Assembly: GCA_021796335.1 (NCBI GenBank)
Contig: JAJYHZ010000002.1
Location: 100,516 to 164,515, forward strand
Source of the DNA: a bacterium
GTDB taxonomy: Bacteria > Patescibacteriota > Minisyncoccia > UBA6257 > UBA9933
Direction: 5' to 3'
DNA: 64,000 bases
The notes under the pieces were generated by a model. That model was not told where the DNA came from. It saw only the letters and a program-made list of their open reading frames with translations, and did not search any database. Made by a program: the position numbers and the translations under genes. This document shows positions 1-64,000 of the stretch, piece after piece (positions within the stretch are counted from its first letter, which is position 1; each line of letters opens with the position of its first letter).

Positions 1-2046
1 TTCCATTTTGATTATTTTCGCCCTGACAAAATCGCCGACTTTCACGACGTCTTCAACTTTTTTCACGAATCCTTCTTTAAGTTCGGAAACATGAATCATT
101 CCTTCTCGTCCGCCGCCGATATCGACAATTGCGCCGAATTCCAGAATTTTAATAACGGTGCCCTCGACAATTTCTCCGATTTGAAACTCTTTGGTCAAAG
201 ACTGAATGGCGTGAATGGCCTGCTGAGCTTTTTGCATATCAGGAGCGGCAACGTAAACTTTTCCGTCCTGTTCAATATCTATTGTGGTGGCGCCGCTGGT
301 GGAGATAATCGAATTAATGACTTTACCGCCCGAACCGATAACTTCTCCGATCTGATCGGGCCTGATTTCCAATGTTAGAATAACCGGAGCATATTTGGAA
401 ACATTCTCACGCGGTTTGGCGATTGCTTTGGTTATAGTCTCTAAAATGTGCAGTCTGGCTTTTTTGGCTTGTTCCAAAATTTCGGAAAACATTCTGACGG
501 TAATGCCTTCGATTTTTACATCCATTTGAATGGCGGTGATGCCTTCTTCAGTTCCAGCGACTTTACAATCCATATCGCCGTAATGATCTTCCGGCCCCTG
601 AATATCGGTCAAAATTTTATATTTATCGGTGCTATTTTCCGTAATCAAGCCCATGGCGATTCCGGCTGCGGGTTTTTTAATCGGCACGCCGGCATCCATC
701 AAAGACATTGACGAAGCGCAAACGGTCGCCATTGAAGACGAACCATTTGAGGCTAAAATTTCGGAAACAATTCTGATTGTGTAAGGAAATTCTTCCTGGG
801 TCGGAATTAAGGGGCGAAGAGCTTTCTCAGCTAAGGCGCCGTGACCGATTTCGCGTCGGCCGGGAGCTCCCATTCTGCCGACTTCACCCGTAGCAAACGG
901 CGGAAAATTGTAATGAAGCATGAATCGCCTCTTGGTGGAAATCTCCATTGTTTCAATCATCTGTTCTGACCCGGGAGCTGCCAAAGTTGTGACTGCCAAA
1001 GCCTGAGTCCCTCCTCGGATAAATAAAGCGGAGCCATGCAGTCTTTCGAATAATCCGACTTCGGCATGCAAATCGCGAACTTCATCCAGTTTGCGTCCGT
1101 CGGGACGTAAATTCTTTTCCGAGATATTTTTATGCACCAGATCATCGATTTCTGTTTCAAAAAGATTATCGACTCCGGGAACAACGATATTTTCCTGGAC
1201 CAAATATTCATTTAATTCGTTGCGAACCTGGTCAAGATTGACATTGCGCGAAGTTTTATCCGTCTGGTAAACGGCGTCTTCTAATTTATCTTTCAAAAAA
1301 TTCCGGATTTTAGATTTTATTTCCGGATCCATCTCAGCCATTGCCACGTCGGCTTTCGGTTTTCCGATTTTCGCGGCGATGTCTTTCTGGAATTGAAGGA
1401 GTTTTTTGATTTCTTCATGAGCTTTTTCAAAGGCATCGGCAACTTCATTTTCTTTGACTTCATAACCCATCAACTCGATCATATTGATTCTTTTTTCGGT
1501 CGTACCGATAAATGCCTCGAAAGAAATATCTTCCGCTTCTCCGTTGCCCGGATTTACAATCACTTCTCCATTTTTCTTAACCAACCTGACGCCGGCAACC
1601 GGACCGTTCCAAGGAATATCCGAGATCATCAAGGCTGTTGAAGCGGTGAGAAGAGAGATAAAATCCGGGTCATTTTGTTCATCGTAAGAGAGAACGGTTA
1701 TGACAATTTGGACATCGCGACGGATCCTGTGGTCGAAAAGCGGACGGATGGTGCGATCGATCATGCGTCCGGATAAAACCGCGTTTTCCGACGGCCTCCC
1801 TTCGCGGCGCACAAAACGACTGCCGATAATTTTCCCGGCGGCATAAAATTTTTCTTCGTAATCAACTGTTAAAGGGAAATAATCAAGAGATCTGTCGGTT
1901 TTCCCCATTACAGCGGTGACTAAAACGGTCGTGTCTCCGTATTGGCCGATAACGGCGGCATTCGCTTGTTCCGCCATTTTAGAAATCGAAAGCTTGAGCG
2001 GCTTTCCCGCGAATTCCATCCGGAATTCTTTTTTATTCAATTCCAT
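1..2046 (-). CDS. pnp: polynucleotide phosphorylase (PNPase), C-terminus cut by window edge
   Basis: Reverse translation from 2046 reads MELNKKEFRMEF...DRSLDYFPLTVDYEEKFYAAGKIIGS, the conserved PNPase N-terminal RNase-PH motif. The frame stays open to position 1. It is missing from the ORF track because it runs off the window. Plus-strand ORFs 91..2152 are antisense artefacts. Confidence 0.9.
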   Translation of the reverse strand, partial: MELNKKEFRMEFAGKPLKLSISKMAEQANAAVIGQYGDTTVLVTAVMGKTDRSLDYFPLTVDYEEKFYAAGKIIGSRFVRREGRPSENAVLSGRMIDRTIRPLFDHRIRRDVQIVITVLSYDEQNDPDFISLLTASTALMISDIPWNGPVAGVRLVKKNGEVIVNPGNGEAEDISFEAFIGTTEKRINMIELMGYEVKENEVADAFEKAHEEIKKLLQFQKDIAAKIGKPKADVAMAEMDPEIKSKIRNFLKDKLEDAVYQTDKTSRNVNLDQVRNELNEYLVQENIVVPGVDNLFETEIDDLVHKNISEKNLRPDGRKLDEVRDLHAEVGLFERLHGSALFIRGGTQALAVTTLAAPGSEQMIETMEISTKRRFMLHYNFPPFATGEVGRMGAPGRREIGHGALAEKALRPLIPTQEEFPYTIRIVSEILASNGSSSMATVCASSMSLMDAGVPIKKPAAGIAMGLITENSTDKYKILTDIQGPEDHYGDMDCKVAGTEEGITAIQMDVKIEGITVRMFSEILEQAKKARLHILETITKAIAKPRENVSKYAPVILTLEIRPDQIGEVIGSGGKVINSIISTSGATTIDIEQDGKVYVAAPDMQKAQQAIHAIQSLTKEFQIGEIVEGTVIKILEFGAIVDIGGGREGMIHVSELKEGFVKKVEDVVKVGDFVRAKIIKME

Positions 2047-2233
2047 TTCATTTATCTTATGCGATGCCAATATACGAATACAAATGAAAATAAGTCAAAA
2101 TTCAAAAGTCAAATCTCAAAAACAAGGCAGTAATTTAAATTTAATTTTTTAAATCGTTTTACCTTTTGACTTTTCAATTTTGCATTATTCTCATCGCGGA
2201 TTGGCACACCGACATCGCAGTAGCATTACTTAT

Positions 2234-2749
2234 TTATTTTTTAATTAAAACCTTAGGAATCTCGGCGATATCCACGAAAAGATCGGCGGATTCTTTCAAT
2301 CTAATAGCGGCGTTTCTGCCGAAACCGGCAACCTCGACAATTCTGCCGCGTCCCCATTTCAGATAATCCAGCAGCGGAAGAAAATCTCCGTCCCCGGTTA
2401 CCAATATAATAACATCCAAAGCGTCCGCCATGCGGACGGCATCAACCGCCATTCCAACATCCCAATCGGCTTTTTTCATTCCGCTGGAAAAAACCTGCAG
2501 CTCCTTTACGCGCAAATCGATTCCGGCCTTTTCAAGCGCTTCAAAAAAAGAAGCTTCGCCAGGAGTCTCTTCGCCGGCTTGAGTTTCGCTCTTAACTACA
2601 TAGCCGAGAGCGCGAATCAAATGGCGATTTGCGGTCAAATTTTTCACCAATTCGGCATAGTTGACTTTGGAGTCGTAAAGATTTTTGGCCGAATGATAAA
2701 GGTTCTGAACGTCTATAAAGATTCCTATTCTTTGATCCTTAAACCTCAC
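2234..2749 (-). CDS. NYN/LabA-like PIN-fold domain protein
   Basis: 171 aa with IFIDVQNL and ILVTGDGDF motifs typical of the NYN (LabA/YacP-like) nuclease fold. It sits between rpsO and pnp. Confidence 0.65.
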   Translation of the reverse strand: MRFKDQRIGIFIDVQNLYHSAKNLYDSKVNYAELVKNLTANRHLIRALGYVVKSETQAGEETPGEASFFEALEKAGIDLRVKELQVFSSGMKKADWDVGMAVDAVRMADALDVIILVTGDGDFLPLLDYLKWGRGRIVEVAGFGRNAAIRLKESADLFVDIAEIPKVLIKK

Positions 2750-2821
2750 GGGTTTTGACTGCGGACTACGGGCTACGGACTACTGCAAATAAGCTGTGGT
2801 CGGTAGTCTATAGGCTGCAGA

Positions 2822-3091
2822 CTATTTTTTCAGTCCTAATTTTTTAATAACTTTTGCGTAATTTTTTTCATCGGTTTTTTCCAAATAACCGAGCAATCTC
2901 TTTCTTTTCCCAACCATCTTTAATAAGCCCCTGCGAGAGTGGTTATCTTTCGGATTCTTTTTTAGATGGCTGGTCAGTTCGGAAATCTGTTTGGTAGTCA
3001 TCGCAATCTGCACTTCAACGGAACCGGTATCGGCGTCATGTGCCTGAAAGTCCTTTATTATATTTTGTTTTTGTCGCTTAGTTAGCATGTT
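2822..3091 (-). CDS. rpsO: 30S ribosomal protein S15
   Basis: LTKRQKQNIIKDFQAHDADTGSVEVQIA...HSRRGLLKMVGKRKRLLGYL is the S15 signature. The likely start is MLTKRQK; the track ORF extends to 3127. Classic rpsO-pnp neighbourhood. Confidence 0.9.
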   Translation of the reverse strand, partial: NMLTKRQKQNIIKDFQAHDADTGSVEVQIAMTTKQISELTSHLKKNPKDNHSRRGLLKMVGKRKRLLGYLEKTDEKNYAKVIKKLGLKK

Positions 3092-3433
3092 AGGAAAGAT
3101 AATACCATAGACATCGTTATATTGCAAGTTTGATTAACACTGTTTAAAAACATCATTTATGCCCAGAGTTTATCGATCCGCGCACAACCAATCTAATATA
3201 CGAATGCAGTTCCTCGACCGCACGGTCGCGGGAAGCTTAATATTTTATCCGCCGTGGCGGATAAAATATCAGATTATTATTATTTCGCCGTATTTCTTCG
3301 ACCCCATATGAAGTTTATACGCGGCAAGCAGGCTCAGGAAATATAAATCCTGAGAGGTTTTCAAGCAACCAAATTTGATTAAAATTGAAGCTGTTTTTGA
3401 CAAAATTGATAAAATAAATAGAATTTAGATATT

Positions 3434-3520
3434 GCCCGGGTGGCGGAATTGGCAGACGCGCAGGACTCAAAATCCTGTAATCGCAAGGTTGTGTGGGTTC
3501 AACTCCCACCCCGGGCACCA
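3434..3520 (+). tRNA. tRNA-Leu(CAA)
   Basis: GCCCGGG acceptor pairs with CCCGGGC. Anticodon loop CTCAAAA gives CAA. Long variable arm. Encoded CCA (..GGGCACCA). Confidence 0.85.
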
Positions 3521-3542
3521 CGTAGGAAATTTCAAGCGGCTT

Positions 3543-4082
3543 ATGAATAAGAAAAATATTGTTTTAATAATAGTGCTAGTTGTTGCTCTAGGCGCAATAG
3601 TATATTTTTTTACTTCTAATAATTCCTCCGCACCGACCACCTTACCGACTTCTACAAACCCATCGCCGCAACAACCAGTAGTTCCGACAGATAGCAACCC
3701 CGTGACACCGACAATATCGTCGTCTGGTGCCAATGACAGGAGTGTCATCTTATCAGAACTTCAAAGATTGAATATTGAAGTTACTGGAGCGTCTAAACAG
3801 ATAGAACTAGAACTTCCTTCGGTTTTATCTGATGCTAATTGGGGATTAAAGAAAATCATATGCGAAGAAGGAGGATACAATTTATCAGCCTACGCCGGAA
3901 AAACAATTTTGTTCACGTCTTATCCAATTAACGAAGTGTGGAATAATACGGAACCGCTAAATGTGTGGGTGGCAACTAGCGAAGATAAAATTGTATGCGT
4001 TTACAAAGCAGTCAGAGAAAACAGCATGGTTGCTCCCGGAATTTTTTCCATCAAAGAAAATTCCAATATCAAGAAGAAATAA
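3543..4082 (+). CDS. hypothetical membrane-anchored protein with Pro/Thr-rich linker
   Basis: ATG at 3543 lies downstream of the tRNA. N-terminal TM helix MNKKNIVLIIVLVVALGAIVYFF, then a PTTLPTSTNPSPQQPVVPT linker and a globular C-terminal domain. No recognisable family. Confidence 0.5.
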   Translation: MNKKNIVLIIVLVVALGAIVYFFTSNNSSAPTTLPTSTNPSPQQPVVPTDSNPVTPTISSSGANDRSVILSELQRLNIEVTGASKQIELELPSVLSDANWGLKKIICEEGGYNLSAYAGKTILFTSYPINEVWNNTEPLNVWVATSEDKIVCVYKAVRENSMVAPGIFSIKENSNIKKK

Positions 4083-4288
4083 AATTTCAAAGAACTTGCC
4101 GCCAAAGAAAAATTTGAAATTGTCAGCGGTGCGGCTCCGCCGCCTTTCCGAATTTTCGCGGGGGGTTTTCCTCGACGCCGCAGGCGGCGAAATGCGTTCG
4201 GACTAATTCAAGAATACTACACCAGAGTTAGTAATTTAGTTTTTAGTGATCAGAGATTATAATTTTTAAAAATTTATTGGAATAAAAA

Positions 4289-4318
4289 GGTGCGCTTTTG
4301 CTTTAAAACAAGCGCACC
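4289..4318. terminator. bidirectional intrinsic terminator hairpin
   Basis: GGTGCGC..(loop)..GCGCACC with U-runs on both strands. It overlaps the stop of the minus-strand ORF 4303..4569. Confidence 0.6.
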
Positions 4319-4569
4319 CGTATTTTCGGATCAGAGCTTGATATGATGGGAACATTAAAATTTATATTATCCATTCCCACCAAAAGCCGCTGGCCGTTTG
4401 AAAGCCACCCTAATAAGCACGGCGTTTTCGACGCCGCCTTGCATTTCGCAATTTCCCTAAGCTCGCTCGGAGAACTTTTGATTGTAATTTGCTCTCCTGT
4501 TTTAAGAGTAACAATGTATCCTCTTCGACACATTGCCAAACCAATCATAACTTTCATACCTTTATCCAT
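4303..4569 (-). CDS. hypothetical small protein
   Basis: 88-aa ORF with its own downstream terminator. No recognisable motifs. Preferred over the overlapping + ORF 4343..4774, which runs into hsp20. Confidence 0.35.
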   Translation of the reverse strand: MDKGMKVMIGLAMCRRGYIVTLKTGEQITIKSSPSELREIAKCKAASKTPCLLGWLSNGQRLLVGMDNINFNVPIISSSDPKIRVRLF

Positions 4570-4600
4570 TTTCTCTCCTTCTGCACTTTTTAATATGCAA

Positions 4601-4620
4601 AAATCCGCCGTGGCGGATTT
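4601..4620. terminator. terminator hairpin AAATCCGCC-GTG-GGCGGATTT
   Basis: Perfect 9-bp stem with a tri-loop, then a U-run on the minus-strand transcript just after the hsp20 stop (4624). Confidence 0.6.
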
Positions 4621-4623
4621 ATT

Positions 4624-5124
4624 TCATTCAAACCTAACCTTAACTTTTTTGGATTTTTTCTTATCAACTTTCGGCAAAATAATCTTTAGAATTCCGTTTT
4701 TAAAAGTAGCAGACACGTGGTCGGGGTTAATTTCCTGCGGAAGAATGACTGAGCGAGAAAACCTGCCCCAGTAACACTCCTGATAAAGATAATCGCGTCC
4801 TTCGGTTTTTCCCGTGTATTCTCTTTTGCCCTTAACGGTTATGGCTTCGGGGCTTATTTCCAAATCCAGGTCATCGGCATTGACTCCGGCAATCGCAGCT
4901 TCAATGACGATATCATCGGAAGTCTGATAAACATCAATCGCCAATTGCCCCTCTCCTTCGTCAAAAATTTCCGATTCTTTTTCTTTTTCAAAGTTTGTTT
5001 CTCTCTCTTTCACGGATGACGCCTTAACTAATTGAGGTTCAAAATTTTGCTCTTCGTCGGATTCGGTGGAAACGACTCCGGCCAATTTTTCAAAGAATTT
5101 TTTCGTGTTGTCGTCGTGTGACAT
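4624..5124 (-). CDS. Hsp20/alpha-crystallin family small heat-shock protein
   Basis: C-terminal alpha-crystallin domain (RSVILPQEINPDHVSATFKNGILKIILPK) with an acidic N-terminal region. Confidence 0.8.
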   Translation of the reverse strand: MSHDDNTKKFFEKLAGVVSTESDEEQNFEPQLVKASSVKERETNFEKEKESEIFDEGEGQLAIDVYQTSDDIVIEAAIAGVNADDLDLEISPEAITVKGKREYTGKTEGRDYLYQECYWGRFSRSVILPQEINPDHVSATFKNGILKIILPKVDKKKSKKVKVRFE

Positions 5125-5141
5125 GCGAATTTCAGATTTAA

Positions 5142-5819
5142 TTAATTGATTTTAATGTTATCATTTTTTTTCAAAATCTCAAAATCGTTAAAAATAAAAA
5201 AAGCCGCAAAAATCAGTATGATAATCGGATAAATAAATATGCCGCTAAAAACGATTATGGAATAGTTAAAAATTGCATGAAGAGCGGTTGCCAGAATTAA
5301 GCCAAACACGGAAAAAATAAAAACTTTTTTCTTTATGATTCCTTTTGCCCAATAGTAGCCGACTAATCCGGAACTGAGTACGTGCAGCAGAGTCGCGCCC
5401 AAAAATCGGAATACGAGCAATCCGATCCGTTCATCAAGTATCTGATTGCCGAACATTATGCCTATGTTCTCTATGGCGGCCATGCCGGAAGCGGCAGTTA
5501 TCATGTAAATCATGGCATCAATCGGCTCGTCGAAAAATTTGCTTTTACGCATTATCAAAAAAACCGGAAAGAATTTAAGAATTTCTTCGACGGCGGCAAA
5601 TCCGAATATTGGGCCGAAAGTTTTTAAATTCGCAAAATTGTCCGGAAATTCCAGCTGTAACAGATATTGAATCCCGGCCGCAAGAAGAGCGGAAAACATT
5701 CCGACCAGAAAAAGGGGGAATATTGTTCTTTTCGGTTCCGGATGAATATCTTCCTGAAGAAAAAATCCCAACCAGATAAAACTGGGCAACAAACCCAAGA
5801 ATATTAGCAGAACATTCAT
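5142..5819 (-). CDS. PrsW-family intramembrane protease-like membrane protein
   Basis: Polytopic membrane protein with FAAVEEILKF (EExxK), GMAAIEN and LLHVLSSG motifs resembling the PrsW/CPBP-type protease signature. Confidence 0.55.
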   Translation of the reverse strand: MNVLLIFLGLLPSFIWLGFFLQEDIHPEPKRTIFPLFLVGMFSALLAAGIQYLLQLEFPDNFANLKTFGPIFGFAAVEEILKFFPVFLIMRKSKFFDEPIDAMIYMITAASGMAAIENIGIMFGNQILDERIGLLVFRFLGATLLHVLSSGLVGYYWAKGIIKKKVFIFSVFGLILATALHAIFNYSIIVFSGIFIYPIIILIFAAFFIFNDFEILKKNDNIKIN

Positions 5820-5916
5820 TGATCGGCTTATGGCTTATGGCTGATAGCTTATGGTTCGCAAATTTTTAAAATGAAATAATCCAACCATATGCTACATGCC
5901 ATTAGCTATTTGCTAT

Positions 5917-7170
5917 TTAAATCTCAAACCATCCCTTGATTATATTTTCTTCAATAATTTCGGAAAGTTTTTCCTCCCCGAAAAATTCTATGAAAATTTT
6001 ATTCCATAAAGATTCCTGCTGGTGATAGAGATATCTAGCCATTTCTTTTTGTTTGACCAGATCCATGGCCGCGTCCACCAAGTTGAAACTGACCAAGACA
6101 TCTATTCCGGAATCAGTTTTGAAATAATCGCCGACCCAGCCAAGATCGTGCCAAAAGCTCAAATCGGCGGTAAAACCTTTTAGTTCGCGGGAAATCAAAA
6201 GAAGCATCCTTTCCGCTCTGGCCCAGTGCAAAGCTTCGGGATTTATGTGCGGCTCGAACAAGCGCCAGTCGTTGGGATCGTCTTTCGTCAAATATCTTTG
6301 AATAACCATCCAGGTTGATTTGCCGGAAGGCGGCAAACGTTTTTCCGGCACGTCGCCCCGCAACAAGGAAACTATTTTTTTTGAAAAATCGCCTTCATTT
6401 TGGGAATAACGCCTGAATAATCTGGAGTAAAAAGCGATTTCATTGAAATAATGCAGAATCAGAGAGAAATTACGCAGTGTCTCGCCGGTGATTTCCAAAG
6501 ATAAGGGAAGAGCGTAGATGACACCGAGTTCTTTCAGGTGGCTGATATTATGGTGCTTTTTCTGGATAAAACTTCTTGCCAATACAGACCATTTTTCCGG
6601 CAAAGCCAGGGTAGTGATCTCCCTTTCTTCAAAATCAGACGGTTTCAAAGTTTCGTACTGCTTAAAAAAAACGTTACTGAGCCATTCGCCTCCTTCAATA
6701 AAGCGCAAACTGCTGTAAATTTCAAAAAAATCTTCATTAGCGGTAAGTTCGTCGACATCTCGATAACCCAAGGCCTGAATAACATTTAAGGGCGGCTGAT
6801 TTTTCAAAAATTCCAAAGCTTTTTCTTTTTTTAAAAAAAGTCCTTTTTCGGGATTAATCAGTTTTTTGCTTACTTTTAAAATATTGTCCCAATCTTTTGG
6901 AGAAGTGGCGCTAGGTTCGCCTAAAACTTTGTAAAGTTTAGCATCATCTTCTCCCAGTTTTTTGATAATCGCATCATAAACATTTTTGGCCGGCGCGTCC
7001 TTTTCCAGGCCGAGCAGATTCAAATGACTGCCGATGGAATTCTCGTTCTTCTCCCACAATTTTTCTATCACATCTTTCTTTCCGGTTATGTCGGAAAACT
7101 TTTCTTCTATTGACCGCACAACATCTTTGTCAATCCGTAAAATTTTCGCGATGTTTTCGTAGGGTTTCAT
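5917..7170 (-). CDS. hypothetical protein (417 aa)
   Basis: Long uninterrupted ORF with a coding-like composition. No recognisable domain. Confidence 0.5.
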   Translation of the reverse strand: MKPYENIAKILRIDKDVVRSIEEKFSDITGKKDVIEKLWEKNENSIGSHLNLLGLEKDAPAKNVYDAIIKKLGEDDAKLYKVLGEPSATSPKDWDNILKVSKKLINPEKGLFLKKEKALEFLKNQPPLNVIQALGYRDVDELTANEDFFEIYSSLRFIEGGEWLSNVFFKQYETLKPSDFEEREITTLALPEKWSVLARSFIQKKHHNISHLKELGVIYALPLSLEITGETLRNFSLILHYFNEIAFYSRLFRRYSQNEGDFSKKIVSLLRGDVPEKRLPPSGKSTWMVIQRYLTKDDPNDWRLFEPHINPEALHWARAERMLLLISRELKGFTADLSFWHDLGWVGDYFKTDSGIDVLVSFNLVDAAMDLVKQKEMARYLYHQQESLWNKIFIEFFGEEKLSEIIEENIIKGWFEI

Positions 7171-7383
7171 GGAGCAGTTTTTAGTGATTAGCCTTTAGTT
7201 TTTAGTATAAAAATATTTTCGGCTTATGACAAATTTAAAAATCCGCGACGAGTTATTCCCGCTTTTTATAACTAATTTGTATAAAAATCGGCTGATTTTG
7301 AAGCTCTACTTGTCTATATGATTGGTTGCGGCCCATAATGCGGGAGCTGCGAATGCGAATGGACCAGGTCATCTTTTTTTAAA

Positions 7384-8328
7384 TCATTCGTGTTCGGATT
7401 TTATTCTGCCGCCTAAAGTACGCAGTTCTTTTAAAGCTTCCCCGGCCTGTTCTTTATTCGGCGGGATGCCGTGCCACAGGTAATCCGATTCCATGAAGCT
7501 GACTCCCTTGCCGGGTATTGTGTGAGCGATGATCACGGTCGGCTTTTCGAAAGTCGCTTTGGCTTCGGTTACGGCTGAAACAAATTCTCGGATATCATGG
7601 CCGTCCACCTCCAAAACATTCCAGTTGAAAGATTCGTATTTGTCACGCAGGGAGTCAAGCGGCATCACATCTTCGGTAAAACCGTCGATTTGAATATTAT
7701 TGCGGTCAATAACAACGGTCAAATTATTTAATCTGTTTTTTCCGGCAAACATAATCGCTTCCCAGACAATCCCTTCTTGATGTTCCCCATCGGACATTAT
7801 GCAATAAATGTGTTTTTGTTTTGCTTGTACTGAGCCTGTCAAAGCATCCATTTTGGCGGCCAAGGAAATGCCTATTGCCTGAGGCAAACCGTTGCCTAAA
7901 GGGCCAGAAGTTATTTCCACGCCGGGCAATGATTTGCGATGCGGATGGCCCTGCAAACGGCTTCCTAATTTTCTTAAGGTCATAAGTTGTTCCATGGGAA
8001 AATATCCGGCGCGAGCCAAGGCAGCGTACAAAACGGGGCAAATGTGGCCGTTTGACAAAATTAGGCGGTCACGGTCAGGCCAATTCGGATTTTTGGGATT
8101 ATGATTAAGAATGTGAAAATAAAAAGCGGCGAAAATATCCGCCATGCCCAACGATCCCGCCGAATGGCCGGATTTAGCTTTAAGAAGCATGTTAATAATG
8201 TCTTCCCTGATTTGATTGGCGGTTTCTTCCAATAACGCCACTTTTTTTTCATGCAAATATTCCGAAGAAAATCGCTGAATTACTGAATCACCGGGTTGTT
8301 TTTTCTTTAATAATTTAGCCATATACAA
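7384..8328 (-). CDS. tktA_N: transketolase, N-terminal (TPP-binding) subunit
   Basis: SGHSAGSLGMADIF, GPLGNGLPQAIG and DGEHQEG motifs of the transketolase PP domain. 314 aa, the size of the split N-terminal subunit. Confidence 0.85.
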   Translation of the reverse strand: MYMAKLLKKKQPGDSVIQRFSSEYLHEKKVALLEETANQIREDIINMLLKAKSGHSAGSLGMADIFAAFYFHILNHNPKNPNWPDRDRLILSNGHICPVLYAALARAGYFPMEQLMTLRKLGSRLQGHPHRKSLPGVEITSGPLGNGLPQAIGISLAAKMDALTGSVQAKQKHIYCIMSDGEHQEGIVWEAIMFAGKNRLNNLTVVIDRNNIQIDGFTEDVMPLDSLRDKYESFNWNVLEVDGHDIREFVSAVTEAKATFEKPTVIIAHTIPGKGVSFMESDYLWHGIPPNKEQAGEALKELRTLGGRIKSEHE

Positions 8329-8334
8329 TTTATT

Positions 8335-9030
8335 TTACATTTTTTTAATTTCAACGGGAGTAGGTATATCTTTCGACGTATTTTTATAAATGAAAGGAAC
8401 TCTGATAGTCGGTTTAGGCAGAATCAAATCGGGAATGGACAAAAGCATGAGGGAGCTGCCCAAAGACAAGAATCCGGTGAGGATAAAGACGATATTGAAA
8501 CCGAAATTTTTTGATAAGAATCCGCCGATGAAAGCGGCAACGCCGGAAACGATGCCTATAGTAGTGCTGTCCAAAGACCAGTCAAGAGAATAGCGGTCTT
8601 TGTCCAAATGGCGGGAAAAAATCGCGTTCCAGGAGGGAGAATACAGACCGAAGGCTATGCCTTGCAAAAAAGTGACCAGATAAAGTTCGAGAGTCGATCT
8701 GACGGTAAGAAATAAAATCGCGGCGAATCCCGCCAGTGTCAACGCGGATATCAAAGCATAGAAATCATCCTTTTCGCCGGGATGCTTGTCCAAGAAAACC
8801 GCCACGGGAATTTGAATGACGGACTTGGTTATCCAGTAAACGGAATAAACGCTTCCGACGACAAAAAAACTGGCATGAACTTTTTGAGTGATAAACAAAG
8901 CCAGCAAAGGATTGATTAAGCCCCAACCGCCCCAAAGAAATAGATCGGAAAGGACAAAAAATTTAATGACTCTGCCAACCGATAGATTTTTGAAGTTGAT
9001 ATTAATGTTTATCCTCATAATGAACGGCAA
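8335..9030 (-). CDS. MFS-like 6-TM membrane protein (half-transporter or truncated)
   Basis: Six predicted TM helices with MFS-like loops (GIAFGLYSPSWNAIFSRHLDKDRYS). Only half the size of a 12-TM MFS transporter. Confidence 0.45.
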   Translation of the reverse strand: MPFIMRINININFKNLSVGRVIKFFVLSDLFLWGGWGLINPLLALFITQKVHASFFVVGSVYSVYWITKSVIQIPVAVFLDKHPGEKDDFYALISALTLAGFAAILFLTVRSTLELYLVTFLQGIAFGLYSPSWNAIFSRHLDKDRYSLDWSLDSTTIGIVSGVAAFIGGFLSKNFGFNIVFILTGFLSLGSSLMLLSIPDLILPKPTIRVPFIYKNTSKDIPTPVEIKKM

Positions 9031-9033
9031 ATA

Positions 9034-11562
9034 TTATGAAAGCGCCGCGGCGGAATCGGTAAATTTTATTTCATTATTTTCTAATTTCAACAAGACTGAT
9101 TTTCCTTTATTTATTTCTCCGCGGAGAATTTTGTCGGCCAAAACGCTTTTGATTTTATCCGAAACAACTCCGCGCAAAGGCCTGGCTCCGAAAACCGGAT
9201 CATAGCCGATTCGGGCGACGTAATTTACCAATTCATCATTGAATTGTAAATTTATCCCCTGGTTTTCTTCCAAAGTTTTTACGAGATTATCCAGTTGAAG
9301 ACGCGCGATTTGAACCGTGTCTTCGATGGACAAATTTTTAAAAATAATAACATCGGAAAATCGGTTAAGCAACTCGGGTTTGAAAGACGCGGTGAGTTTC
9401 TTTTTGAAATCCTCCTTGATTTCCGAAATAGACTTTCCTTGTTCCAGCTGATCTTTTATGTAATCAGAATTGGCGTTGGAAGTGGCGATGATAATGGTAT
9501 TTTTGAAATCGACAACGCGGCCGGAGTTGTCTGTTAGGCGGCCGTCATCGAAAACCTGAAGAAATAGGTTCAGAACATCGGAATTGGCTTTTTCAAATTC
9601 ATCCAGAAGAATGAGGCAGTACGGTTTTTGAATGACGGCCTCGGTCAAGCTTCCCGTAACTTTCCCGTCCGGAGAGCCGATGAAGCGGAAAACGCTTTGT
9701 TTATCCTGATATTCGGACATATCGAACCTGATCATGGCGTCGAATGAACCGAATTGAGTTTTAGCCAAAGTTTTGGCCAATTCGGTTTTACCGACTCCGG
9801 TAGGACCGACGAATAAAAACGCAGCGATCGGCCCGGACGAACGGCCCAATCCGCTGCGGTATTCACGCAAAGATCCGGAAACCGCTTTTACCGCTTCTTC
9901 CTGATCGATTAAATCTTCATGAATGACGTTTTCTAAATTCAACAATTTTTCCGCTTCTTCCCGGGTTGTTTTATGAATGGGAATGTTAACCTTTCTTTCG
10001 CTGACGGCAATTATATGGTCGGACTTCAGAACATTATCGCCTTTTTGAGTGGCATAAGCCAAAGCTTCTTTTAGTAGATCCTCGGCGCTGGAAGGCAGCA
10101 ATTTTCGCCTAAAATACTTATGAGCCAAAACAACGGCCTGCTTAATCGCCTCAAAGCTGATAATCACTTTGTATTGGTTTTCGAGAAGCAAACTGTCGTA
10201 AGCCAAGAACCGGATTGATTCGTCTTCGGAAAGTTCATCCACTTTAATCACATCGAACGCATTCATGAAATCGCTGCGCGGTTCAATATCCTGCTTAAAA
10301 TCCCTGTAATAAGCGGAGCCGACCACGGAAAAAGCATCAGTCTTTATAGCCGGCAATATTATATCGGCGGCGTTCATGTAATGATCGCCGGAAGTGCGCA
10401 CCAGGTTATAAATGTCTGGGATGAATAAAATGACATTGCCCGCAGTCATGATTTCATCGATAACTTTATTGACTCTTCTTGAAACTTCCTGAGGATCGGC
10501 GTTTGATATCAGGCTGCTTATTTGGAGACCGACCAAGCGTTTATCAAACAGCGCTTCCGGAATTTCATCGCGAACGATTTCCGACGCCAAATGATGGACC
10601 AAAGCATCCGAACCGCTGCCCGGATCGCCGACCAGCAACACATTCGGCCGCGTCGGACGGGAAAGGACATCAACCATTTGTTTATATTCTTTTTCGTGGC
10701 CAACCAGAAATCCGGTTTTTCTGTCTCTGGCCAAATCGGTAAAATCAATACTAAAGCTGTCAAGAACGGGGGTAGGGCGCGCCGTCCAGGACCGGTTCAT
10801 AATGCGATGTCGATTTTTCGGAGAAATGACAAACCCGCCGATGGTTTCGGGCAGTTTGGAAATCCAGGTTTTGTATCGATAACGGCTGAAAATAAGCGCT
10901 TTATTCAAATCGTCGGCGTCGATGGAGAACATATAAAAAATCTTTTTGACGCTTTCGCCGCCGATATGTCCCAGCGAGGAAAAAATATGGCTGACATCTA
11001 TGTAATCGGAATTTTCGAAAAAGGCCTCAAGAAAAGCATTCTTGATTAAAAGGCTTGTTTTTTCAAATACTTGTTTTTGATTTTCTTTTATTTCTTTTCT
11101 TGATTTTGAAATTTCTTCGTCTAATTTCTGCTCAAATTCCTCAGGGGAAACTTCGAGACGCCAGAGAGCCCCTCTTATGCCTTTGTTTTTCATTAAGAGT
11201 TGCATCAGATTAAGATGGAAATCGCCACCGACTATAATCGTTCTGTCATAAGATTTTTCGATGGTGTGAAAAACCCGCGGCAGCAAATAATCCATCGCAT
11301 CGGCGCCGCTAATCGTTTCTTGGTTAAGTTCATTTAGAGAGTGCAACGGTTTGTTCAAGTGTATGAATCGATTGGCTAAAAACAAAAGAAATAACGCGCC
11401 CACCCATTTAAGCCAAATAATTTCGAAAGCGACGAATAAAACGGAGGCTATCGCAAAAATGATATAAAAGGAAAAATAAATCAGGCGCCACAAAAATCGC
11501 AAAAAAGGCGAAAATTCAAGGCGCGGCTCAGAAAAATAAATTTTGTTTAAATCCATACTCAT
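9034..11562 (-). CDS. ClpB/ClpC-like AAA+ ATPase with N-terminal transmembrane anchor and degenerate first AAA module
   Basis: D2 module is intact (FVGPTGVGKTELAKTLA, LILLDEFEKA, GARPLRGVV). In D1 the P-loop reads GDPGSGSD where GxPGVGKT is expected, and the Walker B reads LFIPDI. The N-terminus has two hydrophobic helices instead of a Clp N-domain. Confidence 0.8.
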   Translation of the reverse strand: MSMDLNKIYFSEPRLEFSPFLRFLWRLIYFSFYIIFAIASVLFVAFEIIWLKWVGALFLLFLANRFIHLNKPLHSLNELNQETISGADAMDYLLPRVFHTIEKSYDRTIIVGGDFHLNLMQLLMKNKGIRGALWRLEVSPEEFEQKLDEEISKSRKEIKENQKQVFEKTSLLIKNAFLEAFFENSDYIDVSHIFSSLGHIGGESVKKIFYMFSIDADDLNKALIFSRYRYKTWISKLPETIGGFVISPKNRHRIMNRSWTARPTPVLDSFSIDFTDLARDRKTGFLVGHEKEYKQMVDVLSRPTRPNVLLVGDPGSGSDALVHHLASEIVRDEIPEALFDKRLVGLQISSLISNADPQEVSRRVNKVIDEIMTAGNVILFIPDIYNLVRTSGDHYMNAADIILPAIKTDAFSVVGSAYYRDFKQDIEPRSDFMNAFDVIKVDELSEDESIRFLAYDSLLLENQYKVIISFEAIKQAVVLAHKYFRRKLLPSSAEDLLKEALAYATQKGDNVLKSDHIIAVSERKVNIPIHKTTREEAEKLLNLENVIHEDLIDQEEAVKAVSGSLREYRSGLGRSSGPIAAFLFVGPTGVGKTELAKTLAKTQFGSFDAMIRFDMSEYQDKQSVFRFIGSPDGKVTGSLTEAVIQKPYCLILLDEFEKANSDVLNLFLQVFDDGRLTDNSGRVVDFKNTIIIATSNANSDYIKDQLEQGKSISEIKEDFKKKLTASFKPELLNRFSDVIIFKNLSIEDTVQIARLQLDNLVKTLEENQGINLQFNDELVNYVARIGYDPVFGARPLRGVVSDKIKSVLADKILRGEINKGKSVLLKLENNEIKFTDSAAALS

Positions 11563-11575
11563 TACTAATGAAAAA

Positions 11576-11956
11576 TTAGATTCCTATTTTAAAAATATTC
11601 ACAACCGGATTGTAATCTATTATTTTGAAAATTATATAAAGGGGAATCGCCGCCCAGATGATGAACATTGCGGCGGCGATGATAATAACGAACAGATAAA
11701 TTATCCCGCCGATCATTAGCCGTAAAGAACGAAATACAAAACCCAGAACATACCCTATTATGCTGTGATCCTGATAAAGAGGCTTAAAAAGGAAACGCCA
11801 AGTTATTTTAAGGGCAAAAATTTTGTCCAAACTTTCCAAAAGAATCAAAGTCCTGTGAGCGTGAAAAATAAATCCGCGCAAATACCACTGCCGGATAAAT
11901 TCAGAAATCCGGAAAATAAAACGATTGAAAGCAAAAATAATGAAATCACCAAGCAT
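11576..11956 (-). CDS. hypothetical small membrane protein
   Basis: 126 aa with 3 predicted TM segments. First gene of the operon that continues into the Clp-like ATPase. Confidence 0.45.
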   Translation of the reverse strand: MLGDFIIFAFNRFIFRISEFIRQWYLRGFIFHAHRTLILLESLDKIFALKITWRFLFKPLYQDHSIIGYVLGFVFRSLRLMIGGIIYLFVIIIAAAMFIIWAAIPLYIIFKIIDYNPVVNIFKIGI

Positions 11957-12096
11957 ATTAAATAGAATTTAGAATATCGTCCGCCACGGCGGATAGGATT
12001 CAGTGAAAGCGTATTATAAAAATCCTATTGAAAAATTATACTATATACGTTTATTTAATAAAACGGACTAGTCGAATGAACTAAAATCCAAACTAG

Positions 12097-12141
12097 AATC
12101 AAATTTTGAGCGATCGCTCAAAATTTGATTGGTTATCCACA
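12097..12141 (+). repeat. dispersed 45-bp element: 34-bp perfect palindrome plus DnaA box (copy 1)
   Basis: AATCAAATTTTGAGCGATCGCTCAAAATTTGATT at 12097-12130, then GG, then TTATCCACA at 12133-12141. Confidence 0.9.
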
Positions 12142-12489
12142 ATCACATAACAACGCAACAAAAAGGGGCGCAAGATGCGCCCCGAAATTTTGAAAAAGAA
12201 GTTTTTACCTGGCTACTTTAAGCCAGAGCTTGGACATAACCTCGTAATTTACAACTCCGAAAATCGCGCCGACAAAACTGCCGATTATGGCGTGGCCGGC
12301 GAAATAACCGATTCCGGCGCCAATGGCCGAATCCACTCCTCAAAGCAGATGTTCGCCTGAATGAATAAGCAAGAAAAGGTATTTGAAAAATTTGCCGACG
12401 AGCTTTCCCAAGGTTAACAATGCCAAGATAATCAGGAAAAATTTTTCGTTCCGTTAAGTATGACCTATAAAAAATGACCGAACCTAAAG

Positions 12490-12510
12490 CCCCGCTTTCG
12501 CGGGGCTTTG
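12490..12510. terminator. terminator hairpin GCCCCGC-TTTC-GCGGGGC
   Basis: Perfect 7-bp GC stem downstream of the stop of the 12535..13212 minus gene. Confidence 0.55.
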
Positions 12511-12534
12511 ATTTTCTTACTCCTTTAAGAAAAA

Positions 12535-13212
12535 CTATTCGGTCTGCTGCTTCAGCTTTTCAATCAAACGTGCGGCGTAATCCTTACCTCCCAAACCGAA
12601 GGCAATACCGCCGGCCAAAGCCAGCATGGCGATAATACCGGTAATTATTGTCTGAAGAACATAAACATTAATGCCAAGCTGCATTAATGCCGTAATGGTT
12701 CCGAAAACGACAATAACCCACCAGATAAACGTTCCCAAGAATTTGGATGCCTGAAGTTTCGCGCTCATCACCGAAGCGGTAGTCAATGTTCTGATAAAAT
12801 TCGCAACAACAAAAGTGGCTATCATGATCAAGATTGCCACAACTATGTTGGGAATATAAAGCAAAACCTGCTGCAAGAAACTTGAAAAAACATCAAGTCC
12901 CAAAATATTGGTAAATGCCAAGACAAAGGCAATAACGAAAAACCAGTAAACGATTCTTCCTAGAAATCTTCCGGAATTAAGTTTAATTCCTCCCCTTTCT
13001 ATATACGTGTCTACTCCGATTTTCTTCAATAAAGTGTCAAGCTTGATTCCTTTGATGATTTGTTCGACAACAGTTCCGAAAACCGCAGCAATAATCAATC
13101 CGATAATCAAAACGATAATCGCACCGATCAATTTAGGAAGAAAAGCGATGACACCCGCCCAAACACCTATTAATGATTCGTAGAGTGTGCTTGCCAAGTT
13201 TTGAAAAAACAT
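12535..13212 (-). CDS. hypothetical polytopic membrane protein
   Basis: 225 aa with about 5 TM helices. No catalytic motifs. Weak resemblance to the conserved TM-helix repeat proteins found with mechanosensitive channels. Confidence 0.55.
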   Translation of the reverse strand: MFFQNLASTLYESLIGVWAGVIAFLPKLIGAIIVLIIGLIIAAVFGTVVEQIIKGIKLDTLLKKIGVDTYIERGGIKLNSGRFLGRIVYWFFVIAFVLAFTNILGLDVFSSFLQQVLLYIPNIVVAILIMIATFVVANFIRTLTTASVMSAKLQASKFLGTFIWWVIVVFGTITALMQLGINVYVLQTIITGIIAMLALAGGIAFGLGGKDYAARLIEKLKQQTE

Positions 13213-13470
13213 ACGTTTTTAATTTTTCCGACCTTTTCTTTTATTTTTCATAACCTGAAACCAGGTATGAAATTTATTTCAGATTTATTATAGCAACTTG
13301 AGATATAAAATAAAATGAGTTATCAACAATCCGACGAATGGTTAATGGATTAGGGCCAATGACACAAACTATCAATTGTTTTTTATTAGTCATTAATCAT
13401 GAGCCATTTGCTCTTTGTCATAAGCCATTAGCTATTCTTAATTCTTGCGACTTATGATAAGATTGCACAA

Positions 13471-13827
13471 ATGAAATTGCTGTCGAAACTGATCTTCGCT
13501 TATATTACAAATCTTTTATCGCTGTTTTTAGCGTCATATTTGGTGAAAGGATTTTTGGTAGATTTAAGTTTAAAAAATTTTTTGATTGTTGGCCTTATTT
13601 TTACGGTTATAAACTTGTTGATAAGGCCAATCTTCAAGTTTATTCTAAGTCCGATTATTATTCTGACTTTGGGTTTAGGCATAATAATAGTAAATGCCCT
13701 GATGCTTTATTTGCTTGATTATTTCTCGAAAAGTGTTACGATTGTTGATATTGCTTCTTTAGCATATGCCGCTTTAATCGTAAGCGCGGTCAATATAGTT
13801 ATGCATTTTATATCAAAAGCTAAATAA
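13471..13827 (+). CDS. Phage_holin_4_2-family small membrane protein
   Basis: LIRPIFKFILSPIIILTLGLGIIIVNALMLYLL matches the L..P..LT.P..ILTLGLF..VINA.ML pattern of this widespread 4-TM family. Confidence 0.55.
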   Translation: MKLLSKLIFAYITNLLSLFLASYLVKGFLVDLSLKNFLIVGLIFTVINLLIRPIFKFILSPIIILTLGLGIIIVNALMLYLLDYFSKSVTIVDIASLAYAALIVSAVNIVMHFISKAK

Positions 13828-13873
13828 TTAATTATTATTTGGTTCACGAGTTAATAACGAATTGGGAATTTTA

Positions 13874-14095
13874 ATGAAGATACTATCTATCGCACAAATC
13901 GTGGTTTCCGTTATACTAGTAGTTCTCATTTTGCTTCAGGAAAGATCGTCCGGAGTCGGCGGAGTTTTCGGAGGCGGCACCACGGAAGTTTATCAAAAAA
14001 GGCGCGGAGTGGAGCGGCTGATTTTTGCCGCAACAATCATTTTGGCGATAGCATTCCCGATTTTGGCAATTCTCAATTTCATACTCATTAAATAA
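13874..14095 (+). CDS. secG: preprotein translocase subunit SecG
   Basis: MKILSIAQIVVSVILVVLILLQERSSGVGGVFGGG fits the SecG pattern. Start taken at the internal ATG at 13874. Confidence 0.75.
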   Translation: MKILSIAQIVVSVILVVLILLQERSSGVGGVFGGGTTEVYQKRRGVERLIFAATIILAIAFPILAILNFILIK

Positions 14096-14110
14096 ATCGG
14101 CTGAAGCCGG

Positions 14111-15751
14111 TTGAAGACTTATTTGAGGTACGTTTTTTCACAAATTTTTCTTTCTTTTTCTAAAAAAGAACGGTATTGGTTTATCGGGGCTTTTTTGATT
14201 TTCATAATTTCTTTTATCGCTTTTTTAATCTTTTTCATACAAAGCAATACGGTTATGAAGCCGGCCGGCGGAGGCGAATACACGGAAGGAATTGTGGGGC
14301 AGCCGGCATTTATCAATCCCCTTTTTGCCGATGAAAACAACGCGGATCAGGATATAACCGAACTTACTTTTTCCGATCTGAAAAATATGATTGACAGCTA
14401 TCAGGTAAGTCCGGACAATAAGACTTTTGATGTCAGATTAAAACCTGATATTTTTTGGCAAGACAATCAGCCGATTACTTCCGACGACGTGCTTTTTACG
14501 ATCAGCGCGGTTCAAGATCCGGACATCAATTCTCCGCAAGCGGCAAGCTGGCAAGGAGTAAAGGCGGAAAGAATCAGCGAGAGGGAATTCCAGCTGATTC
14601 TGCCCCAGCCTTATGCATATTTCGAGAATATCCTTTTAGATTTCAAGCCGATTCCAAAGCATATTTTTGAAAATATCCCTTTGACGAATTTACGGCTTTC
14701 AGAATACAATCTTGAGCCCGTCGGAAGCGGTCCTTACAAATTTACGGGGTATGATAAAAGACGGGATGGATTTGTCACTAAATATTCGGTGGAAAAATCC
14801 GATAGCTACTTCGGCCCGAAACCATATATTCAAAAAATGAATTTCAATTTTTATACCGATGATTCAGAATTGGTAAAAGCATTCAATTCAAGCAATATTG
14901 ACGGATTTGCCGTAAATAATTTCAGCCAACTGAACGACATAACCATACCGCATCAAACTTTTGACATTAAAATGCCGCGCTATTATGCAGTCTTTTTCAA
15001 CCAGGCAAATAATCCGTTGCTGGCCGATAAAAATTTGAGGATAGCTTTAAATAGCGCGATAAACAAGCAAAGAATCGTAAACGATGTTTTTGGCGGAAAA
15101 GCAATCACGATTGACGGACCGATTGTTTTGGACAATTCAAATAATGACGAGTACAATGTAGATTATGCAAACCAACTTCTTGATTCGGAAGGATGGCAAA
15201 TGACCGATTCCGGAGTCAGGGTGAAAGGCAACGATAGACTGGAATTCAACCTTACGGTTTACCCGATTCCGTTTTTAATAGATACGGCAAAGATGATTCA
15301 GGAAGATTGGTCGAAAATCGGCGTACGAGCGGATATCAATCTGGCGACGCTGAACAATTTCACCGAGCAAGTCATCAGGCCAAGAAATTACGACATGCTA
15401 ATTTTCGGAAACGCGTACGGAGAGAACGAGGATCCGTATTCTTTCTGGGATTCGACCCAAAAATTTTATCCGGGCTTGAACTTCGCGCTTTATGACAATA
15501 AATCCGTTGATTCGGCAATAAACAGTATCCGAACCGAATTTGATCCGAATTTAAGGGAAGGAGAAATGGAGCAATTACAATCGGCGATTATCGCGGATCA
15601 GCCGGCTATTTTCCTATATTCTCCGGATTATATTTATATTGCCAATAATCTTCTAAAGGGATTCGAGGAGCAGAATCTTGGGCTGCCGAGCGACAGATTC
15701 GCGAACATCCAAAACTGGTTCATAAAAACAACCAGAGTACTGAAGAAATAA
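14111..15751 (+). CDS. ABC transporter substrate-binding protein, family 5 (oligopeptide-type), N-terminally membrane anchored
   Basis: 546 aa. N-terminal TM helix, then the typical SBP_bac_5 fold. No permease or ATPase genes adjacent. Confidence 0.75.
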   Translation: MKTYLRYVFSQIFLSFSKKERYWFIGAFLIFIISFIAFLIFFIQSNTVMKPAGGGEYTEGIVGQPAFINPLFADENNADQDITELTFSDLKNMIDSYQVSPDNKTFDVRLKPDIFWQDNQPITSDDVLFTISAVQDPDINSPQAASWQGVKAERISEREFQLILPQPYAYFENILLDFKPIPKHIFENIPLTNLRLSEYNLEPVGSGPYKFTGYDKRRDGFVTKYSVEKSDSYFGPKPYIQKMNFNFYTDDSELVKAFNSSNIDGFAVNNFSQLNDITIPHQTFDIKMPRYYAVFFNQANNPLLADKNLRIALNSAINKQRIVNDVFGGKAITIDGPIVLDNSNNDEYNVDYANQLLDSEGWQMTDSGVRVKGNDRLEFNLTVYPIPFLIDTAKMIQEDWSKIGVRADINLATLNNFTEQVIRPRNYDMLIFGNAYGENEDPYSFWDSTQKFYPGLNFALYDNKSVDSAINSIRTEFDPNLREGEMEQLQSAIIADQPAIFLYSPDYIYIANNLLKGFEEQNLGLPSDRFANIQNWFIKTTRVLKK

Positions 15752-15854
15752 AAAAATTATTTTAATTTCTGAAAATTCGAATCAGCAATTGAGATTTAAA
15801 ATAATCAGAGTAATTAGTTATCAGAATAATTCTCAATATCCTTGACATTTTTCC

Positions 15855-16190
15855 ATGAATATTAAAGAATACAAACAACGTGCCGATCTTATAAGAAACA
15901 ACGAAATCTATAAAGTTTACGATTTATCGGAAAACCTTAAAGATTTGGTTCTTTCTCTAACCGAACTTAATTACCAAAAATCAACAACCGGACATTCGCA
16001 TGCCGACGCCGATGAAGTTTACGTTTTCATCGACGGAAGAGGAATTATAGACGTAGGCAGTAAAACATTGGAAGTTCAGGGCGGCGATGTGATTATCGTT
16101 CCCCGGGGAGATTTCCATAAAGTCCATAATAAAGGCGAAGGCATTTTGAGTTTTTGGTCAATTTTTGAAAAATACGGAAACAGGAAATAG
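15855..16190 (+). CDS. cupin-domain protein
   Basis: 111 aa with GHSHADADEVYVFIDGRG...GDVIIVPRGDFHKVHN cupin motifs. Confidence 0.65.
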   Translation: MNIKEYKQRADLIRNNEIYKVYDLSENLKDLVLSLTELNYQKSTTGHSHADADEVYVFIDGRGIIDVGSKTLEVQGGDVIIVPRGDFHKVHNKGEGILSFWSIFEKYGNRK

Positions 16191-16231
16191 AAAAAATCTA
16201 ATTTCTAATTAACTTAAACAATTAAGTATTT

Positions 16232-16316
16232 GCCCAGGTGGTGAAATTGGCAGACACGCAGCGTTCAGGTCGCTGTGAGGGCAACCTCGTGGGAGTTCAA
16301 CTCTCCCCCTGGGCAC
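16232..16316 (+). tRNA. tRNA-Leu(CAG)
   Basis: GCCCAGG acceptor pairs with CCTGGGC. Anticodon loop TTCAGGT gives CAG. Long variable arm. No encoded CCA. Confidence 0.85.
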
Positions 16317-16397
16317 AATAAATAAATTACAAAATTGTAGATCGAAAAAACACAAGATTGTTTTTAATTTTCGATTTTCAATTTTTAATAAACATCA

Positions 16398-18176
16398 ATG
16401 ATTAGAACAAAAATAAACCGCGAAATAACAGAAAGAAAAATAAACAGAACACAAAGGCCCAGAATATCTCCAAGAATATCCAGGCAGCCTAAAACAATCC
16501 GGGAAGCAAAAGATCAGGGCATTTTAAGGTTCGCGGCCTTGGGCGGATTGGAGGAGATCGGAAGAAACATGTCCGTTTTCGAATATAACGGGGATTTAAT
16601 ATTGATTGATGCGGGAGTTTTATTTCCGGGAGAAAGTACGCCGGGAATCGATTACATTATTCCCAATGTCAGCTATCTTGAGCCGCAAAAAGACAGGATA
16701 AAGGCGATGATCGTTACCCACGGCCATTACGACCATATCGGAGCAATCCCCTATCTGATGGAAAAATTGGGCAATCCGACGATTTATACGACTGCCATGA
16801 CCAAGGAAATAATCAAGAAGAGGCAGGAGGATTTTCCGAATGCTCCGAAACTGGATTTTGAACTGATTAAAAATCATGACAAAATCAGAATTTCCGACGA
16901 CGTGGAAATAGAATTTTTCGGAATTATTCACAGTATACCCGATACCGTTAGTTTGCTTATTAAAACTCCGGTGGGAAATTTCGTTTATTGTACGGATGTA
17001 AAATTCGATTACGATGAAAAAGGGACTGTCTTGGGCTTAGACGAGTTTGAATGGGCAGGCAAGCAGAATATTCATACCTTATTTTTGGAAAGCACGAATG
17101 CAGAAGTCGCGGGAACTTCCGTTTCGGAAAAATTAGTGGAGAAAAATATCGACGACATTTTCAACAAAGCGAAAGGAAGAGTCATTATCGGAACTTTCGC
17201 CTCGATGCTGACCAGGATCGCGGAAATCGTAAAAATGGCGGAAAAGCACGACCGCAAGGTTTTCTTCTCCGGATTATCGATGAAAACCAATGTTCAGATT
17301 GCGCAAAATCTGGGATATATAAAAGTCAAAAAAGGAACGGTGATTCCACTGGATGAACTGCATAAATATAAAGACGACAAGATTCTGATTCTATCAACCG
17401 GAGCGCAAGGAGAACCGAATGCAAGTTTGATGAAAATAGTCAACGGCGAACACCGCCAAATTCAAATCAAACCCGGAGACACGGTGATTTTTTCCTCCTC
17501 CGTTATTCCAGGAAACGAAACTCAGGTTCAGGTTCTGAAAGACAATCTGGCCAGACAAGGCGCGAAAATTTACCATTCGAAAATCGTGGACTTGCATGCA
17601 AGCGGACACGCTACGGGAGAGGAACTGCGAAAAATAATCGAATTAGTCAAACCGCAATTCCTGTTCCCGATCCACGGACAATACTTTATGCGCTCGGTTT
17701 TGGGCGAATTGGCTCAGGAAACCGGAATTCCGAAGCAAAATATCATTCTGGCGGATAACGGCCAGGTAATCGCCTTTAAAAAAGGTTCGGCGGAGATAAC
17801 TCAGGAAACTGCGCCGGCCTATTATATTATGGTTGACGGATTGGGAGTCGGCGACGTAGGAGAAATCGTCATGCGCGACAGAAAAGTATTGGCGCAGGAA
17901 GGAATGGTGGTTGTCATCGCAACATTAGATCGCCGAACCGGAAGATTTTTGAAAAACCCCGATATCATTTCGCGCGGATTTATCTACCTTAAAGAAAACA
18001 AGGAGCTTGTCGAGGAACTGAGAAGCAAAATTAAGGGAATTATTTCGCGAATACCCAGATTTCAAACCGTTGATCCGGATTACTTGAAAGCTTTAATGCG
18101 TGACCAAATCGGCCAGTTCTTGTATAATAAAACGAATCGCAGACCGATGGTATTACCGGTAGTAATACAAGTTTAA
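16398..18176 (+). CDS. rnj: ribonuclease J (metallo-beta-lactamase/beta-CASP RNase)
   Basis: HGHYDHIGA motif with a beta-CASP region. 592 aa including a basic N-terminal extension. Confidence 0.85.
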   Translation: MIRTKINREITERKINRTQRPRISPRISRQPKTIREAKDQGILRFAALGGLEEIGRNMSVFEYNGDLILIDAGVLFPGESTPGIDYIIPNVSYLEPQKDRIKAMIVTHGHYDHIGAIPYLMEKLGNPTIYTTAMTKEIIKKRQEDFPNAPKLDFELIKNHDKIRISDDVEIEFFGIIHSIPDTVSLLIKTPVGNFVYCTDVKFDYDEKGTVLGLDEFEWAGKQNIHTLFLESTNAEVAGTSVSEKLVEKNIDDIFNKAKGRVIIGTFASMLTRIAEIVKMAEKHDRKVFFSGLSMKTNVQIAQNLGYIKVKKGTVIPLDELHKYKDDKILILSTGAQGEPNASLMKIVNGEHRQIQIKPGDTVIFSSSVIPGNETQVQVLKDNLARQGAKIYHSKIVDLHASGHATGEELRKIIELVKPQFLFPIHGQYFMRSVLGELAQETGIPKQNIILADNGQVIAFKKGSAEITQETAPAYYIMVDGLGVGDVGEIVMRDRKVLAQEGMVVVIATLDRRTGRFLKNPDIISRGFIYLKENKELVEELRSKIKGIISRIPRFQTVDPDYLKALMRDQIGQFLYNKTNRRPMVLPVVIQV

Positions 18177-18260
18177 GCATCACTAATAGGCACAAGTCTT
18201 CACAAATCACACAAATAAATTCGTGATATTTGTGCTTTATTTGTGAAAATTCATTAATCA

Positions 18261-19307
18261 ATGAAACCTATTTTGATATCAGGCATTCAGCCGAGCGGGA
18301 AATTGCATATTGGAAATTATTTCGGCGCTTTGAAAAATTTTGTCGATCTCCAGAATTCCGGACGATACCAATGCTATTTTTTTGTGGCTGATTTGCATTC
18401 GATAACCGAAGACTTTGATCCAAACAAAAAATACCAGCAAATTCGGGAGGTAATTTTGAATTATTTGGCGGCTGGAATCAAGCCGGAAAAATCCGTTTTA
18501 TTTATCCAATCACAGGTTTTGGAACATGCGGAACTTGCCTGGATTTTGAATACCATCACTCCTATTGGGGAATTAAGCAGGATGACTCAATTTAAAGAAA
18601 AAGGGGGCAAGGCTCTGCTTAGCCCAAGTGGCGGAGGTTTACTTAGCCCAGGAATTTCGCCAAATGTTGGACTTTTTGATTACCCAGTTTTGCAAGCTGC
18701 CGATATTTTGCTCTACGACGCCGAAGTGGTTCCGGTCGGAGAAGACCAAATACAGCATTTAGAATTTACCAGAACATTGGCCAGGAAATTCAATCAGAAA
18801 TTCCTGCCTACCGGCAGGCAGGCAAAAAAAATTTTTATCGAACCGAAAGAACTTTTAACTGAAACTCCAAGAATAATGAGTTTGAATAATCCGCTGAAAA
18901 AAATGTCCAAATCAATTCCGGAAGGATGCTTGTTTTTGGACGATACGGCCGATACAATCAGAGAAAAATTGAAAAGAGCCGTAACTGATTCCGGAACTGA
19001 AATTAAATATGATCCGGAAAACAAGCCGGCAGTTTCAAACTTAATCAGGATTTACAGGGCATTTTCCGGAATGACCATCAAAGAAATTGAAATTAAATTC
19101 CAATCTTCAACTTACTCCCAGTTTAAAAAAGATCTGGCGGAATCGACTGTTCTTTATTTGAAACCGTTTCAGGTTAAGAAAAAATTATTGGCAAAAAAAC
19201 CAAAGGAAATTGAAAAAATTATTGAAAAAGGGAGAAAAACAGCGCAGAAAAAAGCGGCAGATAAAATGACGGCAGTCAAAAAAGTAATCGGGCTAGAGAA
19301 AAAATAA
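18261..19307 (+). CDS. trpS: tryptophanyl-tRNA synthetase
   Basis: HIGNYFGA (HIGH-like) and KMSKS class-I motifs, typical TrpRS size. Lys-rich C-terminal tail. Confidence 0.9.
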   Translation: MKPILISGIQPSGKLHIGNYFGALKNFVDLQNSGRYQCYFFVADLHSITEDFDPNKKYQQIREVILNYLAAGIKPEKSVLFIQSQVLEHAELAWILNTITPIGELSRMTQFKEKGGKALLSPSGGGLLSPGISPNVGLFDYPVLQAADILLYDAEVVPVGEDQIQHLEFTRTLARKFNQKFLPTGRQAKKIFIEPKELLTETPRIMSLNNPLKKMSKSIPEGCLFLDDTADTIREKLKRAVTDSGTEIKYDPENKPAVSNLIRIYRAFSGMTIKEIEIKFQSSTYSQFKKDLAESTVLYLKPFQVKKKLLAKKPKEIEKIIEKGRKTAQKKAADKMTAVKKVIGLEKK

Positions 19308-19317
19308 ATCTTTTATT

Positions 19318-19974
19318 TTATTTTTTAAATTTCTTTTTCCACTCTTCTATTTTGGCGTGATTGCCGGATAATAAGATTTCCGGGATTTTATATTTTTTGT
19401 TTTTGAATTTTATTTCTGCCGGACGGGTATAAGTCGGGATGCCGACTCCATTTCTTTTTTCTTCCAAAGATTCTTCTTTTCCCAACACACCGGTAATTTT
19501 GCGGGAAATCGAATCAATTAGAACCATTGCCGCCAGTTCGCCTCCGGTTAGAACATACGGTCCGATAGAAATTTTTTCGGTTTTAATTTTCAAATCTTTC
19601 AGAATTTTTTCCACGCGTTCATCAACTCCTTCATAGCGGCCACAAACAAAAATTAAATGATCATTCTTTTTCGCAAATTGCTGGGATAGCTTGTCATCAA
19701 ATTTTTTACCAGCCGGAGAAAATATAATTACTTTGGATTTTTGGGATGGCTTGGTTTTCAAAATTGCTTTTGTAATCGGCTCGGCATACATAACCATGCC
19801 AGGACCGCCGCCAAACGGCCGATCATCAACTTTTTTATGTTTATCAGTCGTAAAATCGCGCAAATTATGGATTTTGATTGAAATAAGCTTGTTTTTTTGG
19901 GCACGCTTTAAAATAGACTCGTTTAGGTAAGAATCAAAAATGCCTGGAAATATTGTTATTATATCAAATCGCAT
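19318..19974 (-). CDS. trmD: tRNA (guanine37-N1)-methyltransferase
   Basis: MRFDIITIFPGIFDSYLNESILKRA...RPFGGGPGMVM. Start taken at MRFDI; the track ORF extends to 20025. Confidence 0.85.
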   Translation of the reverse strand: MRFDIITIFPGIFDSYLNESILKRAQKNKLISIKIHNLRDFTTDKHKKVDDRPFGGGPGMVMYAEPITKAILKTKPSQKSKVIIFSPAGKKFDDKLSQQFAKKNDHLIFVCGRYEGVDERVEKILKDLKIKTEKISIGPYVLTGGELAAMVLIDSISRKITGVLGKEESLEEKRNGVGIPTYTRPAEIKFKNKKYKIPEILLSGNHAKIEEWKKKFKK

Positions 19975-20127
19975 AATTGGTTTTTTTATTATGTGGTCCG
20001 CCCGTAAACTTTGGTGGATGCTCAATTTTGAACCTCCCCGCAGCTGGCAAGTTCGGATAGAATTGGCAGAAAATTGTGATAATATCGAATTTCATAATTT
20101 ATAAGTTATACTTTATACTAAATTATA

Positions 20128-20934
20128 ATGATTATCTACTTGTACGGTCCTGATTCATACCGCCGCCAGCAAAAATTAAATGAAATTAAAGAAAGCTATG
20201 GCTCAAAAAATTCCATTTTCTCGGTGGAAAATTTCAATATGGAAAATCCGGATGAAATTGAAAGATTAAAAGATTTTATTTTACAGCGAGGAATGTTCGA
20301 TTTAAAAAAAATGGCTGTTATTAAAAATATAAGCGAGTCGGGTTCCGAAGCATTGGAGAATTTAAAAAAACTTTTATTCGCAAATTTAAAAAATGAAAAT
20401 CTTATTTTAATTATTTTCGAAAACGGAAAATTGGCAAAAGATTTTGATTTTCTTTTAACAAATCCGGCAATTTCCCAGGAGTTTCAAAACTTATCCGGAG
20501 ATAAGCTGAAATTTTTCATAAATTCGGAGGCAAAAAAAAGAAATATCGAACTCCCAACAAAAGCAATAGAGTTTTTGGCTGATAATTTTACGAACAATAG
20601 TTGGGAAGTTATTAATGAGCTGGATAAATTACAATTTTTAAACTTAAAAAAATTAGATGTGAAGGATTTAGAAAAAATCATTGATTCCAATATTGAACCG
20701 AATATTTTCAAATTCACCGGAGCAATTTCAAAAAATTCTCCCGTACTTGCAAGGTTAATTTCTTTGGAAATGCTGTTTTTGGCGCAGGAAGAGCCGGCAA
20801 AAATTTTCAATATTCTGGCAAAAAATCCTTATTTAAATCTGAATCAGCTGAAAATTTTAGCCGACTATGACGTAGAAATAAAATCCGGAAAAATGGATTA
20901 CGAGACTGCGTTATTTGAATTAACTTTAATCTGA
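20128..20934 (+). CDS. holA: DNA polymerase III delta subunit-like (HolA-like)
   Basis: IYLYGPDSYRRQQKLNEI resembles the N-terminus of clamp-loader delta subunits. Short for holA (268 aa), so weak. Confidence 0.45.
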   Translation: MIIYLYGPDSYRRQQKLNEIKESYGSKNSIFSVENFNMENPDEIERLKDFILQRGMFDLKKMAVIKNISESGSEALENLKKLLFANLKNENLILIIFENGKLAKDFDFLLTNPAISQEFQNLSGDKLKFFINSEAKKRNIELPTKAIEFLADNFTNNSWEVINELDKLQFLNLKKLDVKDLEKIIDSNIEPNIFKFTGAISKNSPVLARLISLEMLFLAQEEPAKIFNILAKNPYLNLNQLKILADYDVEIKSGKMDYETALFELTLI

Positions 20935-20952
20935 TTTTTCCAATAAGCCTGA

Positions 20953-20986
20953 AATGGTATACTATCACGTGTGATAGTATACCATT
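20953..20986. repeat. 34-bp palindrome AATGGTATACTATCAC-GT-GTGATAGTATACCATT
   Basis: Perfect 16-bp inverted arms around a 2-bp centre, in the convergent gap between holA-like and the 20992..21516 gene. Confidence 0.9.
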
Positions 20987-20991
20987 AAATT

Positions 20992-21516
20992 TTAAAATAA
21001 TCCCAATTCTTTGAAGGCTTGCTGATAAATTTTAACAATATTGCGGGCTTCGTCGGAAGTTAAAATCAATTCTTCTTTTTTATTTATACGTTCACTCACC
21101 TGATGCGCTTTTAAAAGCTCGCTTAAATTGGAAACGTGTTCCTGTGTTAGATTATCGATTCTTTCATCCATTGATTTTCCGGAAATGTCTTTTTCTTTCA
21201 GAATTTCGAACAAAATTCTGTCACAGCTGGAAATGGCGGCGCGCAATTGATTGTCGCCGTCAATTTTTAAACGCTTCAGCACTTTTTGCCATTCCTGGTT
21301 CATCTTCAATTTGAACACATCGACTCCTTTAACATATTCTTTGTATTTTTCGGTTTTCGAAGAAACAACACGCATGCGATGTGATAAATAAATAATAAAA
21401 AATAGGGCGATTCCAGAGATTATCAACGCAAGCGAATTAAGAATCCAAAGATTGAATATGTAAAAATTTATCAGCCATTTTCCTATTGAGATAAAAAAAT
21501 CAAGTAATTCGATCAT
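20992..21516 (-). CDS. hypothetical membrane-anchored protein
   Basis: 174 aa with an N-terminal TM helix. Overlaps the gatA stop by 17 nt (operonic). Confidence 0.45.
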   Translation of the reverse strand: MIELLDFFISIGKWLINFYIFNLWILNSLALIISGIALFFIIYLSHRMRVVSSKTEKYKEYVKGVDVFKLKMNQEWQKVLKRLKIDGDNQLRAAISSCDRILFEILKEKDISGKSMDERIDNLTQEHVSNLSELLKAHQVSERINKKEELILTSDEARNIVKIYQQAFKELGLF

Positions 21517-22957
21517 AGAATTGTCCCAAGCCTAAAATATCGGCTTCTTGAAACGGCTTTCCGATTAATTGAAATCCGACCGGTAGTTCTTTGTTTTTTT
21601 CGTATTTTCTGACTGGAATGGAAATTCCGGGTAGACCAGCTAAGTTAAGCGGAATCGTAAAAATATCGGATAAATACATTTTCAAGGGATCGGCTGTTTT
21701 TTCTCCGATTTTAAAAGCCGGCGTCGGGGAAACCGGAGTCAAGATTATGTCAACTTCTTTAAAGGCATCGTCAAAATCATTTCTAATCAAACGGCGGACT
21801 TTCTGCGCCTTTGAATAATAGGCGTCATAATAGCCTGATGATAAAACATAAGTTCCCAAAATGGCGCGACGGCGAGGTTCCGGACCGAATCCTTCGCCTT
21901 TTTGTTTTAAATAAATATCCAACAAATTGCGCGGCTCCAGATTTTTTAATCGCGAATATCTTATTCCGTCAAAGCGCGCCAAGTTTGCGCTAACTTCGGC
22001 AGTCATAATGATGTAGTAAACCGACAGCGCGTATTTTGTATGAGGCAGGCTGATTTCTTTAATTTCGATTCCCAAACTTTTTATTTTATCAATCGCCTTT
22101 TCAATTTCTTTTTTGGCGTAATCATCCAGGCCTTCGATAAAATATTCTTTCGGCAGCCCGACCTTCAGTTTTTTAATATTTTCCAATTTCGGGTTTAACA
22201 ATTCATCGCCGTATTTTGCATCAACACTGGTGGAATCCAATTTATCTTTTCCGGCAATTGATTTGAATAAGATAGCGGCATCTTCAACAGTTTTGGCTAT
22301 CGGCCCGATCTGGTCCAAACTGGAAGCCATAGCAATCAAGCCGAAACGGGAAACCGCGCCGTAAGTCGGCTTAAGTCCGACCACTCCGCAAAAGCTGGCT
22401 GGCTGGCGGATAGATCCACCAGTATCAGACCCAAGCGCGGCAATAGCCATAGAAGAAGCAACAGCCGCTGCGGAACCGCCCGATGATCCGCCGGGAACTC
22501 TTTCCAAGTCATAAGGATTTTTGGTTTTTTTAAAGGCTGAATTTTCAGTGGACGAACCCATGGCAAATTCATCCATATTGGTTTTTCCCAAAAATACGGC
22601 TTTTTCATTTTCTAATTTTGTAATGATAGTCGCGTCATAAGAAGCAGTGTAATTTTCAAGCATTTTGGAAGCAGCTGTTGACGGCAAACCTTTTATCAAA
22701 ATATTGTCCTTAATTGCCAGCGGCACGCCGGTTAATTCACTTATGTCTTCTTCTTTGGCAATTGCCAAGTCAGCCGCTTCGGCCTGCTTGAAAGCAAAAT
22801 CTTTATTCAAACTCAAATAAGCTTCGATTTCTTTATCCTTATCATTTATATAATCAAAAAATTCCTTGGTGATTTCCAAGGCGGAGAATTTTTTTTTCTT
22901 TAAACCTTCGTGAAATTTTTTGATAGTTAGATCGTGCAAGAATTCCATATTATTCAA
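21500..22957 (-). CDS. gatA: Glu/Asp-tRNA amidotransferase subunit A
   Basis: Amidase signature [13 protein letters not shown]. 485 aa. Confidence 0.9.
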
Positions 22958-23252
22958 ATACTGGGGGGACTTTTAAGAATCTCTTTTCTTTTTCCGGAAA
23001 AGCTTCGATCAAATCTTCATCAGTGGCATTAATTTCTTTTCTGATTGGATCGTCATCATTTCGAAATACGTTTTTTTGAATTGTGCCGCCAGTCATTGGC
23101 TCGATATTGGAAACATCAACTTCTTTGAGCTGATTAAAATATTCCAAAATTTCCTCAACGTCTTTGAGTAATTTTTTCTCTTCGTGCTCGCTAAGCTTGA
23201 TTCTGGCAAGTTCAGCCAAATGTTTTAGTTCTTTTTCAGTAATTAAAGCCAT
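22950..23252 (-). CDS. gatC: Glu/Asp-tRNA amidotransferase subunit C
   Basis: MALITEKELKHLAELARIKLSEHEEKKLLKDVEEIL...NIEPMTGG. Overlaps the gatA start. Confidence 0.8.
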   Translation of the reverse strand: MALITEKELKHLAELARIKLSEHEEKKLLKDVEEILEYFNQLKEVDVSNIEPMTGGTIQKNVFRNDDDPIRKEINATDEDLIEAFPEKEKRFLKVPPVFE

Positions 23253-23291
23253 ATTAAAAATAATAAGGAAAATTGAGCTTAAATACAACTA

Positions 23292-23319
23292 TTGACAAAT
23301 CTAGGAATAGAAGTATAAT
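23292..23319 (+). promoter_or_regulatory. near-consensus sigma70-type promoter (TTGACA-N16-TATAAT)
   Basis: TTGACA at 23292-23297 and TATAAT at 23314-23319. AAGGAGGAGG Shine-Dalgarno and the small ORF at 23350 follow. Confidence 0.6.
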
Positions 23320-23349
23320 TATTTCAGAAACTTTAAGGAGGAGGAGATA

Positions 23350-23493
23350 ATGTCAGAGAAAAAGACCGATGAAGATCTATTGTCGGCCGTAATGAAGAGC
23401 ATTCCTTATAATGCGCTCTTCTGGCTCATTATAATAATAATCGGCGCCATCTTCTTCAAGGGGCATGGCTGGGATGGAACGCCTCCTTTCTAA
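23350..23493 (+). CDS. small membrane protein (47 aa), not in ORF track
   Basis: Strong SD (AAGGAGGAGGAGATA) before the ATG. MSEKKTDEDLLSAVMKSIPYNALFWLIIIIIGAIFFKGHGWDGTPPF. Consensus promoter upstream and terminator-like hairpin GGCCGCC..GGTGGCC plus T-run downstream. Confidence 0.45.
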   Translation: MSEKKTDEDLLSAVMKSIPYNALFWLIIIIIGAIFFKGHGWDGTPPF

Positions 23494-23544
23494 ATCTAGT
23501 TTCGTACTGGGCCGCCCAAAAGGTGGCCTTCTTTTTTAGATTAA

Positions 23545-24192
23545 TTAGAATAATTCTGATTTAGAAATTTCTGTTCTAATTCTCCTTAAAATAATTTCCG
23601 GTCCAGTTTGATTTACAATTTCCCAGGCGCGACGATACCCTTTTGAAATATAAGTTGTAATAAATTTATTTATAAATTTTTCTCCGTATAAATTAAGCGC
23701 AATTTCTTTTTCCAAAGCAAGCACGGGAATGTGACGGCAAACAATTTCATTTTCTTTTTCAAATTCCTGTTGGAAAAATTTCCACAAACTATCGTTGGTA
23801 GAAGAAATTAATTTATGGAAAATTTCATGAGCCAGAATTATAGCAAGTTCTTCTCTAGAATAAGCTCGGCCAGTAGAATTTTCCGAAATAACAATGGTTA
23901 GTGGCTCAGAAATTCCACGAAAAATCGGATTGCGTCCAACAACATAACAATCAAATTTCTCCTGGTTTATTTCAAATCCAGTTAAATTTTTATAAGAGGT
24001 GAAAATTTTTTCAGAAACTCTTTGCCATTCTTTTTCCAGTTCCTCGATTGATTGCCGAATTTTTATAAAAGACGGATAAAATCCTTTGTAATAATCGGCG
24101 TGATTGGTTTTGTACTCATCAAAAATTTTCCGAAATGATTCGTCGAAAATTTTTGAGTAAATGAAATTTATTTGAGGAAAATTTAATTCCAT
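23545..24192 (-). CDS. hypothetical protein with HExxH motif
   Basis: 215 aa. LAIILAHEIFHKLISS suggests a zinc-metalloprotease-like fold. Otherwise unassignable. Confidence 0.5.
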   Translation of the reverse strand: MELNFPQINFIYSKIFDESFRKIFDEYKTNHADYYKGFYPSFIKIRQSIEELEKEWQRVSEKIFTSYKNLTGFEINQEKFDCYVVGRNPIFRGISEPLTIVISENSTGRAYSREELAIILAHEIFHKLISSTNDSLWKFFQQEFEKENEIVCRHIPVLALEKEIALNLYGEKFINKFITTYISKGYRRAWEIVNQTGPEIILRRIRTEISKSELF

Positions 24193-24289
24193 TTAATTCT
24201 GCAGGATGATAAATATTTTTTGTATGCTACTGCGTGTAGCAATAATACTGCATACAATAGCAGCTTAAGTAATTTTTAATAACCCACAG

Positions 24290-24323
24290 TTTTGTCTACT
24301 ATCACGCGTGATAGTAGACAAAA
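24290..24323. repeat. 34-bp palindrome TTTTGTCTACTATCAC-GC-GTGATAGTAGACAAAA
   Basis: Perfect 16-bp arms. Inner 8 bp (ACTATCAC) are identical to the palindrome at 20953; outer 8 bp differ. Confidence 0.9.
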
Positions 24324-24354
24324 ACCGAATATATAATAAGGATGATTAGAATAA

Positions 24355-25167
24355 TTAAATATTGAAAACTTTTTGGGCGTTTGCGGTAGTGGCCAAACAA
24401 ACTTCTTCAAAAGAAATGTTTTTTATTTCCGCCATTTTTTTAGCAACTTCAATGATATAAGCCGGTTCATTTCGCTTGCCGCGATACGGTTCCGGAGAAA
24501 CGTACGGCGCATCGGTTTCCAATAAAATTTTTTCAAACGGAATTATTTTTATAATTTCATCAAAAGATCTGTTAAAAGTTATTAGTCCGCCAAAAGTAAA
24601 ATAGAATCCCAATCTTAACAATTTTTCGGCATTTCCTTTAGTACCAGTAAAAAAATGAATAATGCCTGGAGGATTGTTTAGGGGGTGATTTGCCAGAATT
24701 TCAATCAAATCATCAAATGCATTTGCGCCACCCCGCTGAACAGGGTAATCGCTCTCAGCGCGGCAATGGATTATTAGCGGCTTTTGGACATCATTGGCTA
24801 ATTTTATGTGATTAATAAAGGTATTTTTCTGAATTTGCTTATTATCTTCAGAAATCGGATCCTCAGGAGGTCTTTTATAATATTCTAACCCACATTCGCC
24901 GATAGCCACAACCTTCGGATTTATCGCCAAATTTTTATAAAATTCATAATTAAATTCTTCTCGCTCAGTCGGATGCTGGCCGACTGCGGCATAAATTCCC
25001 TGCGGATATTTTTCAGCTAATTCGACCGCTTGTTGCGACGATTTTGAATCAGCGCCGGCGTTTATCATCCAGATTTTTTGGTTAAAAGCGCGTTTGATAA
25101 CTTCGGCGCGGTCTTGATCGAATTGCGGAAATTGCACATGGGTATGCGAATCAAAAATTTTTGGCAT
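24355..25167 (-). CDS. tatD: TatD-family metal-dependent hydrolase/DNase
   Basis: MPKIFDSHTHVQFPQFD start with the TatD His/Asp/Glu ligand pattern. 270 aa. Confidence 0.85.
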   Translation of the reverse strand: MPKIFDSHTHVQFPQFDQDRAEVIKRAFNQKIWMINAGADSKSSQQAVELAEKYPQGIYAAVGQHPTEREEFNYEFYKNLAINPKVVAIGECGLEYYKRPPEDPISEDNKQIQKNTFINHIKLANDVQKPLIIHCRAESDYPVQRGGANAFDDLIEILANHPLNNPPGIIHFFTGTKGNAEKLLRLGFYFTFGGLITFNRSFDEIIKIIPFEKILLETDAPYVSPEPYRGKRNEPAYIIEVAKKMAEIKNISFEEVCLATTANAQKVFNI

Positions 25168-25176
25168 AAATTTTAA

Positions 25177-26643
25177 TCAGATCCTCGGAAAAATATTTTC
25201 TCCTTTGGAAATTTTATAAACGTTTCCGGATTTTTTTATATTGCTTAAAATTATGTCGGATACTTGAGGAAGAAAAGGAGAGATAAACTTCGCGATATTT
25301 TTTAAGATGCAGACAAGGTTGGCGATTTCTCTTTTTTTATTTTGGGGATTTTCCCATGGTTTGGCATCGTTTACATAAATATCGCCAAATCTGATTAAAT
25401 CCCAAATTGCAATTAATGCTTCATGCAATTTAAATTCGTTAATTTTCTTATCAATGTTTTTTTCAGTTTCTTTTATTTTCTGCCATAAATTTTCTTCCGG
25501 ATTATCAATTTCAGTTGCTAAAATTTCCGGATAGTTTTTGCTCGCCAAAGTTAAAACGCGAGCGGTAAAATTTCCCAGTCCATTGGCTAATTCGCCGTTG
25601 TATCTTTCTTTAAATTTCTCTTCGGAAAAATCGCCGTCTTCAGTGGAAGGGATTTCGCGCAACAAGTAATACCTAACGGCATCGGTCCCGTATTTTACGG
25701 CCAAATCGCCCGGAGAAATCACATTGCCAATGGTTTTTGACATTTTTTGGCCGTTTACGGTGATCCAGCCGTGAGTATAAATGCTTTTGGGCAACGGAAG
25801 TTCGATAGACATTAATATTGCCGGCCAAATGAGCGCATGAAATTTTAGAATATCTTTCCCGATTAAATGCACATCGACGGGCCAGAATTCATGGAATTGT
25901 TCGCGACTTTCCTTATTATCCCTACCAAATCCGATGCCGGTTAAATAGTTGGGGAGGGCATCTATCCAGACATAAATGGTTTGAGTGTCGTCATCGGGCA
26001 CCGGAATACCCCAGGGAGCGCGTTCCCGCGACCGGGAGACGCTTATGTCTTCCAAGCCGCCGTTAATCAAACTCAAAATTTCATGCTTGCGGCCGGCGGG
26101 GACAATTTTGATTTCGTCATTTAAAATTTTTTCCTTGATTCGATTTCCGTATTCCGACAGGCGAAAAAAATAATTTTCTTCTTCGATAATCTCAGGCTCT
26201 TTTAAGTGATCGGGGCACTTGCCGTTAACCAGATCTTTTTCGGTCAAGAACGCCTCGCAGCCGACACAATAAAGGCCTTGATAGGATCTTTTATAAATAT
26301 CTCCGTTTTGCTTAAGAGCGCGCCACAACTTGAAAACTCCATGCCAGTGATTTTCCCTGTCTGTGGTGCGGATAAATTTATCCCACGATAAGTTTAAAAG
26401 TTTTTTTAAGCTTTTAAAATCTTCGGCGATTTTATCAACAAAATTTTGGGTATCCATTTTTAAGGACTGCGCCGCCCTTAAATTTTTTGTGCCGTGTTCA
26501 TCGGTCCCGGTCAAGAAAAAAACTTTTTCTTTTCTGTTCCTGTGATAGCGTGCCAAAACATCGGCCTGAATTTTTTCCAAAGCATGGCCGATATGGGGCG
26601 AATTATTCGCATAATCGATTGCGGTGGTTATATAAAATTTCAT
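25177..26643 (-). CDS. metG: methionyl-tRNA synthetase
   Basis: AIDYANNSPHIGHALE (HIGH) and KMSKT motifs. 488 aa, the minimal MetRS. Confidence 0.9.
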   Translation of the reverse strand: MKFYITTAIDYANNSPHIGHALEKIQADVLARYHRNRKEKVFFLTGTDEHGTKNLRAAQSLKMDTQNFVDKIAEDFKSLKKLLNLSWDKFIRTTDRENHWHGVFKLWRALKQNGDIYKRSYQGLYCVGCEAFLTEKDLVNGKCPDHLKEPEIIEEENYFFRLSEYGNRIKEKILNDEIKIVPAGRKHEILSLINGGLEDISVSRSRERAPWGIPVPDDDTQTIYVWIDALPNYLTGIGFGRDNKESREQFHEFWPVDVHLIGKDILKFHALIWPAILMSIELPLPKSIYTHGWITVNGQKMSKTIGNVISPGDLAVKYGTDAVRYYLLREIPSTEDGDFSEEKFKERYNGELANGLGNFTARVLTLASKNYPEILATEIDNPEENLWQKIKETEKNIDKKINEFKLHEALIAIWDLIRFGDIYVNDAKPWENPQNKKREIANLVCILKNIAKFISPFLPQVSDIILSNIKKSGNVYKISKGENIFPRI

Positions 26644-26714
26644 ATGAAATAAAATATTTACGCTTTATATGGAAAATCGGAATGCAAAACAAGCGGAGAA
26701 CCGGATATTTAATT

Positions 26715-27734
26715 CTACCTGATAACGGCCTGATTGGCATATTTACGGGCAGTGTAGTCTTCAATCAATTCCTGAACAACAACCACAAAAGGAATCGCCA
26801 AAATAACTCCTATAAATCCGGCGATTTGCGATCCGGCTAAAATAGAAATAACGACAATTACGGGATGGATACCCGTTGTTTTGCGCATAACAATCGGGAC
26901 CAGCAGATGGCTTTCGGATTGCTGAATTATCAGAAATAAAATAATAGTGGCCAAGCCTAAATTAAATGACTGGGATACGGCAACGGCAAAAGCCAGGGCG
27001 CCGGAAACAATCGGACCGACGAAAGGAATGATTTCAAAAAATCCGGCAACTACGCCTAAAACCAGACTGTAATTAACTCCTAAAATCGCCAATCCGACAA
27101 AAGTCAAAACGGCAATTATTAAACTTAAAATAATTTGACCTTCAAACCATTTCCCGATTTTCTTTTTTGTGCGATGAAAAACATTAACGGCGTAATTTTC
27201 ATAAGTCAGCGGAAGAACGGCGCGCAGAAAATTCTCGATTCCGTCCTTATAATAGGCAAGATAAAGGGAGGTGATTAAAAGGGCAATCATATAAATGGCA
27301 TTTTCAAAAAACTGCGGAATGAAATTGATGACTGAATAATCGCCGTTTATAATGGAATTAGCCAAAGTATTTAAACTAATTTCGATATTTTGGGTTATTT
27401 TGGAAATTCCGAACAATCCTCCCAATGCCGCTCCAACTTTATCAAAATTGGAAAATAAATCTTTAAATTCGATAATGGCCAAGGGAATTATCGTGTAGGC
27501 GATAATAATGATTATTGCCGCAACGAAAATAATAATAAATAAAATTCCTAAAAGGCGCGGAATTTTTTTCTTTTCAAGATAATTAAGCGGAGTATCCAGA
27601 ACCGAAGAAATTATGATAGCAAAAAAAAGAAGCGCCAGAATATTGCGCACATAAAAGAGGCCGACGGCAAGCACTCCCATCAAGAATACCCGCCAAAGCG
27701 AAAGCCAGGTAATTTCTATTTTCATGCGATCCAT
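26715..27734 (-). CDS. AI-2E family transporter (PerM/UPF0118)
   Basis: 339 aa, 7-8 TM segments, typical AI-2E topology and conserved C-terminal region. Confidence 0.75.
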   Translation of the reverse strand: MDRMKIEITWLSLWRVFLMGVLAVGLFYVRNILALLFFAIIISSVLDTPLNYLEKKKIPRLLGILFIIIFVAAIIIIIAYTIIPLAIIEFKDLFSNFDKVGAALGGLFGISKITQNIEISLNTLANSIINGDYSVINFIPQFFENAIYMIALLITSLYLAYYKDGIENFLRAVLPLTYENYAVNVFHRTKKKIGKWFEGQIILSLIIAVLTFVGLAILGVNYSLVLGVVAGFFEIIPFVGPIVSGALAFAVAVSQSFNLGLATIILFLIIQQSESHLLVPIVMRKTTGIHPVIVVISILAGSQIAGFIGVILAIPFVVVVQELIEDYTARKYANQAVIR

Positions 27735-27818
27735 TAGCTATATTGTAGTTTATACAAATCGCTTTTTCAAATAAAAAGCCCGGTAAAATTACCAGGCCCC
27801 TAGCTACCGGCAATATAA

Positions 27819-28043
27819 TTATTCTCTAAAGCATTTGAGGCAGGTCCCGCACTGAGGACAGTAATTTATTCTTATGGTTTCTATTCCTCCTGTTGCAGGA
27901 TCCTCAGTCTCTATGAATTCAAAAAGTGACAATGCCAATTTGCAGCATGGGCGCAATTCTCCCCTGTTTGGGAAATTGCGGAATTCTCTCCACAATTCCT
28001 CCGATAATGGATCTGCCTTTCGATCATTTCTTTCTTTACCCAT
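27819..28043 (-). CDS. small cysteine-rich protein, paralog A
   Basis: 74 aa. EELWREF..., PCC and CPQCGTC motifs. Clear paralog of 28188..28430. Confidence 0.5.
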   Translation of the reverse strand: MGKERNDRKADPLSEELWREFRNFPNRGELRPCCKLALSLFEFIETEDPATGGIETIRINYCPQCGTCLKCFRE

Positions 28044-28160
28044 GACAGCCCTCCTTTCATTAGGCTGCTGTAAAAGTTAATACTGGAAAGTTTTAATATT
28101 CTAATTCAATTAAACCGCTGTTTTATTTTTTAGTCAACAAGAAACACGTATGGAAAAAGG

Positions 28161-28185
28161 CCGGATGACCGGCCTTTTAAAAATT
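28161..28185. terminator. terminator hairpin GGCCGGATGACCGGCC
   Basis: Perfect GC stem flanked by A/T runs, downstream of paralog B and upstream of paralog A. Confidence 0.55.
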
Positions 28186-28187
28186 AC

Positions 28188-28430
28188 TTATTCGTATTTC
28201 TTGCGGAAAGGAGACAGTAGCCTTCCGCAAGCTGGGCAAATATCGATCCAATAATGCCTTACTTCGCTACCATTGGTGAATCTTACCCGACCTTTGTAGC
28301 CGAGCATAAACAAACAACACGGCCCTAATTCCTCTACTCTTTCAGCAGATTTAAAATCTTCCCACAATTCCAGAGAAGCCTTGTCATCACCTATGCTGTC
28401 ACTAAGCGGACGGAAATTATCTTCAGGCAC
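28188..28430 (-). CDS. small cysteine-rich protein, paralog B
   Basis: 80 aa. ELWEDF..., PCC and CPACG motifs, same architecture as paralog A. Confidence 0.5.
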   Translation of the reverse strand: MPEDNFRPLSDSIGDDKASLELWEDFKSAERVEELGPCCLFMLGYKGRVRFTNGSEVRHYWIDICPACGRLLSPFRKKYE

Positions 28431-28557
28431 AAAAGTCGCCTCCTTTCAGTTAAATGATAAATGCTATAACTATTTAAACATATATAGAAAATCAGTCAAT
28501 GTCGGGCTGCCCGGTAATGCTCCGAGGCCTCCCTCTCCAGAGAATCGTTATTAAAAG

Positions 28558-28629
28558 TCGGGCCAGTGGGAGTCGAACCCACCGTCACACCCACCCCAAG
28601 GGCGTATGTTGCCGCTACACTATGGCCCG
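28558..28629 (-). tRNA. tRNA-Pro(GGG)
   Basis: Reverse complement folds as CGGGCCA acceptor, anticodon loop TTGGGGT (GGG), TTCGACT T-loop. No encoded CCA. Confidence 0.8.
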
Positions 28630-28851
28630 ATTATGGAAATTGCAGATTCTCATTCGAGCAAATACTTTTGCTCGAATCCATGATGCATACTACTTTTATA
28701 CTACAGCCCGTTAGAAAATTAATTTCAAGAAGTTGTTCGCAACCAGAAGACGCTTATTTCTTTTATAAACGCCGCTAATATTGATTGGCTTTCGGTGCGG
28801 GATTTCGTTTCACCTTGACCAAAAATCTCACTCATTCTTATTGGCGAAACT

Positions 28852-29470
28852 TTATTTAGATTTCCATTTTTTGGTTTCTGGTTTTCGATCGATAAACCAT
28901 TTATCTTTTTCGTTAAACCACCAGTCGTCCGGCTTTATCTCTGTCAGCAATTTTCCCAACTTTTTCGCCTGGGGAGTTTTCAATCTTTTATAGGCAAGTT
29001 CAATCCAAGATTTGGCTTTGAAATTTCCTTTATCGAATTCCTCGCGCAAGGTTGCCATCCATTCCAAATTATCCGCATCTTTGGCAATTTTAGCTTCCAA
29101 AGTTTTCCTTTCTTTGGCTTCTTTGTGAAGGGATTTTAAGTTCGCGCCAAAAGGCAAGCTTTTTGCGATATCTTCAACAGCCTGAGACTCCGCCAGGCGA
29201 CCATATTTTTGGTGGACGTAATTCAAATCAGAAGTGCGGCTTTCTCCTAAATCATGAATGAGGCACAGCAGAATAACCTTATTTTTATCCGCTCGGGGAA
29301 TCAACTCGGATAAAGCATAACCGATGACAGTGGTCCGGAAAATATGTTCCGAAACCGACTGGGCGCCCGTACCCAAAAACCACAAACCCGATCTCGGAGT
29401 TTTATTCAAGATTCCCGCCTCATAGATGAAGTTCGCAATGTTTTTCAAACTCTTGTTTTGATTTTTCATA
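28852..29470 (-). CDS. HD-domain phosphohydrolase (YfbR-like 5'-deoxynucleotidase)
   Basis: SVSEHIFRTTVIGYAL...LIHDLGESRTSDL HD motif. Start taken at MKNQNKSL; the track ORF's first 60 codons run through intergenic DnaA boxes. Confidence 0.7.
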
Positions 29471-29705
29471 TGAAAAGTATATGAGGTGCGAAAAATATTT
29501 TCAAATATCTTCAGATAAATTTCAATACCAAAAACATAAAGAAGAGGGCGGAAGTTGGAAAGAAAAATCTCAGTCTGATATTTTACGCCTGTCTGCCGGC
29601 AGGCAGAATCGTCAAATATTAGATTAGTTATCCACATTTGACTGATTATCCACAACTGCGCAGCGAAACTACTTAGAAAACCGCCCCGCCAAGCGGGACG
29701 GTTTT

Positions 29706-29891
29706 CTATTTTGCTTTTTTAGCCGAAGTTCTGATGCATTGCGTGCAAGCCGCCACGCGCTTTCCATTTATTAAAGCGCTTTGCAAATTAGGATATTTTC
29801 TTTTTTTGGGAGTCGGATTATAGTTGCCGCGAAGCTTTTTTCTGGCGCCCCGGACAATTGAGCCCTTTCCGCAAATTTCACATTGCCTCAT
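29706..29891 (-). CDS. rpmB: 50S ribosomal protein L28
   Basis: 61 aa MRQCEICGKG...PNLQ...C..C, the L28 pattern. Confidence 0.8.
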   Translation of the reverse strand: MRQCEICGKGSIVRGARKKLRGNYNPTPKKRKYPNLQSALINGKRVAACTQCIRTSAKKAK

Positions 29892-30005
29892 AAAATAGCA
29901 TTTAATTAACTAGAAATTGGTATTTAGATAAGATAGCCGAAAAATAAGCGGAAGTCAATTATTAAATTGATATTCGAAATTTTATTTTGTAAAATTCAAT
30001 ATAAT

Positions 30006-31127
30006 ATGAAAAAATTTACTTTAAATCTCATGCGGTTTTTTTATAAAAACGGGCTAAGGCCTGCTATTTTTTTGTTTGATCCGGAAAAAATACATGACAT
30101 AACACTAAAGTTCGGTAAAATTTTGGGCACACTGCATTTTAAAAATATATGGAGTCCTCTTTTTAACACAAAAAATAAAATCCTGGAGCAAGAAATATTG
30201 GGAATAAAGTTTGCAAATCCGGTAGGGCTGGCCGCAGGATATGATAAAAATGCCGAGCTCACTCAATTACTGGGAAGCTTGGGTTTCGGATTTGAGGAAG
30301 TCGGGTCTATTTCAAACCTGCCATGCTCCGGCAATCCCAAGCCAAGATTATGGCGCCTGCCGAAATCAAGGGGAATTATCGTTTGGAACGGGCTAATGAA
30401 TAAGGGCGCGAAAACTTTGCATGAAAAACTTGATAAACTGAAATTCGACATACCGGTCGGCGTAAGTATCGTTAAAACAAATTCTCCGGAGATCACGGAG
30501 CTCAATGAAGCTGTTCCGGATGTTATCAGCGCACTGAAAATATTTTCGAATTTCGGCGACTATATCACTTTAAATATTTCCTGCCCAAACACAGCCGGAG
30601 ACGGTCTTTTTTACAATCCTAAAAATTTAAAAATCTTGCTTTCACGAATCAGCGAATTGAAATTAAAACAACCGATTTTCATAAAACTACCTCCAGACTT
30701 AAATATAAAAAATGTCGATGAAATTATCGATTTGGCAAGAGAATACAAAATAAGCGGGTTTGTCTTGAGCAATATAGTTAAGCGCAGAGATTTGATGGAT
30801 GCCGATAAGGACGAGCTTAAAATGGTTGATCCCGGAAGAGGAAGTATGTCGGGTAAACCCGTGGAGAAATTATCAAATGAATTAATAAGCTATGTTTATA
30901 AAAAAACCAAAGGAGAATTTGTAATTATCGGCTGCGGAGGAGTTTTCTCCGCTAAGGACGCTTATAAAAAAATAAGGGCAGGAGCGTCTTTGATACAATT
31001 GATAACCGGACTGATTTTTGAAGGGCCGCAATTGGTTGCTCAAATAAATTCGGGGCTTGTTGAACTTTTGAAAAAGGACGGTTTCTCGAATATTTCCCAG
31101 GCCATAGGAGCGGATTCGCGAAACTGA
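30006..31127 (+). CDS. pyrD: dihydroorotate dehydrogenase, class 2 (quinone-dependent)
   Basis: GIKFANPVGLAAGYDKNAE and GFGFEEVGSI motifs. N-terminal membrane-association segment typical of class 2. Confidence 0.85.
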   Translation: MKKFTLNLMRFFYKNGLRPAIFLFDPEKIHDITLKFGKILGTLHFKNIWSPLFNTKNKILEQEILGIKFANPVGLAAGYDKNAELTQLLGSLGFGFEEVGSISNLPCSGNPKPRLWRLPKSRGIIVWNGLMNKGAKTLHEKLDKLKFDIPVGVSIVKTNSPEITELNEAVPDVISALKIFSNFGDYITLNISCPNTAGDGLFYNPKNLKILLSRISELKLKQPIFIKLPPDLNIKNVDEIIDLAREYKISGFVLSNIVKRRDLMDADKDELKMVDPGRGSMSGKPVEKLSNELISYVYKKTKGEFVIIGCGGVFSAKDAYKKIRAGASLIQLITGLIFEGPQLVAQINSGLVELLKKDGFSNISQAIGADSRN

Positions 31128-31140
31128 AAGAGCCCCGATG

Positions 31141-31270
31141 TGGGATTTTCCCTCGGCTGAATACCAAGTGGGTTGGCTCAATCCGCCGAATATTGGCGAA
31201 TGCTTTTGCCTTCCCTTAAAATTCGTATTGACCCGAGAATCACTATCGAGGCTCATTATAATTATAACAA
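31141..31270 (+). repeat. conserved ~130-bp non-coding element, copy A
   Basis: Homologous to 31483..31612 at about 75% identity by eye. Shared blocks GGATTTTCCCTCGGCTGAATACCAAGTGGGT, AATGCTTTT, TTGACCCGAGAATCACT, ATAATTATAA. Confidence 0.7.
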
Positions 31271-31332
31271 GAAAGACTTGCGCGATATATGCCGATATAT
31301 TTCTGACCTAGAATTTATATCTCGATCTTCCT

Positions 31333-31377
31333 AATCAAATTTTGCGCGATCGCGCAAAATTTGATTGGTTATCCACA
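31333..31377 (+). repeat. palindrome plus DnaA box element (copy 2, GCGCGATCGCGC variant)
   Basis: AATCAAATTTTGCGCGATCGCGCAAAATTTGATT at 31333-31366, then GG, then TTATCCACA at 31369-31377. Both arms changed together (GAG to GCG, CTC to CGC), keeping the palindrome perfect. Confidence 0.9.
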
Positions 31378-31439
31378 TAACATAAATCCAAACAATTTCT
31401 TAAACCTTATAAAAATTTAGATAAATCCTTTCAAAATAA

Positions 31440-31472
31440 AAAAAATCCGACGCGAGGTCGGGATCTTTTTGG
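31440..31472 (+). terminator. intrinsic terminator AAAAAAATCCGACGCGAGGTCGGGATCTTTTT
   Basis: CCGAC..GTCGG stem followed by a T-run on the + strand, separating the two module copies. Confidence 0.55.
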
Positions 31473-31482
31473 AACCCTGAGG

Positions 31483-31612
31483 TTGGATTATCCCGGCTAA
31501 TACCAGGTGGGTGAGCTCAATTGCAATCCGCAGACTGCAATGCTTTTACTCTCCCAATTAATCCATTATTGATCCGAGTATCACTCTCAGGTGTCCAATA
31601 TAATTATAAAAA
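31483..31612 (+). repeat. conserved ~130-bp non-coding element, copy B
   Basis: See copy A. The closing helix shows a compensatory change: CCTGAG..CTCAGG here versus CCTCG..CGAGG in copy A. Confidence 0.7.
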
Positions 31613-31648
31613 ATTAAAAATAAAATTCAATACCGAAAAAATCTATAG

Positions 31649-31687
31649 ATTTTGAGCGATCGCTCAAAATTTGATTGGTTATCCACA
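31649..31687 (+). repeat. palindrome plus DnaA box element (copy 3, left arm decayed)
   Basis: ATTTTGAGCGATCGCTCAAAAT core at 31649-31670, then TTGATTGG, then TTATCCACA at 31679-31687. Confidence 0.85.
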
Positions 31688-31779
31688 TTAATCATTAATA
31701 TTGTATATGTATTTTAAAATATTTTGGAAAAAAAGGGGAGCTTGAGAGCTCCCTTTGGGGGTGAGGCGGCGCGTCTGCG

Positions 31780-32145
31780 TTAGAGCCGCAGAATCGTCGC
31801 CGGGGTTTCGTAGGCCGCGTCGATCGGGCCGTGGACCATGGCGTCCTGAGCGCCGCCGCGTACGTTTGCGTAAAAACAAGAGGTCGTCTTCTGCTGGGCG
31901 GTTGCGGGTCGGAGTGCGGTCGTTACGCCTTCATAAATTGCCGCATCGCTGGCCTTCGCCACCACTATCTCGCTCTTCTGGTAATTGGTCGTCTTAAAGG
32001 TGTTTTCGAGCGCGGTGGACCCTCTCGTCGCCGTTGCGAGGACCTTGCCGTGCCCGGGCGCTGTTGCCGGGGCCGTCGTTGCTGCCAGGGTTGTCGCAAA
32101 AAAGATCAAGAAGATGAGTCCAAGTCCGGTGATTGCCTTTTTCAT
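31780..32145 (-). CDS. hypothetical secreted protein in a GC-rich patch
   Basis: Signal peptide MKKAITGLGLIFLIFFATTLAA, Ala/Thr-rich. The locus is much more GC-rich than its flanks. The three overlapping + ORFs are GC artefacts. Confidence 0.5.
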   Translation of the reverse strand: MKKAITGLGLIFLIFFATTLAATTAPATAPGHGKVLATATRGSTALENTFKTTNYQKSEIVVAKASDAAIYEGVTTALRPATAQQKTTSCFYANVRGGAQDAMVHGPIDAAYETPATILRL

Positions 32146-32314
32146 TCCGATATTACCTCCTTTTTTTTACGTGGTTTTCCCGAAAATCCTGCCAAACTGC
32201 CTCTTTTTAAAAAAATATGAACTGTTTCAATATGGCAGTTACACACCTGTTTGTCAGGAGGGGTAAAGATGACTTAATAATTGACTTGGGATTCTTATTC
32301 CTTGCGCCTCAATA

Positions 32315-32347
32315 GAAAACCGGCCCCGCTTAGCGGGGCCGGTTTTC
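32315..32347. terminator. terminator hairpin GAAAACCGGCCCCGC-TTAG-CGGGGCCGGTTTTC
   Basis: Perfect 15-bp stem just downstream of the ndk stop. Confidence 0.7.
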
Positions 32348-32943
32348 TATTCCATTATTCCGTCTAAATTCACATCGTACAGAATTTGTTCCTGAATCAA
32401 ACGGTAATTAACCAATTCTTCGGGCTGGAACCACAAGCCGATTTCTTTTTGCGCATCATTTAAATTGCCTGAGGCATGAACCAAATTTCTGATAAATCTT
32501 CCGTCGGTATCGGCTATTTTATAAGAGTCCAAGACAAAATCCCCGCGAATCGTGCCGGCATCGGAAGATAACGGCTCAGTGCCGCCAACCAATTTTCTTC
32601 CCAACTGAACGGCATGAGCGCCCTGCCAAACCATGGCTATGACCGGACCTGAAGTCATGAATTTTTTGGCGTTTTCCAGAATAATTTCCGTAACCTTATA
32701 GGGGTCGTCAAAGGGAGGCTCCTGGCCTTTATCACGATAGTTTTTAATGGTTTTTTCTCCGGTGATCCTGCGCCATTCCGGATCAAGAGTGTAGTGCGTT
32801 ACCACAAACTCCGGATTAAGAGTCATCATTTTCATACCAATCAATTTCAAACCGACCCTTTCGAATCTTTTTATAATTTCGCCGATTAGCGATCTTTGAA
32901 TCCCGTCCGGCTTTATGACAATCAAAGTTTTTTCCGTTTTCAT
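32347..32943 (-). CDS. ndk: nucleoside diphosphate kinase with internal insertion
   Basis: LIVIKPDGIQRSLIGEIIKRFERVGLKLIGMKMM and the NLVHASGNLNDAQKEI catalytic-His region. About 40 extra residues sit between the conserved N-terminal block and the FMTSGPVIAMVWQG block. Confidence 0.8.
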   Translation of the reverse strand: MKTEKTLIVIKPDGIQRSLIGEIIKRFERVGLKLIGMKMMTLNPEFVVTHYTLDPEWRRITGEKTIKNYRDKGQEPPFDDPYKVTEIILENAKKFMTSGPVIAMVWQGAHAVQLGRKLVGGTEPLSSDAGTIRGDFVLDSYKIADTDGRFIRNLVHASGNLNDAQKEIGLWFQPEELVNYRLIQEQILYDVNLDGIME

Positions 32944-33350
32944 ATTTTTATTAATTTAAAATCGTTTTTAACACCTTCTATTAAATCATAATTTTCCAAT
33001 TCATCCAAGCTCATCCAGACGTAATCGGTAAAATCATTTTTATCGATTTTCACTTTGCCTGATTCATATTCGCAGATAAATTTTAAAACAATGACATGAA
33101 ACCCGTCCGGTCTGGTAAATTCGCTTTCACCGAAAAATTCGATATTGTTTTTTATAGCCAGTCCGGCCTCTTCCAGAAATTCTTTTTTCAGAGTTTCTTT
33201 AATGCTGTCAGACCCCTCGACTTTACCGCCGGGAACAGTCCACTTTCCCGGATAGGCAATTTCTTTCTCGCCTCTTTTCAGGATTAAAAACTTGCCGTCT
33301 TTTTTCAAAAAACCCGTTGCGGCGACAATGTGTAATTTAGAGGTATCCAT
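32940..33350 (-). CDS. NUDIX hydrolase
   Basis: Nudix box GGKVEGSDSIKETLKKEFLEEAGL. Confidence 0.8.
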   Translation of the reverse strand: MDTSKLHIVAATGFLKKDGKFLILKRGEKEIAYPGKWTVPGGKVEGSDSIKETLKKEFLEEAGLAIKNNIEFFGESEFTRPDGFHVIVLKFICEYESGKVKIDKNDFTDYVWMSLDELENYDLIEGVKNDFKLIKI

Positions 33351-34741
33351 TATTTGGAAATTTTAATATGAAGTTCTTTCAGTTGTTCTTCGGTAACTTC
33401 GCTGGGCGCGTCAGTCATCAAGTCGCGGCCATCACCGGTTTTCGGAAAAGCAATAACTTCGCGGATGTTGGGTTCGCCCAAAAGAATGGTAATCAGGCGG
33501 TCAAGGCCCCAGGCGATTCCGCCATGGGGAGGAGCGCCATATTTGAAGGCACTTAACATATGGCTGAATTGTTCTTCTATTTTTTCGGGAGAATGGCCAA
33601 GCACTTCAAAAACTTTTTTAAGCAGCTCAGGCTGGTGGATTCTGATTCCGCCGCCGGCGACTTCAAATCCGTTCAAGGCCAAATCGTACTGCTGGGAAAT
33701 CATTGTTTCCAGATTTTCCCCGTTTTTCAAATCATCCGAATATTCCGGCTTGGGCGCGGTAAACGGATTGTGCGAATATGTCAGCTTTCCGGTTTTTCCG
33801 TCTTTTTCAAAAACCGGAAAATCAATTACCCAACAAAAAGCCATCTCGTTTTGATTGCCCGGATCTTTGCGCAAATCCGGACGATCGGTGCCGTATTGTT
33901 CCATGGTTTCTTTATACGTAAGCCGCGGAAACGGGACTTGAGAGATTTCCCTTTCGGGGAAAATTTCCTTGACTATCCCGATAACAAGCTGTTCCGTCAG
34001 ATTCATGACTTCTTCGCGGGTCGGGAAACTCATTTCCAAATCAAGCTGAGTGAATTCCGGCTGGCGGTCGCCGCGGGTATCTTCATCACGGAAGCATTTA
34101 ACAATTTGGAAATATCTTTCCAGTCCGGAAACCATCAAAAGCTGTTTGTATTGCTGCGGAGACTGAGCAAGCGCGTAAAATTTTCCCGGCTCCAAACGGG
34201 AAGGCACCAGATAATCGCGTGCGCCTTCAGGGGTGGATTTCCCGAGCATCGGAGTTTCAATTTCGACAAAATCGTTTCGAGTCAAAAAATCGCGAATGTA
34301 TTTGTTGACCTTGGAGCGAACTCTAATATTATTTTGCAGACGGGAACGGCGCAAATCTAAATATCGGTATTTCATCCTGACCTCCTCGCCGATTTCATAG
34401 CCGTCGGAATCGACATCAATCGGGGGAGTTTCGCTTTCGTTTAAAATTTCCAAAGCTTCGGCCTGTATTTCAAATTCGCCGGTCGGGATTTCTTTATTAA
34501 CCATGTTTTCCGGACGGCGGTTAACTTTACCGGACAGTTTAATAACCCATTCGGAGCGCAGGACACCGGCTTTTTCGGGAAGCTCCTGCGGTTTTGGCAA
34601 AAATACAACCTGAACGATGCCGGATCGATCTTTCAAGTCGATAAAAATGAGCTTGCCGTGATCACGGCGGCCAGCAACCCAGCCAAGCAGTTCGATTGAT
34701 TCGCCTTCTTTATTGATGATATCTTTGACTAAAGCTCGCAT
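33350..34741 (-). CDS. aspS: aspartyl-tRNA synthetase, short archaeal/non-discriminating type (no GAD insertion)
   Basis: Class-II motifs FRDEDTRGDRQPEFTQLDLEMSF and GGIAWGLDR. 463 aa, much shorter than the ~590-aa bacterial-type AspRS. Confidence 0.9.
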   Translation of the reverse strand: MRALVKDIINKEGESIELLGWVAGRRDHGKLIFIDLKDRSGIVQVVFLPKPQELPEKAGVLRSEWVIKLSGKVNRRPENMVNKEIPTGEFEIQAEALEILNESETPPIDVDSDGYEIGEEVRMKYRYLDLRRSRLQNNIRVRSKVNKYIRDFLTRNDFVEIETPMLGKSTPEGARDYLVPSRLEPGKFYALAQSPQQYKQLLMVSGLERYFQIVKCFRDEDTRGDRQPEFTQLDLEMSFPTREEVMNLTEQLVIGIVKEIFPEREISQVPFPRLTYKETMEQYGTDRPDLRKDPGNQNEMAFCWVIDFPVFEKDGKTGKLTYSHNPFTAPKPEYSDDLKNGENLETMISQQYDLALNGFEVAGGGIRIHQPELLKKVFEVLGHSPEKIEEQFSHMLSAFKYGAPPHGGIAWGLDRLITILLGEPNIREVIAFPKTGDGRDLMTDAPSEVTEEQLKELHIKISK

Positions 34742-34780
34742 AATAATTTAAATTAGCGGAAAAAAGGCCAAAATACAAGA

Positions 34781-35638
34781 TTAATTTTGCGTTAAAATTT
34801 TCAAATTATTATTTTCAGCGAAAATTTTAACAATGCCGTTTTTATCAGTGCGGAAAATTTTGGAATTGATTTCCGCCAATCTTTCCAAAACTGCGGGCGC
34901 GGGATGGCCGTAAGAATTTTTTCCAACCTCAATGACAGATAATTTCGGAGCCACAGCGTTTAAAAATTCCGGAGAAGAAGAAAATCTGGAGCCGTGATGG
35001 GCCACCTTTAGAATATCCGAATGCAAATCGTATTTTGAAACCAGATAATTCTCGATATTTTGGCCGATATCGCCGGTAAAAATCGCCTTCATGTCCGGAC
35101 TGATAAATTGAAGAGTTAGGATTGTGTTGTTCAAATCTTTGTCATCTAAAAAATCCGGCGGCGGGAAAAGTACGTCAAATTTGTCATTTAAATAATTTAT
35201 CTCATCGGATTCTTTTAAAGCGATAATTGGGACGTTTTTTTCTTTTAAAATATTTTTGAGCTGCTGAAAACCTCTTGCATCGGTATCGCGGCCGTTAAAA
35301 ATAAAAGCGCCAATTCGGTATCTTCTGGCGGTTTCAATAAAGCCGCCATAATGATCCATCTGTGGATGAGAAAGAACCATTAAATCTATGTAGCGGTCGT
35401 AAGGAGAGATGACTTTGGAAAAATCGGAAAGAATTTTGTTGTCGGGCCCGCCGTCGATCAGAACTTTGACATTGCCAGGCAATACAACCATTTCGCTGTC
35501 GCCCTGACCGACATCCAAAAAATAAATTTCCGGGTTTTTATTCGGCTGATTGAATATTATTTCGAACCAAATAAATCCGTTCGCAATAAGCAAAAAAAAT
35601 AAAGCAGAAATTATTTTTTTAAATCCTTGGCTTTCCAT
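34781..35638 (-). CDS. comEC_C: ComEC/Rec2-family metallo-beta-lactamase domain protein, separate gene with own membrane anchor
   Basis: VLSHPQMDHYGG MBL motif. Its ATG sits 1 nt after the TAA of the upstream channel gene. Start at MESQGFKKIISALFFLL, a signal anchor. Confidence 0.7.
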   Translation of the reverse strand: MESQGFKKIISALFFLLIANGFIWFEIIFNQPNKNPEIYFLDVGQGDSEMVVLPGNVKVLIDGGPDNKILSDFSKVISPYDRYIDLMVLSHPQMDHYGGFIETARRYRIGAFIFNGRDTDARGFQQLKNILKEKNVPIIALKESDEINYLNDKFDVLFPPPDFLDDKDLNNTILTLQFISPDMKAIFTGDIGQNIENYLVSKYDLHSDILKVAHHGSRFSSSPEFLNAVAPKLSVIEVGKNSYGHPAPAVLERLAEINSKIFRTDKNGIVKIFAENNNLKILTQN

Positions 35639-35639
35639 T

Positions 35640-37100
35640 TTATTTTTCCCCGCCTGCAACGCTACGCCCGCCATTAAAATTGCCAAGCTGTCGGGCCGGT
35701 TTCTTCATATAAATAACAAATCCGCTTAGCGCGAGGTAATAGACGAACATTAGAATTACACTCATGTTTTTTATCTGAAAAAAATTTATTTTCCCGAAAA
35801 AATTGATAACGAATATTTCATAGGAAAGGAAAATATGCACGAACCAGCCGAAAACCAAAGAGAGCGGATAAGAAATAAAGCCAATCGCGCCGAGAATAAA
35901 TCCCAAGGTCATCGTGTACGGAATGAATCCCAAAATTAGAACATTAGCAACTATGGAAATGAAAGAAAAGTTGCTGAAACTGCGGATTAAAACAGGAATA
36001 ACCGCGAGCTGGGCGGAAACGGTCGTAAGAAAATTTTCCTTCCAATCCAAAATTCCTTTTTCATCGTTCACTTTAAAAAATTTTTTAACGGCAGGCATCA
36101 GATAAACAATTCCGATTAAAGCCAGAAAAGAAAGCTGAAAGCCTATATCGAATTTTAAAATTTTAGGGTTGCCGAGCGCCATTACAAAAGCGGCGGCGGC
36201 TATGGCATTCCGGAAACTGTAGATTCTGTTAACTTGAGCGGCCAGCAAAACTATGCCGCCCATAATGGCGGCGCGGACAACCGAGGCCTGAGCGCCGGTC
36301 ATCAAGACAAAAGAAAAAATCGCGAAAATGGAAAGAATAAAGGTCAGGCGCCGGGAAAAGAAAATTCCCAAAATGACGGAAATGGCGATTCCGATGATGC
36401 TGATGTTGTATCCGGATAATGCCACAAGATGCGTTGTGCCGCTTTGACTCATGGCGTTTTTAAAATCATTTGAAAATTCGCTCTGATCGCCCAAGGTCAA
36501 TCCGGACAAAAAAGCCGCCTGATCATAAGGCAGCACCTTCTGGAAATTGCCGATTATTTTTTGCCTGAGAGAAATCAACGCGGACTTGAAAGCAGATCCG
36601 TTATTTTGAGAAATTAAATTCGCTTTGGGATAACTGGAAATCCCCAGAAGATTATCTTTGTTATAATTTTGAGAACTGGCTTGCTTAATAACTCCTTCAA
36701 AACCGACCAAATCGCCGTATCGGAAATCGTTGTTCTTCGCGATAACAGAAATTTTCCCGGCCAAAGGCTTTTGCAAATCAACCGTAATTCGGTTCCAGTT
36801 CGAATCCAGAACGATTCCTCGGAAAGGAATTTCCCGATTATAAACTATTTTGGAATTTATTTTTTGATAATTTTGAAAGATGAAAAAATAAAACGATCCC
36901 GCGGCAACAAACAGAATAAATCCGCTGAAAATTAAAATTTTTTTGGGAAATTCCTTTCTTAAGAAATAAATCGCAAGGAAAATGAGCGAAGCCAATATCG
37001 CTGATAAAAACACGGAAAGAAAAGACAGTCCAGAACTTGCGAGAAAAATTCCGAAAAGGAAAAAAGCGATTGCATAAAAAACAGAATCGTAAAGGCGCAT
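35640..37100 (-). CDS. comEC_N: ComEC/Rec2 competence channel, membrane domain
   Basis: 486 aa polytopic protein with the Competence-domain TM core (GYNISIIGIAISVILG..., MTGAQASVVRAAIMGGI). It lacks the C-terminal MBL domain, which is the next gene. Confidence 0.7.
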   Translation of the reverse strand: MRLYDSVFYAIAFFLFGIFLASSGLSFLSVFLSAILASLIFLAIYFLRKEFPKKILIFSGFILFVAAGSFYFFIFQNYQKINSKIVYNREIPFRGIVLDSNWNRITVDLQKPLAGKISVIAKNNDFRYGDLVGFEGVIKQASSQNYNKDNLLGISSYPKANLISQNNGSAFKSALISLRQKIIGNFQKVLPYDQAAFLSGLTLGDQSEFSNDFKNAMSQSGTTHLVALSGYNISIIGIAISVILGIFFSRRLTFILSIFAIFSFVLMTGAQASVVRAAIMGGIVLLAAQVNRIYSFRNAIAAAAFVMALGNPKILKFDIGFQLSFLALIGIVYLMPAVKKFFKVNDEKGILDWKENFLTTVSAQLAVIPVLIRSFSNFSFISIVANVLILGFIPYTMTLGFILGAIGFISYPLSLVFGWFVHIFLSYEIFVINFFGKINFFQIKNMSVILMFVYYLALSGFVIYMKKPARQLGNFNGGRSVAGGEK

Positions 37101-37147
37101 AAATAATTATACAAAATCCCGTAAATAAATTTACGTGCGGGATAAAA

Positions 37148-37172
37148 ATAAAGCGCTCCGAAGAGCGCCTTT
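37148..37172. terminator. terminator hairpin AAAGCGCTCCGAAGAGCGCCTTTG
   Basis: GC-rich stem after the stop of the 37190..37420 minus gene. Confidence 0.5.
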
Positions 37173-37189
37173 GTGCATAAATTAAAATC

Positions 37190-37420
37190 CTATTTAAAAA
37201 TTCTTGTCGGTATCCCGTTTAAAAATACAACGGAAAGATTACCCGGGATGCCCTTGGAAAAACAATCATTGAAGATTTCGAGGGTGCTGCGAGGAATTTT
37301 CACGACGCCATCTTTAATTCCATGCTTTTCGCTAATAAACCCCATTATGTCCTTAACATGCCGCGCCGAACCGTTAAACCCCGCGTTTTTGAGTCCCCAA
37401 ACGACTTCGTTTTTATACAA
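37190..37420 (-). CDS. HicA-like (YcfA family) small protein, possible orphan toxin
   Basis: VVWGLKNAGFNGSARHVKDIMGF...VVKIPR aligns with the HicA pattern RRWLESQGVxVxNGSNHLKL...VMPRHP. Confidence 0.35.
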   Translation of the reverse strand: MYKNEVVWGLKNAGFNGSARHVKDIMGFISEKHGIKDGVVKIPRSTLEIFNDCFSKGIPGNLSVVFLNGIPTRIFK

Positions 37421-37494
37421 GATTTCCTCCGGTTAATGGCATCAGCCAGAAATTAAAAAACTGATTCTAATTATCCGAAAAAGAATGGGGGTCG

Positions 37495-38016
37495 TCAATA
37501 TTCAATTCCTTTTTTCATGGAATGTTTGTCTTTCTGAAAAGGATGTTTGATTTCTTTCATTTCTGTCACAAGGTCAGCTTTTCTTATAAAACTTTTCGGC
37601 GCATTGCGACCGGTTAAAATAACATCTTTTTCTCCGGGAAGATTATTTAAAATTTTTAAAACATCATTGGCGGAAATTAATTTCAAATCAACCGCATTAT
37701 TCACCTCATCTAAAATTATTAAATCATTTTTCTTTTTAATCATTTTCTCGGCCAATATTAGTCCGTTTTTAGCGGCTTTTCTATGCTCAGAAAAGGGAAG
37801 CTTATCTCCGGCGATTTTTACAAAACCTTTGCCGGTTTTAATGATTTTTAAATTTTTTACCGCGGAGTTTTTTACAAAATAATCTTCGCCGCTGATCCAC
37901 GGTCCTTTGATAAACTGGATAACAACGGCTTTTTTATTCTGGCCCAAGGCCCGAATGGCCTGGCCGAGAGCCGCCGTAGTCTTCCCCTTGCCATTACCGG
38001 TAAAAATCATGATCAT
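37495..38016 (-). CDS. cobO: cob(I)yrinic acid a,c-diamide (corrinoid) adenosyltransferase CobA/CobO family
   Basis: MIMIFTGNGKGKTTAALGQAIRALG...VIQFIKG is the CobA P-loop signature. Start taken at M28 of the track ORF, whose N-terminal extension runs through the upstream palindrome. Confidence 0.7.
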   Translation of the reverse strand: MIMIFTGNGKGKTTAALGQAIRALGQNKKAVVIQFIKGPWISGEDYFVKNSAVKNLKIIKTGKGFVKIAGDKLPFSEHRKAAKNGLILAEKMIKKKNDLIILDEVNNAVDLKLISANDVLKILNNLPGEKDVILTGRNAPKSFIRKADLVTEMKEIKHPFQKDKHSMKKGIEY

Positions 38017-38051
38017 GAAAATAAATTTAAAAGAAAGTGCGGAAAAATACA

Positions 38052-38096
38052 AATCAAATTTTGAGCGATCGCTCAAAATTTGATTGGATATCCACA
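38052..38096 (+). repeat. palindrome plus DnaA-box element (copy 4, box variant ATATCCACA)
   Basis: AATCAAATTTTGAGCGATCGCTCAAAATTTGATT at 38052-38085, then GG, then ATATCCACA at 38088-38096. It lies about 50 bp upstream of the cobO start. Confidence 0.9.
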
Positions 38097-38116
38097 ATTA
38101 TAATGCGCACTAAGAA

Positions 38117-38140
38117 AATAACCCGCCACGGCGGGTTATT
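38117..38140. terminator. terminator hairpin AATAACCCGCC-ACG-GGCGGGTTATT
   Basis: Perfect stem followed by TTTTCTTTTTTT on the + strand. Confidence 0.6.
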
Positions 38141-38393
38141 TTCTTTTTTTGATTTTTATTTTTTCTTTTTTTGATTTTTTTGATTTTTGAGCGGCGACTT
38201 TAAGCCTTGCGGGATCAAGCGGAAATCTTTTTGACCAGATCAATTTGTCTTTCGCCGAATCTTCTTCATTCAACCTTACGCCCCTTTTGCCTTCTTTGTG
38301 ATAAACCGCGACTTCAATTATTACCTCGAAATTACTTATCAGGTAATCGATTATTTTTTGATCTATCTTTTGAATAATTGATTTTTCTGCCAT
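38136..38393 (-). CDS. hypothetical protein with Lys-rich tail
   Basis: 85-aa ORF with a KSKKSKKEKIKIKKRK C-terminus. No family assignable. Confidence 0.4.
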   Translation of the reverse strand: MAEKSIIQKIDQKIIDYLISNFEVIIEVAVYHKEGKRGVRLNEEDSAKDKLIWSKRFPLDPARLKVAAQKSKKSKKEKIKIKKRK

Positions 38394-38479
38394 ATTCCGA
38401 ATTATAGCAAATTTATACTGATGATGCCCTCGGTCGGAAATTTCGGCTCAGTAATCTTTCCGGAATTATTACGCCCGCG

Positions 38480-39769
38480 TTAATTTATGGATTTAAACGC
38501 CATCCAGAGATTCGCTTGTGTCCATAAAAGAGGCACCGCATCATTCGGAATGAATTTCCCTTTTTTCGGATAGTAAAGTTCCGGACATTTAAGCGCTTCA
38601 AATGCGCTGCCTTCTTCCGTCAACTGCCCCAATGATCTGTTGAAATAATAGGTTTGAAGTTTCCGATCGGATTCCCTGCGGTATTTTTCATATTTTAATC
38701 CGTAAATTATCGAGATAATCGGGTCGAAGATGCACCATTGCGCCTCTTCGCTGTTTTTAAATAAATTATCCCTTTTCGCGATATCGTCGCTGAAATCAAT
38801 CGTAAGCTCTTTACGTTCAAGTTTGTCTTTATAATCGGCCGCCCAAAAAGAATCGTTCAAATAGCGGCATATTCCGTATTCTCTTTGCAAGTGACTCATT
38901 ACCCCATTGAGAATTTTATCGGCCATATCTTCCGACACTACATTCATGGGGAAAATAAGAAAAAGAAGCGCGGCGTCAAAACACCTGTTTTTGCGCGGAT
39001 CGGATTGAATGCATTCGGCAGGCAGAATAGCTTCCAAACTTTTTTGTCCTTTGGCAATAAGATCTTCAAGAAATTTACCGGAAATGCTTTCGGACACGCA
39101 ACCGGGAAAAAACAATTCTTTTCGCCCTAGCAAGGCTCTGAGTTCAGTCAATCCACCAACAACGACACCGATGCTGGACGCTTCGACTTTGCGCGCCTCT
39201 TCCCAATGTCCGCTGTCTTCATCCTCCCAATACCGGATGGCTTTGAAATAAAGAGCAAAGAGCGGCAAAAGATTGCATTCTTCGGCGGTCATGACAATGT
39301 TTTGTTCATTATGAATTTTGCATAGGAACCAAATAAAATAGCCCAAGGCGTCATTTTCTGCGTGGGCCCATTTTTGGGGGATTTCGGATAAATCATTTCC
39401 ATTGAGCCGGATATGCGGCCGGTTCATCGGCTCATTGCAATCAAGTTCGCCCGATATGATTTTTTCAAAACGCCATTTGTTTTTGGTAAAATAATCGGCT
39501 AAAGTTTTAACGGTTTTTAAGGCTGTTTTCGTATCGCCGTTTAAATAGTGCGCGTAGGCAATATATATGTTGTCGCGTACCCAGACATTGCCGTATCCAG
39601 TGTAAAGATTTGAAGTTTTAAAGCTAGCCGCCGGAAAAAGCCCGTTAGGAAGAACAGGGAAAGAAAAAGTGCCATGCCGCATAAGAAGATTTCTGATATT
39701 TTGAAGATCTTCCGGCAAATACGCGTCTTTAATAAACCTTGATAATTCTTTGTTATGTATGATGGGCAT
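38480..39769 (-). CDS. glycoside hydrolase family 15-like (glucoamylase/trehalase-type (alpha/alpha)6 barrel) protein
   Basis: 429 aa. WVRDNIY, GYFIWFL and ENDALGYF motifs typical of the GH15 catalytic domain. Confidence 0.55.
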   Translation of the reverse strand: MPIIHNKELSRFIKDAYLPEDLQNIRNLLMRHGTFSFPVLPNGLFPAASFKTSNLYTGYGNVWVRDNIYIAYAHYLNGDTKTALKTVKTLADYFTKNKWRFEKIISGELDCNEPMNRPHIRLNGNDLSEIPQKWAHAENDALGYFIWFLCKIHNEQNIVMTAEECNLLPLFALYFKAIRYWEDEDSGHWEEARKVEASSIGVVVGGLTELRALLGRKELFFPGCVSESISGKFLEDLIAKGQKSLEAILPAECIQSDPRKNRCFDAALLFLIFPMNVVSEDMADKILNGVMSHLQREYGICRYLNDSFWAADYKDKLERKELTIDFSDDIAKRDNLFKNSEEAQWCIFDPIISIIYGLKYEKYRRESDRKLQTYYFNRSLGQLTEEGSAFEALKCPELYYPKKGKFIPNDAVPLLWTQANLWMAFKSIN

Positions 39770-39830
39770 TAATTAAAGTTTTTTCTGCACATAAATTTTG
39801 CAGCTTTTAAATGTCACGTAACACGCGACA

Positions 39831-39892
39831 CGCGCACGCAAATAAATTTGCATGCTCTGGCCCCAACTTCGTTGTGCCCAGGAGAGGATTCG
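39831..39892. repeat. 62-bp direct repeat copy 1 (3' 18 nt of tRNA-Leu(GAG) plus 44 bp of its downstream flank)
   Basis: Identical to 39973..40034. The 80-bp GC-rich spacer between the copies contains the hairpin ATCCGCCAAAGGCGGAT. Confidence 0.85.
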
Positions 39893-40016
39893 GCTACAAG
39901 TTTCGCTTCGCGAACTCGCAGCCCGCTCCTCGCATCCGCCAAAGGCGGATATGCTCCGGCCTTCGAATCTCTCGCGCACGCAAATAAATTTGCATGCTCT
40001 GGCCCCAACTTCGTTG

Positions 40017-40100
40017 TGCCCAGGAGAGGATTCGAACCTCCAAGCCCTTACGGGCGCTACCACCTCAAGGTAGTGCGTCTGCCAATTTCGCCACCTGGGC
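40017..40100 (-). tRNA. tRNA-Leu(GAG)
   Basis: Reverse complement folds as GCCCAGG acceptor, anticodon loop TTGAGGT (GAG), long variable arm, GGTTCGAATCC T-arm. Confidence 0.85.
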
Positions 40101-40159
40101 AAACATAATAATCTAAAATTTAAAATGAAAAATTGAAAATTGCAAATAAATTTCACAAA

Positions 40160-40183
40160 AAATCCCGCCGAAGCGGGATTTAT
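40160..40183. terminator. terminator hairpin AAATCCCGC-CGAA-GCGGGATTT
   Basis: Downstream of the rplS stop. Confidence 0.6.
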
Positions 40184-40185
40184 TC

Positions 40186-40509
40186 TTATGCGGCAACTCC
40201 GATTTTTTCCCGAGATTTCTTTTTTGATAAACCTCTTAAGAAATAAAGTTTTGCTCTGCGTATTTTTTTTGGAGAATTTACAATTTCAACTTTGGAAATC
40301 ATCGGGGTATTGAACGGATAGATTTTTTCCACTCCGACTCCGTCGATAACCGAACGCACCGTAAAAGTAGCTCCGATTTCTCTGCCGTGTTTAATTCCTA
40401 GAACAACTCCCTGAAATTTACTGATTCTTTCCTTGTCTCCTTCTTTGATTCTTTCCCAGACGCGGACTGTCGCTCCGGCTTTGATTTTGTTGGCTATTTC
40501 TTTATCCAT
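40186..40509 (-). CDS. rplS: 50S ribosomal protein L19
   Basis: MDKEIANKIKAGATVRVWERIKEGDKERISKFQGVVLGIKHGREIGATFTVR is the L19 signature. Start taken at MDKEI. Confidence 0.85.
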   Translation of the reverse strand: MDKEIANKIKAGATVRVWERIKEGDKERISKFQGVVLGIKHGREIGATFTVRSVIDGVGVEKIYPFNTPMISKVEIVNSPKKIRRAKLYFLRGLSKKKSREKIGVAA

Positions 40510-40668
40510 AGAATTTATGAATTGCTTAAATATAGTAATCGATAATACGATAATTGTCAAAATTGATTGCTATTTGAAAATAAAATAACCGATTATTATT
40601 TGACAAAAATTATTTATGATGTTAATTTTCATCCAGTTTATTTAACAAATAAGCCGGGAGGAATATGG

Positions 40669-41169
40669 ATGGAAATCGACGGATTTTTACTAGATGTTTT
40701 TGAAAAAATTTCTCAGTGGATTCAAATGATGTTCGGGATAATTTGTTTTCGGATCGCAGCAGAGCTGTATATCGGAGCGCTGGTTTTTAATATAGTTGAT
40801 AATGCTATATTTATTTTAAAACACTACTCAATATTTACACTAACGCTCTGTCTCATAGACATTATTACCTCTCTGATATTTGTTACTGCATGTATCCTGG
40901 TAAATAAAGTTATACAACAGATATGGGAAAAAGAAAGGGGGTTTTTGAATTATGGGCGTTTAAAACTGATGCCCATTCGTCTGCTTCTTTTAGTGATTAC
41001 ATTGATACAAATCCGAGGAAGTATCTTTGATTTGATGGACTGGATTTTCCTGACGGCAGGAATGTATTTTACTTCCTGCACGCCGCTCTCGCCCCGTAAA
41101 AGCAAGGCGCGGGAATGGCTGGATTCTTGGAAAACAAAACTTGTGCCGGCTCCGATGCCGGCAAAATAA
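40669..41169 (+). CDS. hypothetical polytopic membrane protein
   Basis: GGGAGGA Shine-Dalgarno 9 nt before ATG (MEIDGFLLDVFEK...). 4-5 TM helices. Terminator GGGCGGGG..CCCGCCC plus T-run at 41182-41213. Confidence 0.45.
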   Translation: MEIDGFLLDVFEKISQWIQMMFGIICFRIAAELYIGALVFNIVDNAIFILKHYSIFTLTLCLIDIITSLIFVTACILVNKVIQQIWEKERGFLNYGRLKLMPIRLLLLVITLIQIRGSIFDLMDWIFLTAGMYFTSCTPLSPRKSKAREWLDSWKTKLVPAPMPAK

Positions 41170-41210
41170 ACTGGTCCGTAGAGGGCGGGGTTTTATCCCG
41201 CCCTTATTTT

Positions 41211-41957
41211 TTAATAATTTGATTCCAATCCATCCAGAATGTTTTTTAAACTTTTCGGCAGTTCGAATTCCAATTTCATTTTCCGGCCGGATTCAGGCGG
41301 GAATTCCAAAGATTGCGCGTGAAGAAACTGGCGGTCTAAGCCAAAATATTCTTTTGATAAATTGAGGAATCTTTTCCCGCCGTATAAAGTATCACCGACA
41401 ACCGGATGTCCGATTGCGGCCATATGAACTCTTATCTGATGAGTGCGGCCGGTTAAAGGAGAAACCTCAACCAAGGTCAATGATTTTTCTTCTTTATTTT
41501 TTTGAAATTTATAAAATTTAAGAGCTTTATATTCTGTGATAGCTTCTTTGGTCATTTTCCCGCCATAAACAGTTCGTTTAGTTGTGCCGGGTTTTAAACT
41601 AATTGGCTTATTAATTATTCCTTTTTCGCCGATCGGCAATTTTACTTTTCCCCAAACCAAAGCCAGGTAATTTTTGCGCACTTTTTTGGTTTGGAAAAGA
41701 TTTTTTAGATATTCGAAATATTTTTGATTGCGGGCGATTATGATAATTCCGGAAGTGTCTTTATCTAAACGATGGACGATTCCGGGACGATTTTCTTTAT
41801 CATCGCCGACGTTTTTAACCTCCGGATATTTCCCCAAAATAAAATCAACCAAAGTTTTTTCTTTTTGTTTTGAAACAGCTGTTTTGTGCACCAAAAGGCC
41901 TGCAGGCTTGTTAACCGCGATAAAATTTTTTGATTCGTAAATAATCTGCGGATCCAT
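41211..41957 (-). CDS. RluA-family pseudouridine synthase (no S4 domain)
   Basis: HRLDKDTSGIIIIARN catalytic motif. 248 aa. Confidence 0.8.
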   Translation of the reverse strand: MDPQIIYESKNFIAVNKPAGLLVHKTAVSKQKEKTLVDFILGKYPEVKNVGDDKENRPGIVHRLDKDTSGIIIIARNQKYFEYLKNLFQTKKVRKNYLALVWGKVKLPIGEKGIINKPISLKPGTTKRTVYGGKMTKEAITEYKALKFYKFQKNKEEKSLTLVEVSPLTGRTHQIRVHMAAIGHPVVGDTLYGGKRFLNLSKEYFGLDRQFLHAQSLEFPPESGRKMKLEFELPKSLKNILDGLESNY

Positions 41958-42033
41958 AAGTTAATTTTAGAATAAAAATTGAAAATATAAATGAGACGGG
42001 GCGCCTTGCGGGCGCCCTTTTGGAAAAAAGATA

Positions 42034-42405
42034 TTACAAGCTCCCCAGAAAAATCGGGGAGAATTTAAGCTCGTGGCTTATGAGATGAAGGCCGTGCTTC
42101 AGCTTTTTGAGCGAGTCGTTTGATAACCGCTCCTTCAGCTGATCAAGGCATGCGATGATTTTGAGAAGAAAGGCGAGGAAAATTTCTTTCGCCTTTTTTA
42201 AATGCGTTACCGCACTGACAAGCGGCGGGGAAATGGCGACGCCGGCGATCCTGGTTATCCGGGAGGTTTCCCGGAAATGATGCTTGATGCGCTCCAATGT
42301 GTGTATTTCCGTAAAACAAGGGATACACACATTGCCCTTTGTTACTTTTTTTACAACTTCAACCTTCTCTCCACATGCACTACAAGCATACTTTTTTCTT
42401 TTCAA
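42034..42405 (-). CDS. hypothetical protein with N-terminal zinc-ribbon
   Basis: CSACGEKV...CIPC at the N-terminus. 123 aa. Confidence 0.4.
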   Translation of the reverse strand: MKRKKYACSACGEKVEVVKKVTKGNVCIPCFTEIHTLERIKHHFRETSRITRIAGVAISPPLVSAVTHLKKAKEIFLAFLLKIIACLDQLKERLSNDSLKKLKHGLHLISHELKFSPIFLGSL

Positions 42406-42911
42406 ATCAACAACCTCCTCTTTCTTATAATATAGCCGCTGAAAAAGCTTCTTTTAAAATAAATTTATTTAGATTTTATGTCAATACCACACTTTTAAAT
42501 TTCTATTCGAATGATAGATAATCTTCGTTTTTTTAGATAACCGTTTATTTCTGTATTTATATTACGTTTAATGCGGAATAAATAAAAAAGGCGGCCGCTG
42601 CGCGTTGCTCACGCACCCCCGGGCCGCCTTGGATAAAAACTATGAAAACATTTGGAGTTAAGTAAGGGCGGGAAAAACATTTTCTCCACTGACGCCGAGA
42701 ATAGACGTCAATTTCGATATCAGTAGCAGGATTTTTTTCTTTCTTTTGCCCTTAATCCTAAACTGTTCCCAGTCCTTTTTAAGGGCAGTGATGCAATCTT
42801 GCGGAGCGCCTGAAGACCTCGCGTCCGCTCAATATACCATGAAGGCACCTCGACCTTAACGGTAGTGCCCTTAAGCAAGTTGAGCAGTTCTTTCAGCACA
42901 GTAGGGGCATT

Positions 42912-43331
42912 TCATCGCATACCCCTTTTTTCATTTTCTTCCATCTCGGCCTGGCAATCACAGCAAAGTCTGACTGCCGGGCTGTGCGTAAGCCTCCTGA
43001 TTGATATATCCTCACCACACTCCTCGCAAATACCGAAGAGTGCACCACCAGCCTTGAACTTTTTGAACTTCTCGATGGCGGCTTCGATTGCAACAATCTG
43101 GTTGCGGAGGAGGCGCTCTCTCCGCATATTGACCTCAGGCAAAGCAATGGCGTTGCCTTTGTCGGGTTCAGTCACTTTGGTCGCCTCTTTGATTTGATCC
43201 TTGGCATCCCTACGGATGCCAACATATTCGGCCCGGGTTTTCTCAAGTAAATTTTGAAGGCCAGCTCCGACTTGTCTTAGTGATTCTTCCCGATTTGTCC
43301 TTGATGAATGTGTGGTTGGAGCCTGAGGCAT
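42912..43331 (-). CDS. DksA/TraR-family C4 zinc-finger protein
   Basis: C-terminal ICEECGEDISIRRLTHSPAVRLCCDCQ is the DksA/TraR zinc-finger signature, with a coiled-coil N-terminal part. Local GC is higher than the flanks. Confidence 0.6.
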   Translation of the reverse strand: MPQAPTTHSSRTNREESLRQVGAGLQNLLEKTRAEYVGIRRDAKDQIKEATKVTEPDKGNAIALPEVNMRRERLLRNQIVAIEAAIEKFKKFKAGGALFGICEECGEDISIRRLTHSPAVRLCCDCQAEMEENEKRGMR

Positions 43332-43604
43332 ACGACCTCCTTTTCGATCCTTAGAGAATTAATACAAGCAAGCAAGCGACTCCTCTCTAAATTTTCCCTC
43401 CTTCCTTAAAAAAGATTTAAACAACTTTTTTTATTATGTCTCACTTTTTAAAAAAGTCAATTAATTTTGTGCACAAATTTATATTTTGAGCCGCGTATAG
43501 CGGACAAAGACTTTTTGCGACTATTCAAAATTTTATCCAGGCTAAAACCAAAACCGGCCATAAAAGCCGGCTTTGATTTATAAAATAATTTTATGGAATT
43601 ATTT

Positions 43605-44211
43605 TTATTGCCCTTGCTGAGAACTAAGCTGCGCCTGCAAATCTCTGATCATCTGAAGAATATTGTCGATTTGCTGTTGAATATTGGAAACATTCTTCTG
43701 TTGATAAGAAATGTCATTGACCTGAGAAACAGCGATGATATGAGTTGATTCATTGAAGTTTCCACTTGCGCTTAGTATGTCGCCAGCCTGGATATCGCCT
43801 ATGGCAATTGTATTTCCGCCGGCGATCAATTTAGCATTACCGAGATTAATATCCCTGCTGAATCCGTAAAAACTGACGTTTACGGTATTGGTTGAAGATG
43901 CAACAGAATTAACCTTGACTCCGGTGACTTTGAAATCTCCGTTGGCATTCATTGTAACCGACTCCTGGGTGGAATTATTATCTTCCGAATCGCTGCGGCC
44001 TCTGGCGATAGCGCTGACGATACTGCCGATTCCTTTATCTTCGCCCTGGCTTTGTTCAATTGCCTTTACTGCATGGCCAATACCCATTTCCGATTGGGTG
44101 CTTGTCACGTTTCCGCCGTTCTCGTTATCGGCATGGGATTTGTTTACGGGAAAAACAACCAACGCAGAAACAGCGGCCAAAGAAACCAACCCCGCTATTA
44201 AATATTTTTTC
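43605..44211 (-). CDS. hypothetical secreted protein
   Basis: Signal peptide MKKYLIAGLVSLAAVSALVVFPVNKSHA. Ser/Asn/Thr-rich, C-terminal coiled-coil QQQIDNILQMIRDLQAQL. Confidence 0.5.
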
Positions 44212-44341
44212 ATCTCGCACATAATTTCGTCAATAAATTGCACAAAAACCATTTTATGCAGTTTATATAAGAAATGATTTAATTTTATTTACGACTTTAT
44301 ATATTTATAAACGTTTTAATTATACAAAATATTACAAAACA

Positions 44342-44367
44342 AAACAGCCCGCCAAGGCGGGCTGTTT
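44342..44367. terminator. bidirectional terminator AAACAGCCCGCC-AA-GGCGGGCTGTTT
   Basis: Perfect 12-bp stem with T-runs on both sides, downstream of rpsA. Confidence 0.7.
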
Positions 44368-44377
44368 TTTTCTTTTT

Positions 44378-45469
44378 CTATTTCTTTAATTTCAGAGAAA
44401 TTCTTTTTTCTTCCGGTTTAATTGATTCGACCGTAAAGTCATATTTCTTCCCGGCTTCGAGATTCTTTTTCAACTCCTCAGGAGACCCGAAATCGGAGAC
44501 ATGGACCGCGCCGTAAAGATCGCTTCCCAAATCAATGTAGGCTCCAAACGGATTGATTTTATAAACAGTTCCGGGAACTTCCTGGCCTTCTTTAAATTTA
44601 TCGGAAGCGGTTTCCCACGGATTCGTTTTTAAAGCCTTCAAAGAAAGAAAAACTTTGTCGTCTTTTATTTCAATGATTTTAGCTTTTACAACCTCGTCGA
44701 TTTTAACTATTTCTTTCGGATTATCGATTAATCTCCAATCAAGCTCGGAAATATGAATCAATCCCTCAATGCTCGGATTATCAACGAATTTGACGAACGC
44801 GCCGAAGTCGGCGATTCCGGAAATAACGCCTTCAATCACATCTCCTTCTTTGTATTTGCTAAGCAACTCTTTCATATTTTCTCCGACAGCTTCTTTCTCG
44901 GAAATGATCAATTTATTCGTTCTCGGGTTGATATCGATAATTTTCACGGGCAATTCCTGTCCGACGAATTTCTTCAATTCATTCAAAATTTTGCTCTGCT
45001 CCCCTTTTTCGATGCGAGGATAATGCTCGGTCGAAAGCTGTGAAACCGGCAAAAACGCTTTAACATTATGGAGGTCGGCAACCAAACCGCCGTTATTCGC
45101 TCCTTTGATTTTAATCAGAATAGGCTCGTCTTTTTCTTTAAGCTCTTTCAGAATATCCCAATTCTTTTGTTCTTGGGCATTAACCAAAGAAAGCTCAATT
45201 TGGCCTTCTTCATTTTCCAAATCAACAATTTTAGCGCTGATTTTATCGCCGATGCCAAGATTTTTAATGATGCTTTTGGCATTGATTAATTCGGAGCCGT
45301 AAACAATTCCGGTTCCAAACTTCTCTATGTCGAAATAAGCGGCTCGGGAATTTCTAGCCAAAAGTTTAGCCTCAATCAAATCGCCTTCTTTCAAAAAAGA
45401 GATTAGATTGGGTTCATTTTTGACAAGCTGACCCATTGCCGAATTTTTATTTTCAGGCATTGTAACCAT
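44378..45469 (-). CDS. rpsA: 30S ribosomal protein S1 (four S1 domains)
   Basis: Repeated S1 OB-fold motifs (GxV..I..FGAFV..). 363 aa, the short S1 form. Confidence 0.85.
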   Translation of the reverse strand: MVTMPENKNSAMGQLVKNEPNLISFLKEGDLIEAKLLARNSRAAYFDIEKFGTGIVYGSELINAKSIIKNLGIGDKISAKIVDLENEEGQIELSLVNAQEQKNWDILKELKEKDEPILIKIKGANNGGLVADLHNVKAFLPVSQLSTEHYPRIEKGEQSKILNELKKFVGQELPVKIIDINPRTNKLIISEKEAVGENMKELLSKYKEGDVIEGVISGIADFGAFVKFVDNPSIEGLIHISELDWRLIDNPKEIVKIDEVVKAKIIEIKDDKVFLSLKALKTNPWETASDKFKEGQEVPGTVYKINPFGAYIDLGSDLYGAVHVSDFGSPEELKKNLEAGKKYDFTVESIKPEEKRISLKLKK

Positions 45470-45730
45470 ACTAAAAATATCCGCAGCTTAGCCGCGGAAT
45501 GGCCATTTAGGGAGTTCTGCTCTTCTAAATAGCAGGTTGCGACTTGCAGACTACTTCCGAATAACATTTTGTCCCCTTTGCTTATGTTTCGGCTGCGGCT
45601 TTGCAAAAATTTTTCAATAATATTCTATATTAAATTGAAAATTTTTCGCCTCGCCTCGCTCGAAATATAAATCAAAACCATTCAAAAGCTTATTCGGAAG
45701 TAGTCTGCTTAAAATTTAACGCAAATTTAT

Positions 45731-45759
45731 TTGAAAATCAAGGAAAAACCGTGTATAAT
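45731..45759 (+). promoter_or_regulatory. sigma70-type promoter TTGAAA-N17-TATAAT
   Basis: TTGAAA at 45731-45736 and TATAAT at 45754-45759, about 115 nt upstream of the UPF0173 gene. Confidence 0.5.
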
Positions 45760-45876
45760 TTAACGGAATACTAATATACAAATACGTGCAAATGCGGTAA
45801 ATAGTGCGAAAATCAGCTTTTATTCGTGTGATTTGTATCATTTGTACTAATTTGTAGATTGGTATTATATTTTTTT

Positions 45877-46497
45877 ATGATTGTAACTTTTTACGGAGAA
45901 AATTGTTTTAAAATCCAGGCAGGAGACCTTTCCATAATAACGGATCCGTTTGACAACCAAATAGGGCTTACTCCTCCGCGATTCAAATATGATGCAATTA
46001 TCAGAACTTTAACCAAGTTTCCTCAGCCGGAAAACGATTCCAACGCAATAAACATTTTCGGACCGGGCGAATATAATTTTAAAGAAACGAATGTCAACGG
46101 ATTTTTATCGGAAAACGAAACCGGCGAAAAATTTTTAAAAACGATTTATACGGCGGAAATAGAAAAAATAAAATTCGCCTTTTTGGGACATCTATCGGAA
46201 ATGCCAAATCCGTCAGTAATGGAGCATCTGGAAGAAATCGATATTTTAATTTTTCCGGCCGGAGGAAAACCATTTGTCGACCAGAAAGCGGCAACGAAAT
46301 TAATTAGACAAATTCAGCCGAAAATCGCCATTCCCGCCCTATATAAAGTTCCGGGATTAAAAAGACAGGCGGACGATCTGAAAGTATTTTTGGAAGAATT
46401 TAATCACGGTAAATCGGAATCGACCGACAAACTGACAATCAAAAAAAAGGACTTGACCGGAATAAAGCCGACGCAAATAACGATACTACAGATATAA
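45877..46497 (+). CDS. UPF0173-type metal-dependent hydrolase (MBL fold)
   Basis: MIVTFYGENCFKIQAGDLSIITDPF N-terminus typical of UPF0173/YtkL-like MBL hydrolases. Confidence 0.65.
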   Translation: MIVTFYGENCFKIQAGDLSIITDPFDNQIGLTPPRFKYDAIIRTLTKFPQPENDSNAINIFGPGEYNFKETNVNGFLSENETGEKFLKTIYTAEIEKIKFAFLGHLSEMPNPSVMEHLEEIDILIFPAGGKPFVDQKAATKLIRQIQPKIAIPALYKVPGLKRQADDLKVFLEEFNHGKSESTDKLTIKKKDLTGIKPTQITILQI

Positions 46498-46597
46498 TTT
46501 CTAGTTATTTTAATTATTCTGATTTATAAGAAATAAATAATTATGAATGATGCGGTTAGAATTAGGTCAATTAGAATAATTAGTAATTAGTTATTTT

Positions 46598-46918
46598 ATG
46601 CTAAAAAATCAGTTGGAAAAAATACAAAATTCCGACGAACAAACGAAAAAGAAATGGCTGATAATCATGAGCGGTATTTCGATGCTAATCATAATAATTA
46701 TTTGGCTTTTTTACATGACAAGTCTTGTTTCAAATACGGCGCAGAGTGAAACGCAAACAGACAATTCAGGAACGGGATTCTGGCAAATATTTAAAACAGG
46801 TCTGACGGTAATCGGAAATAATGTTGAAGAAAAAGCCGGCAATGTAATTTCAAAAATCGGCGACAAGATTCCTTTTCTTGACTCGGAAAAGAAAATAACG
46901 ATTCAAACGCCACAATAA
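46598..46918 (+). CDS. hypothetical membrane-anchored protein
   Basis: 106 aa. One TM helix (WLIIMSGISMLIIIIIWLFYM), then a soluble tail. Confidence 0.4.
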   Translation: MLKNQLEKIQNSDEQTKKKWLIIMSGISMLIIIIIWLFYMTSLVSNTAQSETQTDNSGTGFWQIFKTGLTVIGNNVEEKAGNVISKIGDKIPFLDSEKKITIQTPQ

Positions 46919-47023
46919 TCACAAACAAACACGAATCGCGAAATTTAAATGAAACGAATTTTATAAATATATATCCGTGATTCGTGAAAATTAATTATCA
47001 ATTCATGTAAAAATAGTTAAAAA

Positions 47024-49465
47024 ATGGAAAATAATTTTGAACAAAAAATTGAAAGAAGGGAGATATCAACAGAGCTTGAAGAGTCTTATCTTGATTACGC
47101 GATGTCGGTCATTATTACCCGCGCGCTTCCGGATGTCCGCGATGGGTTGAAGCCGGTTCAAAGGAGAATCCTGTGGACGATGTGGGAAACCGGATTAAAA
47201 GCCGGAACAAAATACAGAAAATCGGCGGCGGTCATCGGAGAAGTTTTGAAAAGCTACCATCCGCACGGTGACATTTCCGTTTATGACGCCATGACAAGAA
47301 TGGCACAGAATTTTTCTTTGCGCTATCCGCTGATCGACGGACAAGGAAACTTCGGCTCGATTGACGGCGATTCGGCGGCGGCCTACAGGTACACGGAAGC
47401 GCGCCTGGCAAAAATAGCAGAAGAGCTTTTATTCGATATCGAAAAAGAAACTGTTGACTGGCAACCAAACTATGACGGCAGCACGGAAGAACCAAAGGTT
47501 CTTCCTGCCAGACTACCCAATCTTTTATTGAATGGGGTTTCGGGAATCGCGGTCGGCATGGCGACAAGCATTCCTCCGCACAATTTGGGAGAAATCGTCG
47601 ACGCAACGGTTCACCTGATCGATCATCCAAAAGCAAGCACGGAAGAGCTGTTGAATTTCGTAAAAGGGCCGGACTTTCCGACCGGCGGGATTATTTATGA
47701 CAAAAGATCCGTTGTCGAAGCTTATACAACCGGACGAGGAAGTATTACCACCAGGGCGGCGGCGGAAATTCAAGAACGCAAAAACAACCAATCCAACATC
47801 GTAATCACCGAAATTCCCTATCAGGTTAACAAATCGGAATTAATCACGAAAATAGCAACCTTGGTTCAGGAGAAAAAAATCGAGGGAATTAAAGATTTGC
47901 GCGATGAAAGCGACCGCGAAGGTTTGCGCATCGTCATCGAGCTTAAAAACGACGTGCCGGGACAAAAAATCCTCAACCAGCTTTACAAGCACACCGACCT
48001 TCAAAAGAATTTCAATTACAATATGATTGCTTTGGTAAACGGACTTCAGCCACAGCTTCTTTCATTAAAGGAAATTCTGGAATACTACATCGACCACAGA
48101 AAGGAAGTCGTTACCCGAAGAGCGCAATTCGATTTGAAAAAAGCCAAGGAAAGGGCGCACATTCTCGAAGGACTGGCAAAAGCTTTGGATCATATCGACC
48201 AGGTAATTGCCACAATCAAAAAATCGAGAGACCGCGAAGACGCCAAAGGGAATTTGATCGAAAAATTTAAGCTGACCGAAATTCAGGCAACGGCAATTTT
48301 GGAAATGAGACTGCAGACTTTGGCGGCGCTGGAAAGACAAAAAATCGAAGACGAACTGAAAGAAAAATTAAAGATAATCAAGGAATTAGAGTTACTACTC
48401 AAAAGCTCGGAAAAAATCTTGAAAGTAGTCAGAGACGAACTCGGCGAAATAAAACAAAAATTCAGCGATGAACGCCGAACGAAAGTCGTTTCAACGGGGA
48501 TCAAGGAGTTTAAAGAAGAAGATCTGATTCCGGAAGAAGAGGCGATTATCACCCTGTCGCGAAGCGGCTATATAAAAAGAATCGCACCAAATACATTTAA
48601 AACCCAAAGAAGAGGCGGGAAGGGGTTGATTGGTTCGGATATAAATGAAGAGGACTTACTACTCCATTTCATATCGACTGATACTCATGACAACATGCTT
48701 TTCTTCACTGACAGGGGAAGAGTTTTCCAGACAAAAGTTTATGAAATTCCGGTCGGAAGCAGAACCGCAAAAGGAAAAATAATCCAGAACTTTTTGGAAA
48801 TTCCTCCGGAAGAAAATATCAGCGCAATAATTTCTTATCCGAATTCATTATTAGAAGACAAAAATAATTTCTTGGTGATGCTGACTCAAGGCGGGACAAT
48901 TAAAAAAACTGCTTTGACTGATTTCTCCAATATCAGAAAAACCGGAATTATTGCCATAAACCTACAAAAAGGAGATTTATTGAAAGGCGTAAAACTTTCA
49001 TCGGGTAAAGACGAGGTTATAATCACGACCGGAGCGGGACAGGCGATCAGATTTAAAGAAACTCAGCTTAAACCAATGGGGAGAAATGCGGCTGGGGTAA
49101 GAGCGATTAAACTGAAGAAAAATGACTTCGTAGCCGGATTCGATATTATCAAAACCGCGGACGGAAAAGAAAAATTACTGGTAGTGACGGAAAACGGATT
49201 TGCCAAGCAAACGCCGCTAAAAGAATACAAGGTGCAGAGCCGCGGCGGCATGGGAATTAAAACTTCCAAAGTAACGGTAAAAACAGGCGCGGTTATAACG
49301 GGCCAAATTATCAGAGACAAAGAAGAACTCTTGGCGATTTCCGCCAAGGGGCAGGTAATCCGCACTCAGCTATCAAGCATAAGAACGGCGGGAAGAGCGA
49401 CCAGTGGAGTCAGAATTATGACTTTAAAAGATAAAGATAAGATTGCCGGAATCGTAACCTTATAA
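47024..49465 (+). CDS. gyrA: DNA gyrase subunit A
   Basis: [38 protein letters not shown] (catalytic Tyr) and a C-terminal beta-pinwheel. 813 aa. Confidence 0.9.
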
Positions 49466-49477
49466 AATTTTCGGGAA

Positions 49478-49506
49478 CCGCCTCAGAAAACCTGAGGCGG
49501 TTTTTA
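49478..49506 (+). terminator. gyrA terminator CCGCCTCAG-AAAA-CCTGAGGCGG plus TTTTT
   Basis: Perfect 9-bp stem followed by a T-run. Confidence 0.75.
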
Positions 49507-49563
49507 CTCTTTTATAAAAGAGTATACAAATTTAACGATCGTTGGAATTGTATACTTATGTTT

Positions 49564-50079
49564 TTAAACAATATTAACCTCTTTTGCGGCAAAGAATTTT
49601 AAATACGGTAAAATATTTATTTGATTCAGATATTGAATAAATTCTTCCGGAAGCGCCGCTGGACCTATCCATACGCTCTTTTGCAATAATTTAAATCCTA
49701 AATTAATTAATTCTTTTCTTAGCCAATATCTTTCTTTTTTGTGCTCTTCAGGAATATCAAATATTATAATTAAGTCTTTTTTGAAACTTTTTTGATATTG
49801 CTTAAAATGTTTTAATTTTTTCTCAATCAAATTCTTTCCGATTTTTGTTGTCACCCAACCATCTTTTTTCTTTTCCAATAATCCTTTCTTTTTTAGCCTA
49901 TAAAGAGTTGTTTTGAGTGTTTGTTCTTTTATATTTTGATAATTTATCTCTGATTTATATTTATACGGAACAGCTTCAAGTCCGACCAATTTACGCCGGA
50001 TCGCTTTATAGCTAGTGTGATAACCCGAAAAGCATATTGTTAATACATCATCTGTTAAACTCATAATTTTAGTATACAT
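49564..50079 (-). CDS. winged-HTH regulator fused to a Cas2/VapD-like (PaaX_C-like) domain
   Basis: N-terminal half TLYRLKKKGLLEKKKDGWVTTKIGKNL resembles a PadR/PaaX wHTH. C-terminal DLIIIFDIPEEHKKERYWLRKELINLGFKLLQKSVWIGP matches the Cas2 core pattern (YD.. .R.. L...G.R.Q.SV). I recognise the family only tentatively. Confidence 0.45.
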   Translation of the reverse strand: MYTKIMSLTDDVLTICFSGYHTSYKAIRRKLVGLEAVPYKYKSEINYQNIKEQTLKTTLYRLKKKGLLEKKKDGWVTTKIGKNLIEKKLKHFKQYQKSFKKDLIIIFDIPEEHKKERYWLRKELINLGFKLLQKSVWIGPAALPEEFIQYLNQINILPYLKFFAAKEVNIV

Positions 50080-50165
50080 ATTCCACGATCGTTGTAAATG
50101 TATACCAGCTTAATTTAAAATTATATTGAATTTGAAACATAATTTGATACAATTATTTCAATTTT

Positions 50166-51446
50166 ATGATGGATGGTATTCCAAAATCCAGAATTTTAAT
50201 CATCGCGATTATCGGTCTGATCCTGATATTTTTTCTTTTGGCCGTATTCGGCGTTTTTACTCCGAAAAGCAACCCCTCGACAAACGCCAATCTGGTCATT
50301 TGGGGAATTGACGACGCAAATGCGGCAGTTCCAGTTTTCAGCCAATACATGCAGCAAAATCCCGGAATAAAAATCTCCTATCGGCAATTCGATCCAAATC
50401 AAATCAAAAGCCAATTCATAAACGCGCTAGCTGCCGGAACCGGGCCAGACATTGTAATGATTCATAATGATTGGATTCCGACCCAATATGACAAACTAAC
50501 TCCCGCACCGCAGGGAACGATTTCTTCATCGCAAATCCAGCAGCTTTTCGCTCCCACGGCTTCGAATGATTTTATTTTGAATTATCAGGGGACGGACTAC
50601 ATCTATGCCTTGCCGCTTTATTTGGATTCACTGGCGCTGTTTTACAATAAAGATATTTTAAACAATAAGGGCGTGGCTCTTTTGCCGACAACCTGGGACG
50701 ATTTTAAAATTCTTGTTCCCAATTTAACCGAAACGGATTTAAATCATCAGATAAAAAAGGCGGGCGCCGCAATCGGCGGTTCGGGAAAATCAATTTTGAA
50801 CGCTTCTGATTTGCTGACTTTATTGATGATGCAAAACGGCTCGGCGATTTTCAATCCACAAACCAATCTGGCCAATTTTTCGGATCAGAATGGCAGCAAT
50901 GCTCTGAATTTTTACACTCAATTCGCCAATTCTAACAGCCCTTATTACACGTGGGATGACAGCCTGGGAAGCGACCTTGATTTGTTCGGCTCAGGTCAGG
51001 TTGCAATGATATTCGCTTATGCCCGCCAAATTCCGGCCTTGCAGGAAAAGAATCCTTATTTAAACTTCGGGGTTTCCGTAATGCCCCAATTGAATCCAAA
51101 TCAACCGGTTAACTTTGCGAACTACTGGGGTCTGGCGGTTTCAAAGCAAAGCGCCAATCCGCAAGCAGCTTGGAATTTTATAATCTGGTTGACAACCGAT
51201 CAGACCAATTCCCTTTCTTATTTGAAAGCGGTGAATGAATCCCCGGCTTTGCGAACTTTGATCGCCCAGTATCAAAACGATCCCGCCTTGGGCGCATTCG
51301 CAAAACAAGCCTTGACAGCAAAAACAATTTACAATATGAATGACAATTTTCGCCAAATTTTTTCCAATATGATAGAATCTGTTTTGAGTGGAAAAGCGGA
51401 TGTTAATACGGCACTGAGTCAGGCACAAGGTGCGATGAATCCTTAA
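50166..51446 (+). CDS. ABC-type sugar-binding protein (family 1 SBP), N-terminally anchored, no cognate permease nearby
   Basis: TM anchor, then an SBP_bac_1-like fold (LVIWGIDDANAAVPVFSQYMQQNPGIKIS...). 426 aa. Confidence 0.65.
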   Translation: MMDGIPKSRILIIAIIGLILIFFLLAVFGVFTPKSNPSTNANLVIWGIDDANAAVPVFSQYMQQNPGIKISYRQFDPNQIKSQFINALAAGTGPDIVMIHNDWIPTQYDKLTPAPQGTISSSQIQQLFAPTASNDFILNYQGTDYIYALPLYLDSLALFYNKDILNNKGVALLPTTWDDFKILVPNLTETDLNHQIKKAGAAIGGSGKSILNASDLLTLLMMQNGSAIFNPQTNLANFSDQNGSNALNFYTQFANSNSPYYTWDDSLGSDLDLFGSGQVAMIFAYARQIPALQEKNPYLNFGVSVMPQLNPNQPVNFANYWGLAVSKQSANPQAAWNFIIWLTTDQTNSLSYLKAVNESPALRTLIAQYQNDPALGAFAKQALTAKTIYNMNDNFRQIFSNMIESVLSGKADVNTALSQAQGAMNP

Positions 51447-51544
51447 TATTTTGACGGCGAGAGGCAGATCAAGAAGTAAATAAATTTTTATTTACTGAGT
51501 TTGTCGAAGTATAAAAATTTTAAAATCATGTCTAAGGCGAGGTT

Positions 51545-51958
51545 ATGAAAAAAAATAATTTAATTAAACTTATTCCGATAATTTCCATTGCCAGCGCTGC
51601 TTTAAATTTTTCCCAATTCTATCAGACTTATGCCAAAGAAGATTCCACCACGGGTCTTGTTCGCTGCCACGGTCTCAATTGCAGCTTTTGCGACCTTATA
51701 TCTCTAGTCAGCAGATTGTTTAATACGGCTTATGAACTGGCCATCGCCATAGCCACTGTTTTGCTTTTGGTGGGCGCGATTCAGATTATGATTTCCGGAG
51801 CAAAACCCGGACTTTTGGAAAAAGGGAAAAAAACGATTACGGGGTCTGTTATCGGTTTGGTTATTCTGTTCGCTTCCTGGATTATTATTGACACAGTGAT
51901 TAAAATTTTAACCGGGGGAGCCGCATTCGGGCCGTGGAACGCTTTGCCGCCCTGCTAA
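51545..51958 (+). CDS. VirB2/TrbC-like pilin paralog 1
   Basis: Signal anchor plus two hydrophobic helices. LISLVSRLFNTAYELAIAIATVLLLVGAIQIM...GSVIGLVILFASWIIIDTVIKILTGGA parallels the VirB2 mature region (...KTLTGGG). Confidence 0.5.
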   Translation: MKKNNLIKLIPIISIASAALNFSQFYQTYAKEDSTTGLVRCHGLNCSFCDLISLVSRLFNTAYELAIAIATVLLLVGAIQIMISGAKPGLLEKGKKTITGSVIGLVILFASWIIIDTVIKILTGGAAFGPWNALPPC

Positions 51959-52060
51959 ATAACGAATAACTGATGGCAAGAAAAAAAATCGTCATTCTGA
52001 GAAAAACGGAGCAAAGCGAAGAATCTCATTTAAGGATAGGCTATATTTGATGCTCGCTAT

Positions 52061-52516
52061 TTGCCATTAGTTATTAATTTATTGTATATTTTGAAAATGG
52101 ATTATCTTACAGGAAAATTTTTACTGGGGATTTTTAAAATACAAAGGGTTTTTGCTTTTAATAATCCTTCCAGTAATACAGGGTCATTCAATAACCCAAC
52201 ATCTAATACGGGTTCGTTTAATAATCCAGGAGTAAACGGCGGAGGATCATCCCTTGTGATAAAACCGCCAACTTCTTACAACAATATCTACGACTTAATC
52301 AACGGCATTGCCAGCTATATAATCTGGATAGCCATACCTATTGCCACTATTATGATTATTTTCGGAGCTTACCAGATATTATTTTCAACAGGAGATCCGG
52401 CCAAGGTTAAAAAAGGAAGGGATACGATTTTATATTCTTTGGTGGGGTTAATGGTGGCATTGCTTGTTAAGGGAATTATTTCTATAATTAAGCAAGTTTT
52501 AGGAGTAAATAACTAA
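52061..52516 (+). CDS. VirB2/TrbC-like pilin paralog 2 (with NNPSSNTGSF repeats)
   Basis: Same two-helix C-terminal architecture (IIWIAIPIATIMIIFGAYQILFSTGDPAKVKKG...VGLMVALLVKGIISIIKQ). Low-complexity Asn/Ser/Gly repeats precede it. Confidence 0.5.
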   Translation: MPLVINLLYILKMDYLTGKFLLGIFKIQRVFAFNNPSSNTGSFNNPTSNTGSFNNPGVNGGGSSLVIKPPTSYNNIYDLINGIASYIIWIAIPIATIMIIFGAYQILFSTGDPAKVKKGRDTILYSLVGLMVALLVKGIISIIKQVLGVNN

Positions 52517-52522
52517 AATATA

Positions 52523-52900
52523 TTGAAAGGTCGCCAGAAATTATTCTATTTTATGAAAAAATTAGGAATCGGATTAATGGCAGCAGTTTTGCCGGCATTG
52601 GCAGCGGCGCAAACCGCTCCGCTAAATCAAGGTGGCATTCCTCCATCACTACCCGACACGAGCGTTAATTCATATGGCGGATTGATTGGATTTTTAAGCA
52701 CTGTCGGCAACTGGGCGTTTGGAATTTTGTTGGCTTTAGCAGTTTTATTCATTATTTATGCCGCTTATCTTTATCTTTTCTCGCAAGGAGGAGATAACAC
52801 CTCAAAAGCCAAGAGTGTTATTATTTACGCGATAGTTGCAATCGTAGTGGCTATTATTGCAAAAGGATTAGTGACAATTGCTCAAACCTTAGTTCACTGA
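52523..52900 (+). CDS. VirB2/TrbC-like pilin paralog 3
   Basis: Signal peptide MKKLGIGLMAAVLPALAAAQ, then AFGILLALAVLFIIYAAYLYLFSQGGDNTSKAKSVIIYAIVAIVVAIIAKGLVTIAQ. Confidence 0.5.
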   Translation: MKGRQKLFYFMKKLGIGLMAAVLPALAAAQTAPLNQGGIPPSLPDTSVNSYGGLIGFLSTVGNWAFGILLALAVLFIIYAAYLYLFSQGGDNTSKAKSVIIYAIVAIVVAIIAKGLVTIAQTLVH

Positions 52901-53096
52901 TCATTAAAATAAGAACAAAATTCCCCCAAAAGGGGATTTTTGTTTGGGTTTATTTAACTTAAGTTATTGGCTATTAGCTAGAGAATATTTTAACAGCTCA
53001 AATAAACAGCTAAAACTTTACAGTTCAACAGTAAATATAATTGATTCGTATAAATAATAAATTTATCCCATATATAAAGTTTATGTGCAGGAAATA

Positions 53097-53130
53097 AAAA
53101 GCCCTCGCTCCGTTAACGGATGAGGGCTAT
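53097..53130. terminator. terminator hairpin AAAAGCCCTCGCTCCGTTAACGGATGAGGGCTAT
   Basis: Downstream of the stop (53163) of the GC-rich minus-strand operon. Confidence 0.55.
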
Positions 53131-53162
53131 ATTCAACCTCCTTTCCTGAAAGATTTTATTTT

Positions 53163-53963
53163 TTACGACAATGATTTAATGGTCACCCTCCCTCCTACTG
53201 GCCCGGAGAACCGGATGACATCGCCGGAATGCACAGGCCAGTTTTGCTGATGAATCTCCACACGGTCATGCTCCACACCATTGGCGCTATAGATATGGGC
53301 CTGGGTGCCGTCCGGCCCTTTTACATCAGTTTTTCCGGCGGGGAAAGCCTTTGTAAAAAATGGCTTAGAGAGCTGGTCAAGGCCTTTCAGCTCGCAGGAC
53401 CACACCTTATAAGACGGCGTGGCGGTGGGAATTGAACTGGCCGCTATCTCTTCTTCATGCCCAGGCCTTATCTTATTCCAAGCCCATTTAAATGAGCTTG
53501 GGAAGATTATTGCCCAGACCACCCCGATGATTACAAGATAAGACACGGCTTTGAAAAACTTCTTCGCAGCCGGACCAGTCCCGTCAATCGACAACAAGAC
53601 AATCGGAACGGCCACAATAGCAACCATTCCCGGATGAAACGGTAGCCACGGCGAGAATATCGCCGCGAACATGACGACCACCAGCTCATAAAATATAATG
53701 CTGGCAATCCATGCTCGCGCCCTTTGGCCGATAATAGCAAGGAGTAAGGACCAGCCGATGGTCATAAAATACAGAAGTGCCAGTACCACCGGCACAAGCC
53801 CCACTATCGCTGTAGCGACCGGGCTGCCGTAATTAATTGCTACGATAACCGTGGCAATGGGCCAAAAAATTATTATCCGCAGGATCCATCTGGCCCACCG
53901 ATTGCCAGTATTCCATAGACGTACAACCAACTGCCATAATTCCTGTATTGACAATAAAATCAT
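53163..53963 (-). CDS. hypothetical membrane protein (GC-rich operon, gene 4)
   Basis: 4-5 TM helices, then a ~110-aa soluble C-terminal domain. GC-rich codon usage unlike the rest of the window. Confidence 0.55.
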   Translation of the reverse strand: MILLSIQELWQLVVRLWNTGNRWARWILRIIIFWPIATVIVAINYGSPVATAIVGLVPVVLALLYFMTIGWSLLLAIIGQRARAWIASIIFYELVVVMFAAIFSPWLPFHPGMVAIVAVPIVLLSIDGTGPAAKKFFKAVSYLVIIGVVWAIIFPSSFKWAWNKIRPGHEEEIAASSIPTATPSYKVWSCELKGLDQLSKPFFTKAFPAGKTDVKGPDGTQAHIYSANGVEHDRVEIHQQNWPVHSGDVIRFSGPVGGRVTIKSLS

Positions 53964-54562
53964 CTTATCCCCCTTTGGTCGAGAAAATTATTGAGGTGGC
54001 CTAAAACCCCGGCCACCCTGACATCGGCCTGCTGAAGCACAGCGGGCGCCTGTCGTATTCCCCTCCACGTCATCTGGAGGTACTGCTGAACCACATTGTG
54101 GTCCAAAAACTCCAGTATCCTGTCCCTTTCGGCGTCGGTCATGTGACCGATCTGCTTAAAAACTTCAAGCAGTTCGGTCTCGGGATCAAAATTCCCGAGC
54201 TTGAGATGACCAATCTTTCTTAGCAGTTCCTCTCCGTCCGGCCCGCCGATGCGGAGGATCATGAGGTAGAGTCGGGATAATAACTCCACGGCTTTGTTTT
54301 CATGCGGAACCCGTTGCAACCAGTCCAAAATATTCTGAGCCGCTTCCGGATCCGCATCCGCAAGAACTCTTTCGAGGAAGTGATATAATTTTTCGCGATG
54401 ATTCTCTTCTAATTCTTTCTGAAGAGTCTCACCGCCTTTTTTTACCCCCTCCTCGATAATGACTTTTGTGTGCTTTTTCACCTGTTCCTTTAATTCCTCG
54501 ACTATCGCGGTAACGACACCCGCGAAGCCAATCTCCTTCCAACTAATTCCAAATACACCCAT
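53960..54562 (-). CDS. hypothetical helical protein (GC-rich operon, gene 3)
   Basis: 200-aa ORF overlapping neighbours by 4 and 1 nt (translationally coupled). No family assignable. Confidence 0.55.
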   Translation of the reverse strand: MGVFGISWKEIGFAGVVTAIVEELKEQVKKHTKVIIEEGVKKGGETLQKELEENHREKLYHFLERVLADADPEAAQNILDWLQRVPHENKAVELLSRLYLMILRIGGPDGEELLRKIGHLKLGNFDPETELLEVFKQIGHMTDAERDRILEFLDHNVVQQYLQMTWRGIRQAPAVLQQADVRVAGVLGHLNNFLDQRGIR

Positions 54563-54563
54563 A

Positions 54564-55163
54564 TCAACCTCCTAAGTAAACTTTAACGGTTTGAATCGCC
54601 TTGCCGGCAATAAACCGTATTGTTTTTATACGTTCTGCCAGAGTGACTGAAATAGTTACTTCGGCATATCCTTCGCCATTGGCCGTAAGAACCTTTGGCT
54701 TTTTGCTATTTTCGTACATCTGAATCTGGAGGTACGGTATTGGCTTGTCTTCGGTGCTGACAACAATCGGGCGGAGCAGATATTTTCCTTTTTCAAGGAA
54801 TTTTTGCTGCACCCGGATGCACCCGACCTCAACCTTTGCGGGTTTTGGCGGCTCAGGAATGGACACGGAGTGGTAAGCTTCGCCGTGTCTGTTCTCCTCG
54901 ATAGCCTCAACCCTGTAAAATCCGGGTTTATCGAAAAAGATTTTTAGGCTTGCCTTGCCGTTGTTATCTGTCCGTTCCGGAGATTCACAATTGGTTCCAT
55001 TAATCCTGAATTGTACAGGATCATTGGAAACCGGCCAACTACCTTTTTTTACATCAACCAGCGCATGGATAAACCAGCGCTGACCTTCCTTTTGCGGATC
55101 CGTCAATGTCAGAAAAATCCTGACTGGCGGATCTGGTCTTCTTTGTTGTCGTGGTGTTGGCAT
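54564..55163 (-). CDS. hypothetical beta-sandwich (Ig-like repeat) protein (GC-rich operon, gene 2)
   Basis: Two internal repeats of strand-rich sequence (VQFRINGTN...YRVEAIEEN and IQMYENSKKPKVLTANGEGYAEVTISV). 199 aa. Confidence 0.5.
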   Translation of the reverse strand: MPTPRQQRRPDPPVRIFLTLTDPQKEGQRWFIHALVDVKKGSWPVSNDPVQFRINGTNCESPERTDNNGKASLKIFFDKPGFYRVEAIEENRHGEAYHSVSIPEPPKPAKVEVGCIRVQQKFLEKGKYLLRPIVVSTEDKPIPYLQIQMYENSKKPKVLTANGEGYAEVTISVTLAERIKTIRFIAGKAIQTVKVYLGG

Positions 55164-55394
55164 TTGAATCTCCTTTTTAATTTTTATCTTTCTCTCAGGT
55201 TTTTAGTTTTTAAAGACCTAAATTCCAGAGCGAGGATATATCCAGACTTGGATATATCTGTTCTGAAATTTTCTATATTATACCACTATTTGTTTTAAAG
55301 TCAATACCTCCGTTATGGTTCACCAGCTTGGAATCGGCCAGAAAAAAGGCGGCTTTAGAAAGCCGCCATCTATATAAAACAAGGGGAAATGAAA

Positions 55395-55892
55395 TTACCG
55401 CTTAATCCCTCTTTTTTCAAGCTCGAGCCGAACTCCTTTAATAAGTCCAGCGACGTTTTCGTCCAGTTGCCTGAACGAGTCGCCGGCGTTTTCGGCGAAA
55501 GTTCTTCCCTGAAGAACTTTGAGGCGAGTTTTTAAATCGCCTATATCGAGCTCGGCAAAGCCATTCAGTGCCTGCTTGATTTCTTCCGGTGTTCTGGAAG
55601 AAGCCAGGAAACTGACATGACCCGCCAATCCGTTGATTAAGCCATCGCCTTCTTTGTTTTTTCCGAGTTCGGACAAGTGCCCGAACATCTTGTTTTGCAT
55701 CACCGAATCCAGCTGACCGATGAAAGCAAATAGCTGATTCCGATCGGTTGTTATAAATGTCTTTGGGTGCTCTGTCATAAGCGCGCCCTTTGCGCCCACG
55801 CCACTCGCTGCTGTTTCTCTTAAAAAACTCTTTGCAAAATCTATTAAGCCCTTTTTAAAAGTACTCATATCTTTTCCTCCTTGGAAAAGCAA
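55395..55892 (-). CDS. hypothetical protein (GC-rich operon, gene 1)
   Basis: 165 aa. The start may be MSTFKKGL at 55869. No family assignable. Confidence 0.5.
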   Translation of the reverse strand: MLFQGGKDMSTFKKGLIDFAKSFLRETAASGVGAKGALMTEHPKTFITTDRNQLFAFIGQLDSVMQNKMFGHLSELGKNKEGDGLINGLAGHVSFLASSRTPEEIKQALNGFAELDIGDLKTRLKVLQGRTFAENAGDSFRQLDENVAGLIKGVRLELEKRGIKR

Positions 55893-55950
55893 TTAATATC
55901 ATTATACAATTATTTGCTTTTTAGTCAAAATTATTTAAAGTTCTATAAAC

Positions 55951-56031
55951 GGGCAGGTGGCGAAATGGCAAACGCACTAGCTTTAGGAGCTAGCGCCGCA
56001 AGGCTTGCGGGTTCAAGTCCCGCCCTGCCCA
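55951..56031 (+). tRNA. tRNA-Leu(TAG)
   Basis: GGGCAGG acceptor pairs with CCTGCCC. Anticodon loop TTTAGGA (TAG), long variable arm, GGTTCAAGTCC T-arm. Confidence 0.85.
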
Positions 56032-56080
56032 CTATTTTTAATTTTTAATTTACTACTATTATTCTGCTATTATTTTTCTC

Positions 56081-56114
56081 AATCAAATTTTGAGCGATCG
56101 CTCAAAATTTGATT
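56081..56114 (+). repeat. 34-bp palindrome element (copy 5, no DnaA box)
   Basis: AATCAAATTTTGAGCGATCGCTCAAAATTTGATT at 56081-56114, then TCATATTTT instead of GGTTATCCACA. It lies between the tRNA-Leu 3' end and the recombinase stop. Confidence 0.9.
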
Positions 56115-56130
56115 TCATATTTTTAGAAAG

Positions 56131-57036
56131 CTAACTTCTCCTGCGAGCGTGAAAAGTCTTGTGAATTTCTTTCAACTCTTTATTAGTTAAATGCGTATAA
56201 ATCTGCGTCGTTGAAATATTAGAATGACCAAGCAGTTCTTGCACCGAACGCAAGTCAGCTCCGTTGATTAAAAGATCGGTAGCAAAGGAATGACGCAATA
56301 AATGCGGATGAACTTTTTTTGAAATGCCGGCCTTGCGGGAATAGAAATCAACCAGGCGCTGGATTGCGCGCGGAATAATCCGGCCGATGACTTTCGGGCT
56401 TTTCGCCTTGGTCAAACTTATAAACAACGCTTCTTCGGCATCAGAGCGCTTATCTAAATACTCTCTGATAAATTTTTTGGCGCGATCGGAAAGAAACACA
56501 ACCCGCAACTTACTCCCCTTTCCGCGGACACTTAGTTCTCCTCTTTCCAAATCAAAATAACGATTTAAACTGCAAAGTTCTGAAACGCGCAGCCCGGTGG
56601 AAAACAATAATTCCAAAATTGCCTTATCGCGGAGAGATTTCAAATCATCTCCATTCGGAGAACTCAGCAATCTTTCAAGTTCATCATATTCAATAGTTTC
56701 TATTTGGCGCGTCGGAATTTTTGGAAGCTCGATTTTATCCGGCGATAAAGTTGAAAAATCATTTTTATTTAGATATTTCAGAAAATTTCTTATGGCAATA
56801 ATGTAATAACTTTGCGTTGTCTTTTTAAACGATTCACCTTCAATATTTTCAAGCCGGGCAAGATAGATCCGGAAATCGCGAATTTTATCTATTGCAATAT
56901 CCGATTCATTTTTAATATTCCCAAACTCAAAAAATTTTTTTAAATATCTTTCGTAATTAGCCCGGGTTTTAGGCGAGCGATTTTTTTCAATTTCCAAGTA
57001 GTCCAAATAGTTTTTAAGAAGACGGTTTATTTCCAT
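56131..57036 (-). CDS. xerD: XerC/XerD-type tyrosine recombinase
   Basis: N-terminal LDYLEIEKNRSPKTRANYERYLKKF and C-terminal HPHLLRHSFATDLLINGADLRSVQELLGHSNISTTQIYTHL (R..HxxR..Y). Start taken at MEINRLL; the longer track ORF reads through a parS-like inverted repeat. Confidence 0.8.
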   Translation of the reverse strand: MEINRLLKNYLDYLEIEKNRSPKTRANYERYLKKFFEFGNIKNESDIAIDKIRDFRIYLARLENIEGESFKKTTQSYYIIAIRNFLKYLNKNDFSTLSPDKIELPKIPTRQIETIEYDELERLLSSPNGDDLKSLRDKAILELLFSTGLRVSELCSLNRYFDLERGELSVRGKGSKLRVVFLSDRAKKFIREYLDKRSDAEEALFISLTKAKSPKVIGRIIPRAIQRLVDFYSRKAGISKKVHPHLLRHSFATDLLINGADLRSVQELLGHSNISTTQIYTHLTNKELKEIHKTFHARRRS

Positions 57037-57176
57037 TAGGATAATCATACAATAATCTGTCGCAAAATAAAATGTTTCACGAATTATGTGAAACATTTTT
57101 CCCATAGTTTCCCCAATTAGTATCAGTTCTAATTAAATAGGCATTTTAGAGGTATTTTAGCAAAAACGGCAAAACC

Positions 57177-57185
57177 TGTGGATAA
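57177..57185 (-). promoter_or_regulatory. perfect DnaA box (TGTGGATAA, TTATCCACA on the minus strand)
   Basis: Exact 9-mer consensus. A weaker GGGGGATAA follows at 57197-57205. It lies in the AT-rich non-coding region with the parS array. Confidence 0.6.
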
Positions 57186-57354
57186 TTAGGCAAAGTGGGG
57201 GATAACTCGGTCAAAATGAGGTAGTTTGCCAGATTTTAGAAATGAATTTCTCTTCATGAAATCTATCTACTTTTGTAGATAGCTATAAACTAATTCAAGT
57301 TCGTGAAATTTAGCTATTATGAGTTGTTTTTCCCCCAAAAATAATCTATTCAAA

Positions 57355-57392
57355 TCTGTAAATGATGTTTCACGTGAAACATCATTTACAGA
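57355..57392. promoter_or_regulatory. parS: parS site 1 within a 38-bp perfect palindrome
   Basis: TGTTTCACGTGAAACA at 57366-57381 is the exact consensus parS for chromosomal ParB/Spo0J. Flanks TCTGTAAATGA and TCATTTACAGA extend perfect symmetry to 38 bp. Confidence 0.85.
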
Positions 57393-57404
57393 AAAGTTCC
57401 CTTT

Positions 57405-57442
57405 TTTGTCAGGCATGTTTCACGTGAAACATGCCTGACAAA
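57405..57442. promoter_or_regulatory. parS: parS site 2 within a 38-bp perfect palindrome
   Basis: TGTTTCACGTGAAACA at 57416-57431. Flanks TTTGTCAGGCA and TGCCTGACAAA. Confidence 0.85.
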
Positions 57443-57457
57443 TTTTAATGTTTCGCG

Positions 57458-57491
57458 TGTCATCAATGTTTCACGTGAAACATTGATGACA
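57458..57491. promoter_or_regulatory. parS: parS site 3 within a 34-bp perfect palindrome
   Basis: TGTTTCACGTGAAACA at 57467-57482. Flanks TGTCATCAA and TTGATGACA. Confidence 0.85.
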
Positions 57492-57507
57492 AATTTTTCT
57501 CTCTTTT

Positions 57508-57545
57508 TGTGTCACGAGTGTTTCACGTGAAACACTCGTGACACA
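57508..57545. promoter_or_regulatory. parS: parS site 4 within a 38-bp perfect palindrome
   Basis: TGTTTCACGTGAAACA at 57519-57534. Flanks TGTGTCACGAG and CTCGTGACACA. Confidence 0.85.
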
Positions 57546-57745
57546 TTTATCAATTATTCATTTATTAATATTTCACGCAAAACATTATTTCAAAAAACGA
57601 GAGGCATAGGAATATATAGATTTTGTTTTTGTTTTTTATTAAGGAATTTCATTCTTAAAATTCGTAGATCCTGGATAAATCCTTTGAATAATTCTTAGCA
57701 TTTATTTTTATAATTCTAATCGTTTCCTCCCTAAATAAAGAATAA

Positions 57746-57761
57746 TGTTTCGCGTGAAACA
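57746..57761. promoter_or_regulatory. parS: parS variant (1 mismatch: TGTTTCGCGTGAAACA)
   Basis: Single central A to G change from the consensus. Further half-sites lie at 57067-57099 (halves split by 7 nt), 57446-57458 and 57815-57838 (two direct ATGTTTCAC). Confidence 0.6.
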
Positions 57762-57781
57762 TATCCCTATAAAAAGTCTTT

Positions 57782-57802
57782 AATTCGGCAATTTGCCGAA
57801 TT
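57782..57802 (+). terminator. hairpin AATTCGGCAA-T-TTGCCGAATT plus T-run
   Basis: Perfect 10-bp stem followed by ACTTTTTT, about 50 bp upstream of yraN. It may end a + strand transcript from the parS region or attenuate yraN. Confidence 0.4.
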
Positions 57803-57854
57803 ACTTTTTTAATTAATGTTTCACAAATGTTTCACACTTATTTATACTTAATGC

Positions 57855-58238
57855 ATGAATAAATTAGAAACAGGAAATAAAGGGGAAGATCTGGCCTGTA
57901 AATATTTAAAAGAAAAGGGCTATAGAATTATTGAAAGAAATTTCAGACTTCCCTGGGGAGAGATTGATATTATTGCCAAGGCGCCCAACAAAACAGTTGC
58001 CTTTGTGGAAGTTAAGACTATGTATAATAATTCCTGCATAGGATCGGAAATATGTTTGATGCCGGAAGACCAGTTAAGCGATTCAAAATTAAGGAAATTC
58101 AAACGGATTGCCGAAGAGTATGCGAATGAATTTCCAGTAATAATTGATGATGCGGCTGGCTGGCGCTTGGATTTAATTGCGATTTCATTAAATGACAAAA
58201 AAAATTCGATAAGGCATTACGAAAATATTGATTTATAA
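57855..58238 (+). CDS. yraN: YraN/UPF0102-family predicted endonuclease
   Basis: GNKGEDLACKYLKEKGYRIIERNFRLPWGEIDIIA...VAFVEVK is the UPF0102 signature. 127 aa. Confidence 0.7.
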   Translation: MNKLETGNKGEDLACKYLKEKGYRIIERNFRLPWGEIDIIAKAPNKTVAFVEVKTMYNNSCIGSEICLMPEDQLSDSKLRKFKRIAEEYANEFPVIIDDAAGWRLDLIAISLNDKKNSIRHYENIDL

Positions 58239-58241
58239 AAA

Positions 58242-58264
58242 AGAAAGGCGGCATCATGTGCCGC
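58242..58264. terminator. bidirectional terminator GGCGGCATCATGTGCCGCC
   Basis: Lies between the convergent yraN and response-regulator genes. Confidence 0.55.
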
Positions 58265-58613
58265 CGTTTATCACCTCAAAAAGTTTGCTAAACTCAAGGG
58301 GTTTATAAAGAATATTAATATCTTTCATATTTAATCTCCCCTTGTTTATTTCCTCGATACACCAATCTGGTTTCCCAGTCATTAAGGCAAATTTTATCCA
58401 TGGCCGGACTTGTGCTACATACGCCAAAACATCAAGTCCGTCTCTCTTCGGCATTTCCAGATCGGTTAAAACAAAATCAAAATCATGCTGCCTAAAGGCA
58501 TTAATTCCCTCCTCTCCATCGGCAGCTGTTATTACCTCCCAGCCGGCCATTTCAAAAAAATCGCGCAATACCTCGACATTAATTGGCCTGTCATCAACAA
58601 CTAAAATTCTCAA
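58254..58613 (-). CDS. single-domain response regulator (CheY-like receiver)
   Basis: MRILVVDDRPINVEVLRDFFEMAGWEVITAADGEEG...FVLTDLEMPKRDG...K. 119 aa. No cognate kinase in the window. Confidence 0.75.
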   Translation of the reverse strand: MRILVVDDRPINVEVLRDFFEMAGWEVITAADGEEGINAFRQHDFDFVLTDLEMPKRDGLDVLAYVAQVRPWIKFALMTGKPDWCIEEINKGRLNMKDINILYKPLEFSKLFEVINGGT

Positions 58614-58674
58614 AGAATTCTCCTTTCCTGTTTTAAATCGGCTTTAAATAAAGCTGGCACTATCCTATCAATAT

Positions 58675-59124
58675 TTATTTAATTTGTAAAATGCGTTCTG
58701 TCTCTTTTTTACCGTAATCCAGATAAATAAGGATTTTGTTTTTGGGAATAATTTTGGATATTTTTTCCGGCCATTCTATAAGAATGATGTTTTGCGGATC
58801 GGAAATTATTTTTTTAAAATTTAAATCCAATATTTCTTTCGGATTTTTTATGCGATACGCATCTATATGGTGAATATTTTTATAACCTGAAGATCGAAGT
58901 TTATAGCTCTTCATGATTACAAAAGTGGGAGAGGTGATTTTTGATTTTATTCCGAGCCCTCGCATAAATCCCTGGATAAAAGTTGTTTTTCCGGCGCCAA
59001 GATTGCCCTTAAATAGAATAATCAGGGCCTGATCTTCAAAAATTTTTTTTTTGGCAATTTCAGATGCAAATATCTTTGCGACTTCTTGAGTGTGGACGGA
59101 AGAAATAGTTCGAATTTTTGCCAT
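58675..59124 (-). CDS. tsaE: tRNA threonylcarbamoyladenosine biosynthesis protein TsaE
   Basis: P-loop GNLGAGKTTFIQGFMRGLG...SPTFVI is the YjeE/TsaE signature. Confidence 0.8.
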   Translation of the reverse strand: MAKIRTISSVHTQEVAKIFASEIAKKKIFEDQALIILFKGNLGAGKTTFIQGFMRGLGIKSKITSPTFVIMKSYKLRSSGYKNIHHIDAYRIKNPKEILDLNFKKIISDPQNIILIEWPEKISKIIPKNKILIYLDYGKKETERILQIK

Positions 59125-59172
59125 TAGTTTAAGTTTAGCAAAAACCCCGCCATTTTGAAGGGCGGGGCAAGT

Positions 59173-59520
59173 TTATTTCTTTGCAATTATCAGCGCCGTA
59201 TTAAAACTTAACATCTTTAGATAAACTTTGAACCCTATATTTTTGAGCCATTCAATCTGGTCTTCCACTGGCGCTAAATCGTTTAAGTTATAATGATGAT
59301 GCGCCCATTCTTCTAGGGTTTTTTTATCTGTAGATTTTTCCACAAGGTGGTGAAAATGTAAGGCTTGATTTAAAGCTGCTTTTTTGGGATTTTTATAGGT
59401 CATTAGATCGCCGAAAATAAATACTCCTTTTGGTTTTAATAAAGAATATATTTTCTTAAACAGAAACTGCTTGCCTTTATGATTTTGATGATGAATACCA
59501 ATTACAGAAACCTTTCTCAT
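59173..59520 (-). pseudogene. C-terminal fragment of a class-I SAM-dependent methyltransferase (likely truncated)
   Basis: Only the post-motif-II half is present (LLKPKGVFIFGDL...). No GxGxG SAM-binding motif and no upstream ORF supplies it. Confidence 0.4.
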
Positions 59521-59815
59521 GATTCATTAAAAAATAATGATGCGGATAAATCATTATTAAGGGAGGTAAAATTTTTACCAGAAAAATATAAATTTAAAAG
59601 TACAATAGATATTTTTAAAGATAAAGTTTTAATAATAAGTCCTGAAATAAGCTCGCTTGCAGTTGTATTGGAAGTCCCAGCAATGGTAGATGTTTTTAAG
59701 TCTGTTTTTGAAATAACTTGGGACACTTTGTAAAAAGCTGAGTGGATAATCTAAAAATCCGCCTTGGCGGATTTTTAGTTATAGATTCTTCGCAAAGTTC
59801 AGAATGGCACACTTA

Positions 59816-60334
59816 TTAACGTTTGCCCCATTGCGGCGCTCGTCTTGCTTTTTTCTTTCCGAATTTCTTTCTTTCAACAATTCGGGCATCTCGGGTGAGT
59901 AATCCAAGTTTTCTTAATCTTTTTTTGAAAATCGGATTGAATTCGATTAAGGCTCTGGCAATTCCGAGTTTGGCAGCTTCCGATTGTGCCGATAGTCCGC
60001 CGCCATTTATTTTAATAACAGCCCCAAGTTTGTCGGTCAGCTTCATTTTTTCTATCGGACTGACGACTTCTTTTTGCTGCCTAATTATCGTGAAATATTG
60101 GTTTAGCGGTCTTTCATTAACCACGAAAGTCTGGTTTTTGGTAAAAAGCCTGACCCGGGCAACCGCGCTTTTCCTTCGGCCGACCGCTTCAAAATATTTT
60201 TCTTTTCTGTGGTGGACAATATGTTTTTTTGCCTGTTCTTCTTTTCCTTCGGCTGTCTCGGTTTTTTCTTCAGCGCCTTTCGGTTCCACGGTTTTCGGTT
60301 CTTTTTTGGTTTTTGTGGTAATTTTATCCGGCAT
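59816..60334 (-). CDS. rpsI: 30S ribosomal protein S9 with Lys/Glu-rich N-terminal extension
   Basis: C-terminal GGGLSAQSEAAKLGIARALIEFNP...RKKFGKKKARRAPQWGKR is the S9 signature. About 45 extra N-terminal residues. Confidence 0.85.
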   Translation of the reverse strand: MPDKITTKTKKEPKTVEPKGAEEKTETAEGKEEQAKKHIVHHRKEKYFEAVGRRKSAVARVRLFTKNQTFVVNERPLNQYFTIIRQQKEVVSPIEKMKLTDKLGAVIKINGGGLSAQSEAAKLGIARALIEFNPIFKKRLRKLGLLTRDARIVERKKFGKKKARRAPQWGKR

Positions 60335-60335
60335 C

Positions 60336-60680
60336 TTATTTTTCTATTACTAAATTTTTAATTCTGATATTTTGCAATTTGTTTTTAGGAAGCATTCGAA
60401 GGACTGCCCGGCGGAGCGCCTCTTCTTTTCCTTTTTTCTCAACAACTTCTTGATATGTTTCTTCTTTTAAGTGACCCATATAACCGGTATGGCGGAAATA
60501 AATCTTTTGAGTCTCTTTTCTGCCACTGATAGTCATTCTGTCAATATTTTTGATAATTACCTTGTTTTCTCCGGCAAGCCTTGGTTCGTAATTCGGGCTG
60601 GTTTTTCCTTGTAAAATAACCGCCACTTCACTGGCCAGTCTTCCCAAATTTTTATTTGTCGCATCAATGACGTGTTCCAT
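60336..60680 (-). CDS. rplM: 50S ribosomal protein L13
   Basis: MEHVIDATNKNLGRLASEVAVILQGK... fits the L13 pattern. rplM-rpsI order conserved. Confidence 0.85.
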   Translation of the reverse strand: MEHVIDATNKNLGRLASEVAVILQGKTSPNYEPRLAGENKVIIKNIDRMTISGRKETQKIYFRHTGYMGHLKEETYQEVVEKKGKEEALRRAVLRMLPKNKLQNIRIKNLVIEK

Positions 60681-60737
60681 AATTTCTTAAAATAGCCTTA
60701 TGACAATACCAAAAAAATAACCGTTTAGTCAATACTT

Positions 60738-62882
60738 TTACTGTTTTTTCCCTTCTACGATTTGCTGAGTAATGTTGCCTGGAACTTCTTCGTAGTGATC
60801 AAATTCCATACTGAAACTGCCGCGTCCTTGGGTCATAGAACGAAGTTTGGTGGCATATCCAAACATTTCGGAAAGCGGAACCTTACAATCAATAACCTTA
60901 ATATTGGCGCGGTCATTCATGGCTTCGATTCTGCCTCTCTTTGAATTCAAATCACCAGTCACATCGCCCAAAAATTCGGCCGGAGCAATAACCTGAACTT
61001 TCATAATAGGCTCCATTAGAATCGGCTTTGCCCGCTTAGCAGCTTCCTGGAAAGCCATGGCACCGGCAATTTTAAAAGCCATTTCGGACGAATCAACTTC
61101 ATGGAAAGACCCATCATAAAGAGCAACTTCAACATCAGTCATCGGAAAGCCGGCGACAACACCTTTATCCAAAGCTTCTTTGACGCCTTTTTCAACAGCA
61201 GGAATAAATTCCTGAGGAATGGCGCCTCCTTTGATTTGATTGACGAAAACAAATCCTTTACCGCCCTCCAACGGCTTAACCTTGAGCCAAGCATGGCCGT
61301 ATTGGCCGCGTCCGCCCGACTGCCTGACATATTTTCCTTCCGCCTCAGCCTCGCCTTTAATAGTTTCGCGATAAGCAACCTGTGGCCGGCCGGTATTGGC
61401 TTCAACATTAAACTCCCTTTTCATGCGATCAACGAGAATTTCCAGGTGAAGTTCACCCATGCCACCGATAATAGTATCGCCTGTTTCATGATCGGTCGAG
61501 ATTTTGAAGGTCGGATCTTCTTCCGCCAGCCTTCTCATGGCAATACCCATTTTTTCCTGATCGGCTTTGGTTTTCGGTTCGATGCGAACGGAAATAACCG
61601 GCTCGGGGAAAGTAATTTTCTCCAAAACAATCGGACTGGCCGGATCGCAAAGCGTATCCCCGGTTGAAGTGTTTTTTAACCCGACAATAGCGCCCAAATC
61701 TCCGGCATACATTTCTTCAACCTCTTCGCGTTTGTTTGAGTGCATTCGGACAATGCGCCCGATTCTTTCCTGCTCGCCTTTGGTTGAGTTTAAAATGTAA
61801 GTTCCTTTTTTAAGAACGCCGCCGTAAACGCGGAAATAAGTAAGGTTCCCGACAAACGGATCGGTCGCAATTTTAAAAGCCAGAGCCGTCAAAGGTTCGG
61901 AATCATTTGGCTGGCGAATGATTTCTGCTTCAGTTTTCGGATCAGTCCCTTTAATCGGTTTAATTTCTTCGATATCAAGAGGGGACGGGAGATAATCCAA
62001 GACAGCATCAAGCATTAATTGAACTCCTTTGTTTTTCAGAGCAGAACCGCAAAGAACCGGGATTAATTCAGTACTGGTTGTTGCTTTTCTTAAAGTTTTC
62101 CTGATGTCGTTAGCAGGAATCTCTTCGCCAGCCAAATATTTTTCCATTAAGGCTTCATCTTTTTCAACGACTTTTTCTATTAATTCAGTTCTTGTTTTTT
62201 CGGCTTCAGATTTCAAATCAGCGGGGATTTCTTTTTCGGTAATTTTTTCACCATGTTCACCTTCAAAGAAATAAGCCTTCATTTCAATTAAATCAATGAC
62301 GCCTTCAAAATTCGCTTCTGCGCCAATCGGCATCTGAACGGCAATGGCATTAGGGGTTAACCTTTCTTTAATGGAGTTAAATGAAAAATTAAAGCTGGCA
62401 CCCATGCGATCAAGCTTATTTATGAAACAAATTCTCGGAACGCGATATTTGTCGGCTTGATGCCAAACGGTCTCCGACTGAGGTTCAACTCCGGCAACGC
62501 CATCGAAAACAACAACACCCCCGTCAAGAACGCGCAAAGATCTTTCCACTTCAACGGTAAAATCAACGTGCCCCGGAGTATCAATAATATTAATACGATA
62601 TTCTCCTTCTTTGCGAATAATTTGCTTTTCGTCGTCATCTTTTGCCCTTGATAAATCGCGAGTCGAGGTCCAAAAGCAGGTGGTAGCGGCGGAAGTTATG
62701 GTAATACCGCGCTCTCTTTCCTGTTCCATCCAGTCCATAACAGCTGCACCTTCATGGACTTCGCCAATTTTATGAGAAATTCCGGTATAAAAAAGCACAC
62801 GTTCACTTACTGTGGTCTTACCGGCATCGATATGGGCTATTATGCCTATATCGCGATATTTTTCTATTGGATATTGACGCAT
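60738..62882 (-). CDS. fusA: elongation factor G
   Basis: [10 protein letters not shown]1 motif and [11 protein letters not shown]. 714 aa, full EF-G domain set. Confidence 0.95.
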
Positions 62883-62940
62883 AAAATAGTAATTAGAAAT
62901 TGGTGGTTAGTAATTAGAGAAATTATTAAGTCCCAGCTTT

Positions 62941-63034
62941 CTAATTATTTTTAAAAAGACTACGGCTTACGGACTACCAACTACGGCAACATAAAATCCG
63001 TAGTCGGCAGACTATAGTCAGTAGTCATAATTAG
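62941..63034. repeat. heptad-repeat inverted-repeat element (GACTACGG units) with CTAATTAT/ATAATTAG termini
   Basis: GACTACGG CTTACGG ACTACCA ACTACGG .. CCGTAGTCGGCAGACTATAGTCAGTAGTC, bounded by 8-bp terminal inverted repeats, in the rpsG-fusA spacer. Related copies at 2755-2822 and 45530-45565. Confidence 0.7.
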
Positions 63035-63502
63035 TTACCGGGCGAAGTGAGCAAATGCACGATTGGCTTCGGCCATTCTGTGGACATTTTGCTTTTTCTT
63101 AATGGCCGCACCTTCGTTTTTATATGCGGCAATGATCTCTTCTGCTAATTTATCAGCCATTGGTTTGCCTTTTTTGGCAGTGGCAGCCTCAATAATCCAG
63201 TTGCAACCCAAAAAAAATCTTCTTTCGGGCCGTACTTCTCGGGGAACCTGATAGTTGGCTCCGCCAACTCGTTTTGAAACGACCTCAATTAACGGCGAAA
63301 CGTTTTCAAGAGCTTTTTCAAAAACCGTTATAGGATCTGATTCGGTTTCTTTTTGGATTTTGTTGAAAGCCTTATAGAGAACTTTTTCGGCAACGGATTT
63401 TTCGCCGTTTTTCATTAAGTAGTTAACAAAGCGGCCGAGCGCAACGGAATTGAATTGGACGTCCGGATTATGTTCTTTTTTATATTTTCTTTTTCTTCTC
63501 AT
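63035..63502 (-). CDS. rpsG: 30S ribosomal protein S7
   Basis: 155 aa with conserved S7 motifs (PDVQFNSVALGRFVNYLMKNGEKS..., GANYQVPREV). Confidence 0.9.
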   Translation of the reverse strand: MRRKRKYKKEHNPDVQFNSVALGRFVNYLMKNGEKSVAEKVLYKAFNKIQKETESDPITVFEKALENVSPLIEVVSKRVGGANYQVPREVRPERRFFLGCNWIIEAATAKKGKPMADKLAEEIIAAYKNEGAAIKKKQNVHRMAEANRAFAHFAR

Positions 63503-63605
63503 TTAAATAAAGAAATAAATTTTCACAAATTAAGGACAAATTTTTGCAAATCACGAATTTTACTTTGTGTTTTACATTTATTTATTTCTTATCTGCGATT
63601 ATTTA

Positions 63606-63950
63606 TTATTTTTTAGCTTTCTTGGCGCCGTATTTGCTGCGCTCCTGTTTTCTATTGGAAACTCCGGCGGCATCCAAAACTCCTCTTACAATGTGATATC
63701 GGACACCGGGAAGGTCTTTAACTCTTCCGCCCCGCAACATAACGACAGAGTGTTCCTGTAAATTATGCCCCATTCCCGGAATGTAAGCGGTAACCTCCAT
63801 TCCATTGGTCAATCTGACCCTGGCAACTTTTCGAAGGGCCGAGTTTGGTTTTTTCGGGGTGGTTGTGAAAACTTTCAAGCAAACGCCGCGTTTAAAAGGG
63901 GAATCGGAATTAACCGGCCTATTTTTAATAGTATTAAAATAAAGCCCCAT
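63606..63950 (-). CDS. rpsL: 30S ribosomal protein S12
   Basis: [31 protein letters not shown]...[19 protein letters not shown] is the S12 signature. Confidence 0.85.
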
Positions 63951-64000
63951 GGCGGGAGATTTGGATTTTTTAGATCCTGTTTTTCTATTTTTTTTGATCA

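What the first reader, a model, noticed from the sequence alone, without database searches (positions are those of the whole stretch)
51545..52900. Three tandem paralogous VirB2/TrbC-like pilin genes without other type IV secretion genes in the window
All three encode a signal anchor followed by two hydrophobic helices separated by a short polar loop. The mature parts parallel VirB2 (e.g. ...SWIIIDTVIKILTGGA versus Agrobacterium ...FGASFLGKTLTGGG). Paralog 2 carries NNP(S/T)SNTGSF tandem repeats. A triplicated conjugative-pilin-like gene array in a minimal genome suggests a T4SS-like or pilus surface structure. That could matter for an episymbiotic lifestyle or DNA uptake. The ATPase and channel components must be elsewhere, if present.
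Basis: inference. Interest (0 to 1): 0.6.

Follow-up and report, generated by a model that had tools for sequence, protein, structure and literature searches.

The report
Tandem VirB2-like pilin genes, Patescibacteria
Three neighbouring small genes encode membrane "pilin-like" proteins of a family already known from ultra-small Patescibacteria, so this is a further example of a described gene array. The one new detail is that in this lineage the array always sits beside a solute-binding-protein gene and away from the secretion machinery.

Summary
ORFs 51545-51958, 52061/52097-52516 and 52523/52553-52900 (+ strand) each score above the gathering threshold for Pfam PF18895 (T4SS_pilin). Each has an export signal, a variable segment and a two-helix hydrophobic hairpin with a short positively charged loop. 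They are 20-30% identical to each other. No other type IV secretion gene lies in the window or in about 8 kb of contig beyond its left end.

GyrA places the genome in Wolfebacteria-like Paceibacteria (Patescibacteria). Tandem arrays of divergent VirB2-like pilins in this phylum are published: essential in Southlakia epibionticum, and 441 arrays in 383 assemblies. This is therefore a new member of a known kind.

Three things were found here. The three genes are old, separately conserved orthogroups. The operon SBP_bac_1 + pilin array next to gyrA recurs in 36 of 38 evaluable metagenome loci with at least 2 pilins, and no locus carries a VirB4-like gene. The first pilin type has four invariant cysteines.

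Two relatives with the same module are listed as VirB4-positive. A role with a type IV secretion system encoded elsewhere is plausible, but it is inferred rather than shown for this genome.

The parts
50166..51446 (+). SBP_bac_1 / SBP_bac_8 solute-binding-fold protein (426 aa) with an N-terminal transmembrane anchor. It is the conserved upstream partner of the pilin array and probably the first gene of the operon.
   Evidence: Pfam E 1.4e-31. A homologue sits directly upstream of the array in L089, L091, L092, L093, L094 and L084. The same holds in 36 of 38 evaluable metagenome arrays with at least 2 pilins. Stop and start codons overlap in L093 and L094. It is 40-50% identical to the Wolfebacteria-lineage orthologues.
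51545..51958 (+). Pilin type A (137 aa): signal peptide, then a GLVxC..C..C motif, a two-helix hairpin, and a C-terminal GPWN.L..C tail.
   Evidence: PF18895 at 37.1 bits. There is an AGGCGAGG ribosome-binding site upstream. It is the first gene of the array in every related locus, with orthologue scores of 55-92 bits against 15-46 bits to its own paralogs. C41, C46, C49, C137, W112, D116, P130 and W131 are invariant in six genomes. The AF2 model shows a hairpin at 46-86 / 88-123.
52097..52516 (+). Pilin type B (139 aa from ATG 52097; 151 aa if TTG 52061 is used): weak signal sequence, Asn/Gly/Ser-rich repeat linker, two-helix hairpin.
   Evidence: PF18895 at 43.1 bits. Orthologues are at position 2 in the 3-gene arrays and at position 5 in the 5-gene arrays. 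AF2 gives helices 60-95 / 101-135 with pLDDT 79-87. Public gene calls vary between 86 and 139 aa.
52157..52246 (+). Three 10-residue peptide repeats inside pilin B: FNNPSSNTGS, FNNPTSNTGS, FNNPGVNGGG.
   Evidence: Units 1 and 2 differ at 7 synonymous and 1 non-synonymous codons, including an AGT/TCT serine switch. The repeat lies in the disordered linker of the model.
52553..52900 (+). Pilin type C (115 aa from ATG 52553; the ORF opens at TTG 52523): canonical signal peptide MKKLGIGLMAAVLPALAAA/Q followed by a two-helix hairpin.
   Evidence: PF18895 at 33.1 bits. Orthologues are at position 3 in the 3-gene arrays and at position 4 in the 5-gene arrays, scoring 66-91 bits. Hydropathy profile.
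52917..52940 (.). Terminator-like hairpin followed by a T-run, closing the operon.
   Evidence: No terminator-like site was found between the three pilin genes.

Best explanation
The locus is a four-gene operon in a Wolfebacteria-like Paceibacteria (Patescibacteria) chromosome. It encodes a membrane-anchored SBP_bac_1-fold protein followed by three divergent VirB2-like 'T4SS pilins' of Pfam PF18895.

Shown: each pilin has an export signal, a variable exposed segment, and a hairpin of two hydrophobic helices joined by a short, net-positive loop. That loop charge implies a topology with both termini outside and the loop inside, as in VirB2.

Shown: the three genes are not recent duplicates. They are three old, separately conserved orthogroups (A, B, C). 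This points to distinct, non-redundant subunits rather than interchangeable antigenic variants.

Inferred, by homology with the essential pilin array inside the Saccharibacteria T4SS cluster: the proteins are inserted through Sec, cleaved, and then used by a monoderm-type T4SS (VirB4, PrgI/VirB3, VirB6-like) encoded elsewhere in the genome. In Paceibacteria that system is typically near dnaA. Together they would build a surface filament or channel extension that contacts the host cell.

Inferred: the co-transcribed SBP-fold protein is a surface partner, either ligand-binding or host-binding.
For: Family membership: PF18895 above threshold for all three. 126 of 127 array pilins from related loci hit PF18895, and 48 of them also hit TrbC/VirB2 PF04956.

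Architecture.

Link to T4SS in relatives: across 80 Saccharibacteria loci, arrays of 3-8 pilins lie within 10 kb of a VirB4-like ATPase in 49 loci (Pfam P-loop_TraG/AAA_10). A PrgI-family protein is nearby in 55 loci and a roughly 990-aa protein in 67.

[quoted passage not shown] PMC12102498 reports 441 arrays of 2-11 pilins with a mean identity of 25%, and the pilin lies near virB4 in only 1135 of 1948 assemblies.

Taxonomy: the best named GyrA hits, at 70-80% identity, are Wolfebacteria or Patescibacteria.

Conserved module: gyrA-SBP-pilins in L089, L091, L092, L093, L094 and L084, and in 36 of 38 metagenome arrays.

Orthogroups.

VirB4 elsewhere in relatives: Wolfebacteria GW2011_GWC2_39_22 and RIFOXYD12_FULL_48_21 carry the module and are marked 'Presence of VirB4: Yes'. 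The paper places virB4 near dnaA/dnaN in Paceibacteria.
Against: - No T4SS core gene was seen in the window or in any of the 7 Wolfebacteria-lineage loci. The same is true of the 80 metagenome loci. The physical link to a T4SS is therefore absent in this lineage.
- VirB4 in this very genome could not be checked (one search was uninformative).
- Direct similarity to bona fide VirB2 is not significant.
- Sequence-profile searches of the PDB find no solved pilin.
- Fold searches return only generic helical hairpins, best E 0.89.
- No pilus built from these proteins has been observed in any Patescibacterium (PMC12857230).
- The constant SBP partner is unexplained by a T4SS model.
Confidence: 0.6

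Rival explanations
1. In this lineage the SBP-plus-hairpin operon is a self-contained surface or membrane module that works without the T4SS. For example, an SBP-fold receptor or adhesin could be held or presented by oligomers of the hairpin proteins, or the module could be an unconventional uptake or sensing device. The PF18895 fold would then have been co-opted from T4SS pilins.
For: SBP_bac_1 lies directly upstream in 36 of 38 evaluable arrays, and stop/start codons overlap in L093 and L094. VirB4-like and PrgI-like genes are found in 0 of 80 metagenome loci and 0 of 7 Wolfebacteria-lineage loci. No ABC permease or ATPase gene lies beside the SBP. An SBP homologue also flanks two T4SS-linked arrays, L075 and L020. 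Pilin hairpins occur fused to large extracellular domains such as an NHL propeller.
Against: Homologous arrays in Saccharibacteria sit inside T4SS clusters, mostly without an SBP: 78 of 80 loci lack one. Relatives carrying the module do have VirB4. Part of the gene neighbourhood could simply be inherited synteny next to gyrA. In L090 the same SBP is followed by a type IV pilus operon and no T4SS_pilin gene, so the SBP is not strictly tied to these proteins.
Confidence: 0.2
2. The three genes are interchangeable major-pilin variants kept for antigenic or host-range variation. This is the model proposed for Bartonella and Anaplasma VirB2 paralogs, and suggested for Patescibacteria in PMC12102498.
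For: Paralog identity is low, at 20-30%. The exposed linkers are variable and include a repeat. Array size varies from 1 to 5 between relatives. The pilins evolve faster than GyrA: 34-51% against 78% identity to L089.
Against: Each paralog has its own conserved orthologue across genomes, with cross-genome scores well above between-paralog scores. Type A is always first and has invariant Cys, Trp and Asp positions. That is the pattern of fixed, specialised subunits, not of a rapidly turning-over variant pool.
Confidence: 0.12
3. They are type IV pilus (class III signal peptide) pilins or pseudopilins, or unrelated small hydrophobic ORFs.
For: The proteins are small and have hydrophobic N-termini. 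The genome lineage does have type IV pilus genes (L090).
Against: There is no N_methyl hit and no G/FTLxE prepilin motif (sequences). A two-helix hairpin is not the T4P pilin fold. All three pass the PF18895 threshold and have orthologues in many genomes.
Confidence: 0.02

Closest known systems
Patescibacteria VirB2-like pilin arrays (Pfam PF18895 T4SS_pilin). Examples: S. epibionticum ML1 SEML1_0006-0019 (Wang et al. 2023, PMC10633639) and the survey by Quinonero-Coronel et al. 2025 (PMC12102498).
   Same: Same Pfam family. Same architecture of signal peptide, variable segment and hairpin. Same tandem arrangement of paralogs at about 25% identity, and same phylum.
   Different: This array is not in a T4SS cluster. 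It is operonic with an SBP_bac_1 gene next to gyrA. It consists of three anciently fixed orthogroups, one of which carries a 4-Cys signature. It comes from class Paceibacteria, whereas the studied examples are Saccharimonadia.
TrbC/VirB2 conjugative pilins of diderm T4SSs (Pfam PF04956), e.g. Agrobacterium VirB2.
   Same: Small size, a cleaved signal, and a two-helix hairpin with a short basic loop. A third of related CPR pilins cross-hit the PF04956 model.
   Different: The window proteins are below threshold for PF04956. Pairwise and profile-profile similarity to rhizobial VirB2 is not significant. The host is a monoderm with no outer-membrane complex. Cyclisation and pilus formation are unknown.
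Mbov_0395 / MMCAP2_0565 pilin-like conjugal transfer protein of Mycoplasma ICEs (NCBIfam NF045849).
   Same: A hairpin protein from a monoderm conjugation system. Paralogs 2 and 3 match it at E 3e-6 and 3e-5 over nearly the whole 80-position profile.
   Different: The scores of 26.7 and 23.6 bits are below the curated cut-off of 40. It is ICE-borne and single-copy, not a chromosomal array.
Archaeal conjugation (Ced-type) pilus subunit of Aeropyrum pernix, PDB 8dfu.
   Same: Helical-hairpin pilin. It is the only pilus subunit among the top 10 fold matches for both models (ranks 10 and 7, TM-score 0.61-0.62 normalised to the target).
   Different: The match is not significant (E 2.9-4.0). It cannot be told apart from generic hairpins such as ATP synthase subunit c.

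Membership tests
Pfam PF18895 T4SS_pilin (Patescibacteria VirB2-like pilins) | Profile HMM score above the curated gathering threshold (26.6 bits) | tested here: met
   37.1, 43.1 and 33.1 bits. The precomputed Pfam labels on the source contig agree.
Pfam PF18895 T4SS_pilin (Patescibacteria VirB2-like pilins) | N-terminal export signal, variable segment, and two hydrophobic helices joined by a short polar or basic loop | tested here: met
   Hydropathy and AF2 models. The signal of paralog 2 is atypical.
Patescibacteria 'VirB2 array' as defined in PMC12102498 | 2-11 pilin genes in tandem, or separated by one gene, with highly divergent paralogs (mean about 25% identity) | tested here: met
   Three adjacent genes at 20-30% identity. 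The definition is quoted.
Patescibacteria T4SS gene cluster | Pilin genes within about 20 CDS of virB4, PrgI/VirB3, VirB6 or TrsD | tested here: not met
   No such gene in the 64-kb window or in the left extension. None in syntenic loci of relatives either.
Patescibacteria T4SS gene cluster | VirB4 ATPase present somewhere in the same genome | not testable with these tools
   Only the window and about 8 kb of the 236-kb contig beyond its left end could be read. The VirB4 profile search saturated with Saccharibacteria hits. Two relatives with the module are VirB4-positive according to PMC12102498 Table S1.
TrbC/VirB2 (Pfam PF04956) | Profile HMM score above the gathering threshold (27.9 bits) | tested here: not met
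   11.6 bits (E 0.34), 13.1 bits (E 0.12), and no hit for paralog 3. At family level, 48 of 127 related pilins hit at E<=0.01.
TrbC/VirB2 (Pfam PF04956) | Detectable homology to experimentally characterised VirB2 | tested here: not met
   BLASTP against Agrobacterium VirB2 gives E 0.052 over 29 residues. hhalign against 4 rhizobial VirB2/TrbC sequences gives probability <=1%. No PDB sequence hit.
TrbC/VirB2 (Pfam PF04956) | Assembly into an extracellular conjugative pilus; processing or cyclisation of the propilin | not testable with these tools
   Needs microscopy and mass spectrometry.
Type IV pilus pilins (class III signal peptide, Pfam N_methyl) | Prepilin-peptidase motif G/(F,M)TLxE at the N-terminus, or an N_methyl HMM hit | tested here: not met
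   No N_methyl hit at E<=1. The motif is absent from the sequences.
NCBIfam NF045849 Mbov_0395 pilin-like conjugal transfer protein | Score above the curated cut-off (40 bits) | tested here: not met
   26.7 and 23.6 bits for paralogs 2 and 3.

The most novel reading that the evidence does not exclude
In Wolfebacteria-like Paceibacteria the VirB2-like hairpin proteins have been uncoupled from the T4SS locus. They are fixed as a three-subunit set (A, B, C) in an operon with a membrane-anchored solute-binding-fold protein. Together these would form a distinct surface apparatus in which an SBP-fold receptor or adhesin is presented by, or signals through, a heteromeric hairpin filament or pore. The type A subunit's invariant N-terminal and C-terminal cysteines would staple its two outward-facing ends, a disulfide (or metal) substitute for the head-to-tail cyclisation of T-pilin and TrbC.
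Probability: 0.15. Interest if true: 0.6.

Novelty: new member of a known kind. Interest (0 to 1): 0.3.

Why it matters
The Patescibacteria T4SS and its pilin array are essential for epibiotic growth in the one species tested, yet their function is unknown. This locus adds nothing categorically new to that picture.

It does show that in a large environmental lineage (Wolfebacteria/Paceibacteria) the pilin genes are inherited as three fixed subunit types. They sit in an operon with an SBP-fold protein and away from virB4. That argues for a heteromeric structure over simple antigenic variation. It also nominates the SBP-fold protein as a candidate partner to test.

Tried and rejected
- **VirB4 in the same genome.** I searched with a profile of 15 Saccharibacteria VirB4 sequences and looked for hits on the 276,964- or 236,449-bp contig. 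The search saturated at 8000 hits, the 120 listed were all Saccharibacteria-like, and none lay on those contigs. Uninformative.
- **Contig extension.** Reading about 8 kb beyond the left window end showed PNPase, RuvA, a Mur ligase and DAC, with no T4SS gene. I did not read the right side. It begins with the genes for ribosomal proteins S7 and probably S12, so rpoC and rpoB are expected next.
- **Solved structures by sequence.** Profiles A2 and A4 returned no pilin.
- **Plasmids.** tblastn of the paralog 2 hairpin against 72,556 plasmids found no match.
- **Viral contigs.** A scan found no relative, so there is no sign of phage cargo.
- **Genomic island.** I considered an island bounded by tRNA-Leu (55951-56032) and the 'phage integrase' (56131-57105). 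I rejected it because that recombinase is 69-74% identical and syntenic in relatives, so it is Xer-like housekeeping.
- **Intergenic motif.** The 37-nt sequence GTCATTCTGAG...GAAGAATCTC between paralogs 1 and 2 occurs only once in the window. I did not pursue it.
- **Organism names.** Cluster look-up returned no names. Taxonomy came from the GyrA homologues instead.
- **Cysteine geometry.** I could not measure Cys-Cys distances in the type A model because coordinates are not exposed. pLDDT is also low in those segments.

Full report
**1. What is there**

Three ORFs lie on the + strand at exactly the coordinates given: 51545-51958, 52061-52516 and 52523-52900. Each matches Pfam PF18895 (T4SS_pilin) above the gathering score of 26.6, at 37.1, 43.1 and 33.1 bits. 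TrbC/VirB2 (PF04956) appears only below threshold, at E 0.34 and 0.12. NCBIfam gives sub-threshold matches of paralogs 2 and 3 to the Mycoplasma ICE 'Mbov_0395 pilin-like conjugal transfer protein', at E 3e-6 and 3e-5.

Pilin HMMs that I built from relatives hit only these three among the 251 window ORFs of at least 50 aa.

The proteins are distant paralogs:
- p1-p2: 30% identity, E 2e-11
- p2-p3: 30% identity, E 7e-5
- p1-p3: undetectable pairwise

Hydropathy and two AlphaFold models agree on the architecture. There is an N-terminal hydrophobic signal, a low-confidence linker, and a hairpin of two long hydrophobic helices with pLDDT about 75-87. The helices are joined by a 5-12-residue loop that is net positive. 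By the positive-inside rule, both termini face outward and the loop faces the cytoplasm, which is the membrane topology of VirB2-type propilins.

**2. Gene starts and the repeat**

Paralog 1 has a good Shine-Dalgarno sequence. Public gene calls disagree for paralog 2 (86 or 139 aa) and paralog 3 (107 or 125 aa).

The repeat FNNPSSNTGS / FNNPTSNTGS / FNNPGVNGGG lies at 52157-52246. Units 1 and 2 differ at seven synonymous codons, including an AGT/TCT serine switch, and at only one non-synonymous codon. The segment is therefore translated, and the long form of paralog 2 (start at 52097 or 52061) is the real product. Paralog 3 needs the start at 52553 (or 52523) to keep its canonical signal peptide MKKLGIGLMAAVLPALAAA/Q.

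A terminator-like hairpin follows paralog 3 at 52917-52940, and none lies between the three genes.

**3. No other T4SS gene nearby**

Pfam scans of 30 further window ORFs, including all of 300 aa or more, return housekeeping functions. These include GyrA, a ClpB/ClpC-like ATPase, EF-G, RNase J, aminoacyl-tRNA synthetases, ComEC and two solute-binding proteins.

From 80 Saccharibacteria loci I built HMMs for four T4SS-cluster proteins: the VirB4-like ATPase (Pfam P-loop_TraG/AAA_10), the PrgI-family protein, a roughly 990-aa protein and a 319-aa protein. None hits any window ORF even at E<=10.

The window comes from a 236-kb metagenome contig, ENA ERZ27233565 k141_687534. About 8 kb of that contig beyond the left window end is also free of T4SS genes.

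**4. Whose genome**

The closest named GyrA homologues, at 70-80% identity, are from Candidatus Wolfebacteria and 'Patescibacteria group' bacteria. The genome is therefore a Wolfebacteria-like member of class Paceibacteria. It is not a Saccharibacterium, although the word-index search for paralog 2 first led to Saccharibacteria pilins.

**5. Comparison with relatives**

*Saccharibacteria.* The 80 loci carry arrays of 3-8 tandem pilin genes. Within 10 kb of the array, 67 loci have the roughly 990-aa protein, 55 have a PrgI-family protein and 49 have a VirB4-like ATPase. Of 127 array pilins, 126 hit PF18895 and 48 also hit TrbC/VirB2 at E<=0.01, best 8.6e-9. This family-level bridge is what ties PF18895 to VirB2.

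*Wolfebacteria lineage.* I looked up the contigs that encode the GyrA of six relatives.
- Five of the six show the same layout as the window: Lactamase_B_3 - small ORF - gyrA - SBP_bac_1 - 3 or 5 T4SS_pilin genes. In four of these five, a few variable minus-strand genes and a Xer-like recombinase follow.
- A sixth syntenic locus, L084, came from the genome-contig scan. Its GyrA is 54% identical to the window's, and it carries the SBP gene followed by four pilins.
- The remaining relative, L090, has a type IV pilus operon after the SBP gene and no T4SS_pilin gene.
- None of these loci has a T4SS core gene within 10 kb.

*Unbiased sampling.* I scanned JGI metagenome contigs with the type A pilin motif and obtained 80 loci. 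Of the 38 evaluable arrays with at least 2 pilins, 36 have an SBP homologue directly upstream on the same strand, and 35 have gyrA in the locus. None of the 80 loci has a VirB4-like or PrgI-like ORF. The recurrent large ORFs are housekeeping genes.

**6. The triplication is old**

Cross-genome bit scores show one-to-one orthology. Window p1, p2 and p3 score 92, 91 and 91 bits against their L089 counterparts, and 73, 69 and 67 bits against those of L091. Scores between paralogs are only 15-59 bits.

- Type A is always the first gene.
- In the five-gene arrays, type B is last.
- In the five-gene arrays, type C is fourth, with two extra C-like copies at positions 2 and 3.

Type A has an invariant signature in six genomes: LV-x-C, C-x2-C just after the signal peptide, W-x3-D in helix 2, and a C-terminal PW..L..C.

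The pilins (34-51% identity to L089) and the SBP (50%) evolve much faster than GyrA (78%). That is what would be expected of exposed surface proteins.

**7. What is known**

Wang et al. [quoted passage not shown] They note that Gram-positive conjugative T4SSs normally lack a pilus.

Quinonero-Coronel et al. 2025 (PMC12102498) used PF18895 and PF04956 across 3,035 genomes. They report:
- VirB2-like pilins in 1,948 VirB4-positive assemblies, near virB4 in 1,135 of them
- 441 arrays of 2-11 pilin genes in 383 assemblies, with a mean identity of 25%
- a suggested role in host-range versatility

The same paper places virB4 near dnaA/dnaN in Paceibacteria. Its Table S1 marks Wolfebacteria GW2011_GWC2_39_22 and RIFOXYD12_FULL_48_21 as VirB4-positive. 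Identical GyrA sequences tie both genomes to loci carrying the gyrA-SBP-three-pilin module.

A 2025 review calls the possible pilus of these monoderm systems an open question (PMC12857230). A 2024 perspective states that the role of the Saccharibacteria T4SS is completely unknown (PMC11665869).

The paper's main text does not mention an SBP or gyrA association.

**8. Interpretation**

Membership in PF18895, and in the published 'VirB2 array' class, is established.

The most likely function is inferred from homology and from the essential Saccharibacteria system. On this reading the three proteins are Sec-exported, membrane-inserted subunits used by a monoderm-type T4SS encoded elsewhere. With it they build a surface filament or channel extension toward the host. 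The orthogroup pattern shown here favours three specialised subunits over interchangeable antigenic variants.

The weak points are as follows:
- There is no physical linkage to T4SS genes anywhere in this lineage.
- Direct similarity to characterised VirB2 is not significant.
- No solved relative exists.
- Fold matches are uninformative.
- The constant SBP partner is unexplained.

The main rival is that the SBP-pilin operon is a T4SS-independent surface module in this lineage.

**9. Verdict**

This is a new member of a known kind, with one modest new detail: the conserved, virB4-detached SBP + A/B/C pilin operon and the 4-Cys type A pilin.

Noticed in passing
window 50166-51446, with L089, L091-L094, L084, L075, L020 and L099-L178: A TM-anchored SBP_bac_1-fold gene is almost always directly upstream of the pilin array in the Wolfebacteria-like lineage (36 of 38 evaluable arrays). 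It lies directly downstream of two T4SS-linked arrays, L075 and L020. There are no ABC permease or ATPase genes beside it. The association is not mentioned in the main text of the 2025 survey paper.
   Followed up: partly
L150:2286-4097; L119:6724-8106; L108:9788-10867; L102:8800-12483: Some relatives encode T4SS_pilin hairpins fused to large extra domains. One is a 603-aa protein with an NHL/beta-propeller region ahead of a C-terminal hairpin. Others are 344-460-aa pilins with long extensions. The hairpin may serve as an anchor or pilin module for displayed domains.
   Followed up: partly
L090:12524-20011: In one relative (GyrA 75% identical) the gyrA-SBP pair is followed by a complete type IV pilus operon: PilB-like T2SSE, PilC-like T2SSF, N_methyl pilins and a Peptidase_A24 prepilin peptidase. 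No T4SS_pilin gene is found within 10 kb.
   Followed up: partly
window 51545-51958 (type A pilin): Four cysteines (C41, C46, C49, C137) are invariant across six genomes. Three follow the signal peptide and one is at the extreme C-terminus. Both ends should face outward, so a disulfide or metal site could tie them together, mimicking pilin cyclisation. Untested.
   Followed up: partly
window 53163-55892 (- strand): Four ORFs (266, 200, 199 and 165 aa) have no above-threshold Pfam or PHROG family; the only Pfam hit is a sub-threshold Big_1 match in the 199-aa ORF, and the only PHROG hit a marginal one (E 0.01) in the 200-aa ORF. GC is 0.45 against about 0.40 for the window. They are poorly conserved among relatives, which have different small genes at this position, so this is a variable spot between the pilin operon and the Xer-like recombinase.
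   Followed up: partly
window 55951-56032 and 56131-57105: tRNA-Leu(tag) sits next to a 'phage integrase' family gene, which looks like an island boundary. However, the recombinase is 69-74% identical and syntenic in relatives, so it is probably a housekeeping Xer-type recombinase.
   Followed up: yes
window 35640-37100 (- strand): A ComEC competence channel gene (Pfam Competence, E 1.8e-48) is followed by a metallo-beta-lactamase-fold gene. DNA uptake machinery separate from any T4SS is therefore present.
   Followed up: no
window 51991-52027: The 37-nt motif GTCATTCTGAGAAAAACGGAGCAAAGCGAAGAATCTC lies in the p1-p2 spacer. It is unique in the window, and its significance is unknown.
   Followed up: partly
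P0142, P0149, P0202 and P0250 (GyrA homologues): Several related GyrA proteins are 1197-1336 aa long and carry intein or homing-endonuclease domains (PF14890, PF14528). The window's GyrA (813 aa) has none.
   Followed up: no

What the first reader, a model, noticed from the sequence alone, without database searches (positions are those of the whole stretch)
53163..55892. Compositionally foreign (GC-rich) four-gene operon of unknown proteins beside tRNA-Leu, xerD and the parS array
Genes 55892->53163 (165, 199, 200 and 266 aa) are tightly coupled, with 4-nt and 1-nt overlaps. They have markedly higher G+C than everything around them; six-frame artefact ORFs on the opposite strand are one symptom. 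They encode a membrane protein with a soluble C-terminal domain, an Ig-like double beta-sandwich protein and two helical proteins. None matches a family I recognise. The block abuts a tRNA-Leu gene and a tyrosine recombinase, and sits next to three VirB2-like pilin genes. A membrane effector plus soluble partners is compatible with a horizontally acquired defence, secretion-accessory or surface module, but function is undetermined.
Basis: partly seen in the sequence, partly recalled or inferred. Interest (0 to 1): 0.7.

Follow-up and report, generated by a model that had tools for sequence, protein, structure and literature searches.

The report
Swappable membrane gene cassette beside pilins
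The GC-rich block is the rarer of two interchangeable membrane-protein cassettes that sit in one fixed chromosomal slot next to pilin genes in a group of ultra-small (Patescibacteria) bacteria. It was exchanged between lineages by recombination, it is not a tRNA-integrated island, nothing marks it as a defence system, and its function is still unknown.

Summary
The genes, their elevated G+C (47.1% against 39.6%, the highest 2.7-kb stretch in the window) and their neighbours are real. But the block is 1+3 transcription units, not one four-gene operon.

The organism is a Paceibacteria-class Patescibacterium. In about 50 related genomes the order gyrA, SBP, VirB2-like pilin array, [slot], tRNA-Leu(UAG), xerD is conserved.

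- **Usual occupant (type A):** an SPFH/Band-7 protein plus a small membrane partner with an outward-facing ~70-aa beta domain.
- **Occupant here and in about 15 other loci (type B):** a tandem Big_1 Ig protein (B2), a helical protein (B3) and a 5-TM protein with a C-terminal beta domain (B4).
- **B3 and B4 belong together:** they are fused in several homologues.
- **The two types are linked:** some B4 relatives carry the same beta domain as the SPFH partners.
- **Distribution:** type B is scattered among type A on a gyrA tree. L020 and L021 are 77-80% identical in DNA up to both cassette edges, and only the cassette differs.
- **Composition:** cassette GC3 departs from the host in both directions across 28 loci.

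So this is a recombination hot spot. tRNA-Leu and xerD are core synteny. Defence, phage and plasmid searches found nothing. B3 and B4 have no Pfam, PDB or fold relatives.

The parts
55901..55928 (-). Promoter of B1 (TTGACT, 16 nt, TATAAT)
   Evidence: 11 of 12 consensus positions. 22 of 28 nt match the B2 promoter (read).
55395..55868 (-). B1: 157-aa helical protein, a probable remote paralogue of B3 and a separate transcription unit
55348..55367 (-). Intrinsic terminator after B1
   Evidence: 8-bp stem, 6 GC pairs, T-run.
55277..55304 (-). Promoter of the B2-B3-B4 operon (TTGACT, 16 nt, TG-TATAAT)
   Evidence: It begins TTGACTTT, like the conserved slot promoter of sister loci.
55164..55272 (-). 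Structured 5' leader of the B2-B3-B4 operon (long hairpin GAUAUAUCCA/UGGAUAUAUC near the 5' end)
   Evidence: MFE -25.5 kcal/mol, z = -3.6, 0 of 200 shuffles as stable. Sister loci have a hairpin at the same place. No Rfam family matches.
54564..55163 (-). B2: 199-aa protein of two Big_1 (intimin/invasin-type) Ig-like domains. Arg/Pro-rich N-terminus, no signal peptide.
   Evidence: Pfam Big_1 at 28 bits, below the cut-off. The family profile hits intimin 6tpl at E 4e-8 over both domains. Homologues sit upstream of B3 in L023, L036, L060, L086, L097, L099, L100 and L103.
53960..54562 (-). B3: 200-aa all-helical cytoplasmic protein. It is the detached N-terminal domain of B4-type proteins.
53163..53963 (-). 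B4: 266-aa membrane protein. It has the N-terminal motif LW-TGNRW-RW, 5 TM helices (N-in, C-out by the positive-inside rule) and a ~90-aa beta-rich C-terminal domain.
   Evidence: AF2 secondary structure (low confidence, pLDDT 55). Family alignment. TM-domain HMM hits L099 at 6e-30, L102 at 1e-23 and L023 at 2e-14. The start overlaps the B3 stop (ATGA).
53096..53127 (-). Terminator hairpin after B4 (GCCCTC..TCCG-TTAA-CGGA..GAGGGC, then TTTTT)
   Evidence: Read directly. The scan missed it because of its long compound loop.
55951..56032 (+). tRNA-Leu(UAG), transcribed divergently from the cassette. This is the conserved boundary of the slot.
   Evidence: It is at the same place in about 30 sister loci and in the loci found through B3 homologues.
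51545..52900 (+). Array of three VirB2-like (PF18895) pilin genes, convergent with the cassette. This is the other conserved boundary of the slot.
   Evidence: The same arrangement occurs in more than 50 loci and in L097-L100.
56131..57105 (-). XerD-type tyrosine recombinase. It is core synteny, not part of the cassette.
   Evidence: Pfam. 59-77% identical orthologues sit at the same position in 29 loci.

Best explanation
**What it is.** The block is the 'type B' occupant of an ancient, conserved chromosomal slot in Paceibacteria. The slot lies between a VirB2-like pilin array and a divergently transcribed tRNA-Leu(UAG). It holds one of two mutually exclusive membrane cassettes, or is empty.
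- Type A is the common one: an SPFH/Band-7 scaffold protein plus a small membrane partner that exposes a ~70-aa beta domain outside the cell.
- Type B is the one here: a tandem Big_1 Ig protein (B2), a helical cytoplasmic protein (B3) and a 5-TM protein (B4) ending in an outward-facing beta domain.

**What is shown.**
- B3 and B4 are two halves of one unit. They are translationally coupled here and fused in several homologues.
- Some B4 relatives carry the same outside domain as the SPFH partners.
- The two cassette types replace each other cleanly between closely related genomes.
- Cassette base composition mismatches the host in both directions.
- Together these indicate that this lineage obtained type B by homologous-recombination exchange with another Paceibacterium of higher G+C, displacing an SPFH pair. 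B1 is an extra, diverged B3-like gene with a near-duplicate promoter.

**What is inferred.**
- Because it occupies the same slot as the SPFH pair, with a similarly built promoter and leader, type B probably does the same job by other means.
- In this picture a membrane-anchored complex has a cytoplasmic helical scaffold (B3, with an N-terminal amphipathic helix and a basic tail). The scaffold docks on B4.
- B4 displays a small, fast-evolving beta domain on the cell surface next to the pili.
For: **Conserved slot**
- Synteny across 80 loci.
- SPFH in the slot: Pfam Band_7 in 11 proteins tested; 21 by HMM.
- Partner beta domain: HMM in 15 proteins.

**Type B members**
- tblastn and HMM hits in L020, L023, L025, L031, L036, L044, L060 and L073.
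- L086 and L087 from a metagenome scan.
- The order Ig, B3, B4 next to pilins and tRNA-Leu(UAG) in loci found independently through B3 homologues.

**Fusions**
- L036: B3 HMM 4e-18 and TM HMM 3e-6.
- P0009: found by phmmer at 1.7e-6.
- L023: TM HMM 2e-14.

**Shared outside domain**
- The C-terminus of L087 (B4 family) is 49% identical over 72 aa to the SPFH partner of L006, E 1e-21.
- L031 and L020 carry the canonical domain at 9e-27 and 7e-20.

**Exchange**
- gyrA tree.
- L020 against L021 by blastn.
- Cassette GC and GC3 against the host in 28 loci.
- Empty slots in L053, L074, L075 and L078.

**Topology**
- AF2 helices plus loop charges read from the sequence.

**Negative searches**
- No defence, phage or plasmid signal.
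Against: - No function is demonstrated for either cassette type. 'Same job as the SPFH pair' rests only on positional equivalence and the shared partner domain.
- B4's own C-terminal domain does not reach significance against the partner-domain HMM or by profile-profile comparison (E 0.008, probability 5%). It is only positionally equivalent.
- B3 shows no similarity to SPFH.
- No donor is identified. The best B3 and B4 homologues are only 37-43% identical, so the transfer is either not recent or from an unsampled lineage.
- Cassettes are GC-richer than the host in 25 of 28 loci, which could partly reflect an intrinsic bias rather than transfer.
- B2 lacks any signal peptide, which is unusual for Big_1 domains and unexplained.
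- The B4 model is of low confidence (pLDDT 55).
Confidence: 0.55

Rival explanations
1. Pilus or T4SS accessory module. The cassette, of either type, specifically serves the adjacent VirB2-like pilin array, for example by anchoring or assembling the pilus or presenting a co-adhesin. Its turnover tracks pilin diversification.
For: - The cassette is immediately convergent with a pilin array in every locus seen. This includes loci retrieved through B3 homology rather than gyrA synteny.
- The pilins are also fast-evolving: 24-64% identity, against 61-80% for gyrA.
- VirB2 arrays are known to be variable and, in one Saccharimonadia strain, essential (PMC12102498).
- The outside domain would sit beside the pili.
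Against: - The slot is empty in L053, L074, L075 and L078, although pilins are present.
- The cassette is convergent with the pilins, not co-transcribed.
- There is no similarity to any T4SS component in Pfam or PDB.
- No virB4 lies in the 64-kb window.
Confidence: 0.2
2. Anti-phage defence or abortive-infection system, with B4 as a membrane-disrupting effector and B2, B3 and B1 as sensors or regulators, sitting in a defence hot spot.
For: - It is a variable hot spot with cassette turnover and compositional mismatch.
- A membrane protein plus soluble partners is a common defence layout (own knowledge).
- The families are rare and uncharacterised.
Against: - PADLOC is empty for B1-B4 and for the type A proteins.
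- Only two cassette types occupy the slot across a whole class, rather than a diverse assortment of systems.
- The commonest occupant is an SPFH pair.
- The neighbours are housekeeping genes.
- No nuclease, NTPase, TIR or similar domain is present.
- PADLOC-DB dates from 2023, so novel systems are not excluded.
Confidence: 0.1
3. Vertically inherited ancestral polymorphism. Both cassettes are old, lineages kept one or the other, and the G+C excess is intrinsic (amino-acid or expression bias) rather than foreign.
For: - Type B orthologues are very diverged, at 17-43% identity.
- No close donor was found in 5.8e9 or 1.84e9 proteins.
- Cassettes are GC-richer than the host in 25 of 28 loci.
Against: - GC3, not only overall GC, deviates. 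In GC-rich hosts it deviates downward: L052 z = -4.5, L060 z = -1.9.
- Type B is scattered as single tips among type A. Sorting would need many independent losses at one site.
- L020 and L021 share 77-80% DNA identity up to both cassette edges and no detectable similarity inside.
Confidence: 0.1
4. Integrative genomic island inserted at tRNA-Leu by the neighbouring tyrosine recombinase.
For: tRNA, integrase-family gene and GC-atypical genes are adjacent.
Against: - tRNA-Leu(UAG) and xerD are conserved at this position in about 30 species, whatever the cassette type and even when the slot is empty.
- The block lies on the 5' side of the tRNA.
- No direct repeat of the tRNA end flanks it.
- xerD orthologues are 59-77% identical, which is typical of a core gene.
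- There are no phage or plasmid relatives.
Confidence: 0.03

Closest known systems
SPFH (stomatin/flotillin/HflK-C) with NfeD-type partner operons, e.g. E. coli qmcA-ybbJ, B. subtilis yuaF-floT, Pyrococcus PH1511/PH1510 (own knowledge)
   Same: - It occupies the same slot, on the same strand and behind a similarly built promoter and leader, as a genuine SPFH + small-membrane-partner pair in the closest relatives.
- The layout is the same: a cytoplasmic scaffold-like protein followed by a membrane protein with a small C-terminal beta domain.
- Some B4 relatives share that beta domain with the SPFH partners.
   Different: - There is no SPFH domain in B1-B4.
- The partner domain is not detectably NfeD (PF01957) or any solved structure, and it is predicted to face outward.
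- B4 has five TM helices.
- An extra Big_1 protein is present.
Intimin/invasin Big_1 tandem Ig domains (PF02369; PDB 6tpl, 1f00, 1cwv)
   Same: The B2 family profile aligns over both domains with intimin D00-D0 (E 4e-8). Several family members pass Big_1 or Big_3_5 with E of 3e-9 to 4e-9.
   Different: - B2 is a stand-alone 199-aa protein.
- It has no signal peptide, no beta-barrel anchor and no lectin tip in any of about 10 homologues.
- B2 itself scores below the Pfam cut-off.
VirB2-like pilin arrays of Patescibacteria (PMC12102498)
   Same: The cassette lies directly beside such an array (3 genes, PF18895). Both are fast-evolving.
   Different: The paper's main text does not mention SPFH, Band 7, stomatin or flotillin genes, tRNA or XerD ('spfh' also absent). 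B1-B4 are not pilins or T4SS components.
Defence islands and recombination hot spots flanked by core genes
   Same: Conserved flanks, variable content, compositional mismatch and an occasionally empty site.
   Different: Only two alternative cassettes are seen, neither with defence-family hits. The link to pilin genes is constant.

Membership tests
SPFH/Band-7 + NfeD operon | One protein carries an SPFH (PF01145) domain | tested here: not met
   No Band_7 hit in B1-B4. hhalign of the B3 family against the slot SPFH proteins gives probability 0.4%. No SPFH homologue elsewhere in the window.
SPFH/Band-7 + NfeD operon | The partner carries an NfeD C-terminal OB-fold domain (PF01957) | tested here: not met
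   No NfeD hit for B4 or for 15 type A partners at E up to 0.5. No NfeD structure among the PDB profile hits. A fold-level comparison could not be run, because no confident model exists.
SPFH/Band-7 + NfeD operon | Two adjacent co-oriented genes: a scaffold followed by a membrane partner | tested here: met
   B3 is followed by B4 with a 4-nt overlap. The position is the same as the SPFH-partner pair in relatives.
tRNA-targeting integrative island | Direct repeat of the tRNA 3' end (attL/attR) bounding the island | tested here: not met
   No such repeat in 51000-59000. The block lies 5' of the tRNA.
tRNA-targeting integrative island | Integrase and tRNA adjacency specific to island-bearing genomes | tested here: not met
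   tRNA-Leu(UAG) and xerD are conserved in about 30 species with any cassette type or none.
Known anti-phage defence systems (PADLOC-DB 2.0) | At least one component matches a defence-system HMM | tested here: not met
   Only SduA at E 0.035, which is noise. None for type A proteins or fused type B proteins.
Known anti-phage defence systems (PADLOC-DB 2.0) | Confers protection against phage | not testable with these tools
   Needs an experiment.
Big_1 Ig-like domain proteins (B2 only) | Sequence match to PF02369 or to intimin/invasin Ig domains | tested here: met
   B2 scores 28.2 bits, below the gathering threshold of 34.9. The family profile hits intimin 6tpl at E 4e-8. Three of 6 members hit Big_1 with E down to 3.6e-9.
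Big_1 Ig-like domain proteins (B2 only) | Secreted or surface location (signal peptide or anchor) | tested here: not met
   No hydrophobic N-terminal segment in B2 or its homologues.
T4SS components | Homology to VirB/Trs/Prg proteins | tested here: not met
   No such Pfam, PDB or fold hit for B1-B4. Only the neighbouring pilins match PF18895.

The most novel reading that the evidence does not exclude
B3 + B4 (with the Big_1 protein B2) form a previously undescribed membrane scaffold system that can functionally stand in for an SPFH-partner pair. Both are dedicated to the cell-surface and pilus apparatus through which episymbiotic Patescibacteria contact their hosts. The slot would then be a horizontally shuffled host-interaction locus defining three new protein families (B3, the B4 TM domain and the outward beta domain).
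Probability: 0.3. Interest if true: 0.65.

Novelty: new variant of a known kind. Interest (0 to 1): 0.45.

Why it matters
Patescibacteria have tiny genomes and live attached to other cells. Genes kept next to their variable VirB2-like pilin arrays are candidates for envelope or host-contact functions.

This analysis turns an 'orphan GC-rich operon' into a defined system:
- a slot conserved across the class;
- two mutually exclusive cassettes that share an outward-facing domain;
- clear evidence of exchange between lineages.

It gives three uncharacterised families (B3: 16 representatives in 1.84 billion proteins) a context and a testable hypothesis, namely an in-place replacement of an SPFH scaffold by unrelated proteins. 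It also removes the tempting but wrong reading of a tRNA-integrated defence island.

Tried and rejected
- **Word-seeded homology searches** for B2, B3 and B4 returned only the proteins themselves.
- **Pfam, NCBIfam, PHROGs and PADLOC** on B1-B4 gave nothing beyond a weak Big_1 hit.
- **AF2 of B4** from a single sequence was too poor for a fold search (pLDDT 55).
- **PDB profile searches** for the B3 family, the partner-domain proteins and the B4 family found nothing significant.
- **B3 as a diverged SPFH:** rejected.
- **B4 C-terminus as the canonical partner domain:** not demonstrable.
- **B1 as a B3 paralogue:** not seen with a small HMM, weakly supported with a better one.
- **IMG/VR scans** with B4 and B3 alignments found none. 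Two alignment queries were too diverse to scan.
- **Phage and plasmid tblastn:** none.
- **Rfam on the region:** only the tRNA.
- **att repeats:** none.
- **Literature:** no paper links SPFH to Patescibacteria pilin arrays or to defence in a relevant way.
Full report

The four minus-strand ORFs exist at 53163-55892.
- The block has 47.1% G+C. This is the highest of all 2.7-kb windows in the 64 kb. Windows outside the block average 39.6% (sd 2.5) and reach at most 46.0%.
- Its dinucleotide signature is also an outlier: delta* 99 against 54 +/- 16, in the top 1%.
- GC3 is 0.56-0.57 for the last two genes, against a window mean of 0.41 (sd 0.07). It is only 0.45-0.48 for the first two.

The neighbours are as described:
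- tRNA-Leu(UAG) at 55951-56032;
- a tyrosine recombinase and three PF18895 T4SS-type pilins;
- a parS array.

The sequence does not support one four-gene operon.
- The first gene, B1, has its own near-consensus promoter (55928-55901) and a strong terminator (55367-55348).
- A second near-consensus promoter (55304-55277) and a 109-nt structured leader follow (z = -3.6).
- Then come B2, B3 and B4, tightly packed: a 1-nt spacer, then a 4-nt ATGA overlap. A terminator hairpin at 53096-53127 closes the unit.
- B1 most likely starts at the ATG at 55868 (157 aa), as in public gene calls.

**2. No known families**

Pfam, NCBIfam, PHROGs and PADLOC gave nothing for B1, B3 and B4, and a sub-threshold Big_1 hit for B2. 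Word-seeded searches of 5.8 billion proteins found only the proteins themselves. These occur identically on 7-8 contigs of the same species from several samples, including GCA_021833205.1.

**3. The organism and the slot**

A gyrA-based scan of one genome per species returned 80 loci, all Patescibacteria of the Paceibacteria group: Wolfe-, Lipton-, Harrison-, Jorgensen- and Azambacteria. The best gyrA identity is 80%.

tblastn of the window's proteins against these loci shows a conserved gene order. It runs S1, metallo-beta-lactamase-fold gene, small ORF, gyrA, SBP, pilin array (3-6 genes), a variable stretch of 0.3-5 kb, tRNA-Leu(UAG), xerD.
- The tRNA and xerD (59-77% identical) are present whatever lies in the variable stretch.
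- They therefore do not mark an integration event.
- No att-like repeat exists, and the block lies 5' of the tRNA.

**4. What the slot holds**

In most loci the slot carries, on the strand convergent with the pilins, a 300-420-aa protein followed by a 120-215-aa protein.
- The larger one is an SPFH/Band-7 protein (Pfam; 21 loci by HMM).
- The smaller one has one or two TM segments, with positive charges on the N-terminal or loop side, and a ~70-aa C-terminal beta domain. The domain's motif is WS-W--LPP...F-dG...W-G...FR-RG--G-a-I.
- That domain matches neither NfeD nor any Pfam or PDB entry.
- I call this cassette type A. The window's closest relatives (L006, L072, L010, L013, L016) all carry it.

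**5. The window's cassette is a second type**

Weak but significant tblastn hits to B2, B3 and B4 appeared in the same slot of other loci. Iterated HMMs define a type B cassette in L020, L023, L025, L031, L036, L044, L060 and L073.

A full phmmer scan of 1.84 billion representatives with B3 found only 16 hits, one of them (P0005) a spurious repeat match.

The genomic contexts of those hits were retrieved independently of gyrA synteny. They again show a Big_1 protein, then B3, then a B4-like membrane protein. Convergent pilin genes lie just downstream and tRNA-Leu(UAG) just upstream. Supporting scores:
- Ig HMM: 4e-19 to 6e-47.
- B4 TM HMM: 1e-15 to 6e-30.
- A metagenome scan added two groundwater contigs with the same order.

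**6. B3 and B4 are one unit**

B3-like and B4-like parts are fused in L036 (B3 HMM 4e-18, TM HMM 3e-6) and in P0009 (406 aa). Weaker support exists for L023 and L025.

The fusion places B3 at the cytoplasmic N-terminus. With the five helices predicted for B4 and the loop charges (+2 to +3 on the N-terminus, loop 2 and loop 4; 0 on loops 1 and 3), this puts the C-terminal beta-rich domain outside the cell.

The B4 family shares three features:
- an N-terminal LW-TGNRW-RW motif;
- a conserved intramembrane Glu;
- a P-x-x-(D/N)P motif.

**7. The two cassette types are linked**

- L087 has a B4-type TM domain (38% identity to the B4 N-terminus, E 5e-7). Its C-terminal domain is 49% identical (E 1e-21) to the SPFH partner of L006.
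- L031 and L020 are polytopic proteins next to an Ig gene and a B3 gene respectively. They carry the canonical partner domain at E 9e-27 and 7e-20.
- The window's own B4 C-terminus resembles these only at its ends (WS..., IRFSGPVGGRVTI). It is not significant by HMM or hhalign, so I treat it as positionally equivalent only.

**8. Evidence for exchange**

- On a gyrA neighbour-joining tree, type B loci are scattered singly among type A loci. The window pairs with L006 (type A) and L020 with L021 (type A).
- L020 and L021 align at 77-80% DNA identity through the last pilin gene, and again from the cassette promoter through the tRNA and xerD. The two cassette genes between have no detectable similarity.
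- Across 28 loci, cassette GC and GC3 often differ from the host's other genes. They are usually higher (25 of 28).
- In some hosts they are lower: L052 has GC3 0.35 against 0.57, and L060 has 0.47 against 0.65.
- The slot is empty in L053, L074, L075 and L078.

This is the pattern of a recombination hot spot with cassette exchange among related genomes. It explains the window's G+C anomaly. No close donor was found, since the best homologues are only 37-43% identical. Either the event is not recent or the donor is unsampled.

**9. The individual proteins**

- **B2.** The family profile aligns over both domains with the intimin Big_1 tandem of 6tpl (E 4e-8). None of about 10 homologues has a signal peptide, which is unexplained.

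**10. Defence, phage and plasmid readings**

- PADLOC is empty for both cassette types.
- There are no relatives in INPHARED phages, PLSDB plasmids or IMG/VR.
- The window is otherwise housekeeping: a Clp-family AAA+ ATPase, RNase J, aminoacyl-tRNA synthetases, an amidase-family protein, a competence (ComEC-family) protein, ribosomal proteins and EF-G.
- No virB4 lies in the window.

**11. Interpretation**

Shown:
- a conserved slot;
- two alternative cassettes that share an outward domain;
- a B3-B4 unit;
- exchange between lineages;
- a constant association with the pilin array and tRNA-Leu(UAG).

Inferred: type B is a functional stand-in for the SPFH + partner pair. It would be a membrane-organising or anchoring complex that exposes a small, fast-evolving domain at the surface beside the pili. 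This rests on position and on the shared domain, not on any functional data. A pilus-specific accessory role, or an unrecognised defence role, remains possible.

**12. Novelty**

The published survey of Patescibacteria T4SS and VirB2 arrays does not mention these neighbours (PMC12102498). B3 and B4 have no curated family. I rate this a new variant of a known kind: an SPFH-partner-like membrane cassette in a recombination hot spot. The interest is moderate.

Noticed in passing
window 57352-57762: parS array: four perfect TGTTTCACGTGAAACA sites at 50-52-nt spacing, plus one copy with a single mismatch at 57746-57761 and a further degenerate repeat unit at 57564-57585. The four perfect sites each sit inside a longer 34-38-nt perfect palindrome whose outer arms differ between copies. 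Similar arrays of 4-6 sites occur in L035 and L046.
   Followed up: partly
L089 (ERZ27233564 contig), junction at window 54374: This contig is 100% identical to window 57509 down to 54374 (inside B3). It then continues into an RF-1 (prfA-like) region that is not in the window. It is either a MEGAHIT chimera or a strain with a rearrangement that truncates B3 and B4.
   Followed up: partly
L095 ends at window 53162; L096 at 52949; L090 at 54892: Several short contigs of the same species break at or next to the cassette. L095 stops exactly one base before the B4 stop codon. This is compatible with assembly-graph branching from strain-level cassette variation.
   Followed up: no
window 55164-55304, and upstream of cassettes in L014, L020, L021, L023, L041, L072: Sister loci share a slot promoter, TTGACTTTT...TATGCTATA(A/T)T, followed by a leader of roughly 90-140 nt with a hairpin near the 5' end. 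The hairpin sequences differ while the position is kept. The window's leader folds with z = -3.6. No Rfam family matches.
   Followed up: partly
window 49564-50079 (-): The PaaX-like gene (PF20803 Cas2-like middle domain) has the lowest G+C in the window (28.1%, GC3 0.24). It lies between gyrA and SBP here, but next to xerD in L014 and L072, and is absent from most loci. It may be a second, AT-rich mobile or variable gene.
   Followed up: no
L072 10351-11324; L073 8608-10001: The gyrA match is split by about 1.0 kb and 1.4 kb in these two relatives. This suggests an intein or intron inside gyrA.
   Followed up: no
L006 11083 onward, against window 32600-38000: In the closest relative, synteny breaks exactly at tRNA-Leu(UAG). 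The DNA beyond it corresponds to window 32.6-38 kb, inverted. So a chromosomal rearrangement has an end point at this tRNA.
   Followed up: no
window 52061-52516 (+): The middle pilin gene encodes a tandem peptide repeat in its N-terminal part (NPSSNTGSFNNPTSNTGSFNNP). Public gene calls start it later, giving 86 aa.
   Followed up: no

Follow-up and report, generated by a model that had tools for sequence, protein, structure and literature searches.

The intergenic region between xerD and yraN of a Wolfebacteria-like Patescibacterium from groundwater, an organism with a tiny, reduced genome, contains four perfect parS sites within 190 bp. Our conclusion, to which we assign a probability of roughly 0.6, is that this array is a compact chromosomal centromere onto which the organism's canonical ParB would load, that it is not the replication origin, and that it is unlinked to parAB. 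The first-pass annotation had called the locus a compact, plasmid-style centromere built from the chromosomal parS sequence, which is a fair description, given that viral contigs share the design and that other phyla show it upstream of parAB. Throughout, the window is the whole stretch of DNA that was analysed (64 kb), and positions are counted from its first nucleotide. The intergenic region spans 812 bp (57043-57854) and is dense in parS sites, parS half-sites, and other small palindromes. It is flanked by xerD (56131-57042, minus strand), which encodes a housekeeping XerC/D-like tyrosine recombinase that is 72-82% identical in relatives, and by yraN (57855-58238, plus strand), which encodes a UPF0102 predicted endonuclease (Pfam PF02021) and has the site cluster upstream of it in relatives as well. 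The intergenic region and the palindromic, split, and parS-type sites within it are given below without strand.

The four copies of the 16-mer TGTTTCACGTGAAACA start at 57366, 57416, 57467, and 57519, and each is nested in a longer perfect palindrome. Unit 1 (57355-57392) is the 38-bp palindrome TCTGTAAATGA-parS-TCATTTACAGA, with its parS at 57366-57381; unit 2 (57405-57442) is the 38-bp palindrome TTTGTCAGGCA-parS-TGCCTGACAAA, with parS at 57416-57431; unit 3 (57458-57491) is the 34-bp palindrome TGTCATCAA-parS-TTGATGACA, with parS at 57467-57482; and unit 4 (57508-57545) is the 38-bp palindrome TGTGTCACGAG-parS-CTCGTGACACA, with parS at 57519-57534. The centers of these units are 50, 51, and 52 bp apart, and 50 bp further, in register after unit 4, there is a decayed fifth unit, TATTTCACGCAAAACA (57569-57584), which has three mismatches and no extended arms. 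Folded as single-stranded DNA, unit 1 reaches -16.2 kcal/mol (z -7.5), and the folds of units 2, 3, and 4 come to -18.6, -14.6, and -19.4 kcal/mol. A further site, TGTTTCGCGTGAAACA (57746-57761), has one mismatch to parS and also lacks extended arms. The consensus parS palindrome TGTTNCACGTGAAACA is thus matched by four perfect sites and one 1-mismatch site, and we agree with the initial identification of the 16-mer as canonical parS; the four copies, their phasing, and the perfect 34-38 bp palindromes, all of which had been reported before, were reproduced. Allowing up to two mismatches, these five sites are the only ones in the window, where 0.01 would be expected and none of 100 shuffles reached five, and the 20 kb of flanking sequence contains no site within three mismatches.

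The array is in the interior of a 236 kb contig, while contigs from four other samples break off within unit 4 (window positions 57512-57531), which indicates that the palindrome exists in those samples too and breaks their assemblies. We rejected an assembly artefact on both grounds. We also rejected a recent tandem duplication: the linkers between the units are unrelated and the arms are identical at just 5-7 of 11 positions, so the array is not a homogeneous tandem duplication.

One early prediction was that the finding would lose weight if related genomes lacked the array. They do lack it, although the half-site cluster that underlies it is present in relatives. No parS within two mismatches was found near xerD in any of the relatives (absent in 80/80) or near yraN in L209-L213, so that conservation of the array was rejected for both the xerD side and the yraN side, and the four long palindromes are found in none of the four closest relatives nor in the more distant L162. 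(Relative L127, which looks like a chimeric short contig, was excluded.) At the homologous spots of L214, L215/L216, and L219, half-sites nevertheless reach 14-19 per kb, compared with 0.06 per kb across 867 kb from other relatives, and L162 has a half-site cluster upstream of yraN. A perfect parS occurs once at the homologous locus in L215/L216 and not at all in L214 and L219; the clusters of L214, L219, and L162 contain no full parS, and their half-sites are arranged directly, everted, and inverted. In the distant relative L204, a parS whose 14-bp core is perfect lies upstream of yraN, and the yraN genes of L209 and L212 have no half-site-rich region. A half-site-rich region with a fast turnover of its sites has long existed upstream of yraN, and its elaboration into four long perfect palindromes came recently, in this genome. 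The locus offers a view of site evolution in which a fast-turnover region has been built, in one lineage, into four long palindromic loading sites. ParB clamps are expected to load only at a full parS, so the half-site clusters of L214, L219, and L162 may serve another protein or purpose.

The first-pass annotation had also pointed out that xerD and a tRNA-Leu lie next door. The adjacency is real, and the linkage between the recombinase and tRNA-Leu is conserved in relatives, but the position beside the array is derived: a rearrangement common only to the closest relatives placed xerD next to the cluster, which otherwise goes with yraN. Nearby we also observed a higher-GC block of orphan genes at 53.1-55.9 kb, and gyrA at 8 kb from the array.

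Around the array, the intergenic region holds all 13 of the window's 13 exact TGTTTCAC/GTGAAACA half-sites (57073-57835; about 2.5 are expected window-wide). If the half-site family is counted more broadly, 13 of the window's 17 matches are in this region, a density of 16 per kb inside and 0.06 per kb outside. The one-mismatch site, the split site, the direct half-sites, and the perfect DnaA box that had been placed in the same region are all present. The split site consists of the inverted half-sites AAAATGTTTCAC-GAATTAT-GTGAAACATTTT (57069-57099), in which half-sites at 57073-57080 and 57088-57095 are separated by a 7-nt spacer, and it overlaps a predicted xerD promoter (-35 TTCACA). On the other side, two direct half-sites TGTTTCACAAATGTTTCAC (57817-57835, plus strand) repeat with an 11-bp period, and the first of them holds the -35 of a predicted yraN promoter (57820-57848) whose -10 ends 6 nt ahead of the ATG. 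The region also contains the palindrome TAATTCGGCAATTTGCCGAATTA (57781-57803), one of a second family of motifs (CGGCAA/TTGCCG), members of which also turn up in the clusters of relatives.

As half-sites overlap the -35 hexamer of each divergent promoter, ParB may dampen xerD and yraN. A stronger version of this idea is that the cluster is an operator for yraN, and now for xerD, with long palindromes as strong operators in place of a centromere; the repressor would be ParB, working only in transcription control or as a nucleoid protein, or else an unrelated, lineage-specific DNA-binding protein that recognizes TGTTTCAC. The placement of both predicted -35 hexamers inside half-sites fits such an operator, as do the way the cluster accompanies yraN, the recurrence of TGTTTCACGTTTTACA just upstream of yraN in L162, L215, and L219, and the varied half-site layouts of L214, L219, and L162, which would be expected of a factor that binds as a monomer more than of a clamp loader. 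We nonetheless give it a low probability. All four copies of the 16-mer match the pan-bacterial parS exactly, and an unrelated factor with the same 8-bp half-site would be a coincidence; 8-13 sites over 370-840 bp are far beyond the needs of a small gene's operator; the yraN genes of L209 and L212 manage without such a region; and the 8 promoter predictions are no more than shuffled sequence would give (8.8 expected).

The argument for a centromere draws on the ParB of the lineage. A parA-parB pair is present in the relative L142, and three-domain ParB is widespread in Patescibacteria, including contigs of the XerD relatives. By alignment, the specificity residues of the L142 ParB are R173, T179, N184, S201, and R204, with no lysine at 179 or 184, whereas Noc-type proteins have Q173, K179, K184, and R201 (PMC7383237). 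Judged by these residues, the ParB of the lineage is of the parS type and not of the Noc type. The absence of parAB and dnaA from the window was upheld, and parA, parB, and dnaA are also missing from the 10 kb past either end, that is, from about 82 kb around the site. At four parAB loci of relatives there is no parS within 10 kb, so the usual linkage between parS and parAB is absent there, and we rejected the idea that parS sits beside parAB in this lineage.

From these elements we propose that ParB would bind as a dimer at each of the four perfect 16-bp parS sites, form a CTP clamp, and then slide away, and that loading at four or five neighboring sites would give ParA a single strong partition complex. 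The lone half-sites around the array might hold extra ParB without spreading. There is precedent for parts of this scheme, in that ParB condensation in vitro is stronger with more parS copies (PMC8299390) and the ParB of Pseudomonas aeruginosa binds GTTTCAC/GTTCCAC heptamers in vivo without spreading (PMC10419367). The heptamer GTTTCAC is also a lone half-site here, but it is concentrated about 250-fold in one intergenic region, while in P. aeruginosa the half-sites are scattered over the genome. In the literature we found nothing published on chromosome segregation sites in Patescibacteria/CPR, nor on DNA binding by any Patescibacterial ParB. The locus is a concrete, testable candidate centromere for one genome of this very large and mostly uncultured group.

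Chromosomal parS sites had been assumed at the outset to be normally single and kilobases apart. Our scans of genome contigs and of viral contigs contradict this: perfect parS pairs or arrays less than 66 bp apart occur in at least 120 species genomes (the figures of the genome scan are lower bounds) and on 61 viral contigs. Among the matches listed, the rsmG-parAB intergenic regions of Lachnospiraceae, Clostridia, Collinsella, and Acidimicrobiia contain 3-7 perfect parS sites at 34-49 bp spacing. Tandem consensus parS therefore recurs both upstream of parAB on chromosomes and on viral contigs, and chromosomal parS is not always solitary. The array shares with known ParABS centromeres a 16-bp site identical to the consensus, an intergenic and clustered arrangement, and a canonical ParB in the lineage with parS-type residues. 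It differs from them in having no parAB within about 82 kb, in its 34-38 bp palindromes with a lineage-specific TGTC block (those of the others are 16-22 bp), in the many lone half-sites around it, and in being very young and absent from relatives. Tandem arrays of consensus parS are not unique; what sets this one apart is that it is unlinked to parAB and fully palindromic.

Iterated centromeres are also known from plasmids and phages. That of the F plasmid, sopC, is of a type with tandem repeats that each contain an inverted repeat, and our array resembles such centromeres in its head-to-tail units about 50 bp apart with one inverted-repeat binding site each. In the IMG/VR viral contigs the likeness extends to the 16-mer itself, which is present in 4-8 copies at 26-55 bp spacing. 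However, the array is chromosomal, among housekeeping genes and with no partition operon beside it, and its linkers are unrelated and its arms unlike. One could still suppose that it is the leftover or hitch-hiking centromere of a phage-plasmid or integrated element that used the host's ParB and was inserted beside the recombinase gene and tRNA-Leu. The 61 viral contigs with tandem consensus parS mostly have no ParB nearby, the array is absent in relatives, and a tyrosine recombinase, a tRNA-Leu, and the higher-GC block of orphan genes are all adjacent. We rejected this origin and regard it as very unlikely: BLAST against plasmid and phage records gave no match to the array, the composite unit described below is absent from the viral contigs, there are no mobile-element genes in the interval, and the recombinase is the conserved housekeeping Xer whose linkage to tRNA-Leu is kept in relatives. 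In addition, the half-site cluster around the array predates it, being present in four relatives and L162.

The arms of the palindromes are not free in sequence. Each unit reads T-n-TGTC, then 4-5 variable bp, then TGTTTCAC|GTGAAACA, and then the mirror image, and the arms of all units share T-n-TGT[C/A] at a fixed 11-bp offset, which puts the outer TGTC block about one helical turn away from the inner half-site. Only these 4-5 bp per arm vary, symmetrically within each unit and differently between units. The first-pass annotation had described the arms as self-complementary yet differing between copies, with selection acting on symmetry and not on sequence. The self-complementarity stands, with 42 bp symmetric outside the 16-mers (chance about 2e-23, or about 3e-7 if restricted to the 12 clearly variable positions). 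The free difference does not, and selection on symmetry in place of sequence is contradicted by the T-n-TGTC at its fixed 11-bp offset, which is found in L214 too and leaves just the 4-5 bp spacer free. The composite module of TGTC block and half-site occurs 8 times here and 4 times in a 373-bp intergenic region of L214, against a background of 13 in 959 kb. It was found in 0 of 522 arms beside parS in other phyla (among the matches listed), so the motif is lineage-specific, and we rejected a general outer half-site around clustered parS. A quasi-palindrome of L214 has unequal spacers, which shows that symmetry is not obligatory. The outer arms were also considered as promoters and rejected; they match the -35 hexamer at 5/6 positions, but on manual check no usable -10 follows, and the promoter scan predicts none.

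Two causes of the spacer symmetry can be proposed. Template switching during replication across a hairpin would copy changes from one arm to the other, and it has been found elsewhere to create and maintain perfect hairpins (PMC7202029, PMC8794818); alternatively, selection may preserve a hairpin or cruciform that serves, for example, to insulate or terminate transcription. The two are compatible, and it is possible that either or both apply. We observed, separately, that the terminators and the 34-bp repeat family of this genome likewise take the form of perfect palindromes, and that there is a symmetric double change at 31333. Whether hairpin symmetry at parS is selected or a by-product of template switching, and whether ParB or a partner reads beyond the 16-mer into the TGTC block, are two questions that the locus raises.

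An unlikely answer to the second is that the extended unit is a composite centromere site, in which TGTC and the enforced symmetry are read by a second surface of ParB or by a partner, or in which the palindromes are extruded as cruciforms; on this view a reduced genome could have the array as its only centromere, far from parAB. Composite parS sites of the P1 type have box A heptamers and box B hexamers, which are read by two ParB domains. We take the outer TTTGTC to be hexamer-like, with the TTTCAC heptamer, which resembles box A, always equally far from it, but the ParB here is of the chromosomal type and not type Ia, and the layout is symmetric.

Extended palindromes around parS are found in other bacteria too, where parS also occurs within terminator-shaped or GC-rich palindromes; among the matches listed, 19% of clustered parS sites extend to at least 24 bp, versus 0.4% by chance. 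Streptomyces has orthologous pairs (GGGGCGA-parS-TCGCCCC and GGTCA-parS-TGACC) and a Treponemataceae site has AAAAAGAGCGGCCGA-parS-TCGGCCGCTCTTTTT, each nested in a longer perfect palindrome as in our array. Those sites are single or in pairs and have GC-rich arms, whereas here there are four in succession, AT-rich and with a common TGTC block. In a broader form, the nesting of parS in long hairpins, which we saw in this genome, in Streptomyces, and in a spirochaete, might be a general and so far undescribed principle in the design of ParB loading sites, for example one that insulates them from transcription.

It is very improbable, in our judgment, that the palindromes are mainly structural, as terminators, insulators, or cruciforms, with the likeness to parS incidental. 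Every unit contains a strong hairpin, long perfect palindromes are what the terminators of this genome look like, and units 2 and 3 pass an intrinsic terminator scan on the plus strand. Units 1 and 4, however, have no U-tract and fail, a hairpin does not require four exact copies of one 16-mer, and, as the array lies between divergent genes, there is little transcription to terminate. In an Rfam search tRNA-Leu alone reached the gathering score, with sub-threshold generic hairpin matches for the array, and a known RNA family was rejected. A variant of the structural reading that is no more probable makes the split site a dif-like Xer site. Sites of that kind are single, have inverted arms of about 11 bp on either side of a 6-8 bp spacer, and go with Xer and the terminus. 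The AAAATGTTTCAC-N7-GTGAAACATTTT arrangement does have the formal layout of an Xer site and is just upstream of xerD, but it is alone in this at 57069-57099; the array units are tandem and have no spacer, four tandem recombination sites would self-delete, and the cluster goes with yraN and not with xerD.

A link to replication had also been suggested, with the array marking the origin region. In its strongest form, the intergenic region would be the chromosomal oriC, the TGTTTCACA 9-mers would be lineage-specific DnaA boxes, and parS would lie beside a canonical box. The region does contain a perfect DnaA box (TGTGGATAA as read on the plus strand; 57177-57185, minus strand), its roughly 800 bp are AT-rich and non-coding, and L204 has two perfect DnaA boxes adjoining parS upstream of yraN. 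The lone half-sites TGTTTCACA match the DnaA box TTATCCACA at 6/9 positions and the Helicobacter-type box at 7/9. In L209, yraN is about 8 kb from dnaN-dnaA, and gyrA is equally close here. We rejected oriC all the same and consider it quite improbable, because of the skew, the orientation of the genes, and the absence of a DnaA-box cluster, all of which also tell against a marker of the origin region. Cumulative GC skew has no extremum or inflection at 57 kb. On the right side, rpsL-rpsG-fusA, rplM-rpsI, tsaE, and ftsH are all transcribed toward the site, so that highly expressed operons, ribosomal ones among them, would be head-on to the forks if this were oriC. The perfect box is single, accompanied by a neighbor with two mismatches; four of the window's six perfect boxes sit in a dispersed palindrome-plus-box repeat, no canonical box occurs at the homologous places in L214, L215, L219, or L162, and dnaA was not found within about 82 kb. 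It is possible that the array is origin-proximal.

A motif scan of the window found four copies of the perfect parS 16-mer TGTTTCACGTGAAACA, starting at 57366, 57416, 57467 and 57519, and a copy with one mismatch at 57746, all between xerD and yraN. Beyond those five there are no parS sites at two or fewer mismatches in the 64 kb, with 0.01 expected. As the first-pass annotation had described, each perfect site is the centre of a perfect palindrome, 38 bp in three units (57355-57392, 57405-57442 and 57508-57545) and 34 bp in the other (57458-57491). A fifth unit, armless and with three mismatches (57569-57584), is in register 50 bp past the fourth. All 13 of the window's exact 8-bp half-sites (one arm of the parS) fall within 57073-57835, with ~2.5 expected across the window. 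The array is in the interior of a 236 kb contig, and same-species contigs from other samples (L122, L123, L126 and L128) have their ends within unit 4 (window 57512-57531). The sequence is therefore real, recurrent and hard to assemble, and these palindromes fragment short-read assemblies. A further locus, L127, looks chimeric, with three stretches of the window joined together. We conclude that the array is real, highly non-random and biologically meaningful.

The left arms of the four units, in register, are TCTGTAAATGA, TTTGTCAGGCA, CGTGTCATCAA and TGTGTCACGAG. Positions -9 to -7 are TGT in all four units, with C next in three of them and usually T-n before, and the variable part of the arms is only the last 4-5 bp. 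Between units, arms are identical at 5-7 of 11 positions and the linkers are unrelated. The outer block is 11 bp from the inner half-site, a period equal to that of the direct half-sites at 57817-57835. The module T-n-TGTC-N5-TGTTTCAC also has four copies in the 373-bp homologous region of L214, a close relative. Other relatives give a background of 13 matches over 959 kb, and the module is absent beside 522 unique parS flanks from other phyla. The variable spacer differs among units, yet is perfectly mirrored inside each unit. Beyond the parS cores there are 42 symmetric base pairs (P ~2e-23), and the 12 clearly variable positions alone give ~3e-7. The first-pass annotation had proposed that only symmetry is selected in the arms, which fits the short spacer but overlooks the conserved outer TGTC block. 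The module can exist without symmetry, as shown by a quasi-palindromic unit of L214 whose spacers are unequal. Two more 34-bp perfect or near-perfect palindromes in the window (20953-20986 and 24290-24323), with TATCAC-G(T/C)-GTGATA cores, look like operators, and the one at 24290 has TTTTGTC...GACAAAA ends that resemble those of the parS units.

The symmetry of the arms could have two causes, one mutational and one selective, which are not mutually exclusive. Replication template switching across the hairpin would transfer changes from one arm to its partner; such switching is known to perfect quasi-palindromes and keep hairpins (PMC7202029, PMC8794818). Under selection, the hairpin itself would be functional. 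A terminator scan picks out units 2 and 3, and the predicted single-stranded DNA hairpin of each unit is -14.6 to -19.4 kcal/mol. The terminators of this genome and its dispersed 34-bp repeat family are perfect palindromes too.

The window is chromosomal, containing gyrA, aminoacyl-tRNA synthetases, RNase J, rpsL-rpsG-fusA, rplM-rpsI and T4SS-type pilins. The array's left neighbour encodes a housekeeping Xer recombinase whose identity to proteins from Candidatus Wolfebacteria and other Patescibacteria is 72-82%; to the right are yraN (UPF0102), a receiver-domain protein and tsaE. Four orphan ORFs at 53163-55892, one with a weak Big_1 match, adjoin the tRNA-Leu(tag) and have a GC content of 0.45-0.475 versus ~0.39; homologues are nearly lacking across ~90 related loci (a single weak match, 28%, in L154), and the block may be an island.

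In 80 related xerD loci (55-78% identical, ~0.8 Mb), there is no parS at two or fewer mismatches near xerD. Most of these relatives have PNPase-NYN-S15 and then xerD-tRNA-Leu-...-gyrA-...-S1, while in others S1-FtsH is followed by yraN, so the head-to-head xerD|yraN junction here is derived by an inversion-type rearrangement. The xerD...S1 block is inverted and ~54 kb away from S15 (window ~3.1-57.1 kb), and its right breakpoint is the parS intergenic region. This junction is common to the four closest relatives (XerD 80-82%: L214, L215/L216 and L219). In inverted, everted and direct layouts, their intergenic regions have 14-19 members of the half-site family per kb, whereas 867 kb from other relatives gives 0.06 per kb. 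Among them there is one perfect 16-mer, in L215/L216 only, and long palindromes are absent from all four intergenic regions. Of the more distant relatives, L162 (68%) carries nine or more half-sites immediately ahead of its yraN, at 5 kb from xerD. In the far more distant L204 (56%), the region upstream of yraN (17726-17847) has three DnaA boxes, two perfect and one with two mismatches (overall spacing 20 bp), then a parS whose 14-bp core is perfect, and a half-site. Given the clusters in the closest relatives and the sites upstream of yraN in L162 and L204, the half-site cluster is old and tied to yraN, with fast site turnover, and the four-unit array is a recent elaboration. The half-site cluster is conserved in the closest relatives and L162, and the four-unit palindromic array is found in none of the relatives.

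Some other elements recur in these regions. An 18-mer palindrome, TTGTTTGCCGGCAAACAA, has exact matches in the clusters of L215 (7397-7414 and another copy) and L162 (~4866-4883), and there are hybrid sites such as TGTTTGCCGTGAAACA. This parS-like site, with a GCC|GGC core, may be a second specificity class or the target of a ParB paralogue. A free-standing, divergent LAGLIDADG homing endonuclease gene is located just upstream of yraN in L162 (4298-4768), where it sits within the half-site cluster, and in the related locus L209 (9476-9961).

Judged from sequence, the best-supported reading of the array is as a loading zone for ParB. In vitro, ParB-dependent condensation grows stronger as adjacent parS copies are added (PMC8299390), and in Pseudomonas aeruginosa lone half-sites are ParB targets in vivo, for which the CTP patch and dimerisation are not needed (PMC10419367). 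That the half-site cluster is a regulatory region or the target of another protein is still a live alternative, since in three relatives the half-site clusters include no full parS, a poor fit to pure clamp loading. The predicted promoters of xerD and yraN each have a -35 hexamer overlapped by half-sites, which could thus affect transcription to some degree, although shuffled sequence yields at least as many promoter predictions as the array region. The predicted yraN -10 (TATACT) ends 6 nt ahead of the ATG (57843-57857), which suggests that the yraN mRNA is leaderless. A motif, CTGTCGCAAAA (TTTTGCGACAG on the xerD strand; 57057-57067), is conserved just upstream of xerD even where half-sites are absent (L217/L218) and is repeated within the clusters of L215 and L219. 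It probably serves as a promoter or transcription-start element, or as some other binding element.

The first-pass annotation was correct that the window contains no parA, parB or dnaA; none was found within 10 kb past either end. In L142, a related locus, parA-parB is immediately upstream of xerD (394-3437) with an IS (rve-type transposase) in between, and a ParB of three domains occurs widely in Patescibacteria, with examples on the long contigs of several XerD relatives. Aligned to solved ParB and Noc structures, the lineage's ParB has GKSR (R173), T179, N184, S201 and R204. Published specificity residues are R173 and G201 for parS-binding ParB, and Q173, K179, K184 and R201 for Noc (PMC7383237), and by this comparison the lineage's ParB is of the parS type. 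The parAB loci of four relatives have no parS at three or fewer mismatches within 10 kb on either side, and on this basis the centromere in this group is unlinked to the partition operon. The array is best classed with a known kind of element, the chromosomal parS centromere, as a compact form with the new features that it is unlinked to parAB and built of composite, fully palindromic units. Our literature search found nothing on parS in Patescibacteria, and this is the first described candidate centromere in the group.

The suggestion that the array marks the origin region does not hold for oriC itself. Cumulative GC skew declines steadily across the window and has no extremum at 57 kb. Genes right of the array, among them tsaE, ftsH and two ribosomal operons, point toward it. 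Of the window's six perfect DnaA boxes, which include the one at 57177, four are the tail of a dispersed repeat, AATCAAATTTTGAGCGATCGCTCAAAATTTGATTGGTTATCCACA. DnaA boxes are absent from the homologous regions of L214, L215, L219 and L162. An origin-proximal position is still plausible, based on L209, where yraN is ~8 kb from dnaN-dnaA. The dispersed repeat contains a 34-bp perfect palindrome, AATCAAATTTTGAGCGATCGCTCAAAATTTGATT, which has five copies (12097-12141, 31333-31377, 31649-31687, 38052-38096 and 56081-56114) and looks like a bidirectional terminator. GG(T/A)TATCCACA directly follows the palindrome in 4/5 copies, which makes most of the window's perfect DnaA boxes part of this composite repeat. 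At 31333 the palindrome carries two symmetric substitutions (GAGCG..CGCTC to GCGCG..CGCGC). Within 2 kb (29628-29654 and 31369-31687), four perfect TTATCCACA boxes, each on the + strand, surround a pyrD-like gene near the midpoint of the inverted ~54 kb segment, and could be a DnaA-regulated or origin-like region.

BLAST of the array region against plasmid and phage collections gave no match. In a scan of one genome per species, at least 120 genomes had two perfect parS 36-66 bp apart; among the matches listed, 25 loci had three such sites and single loci had four, five and seven. All of the multi-parS loci that we checked are in the rsmG|parA-parB intergenic region, including arrays of 3-7 perfect sites spaced 34-49 bp apart in Lachnospiraceae (L083, 1014-1353), Collinsella (L022, 2083-2176), Clostridia (L093, 6534-6655) and Acidimicrobiaceae (L112, 2374-2614), for which we found no description in the literature. 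In addition, 61 IMG/VR viral contigs (for example L275, 6137-6460, and L250, 8226-8406) have consensus parS in tandem, up to eight of them, regularly spaced at 26-55 bp. Only 2/61 have an ORF with a ParB signature in the fetched locus, which suggests that these elements borrow the host ParB. Given these genomes and viral contigs, compact consensus-parS arrays are a recurrent design. Extended palindromes around parS are also recurrent: among the matches listed, 19% of clustered parS are in palindromes of at least 24 bp, versus 0.4% by chance. No locus there has more than two sites all in palindromes of at least 30 bp, and the TGTC block is in none of the sampled parS loci. Sites nested in long perfect palindromes were found in seven other bacterial loci (L001, L005, L012, L046, L057, L095 and L116). 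Orthologous Streptomyces parS pairs have conserved GC-rich palindromic arms, and one parS of a Treponemataceae spirochaete has a textbook terminator shape, AAAAAGAGCGGCCGA-parS-TCGGCCGCTCTTTTT.
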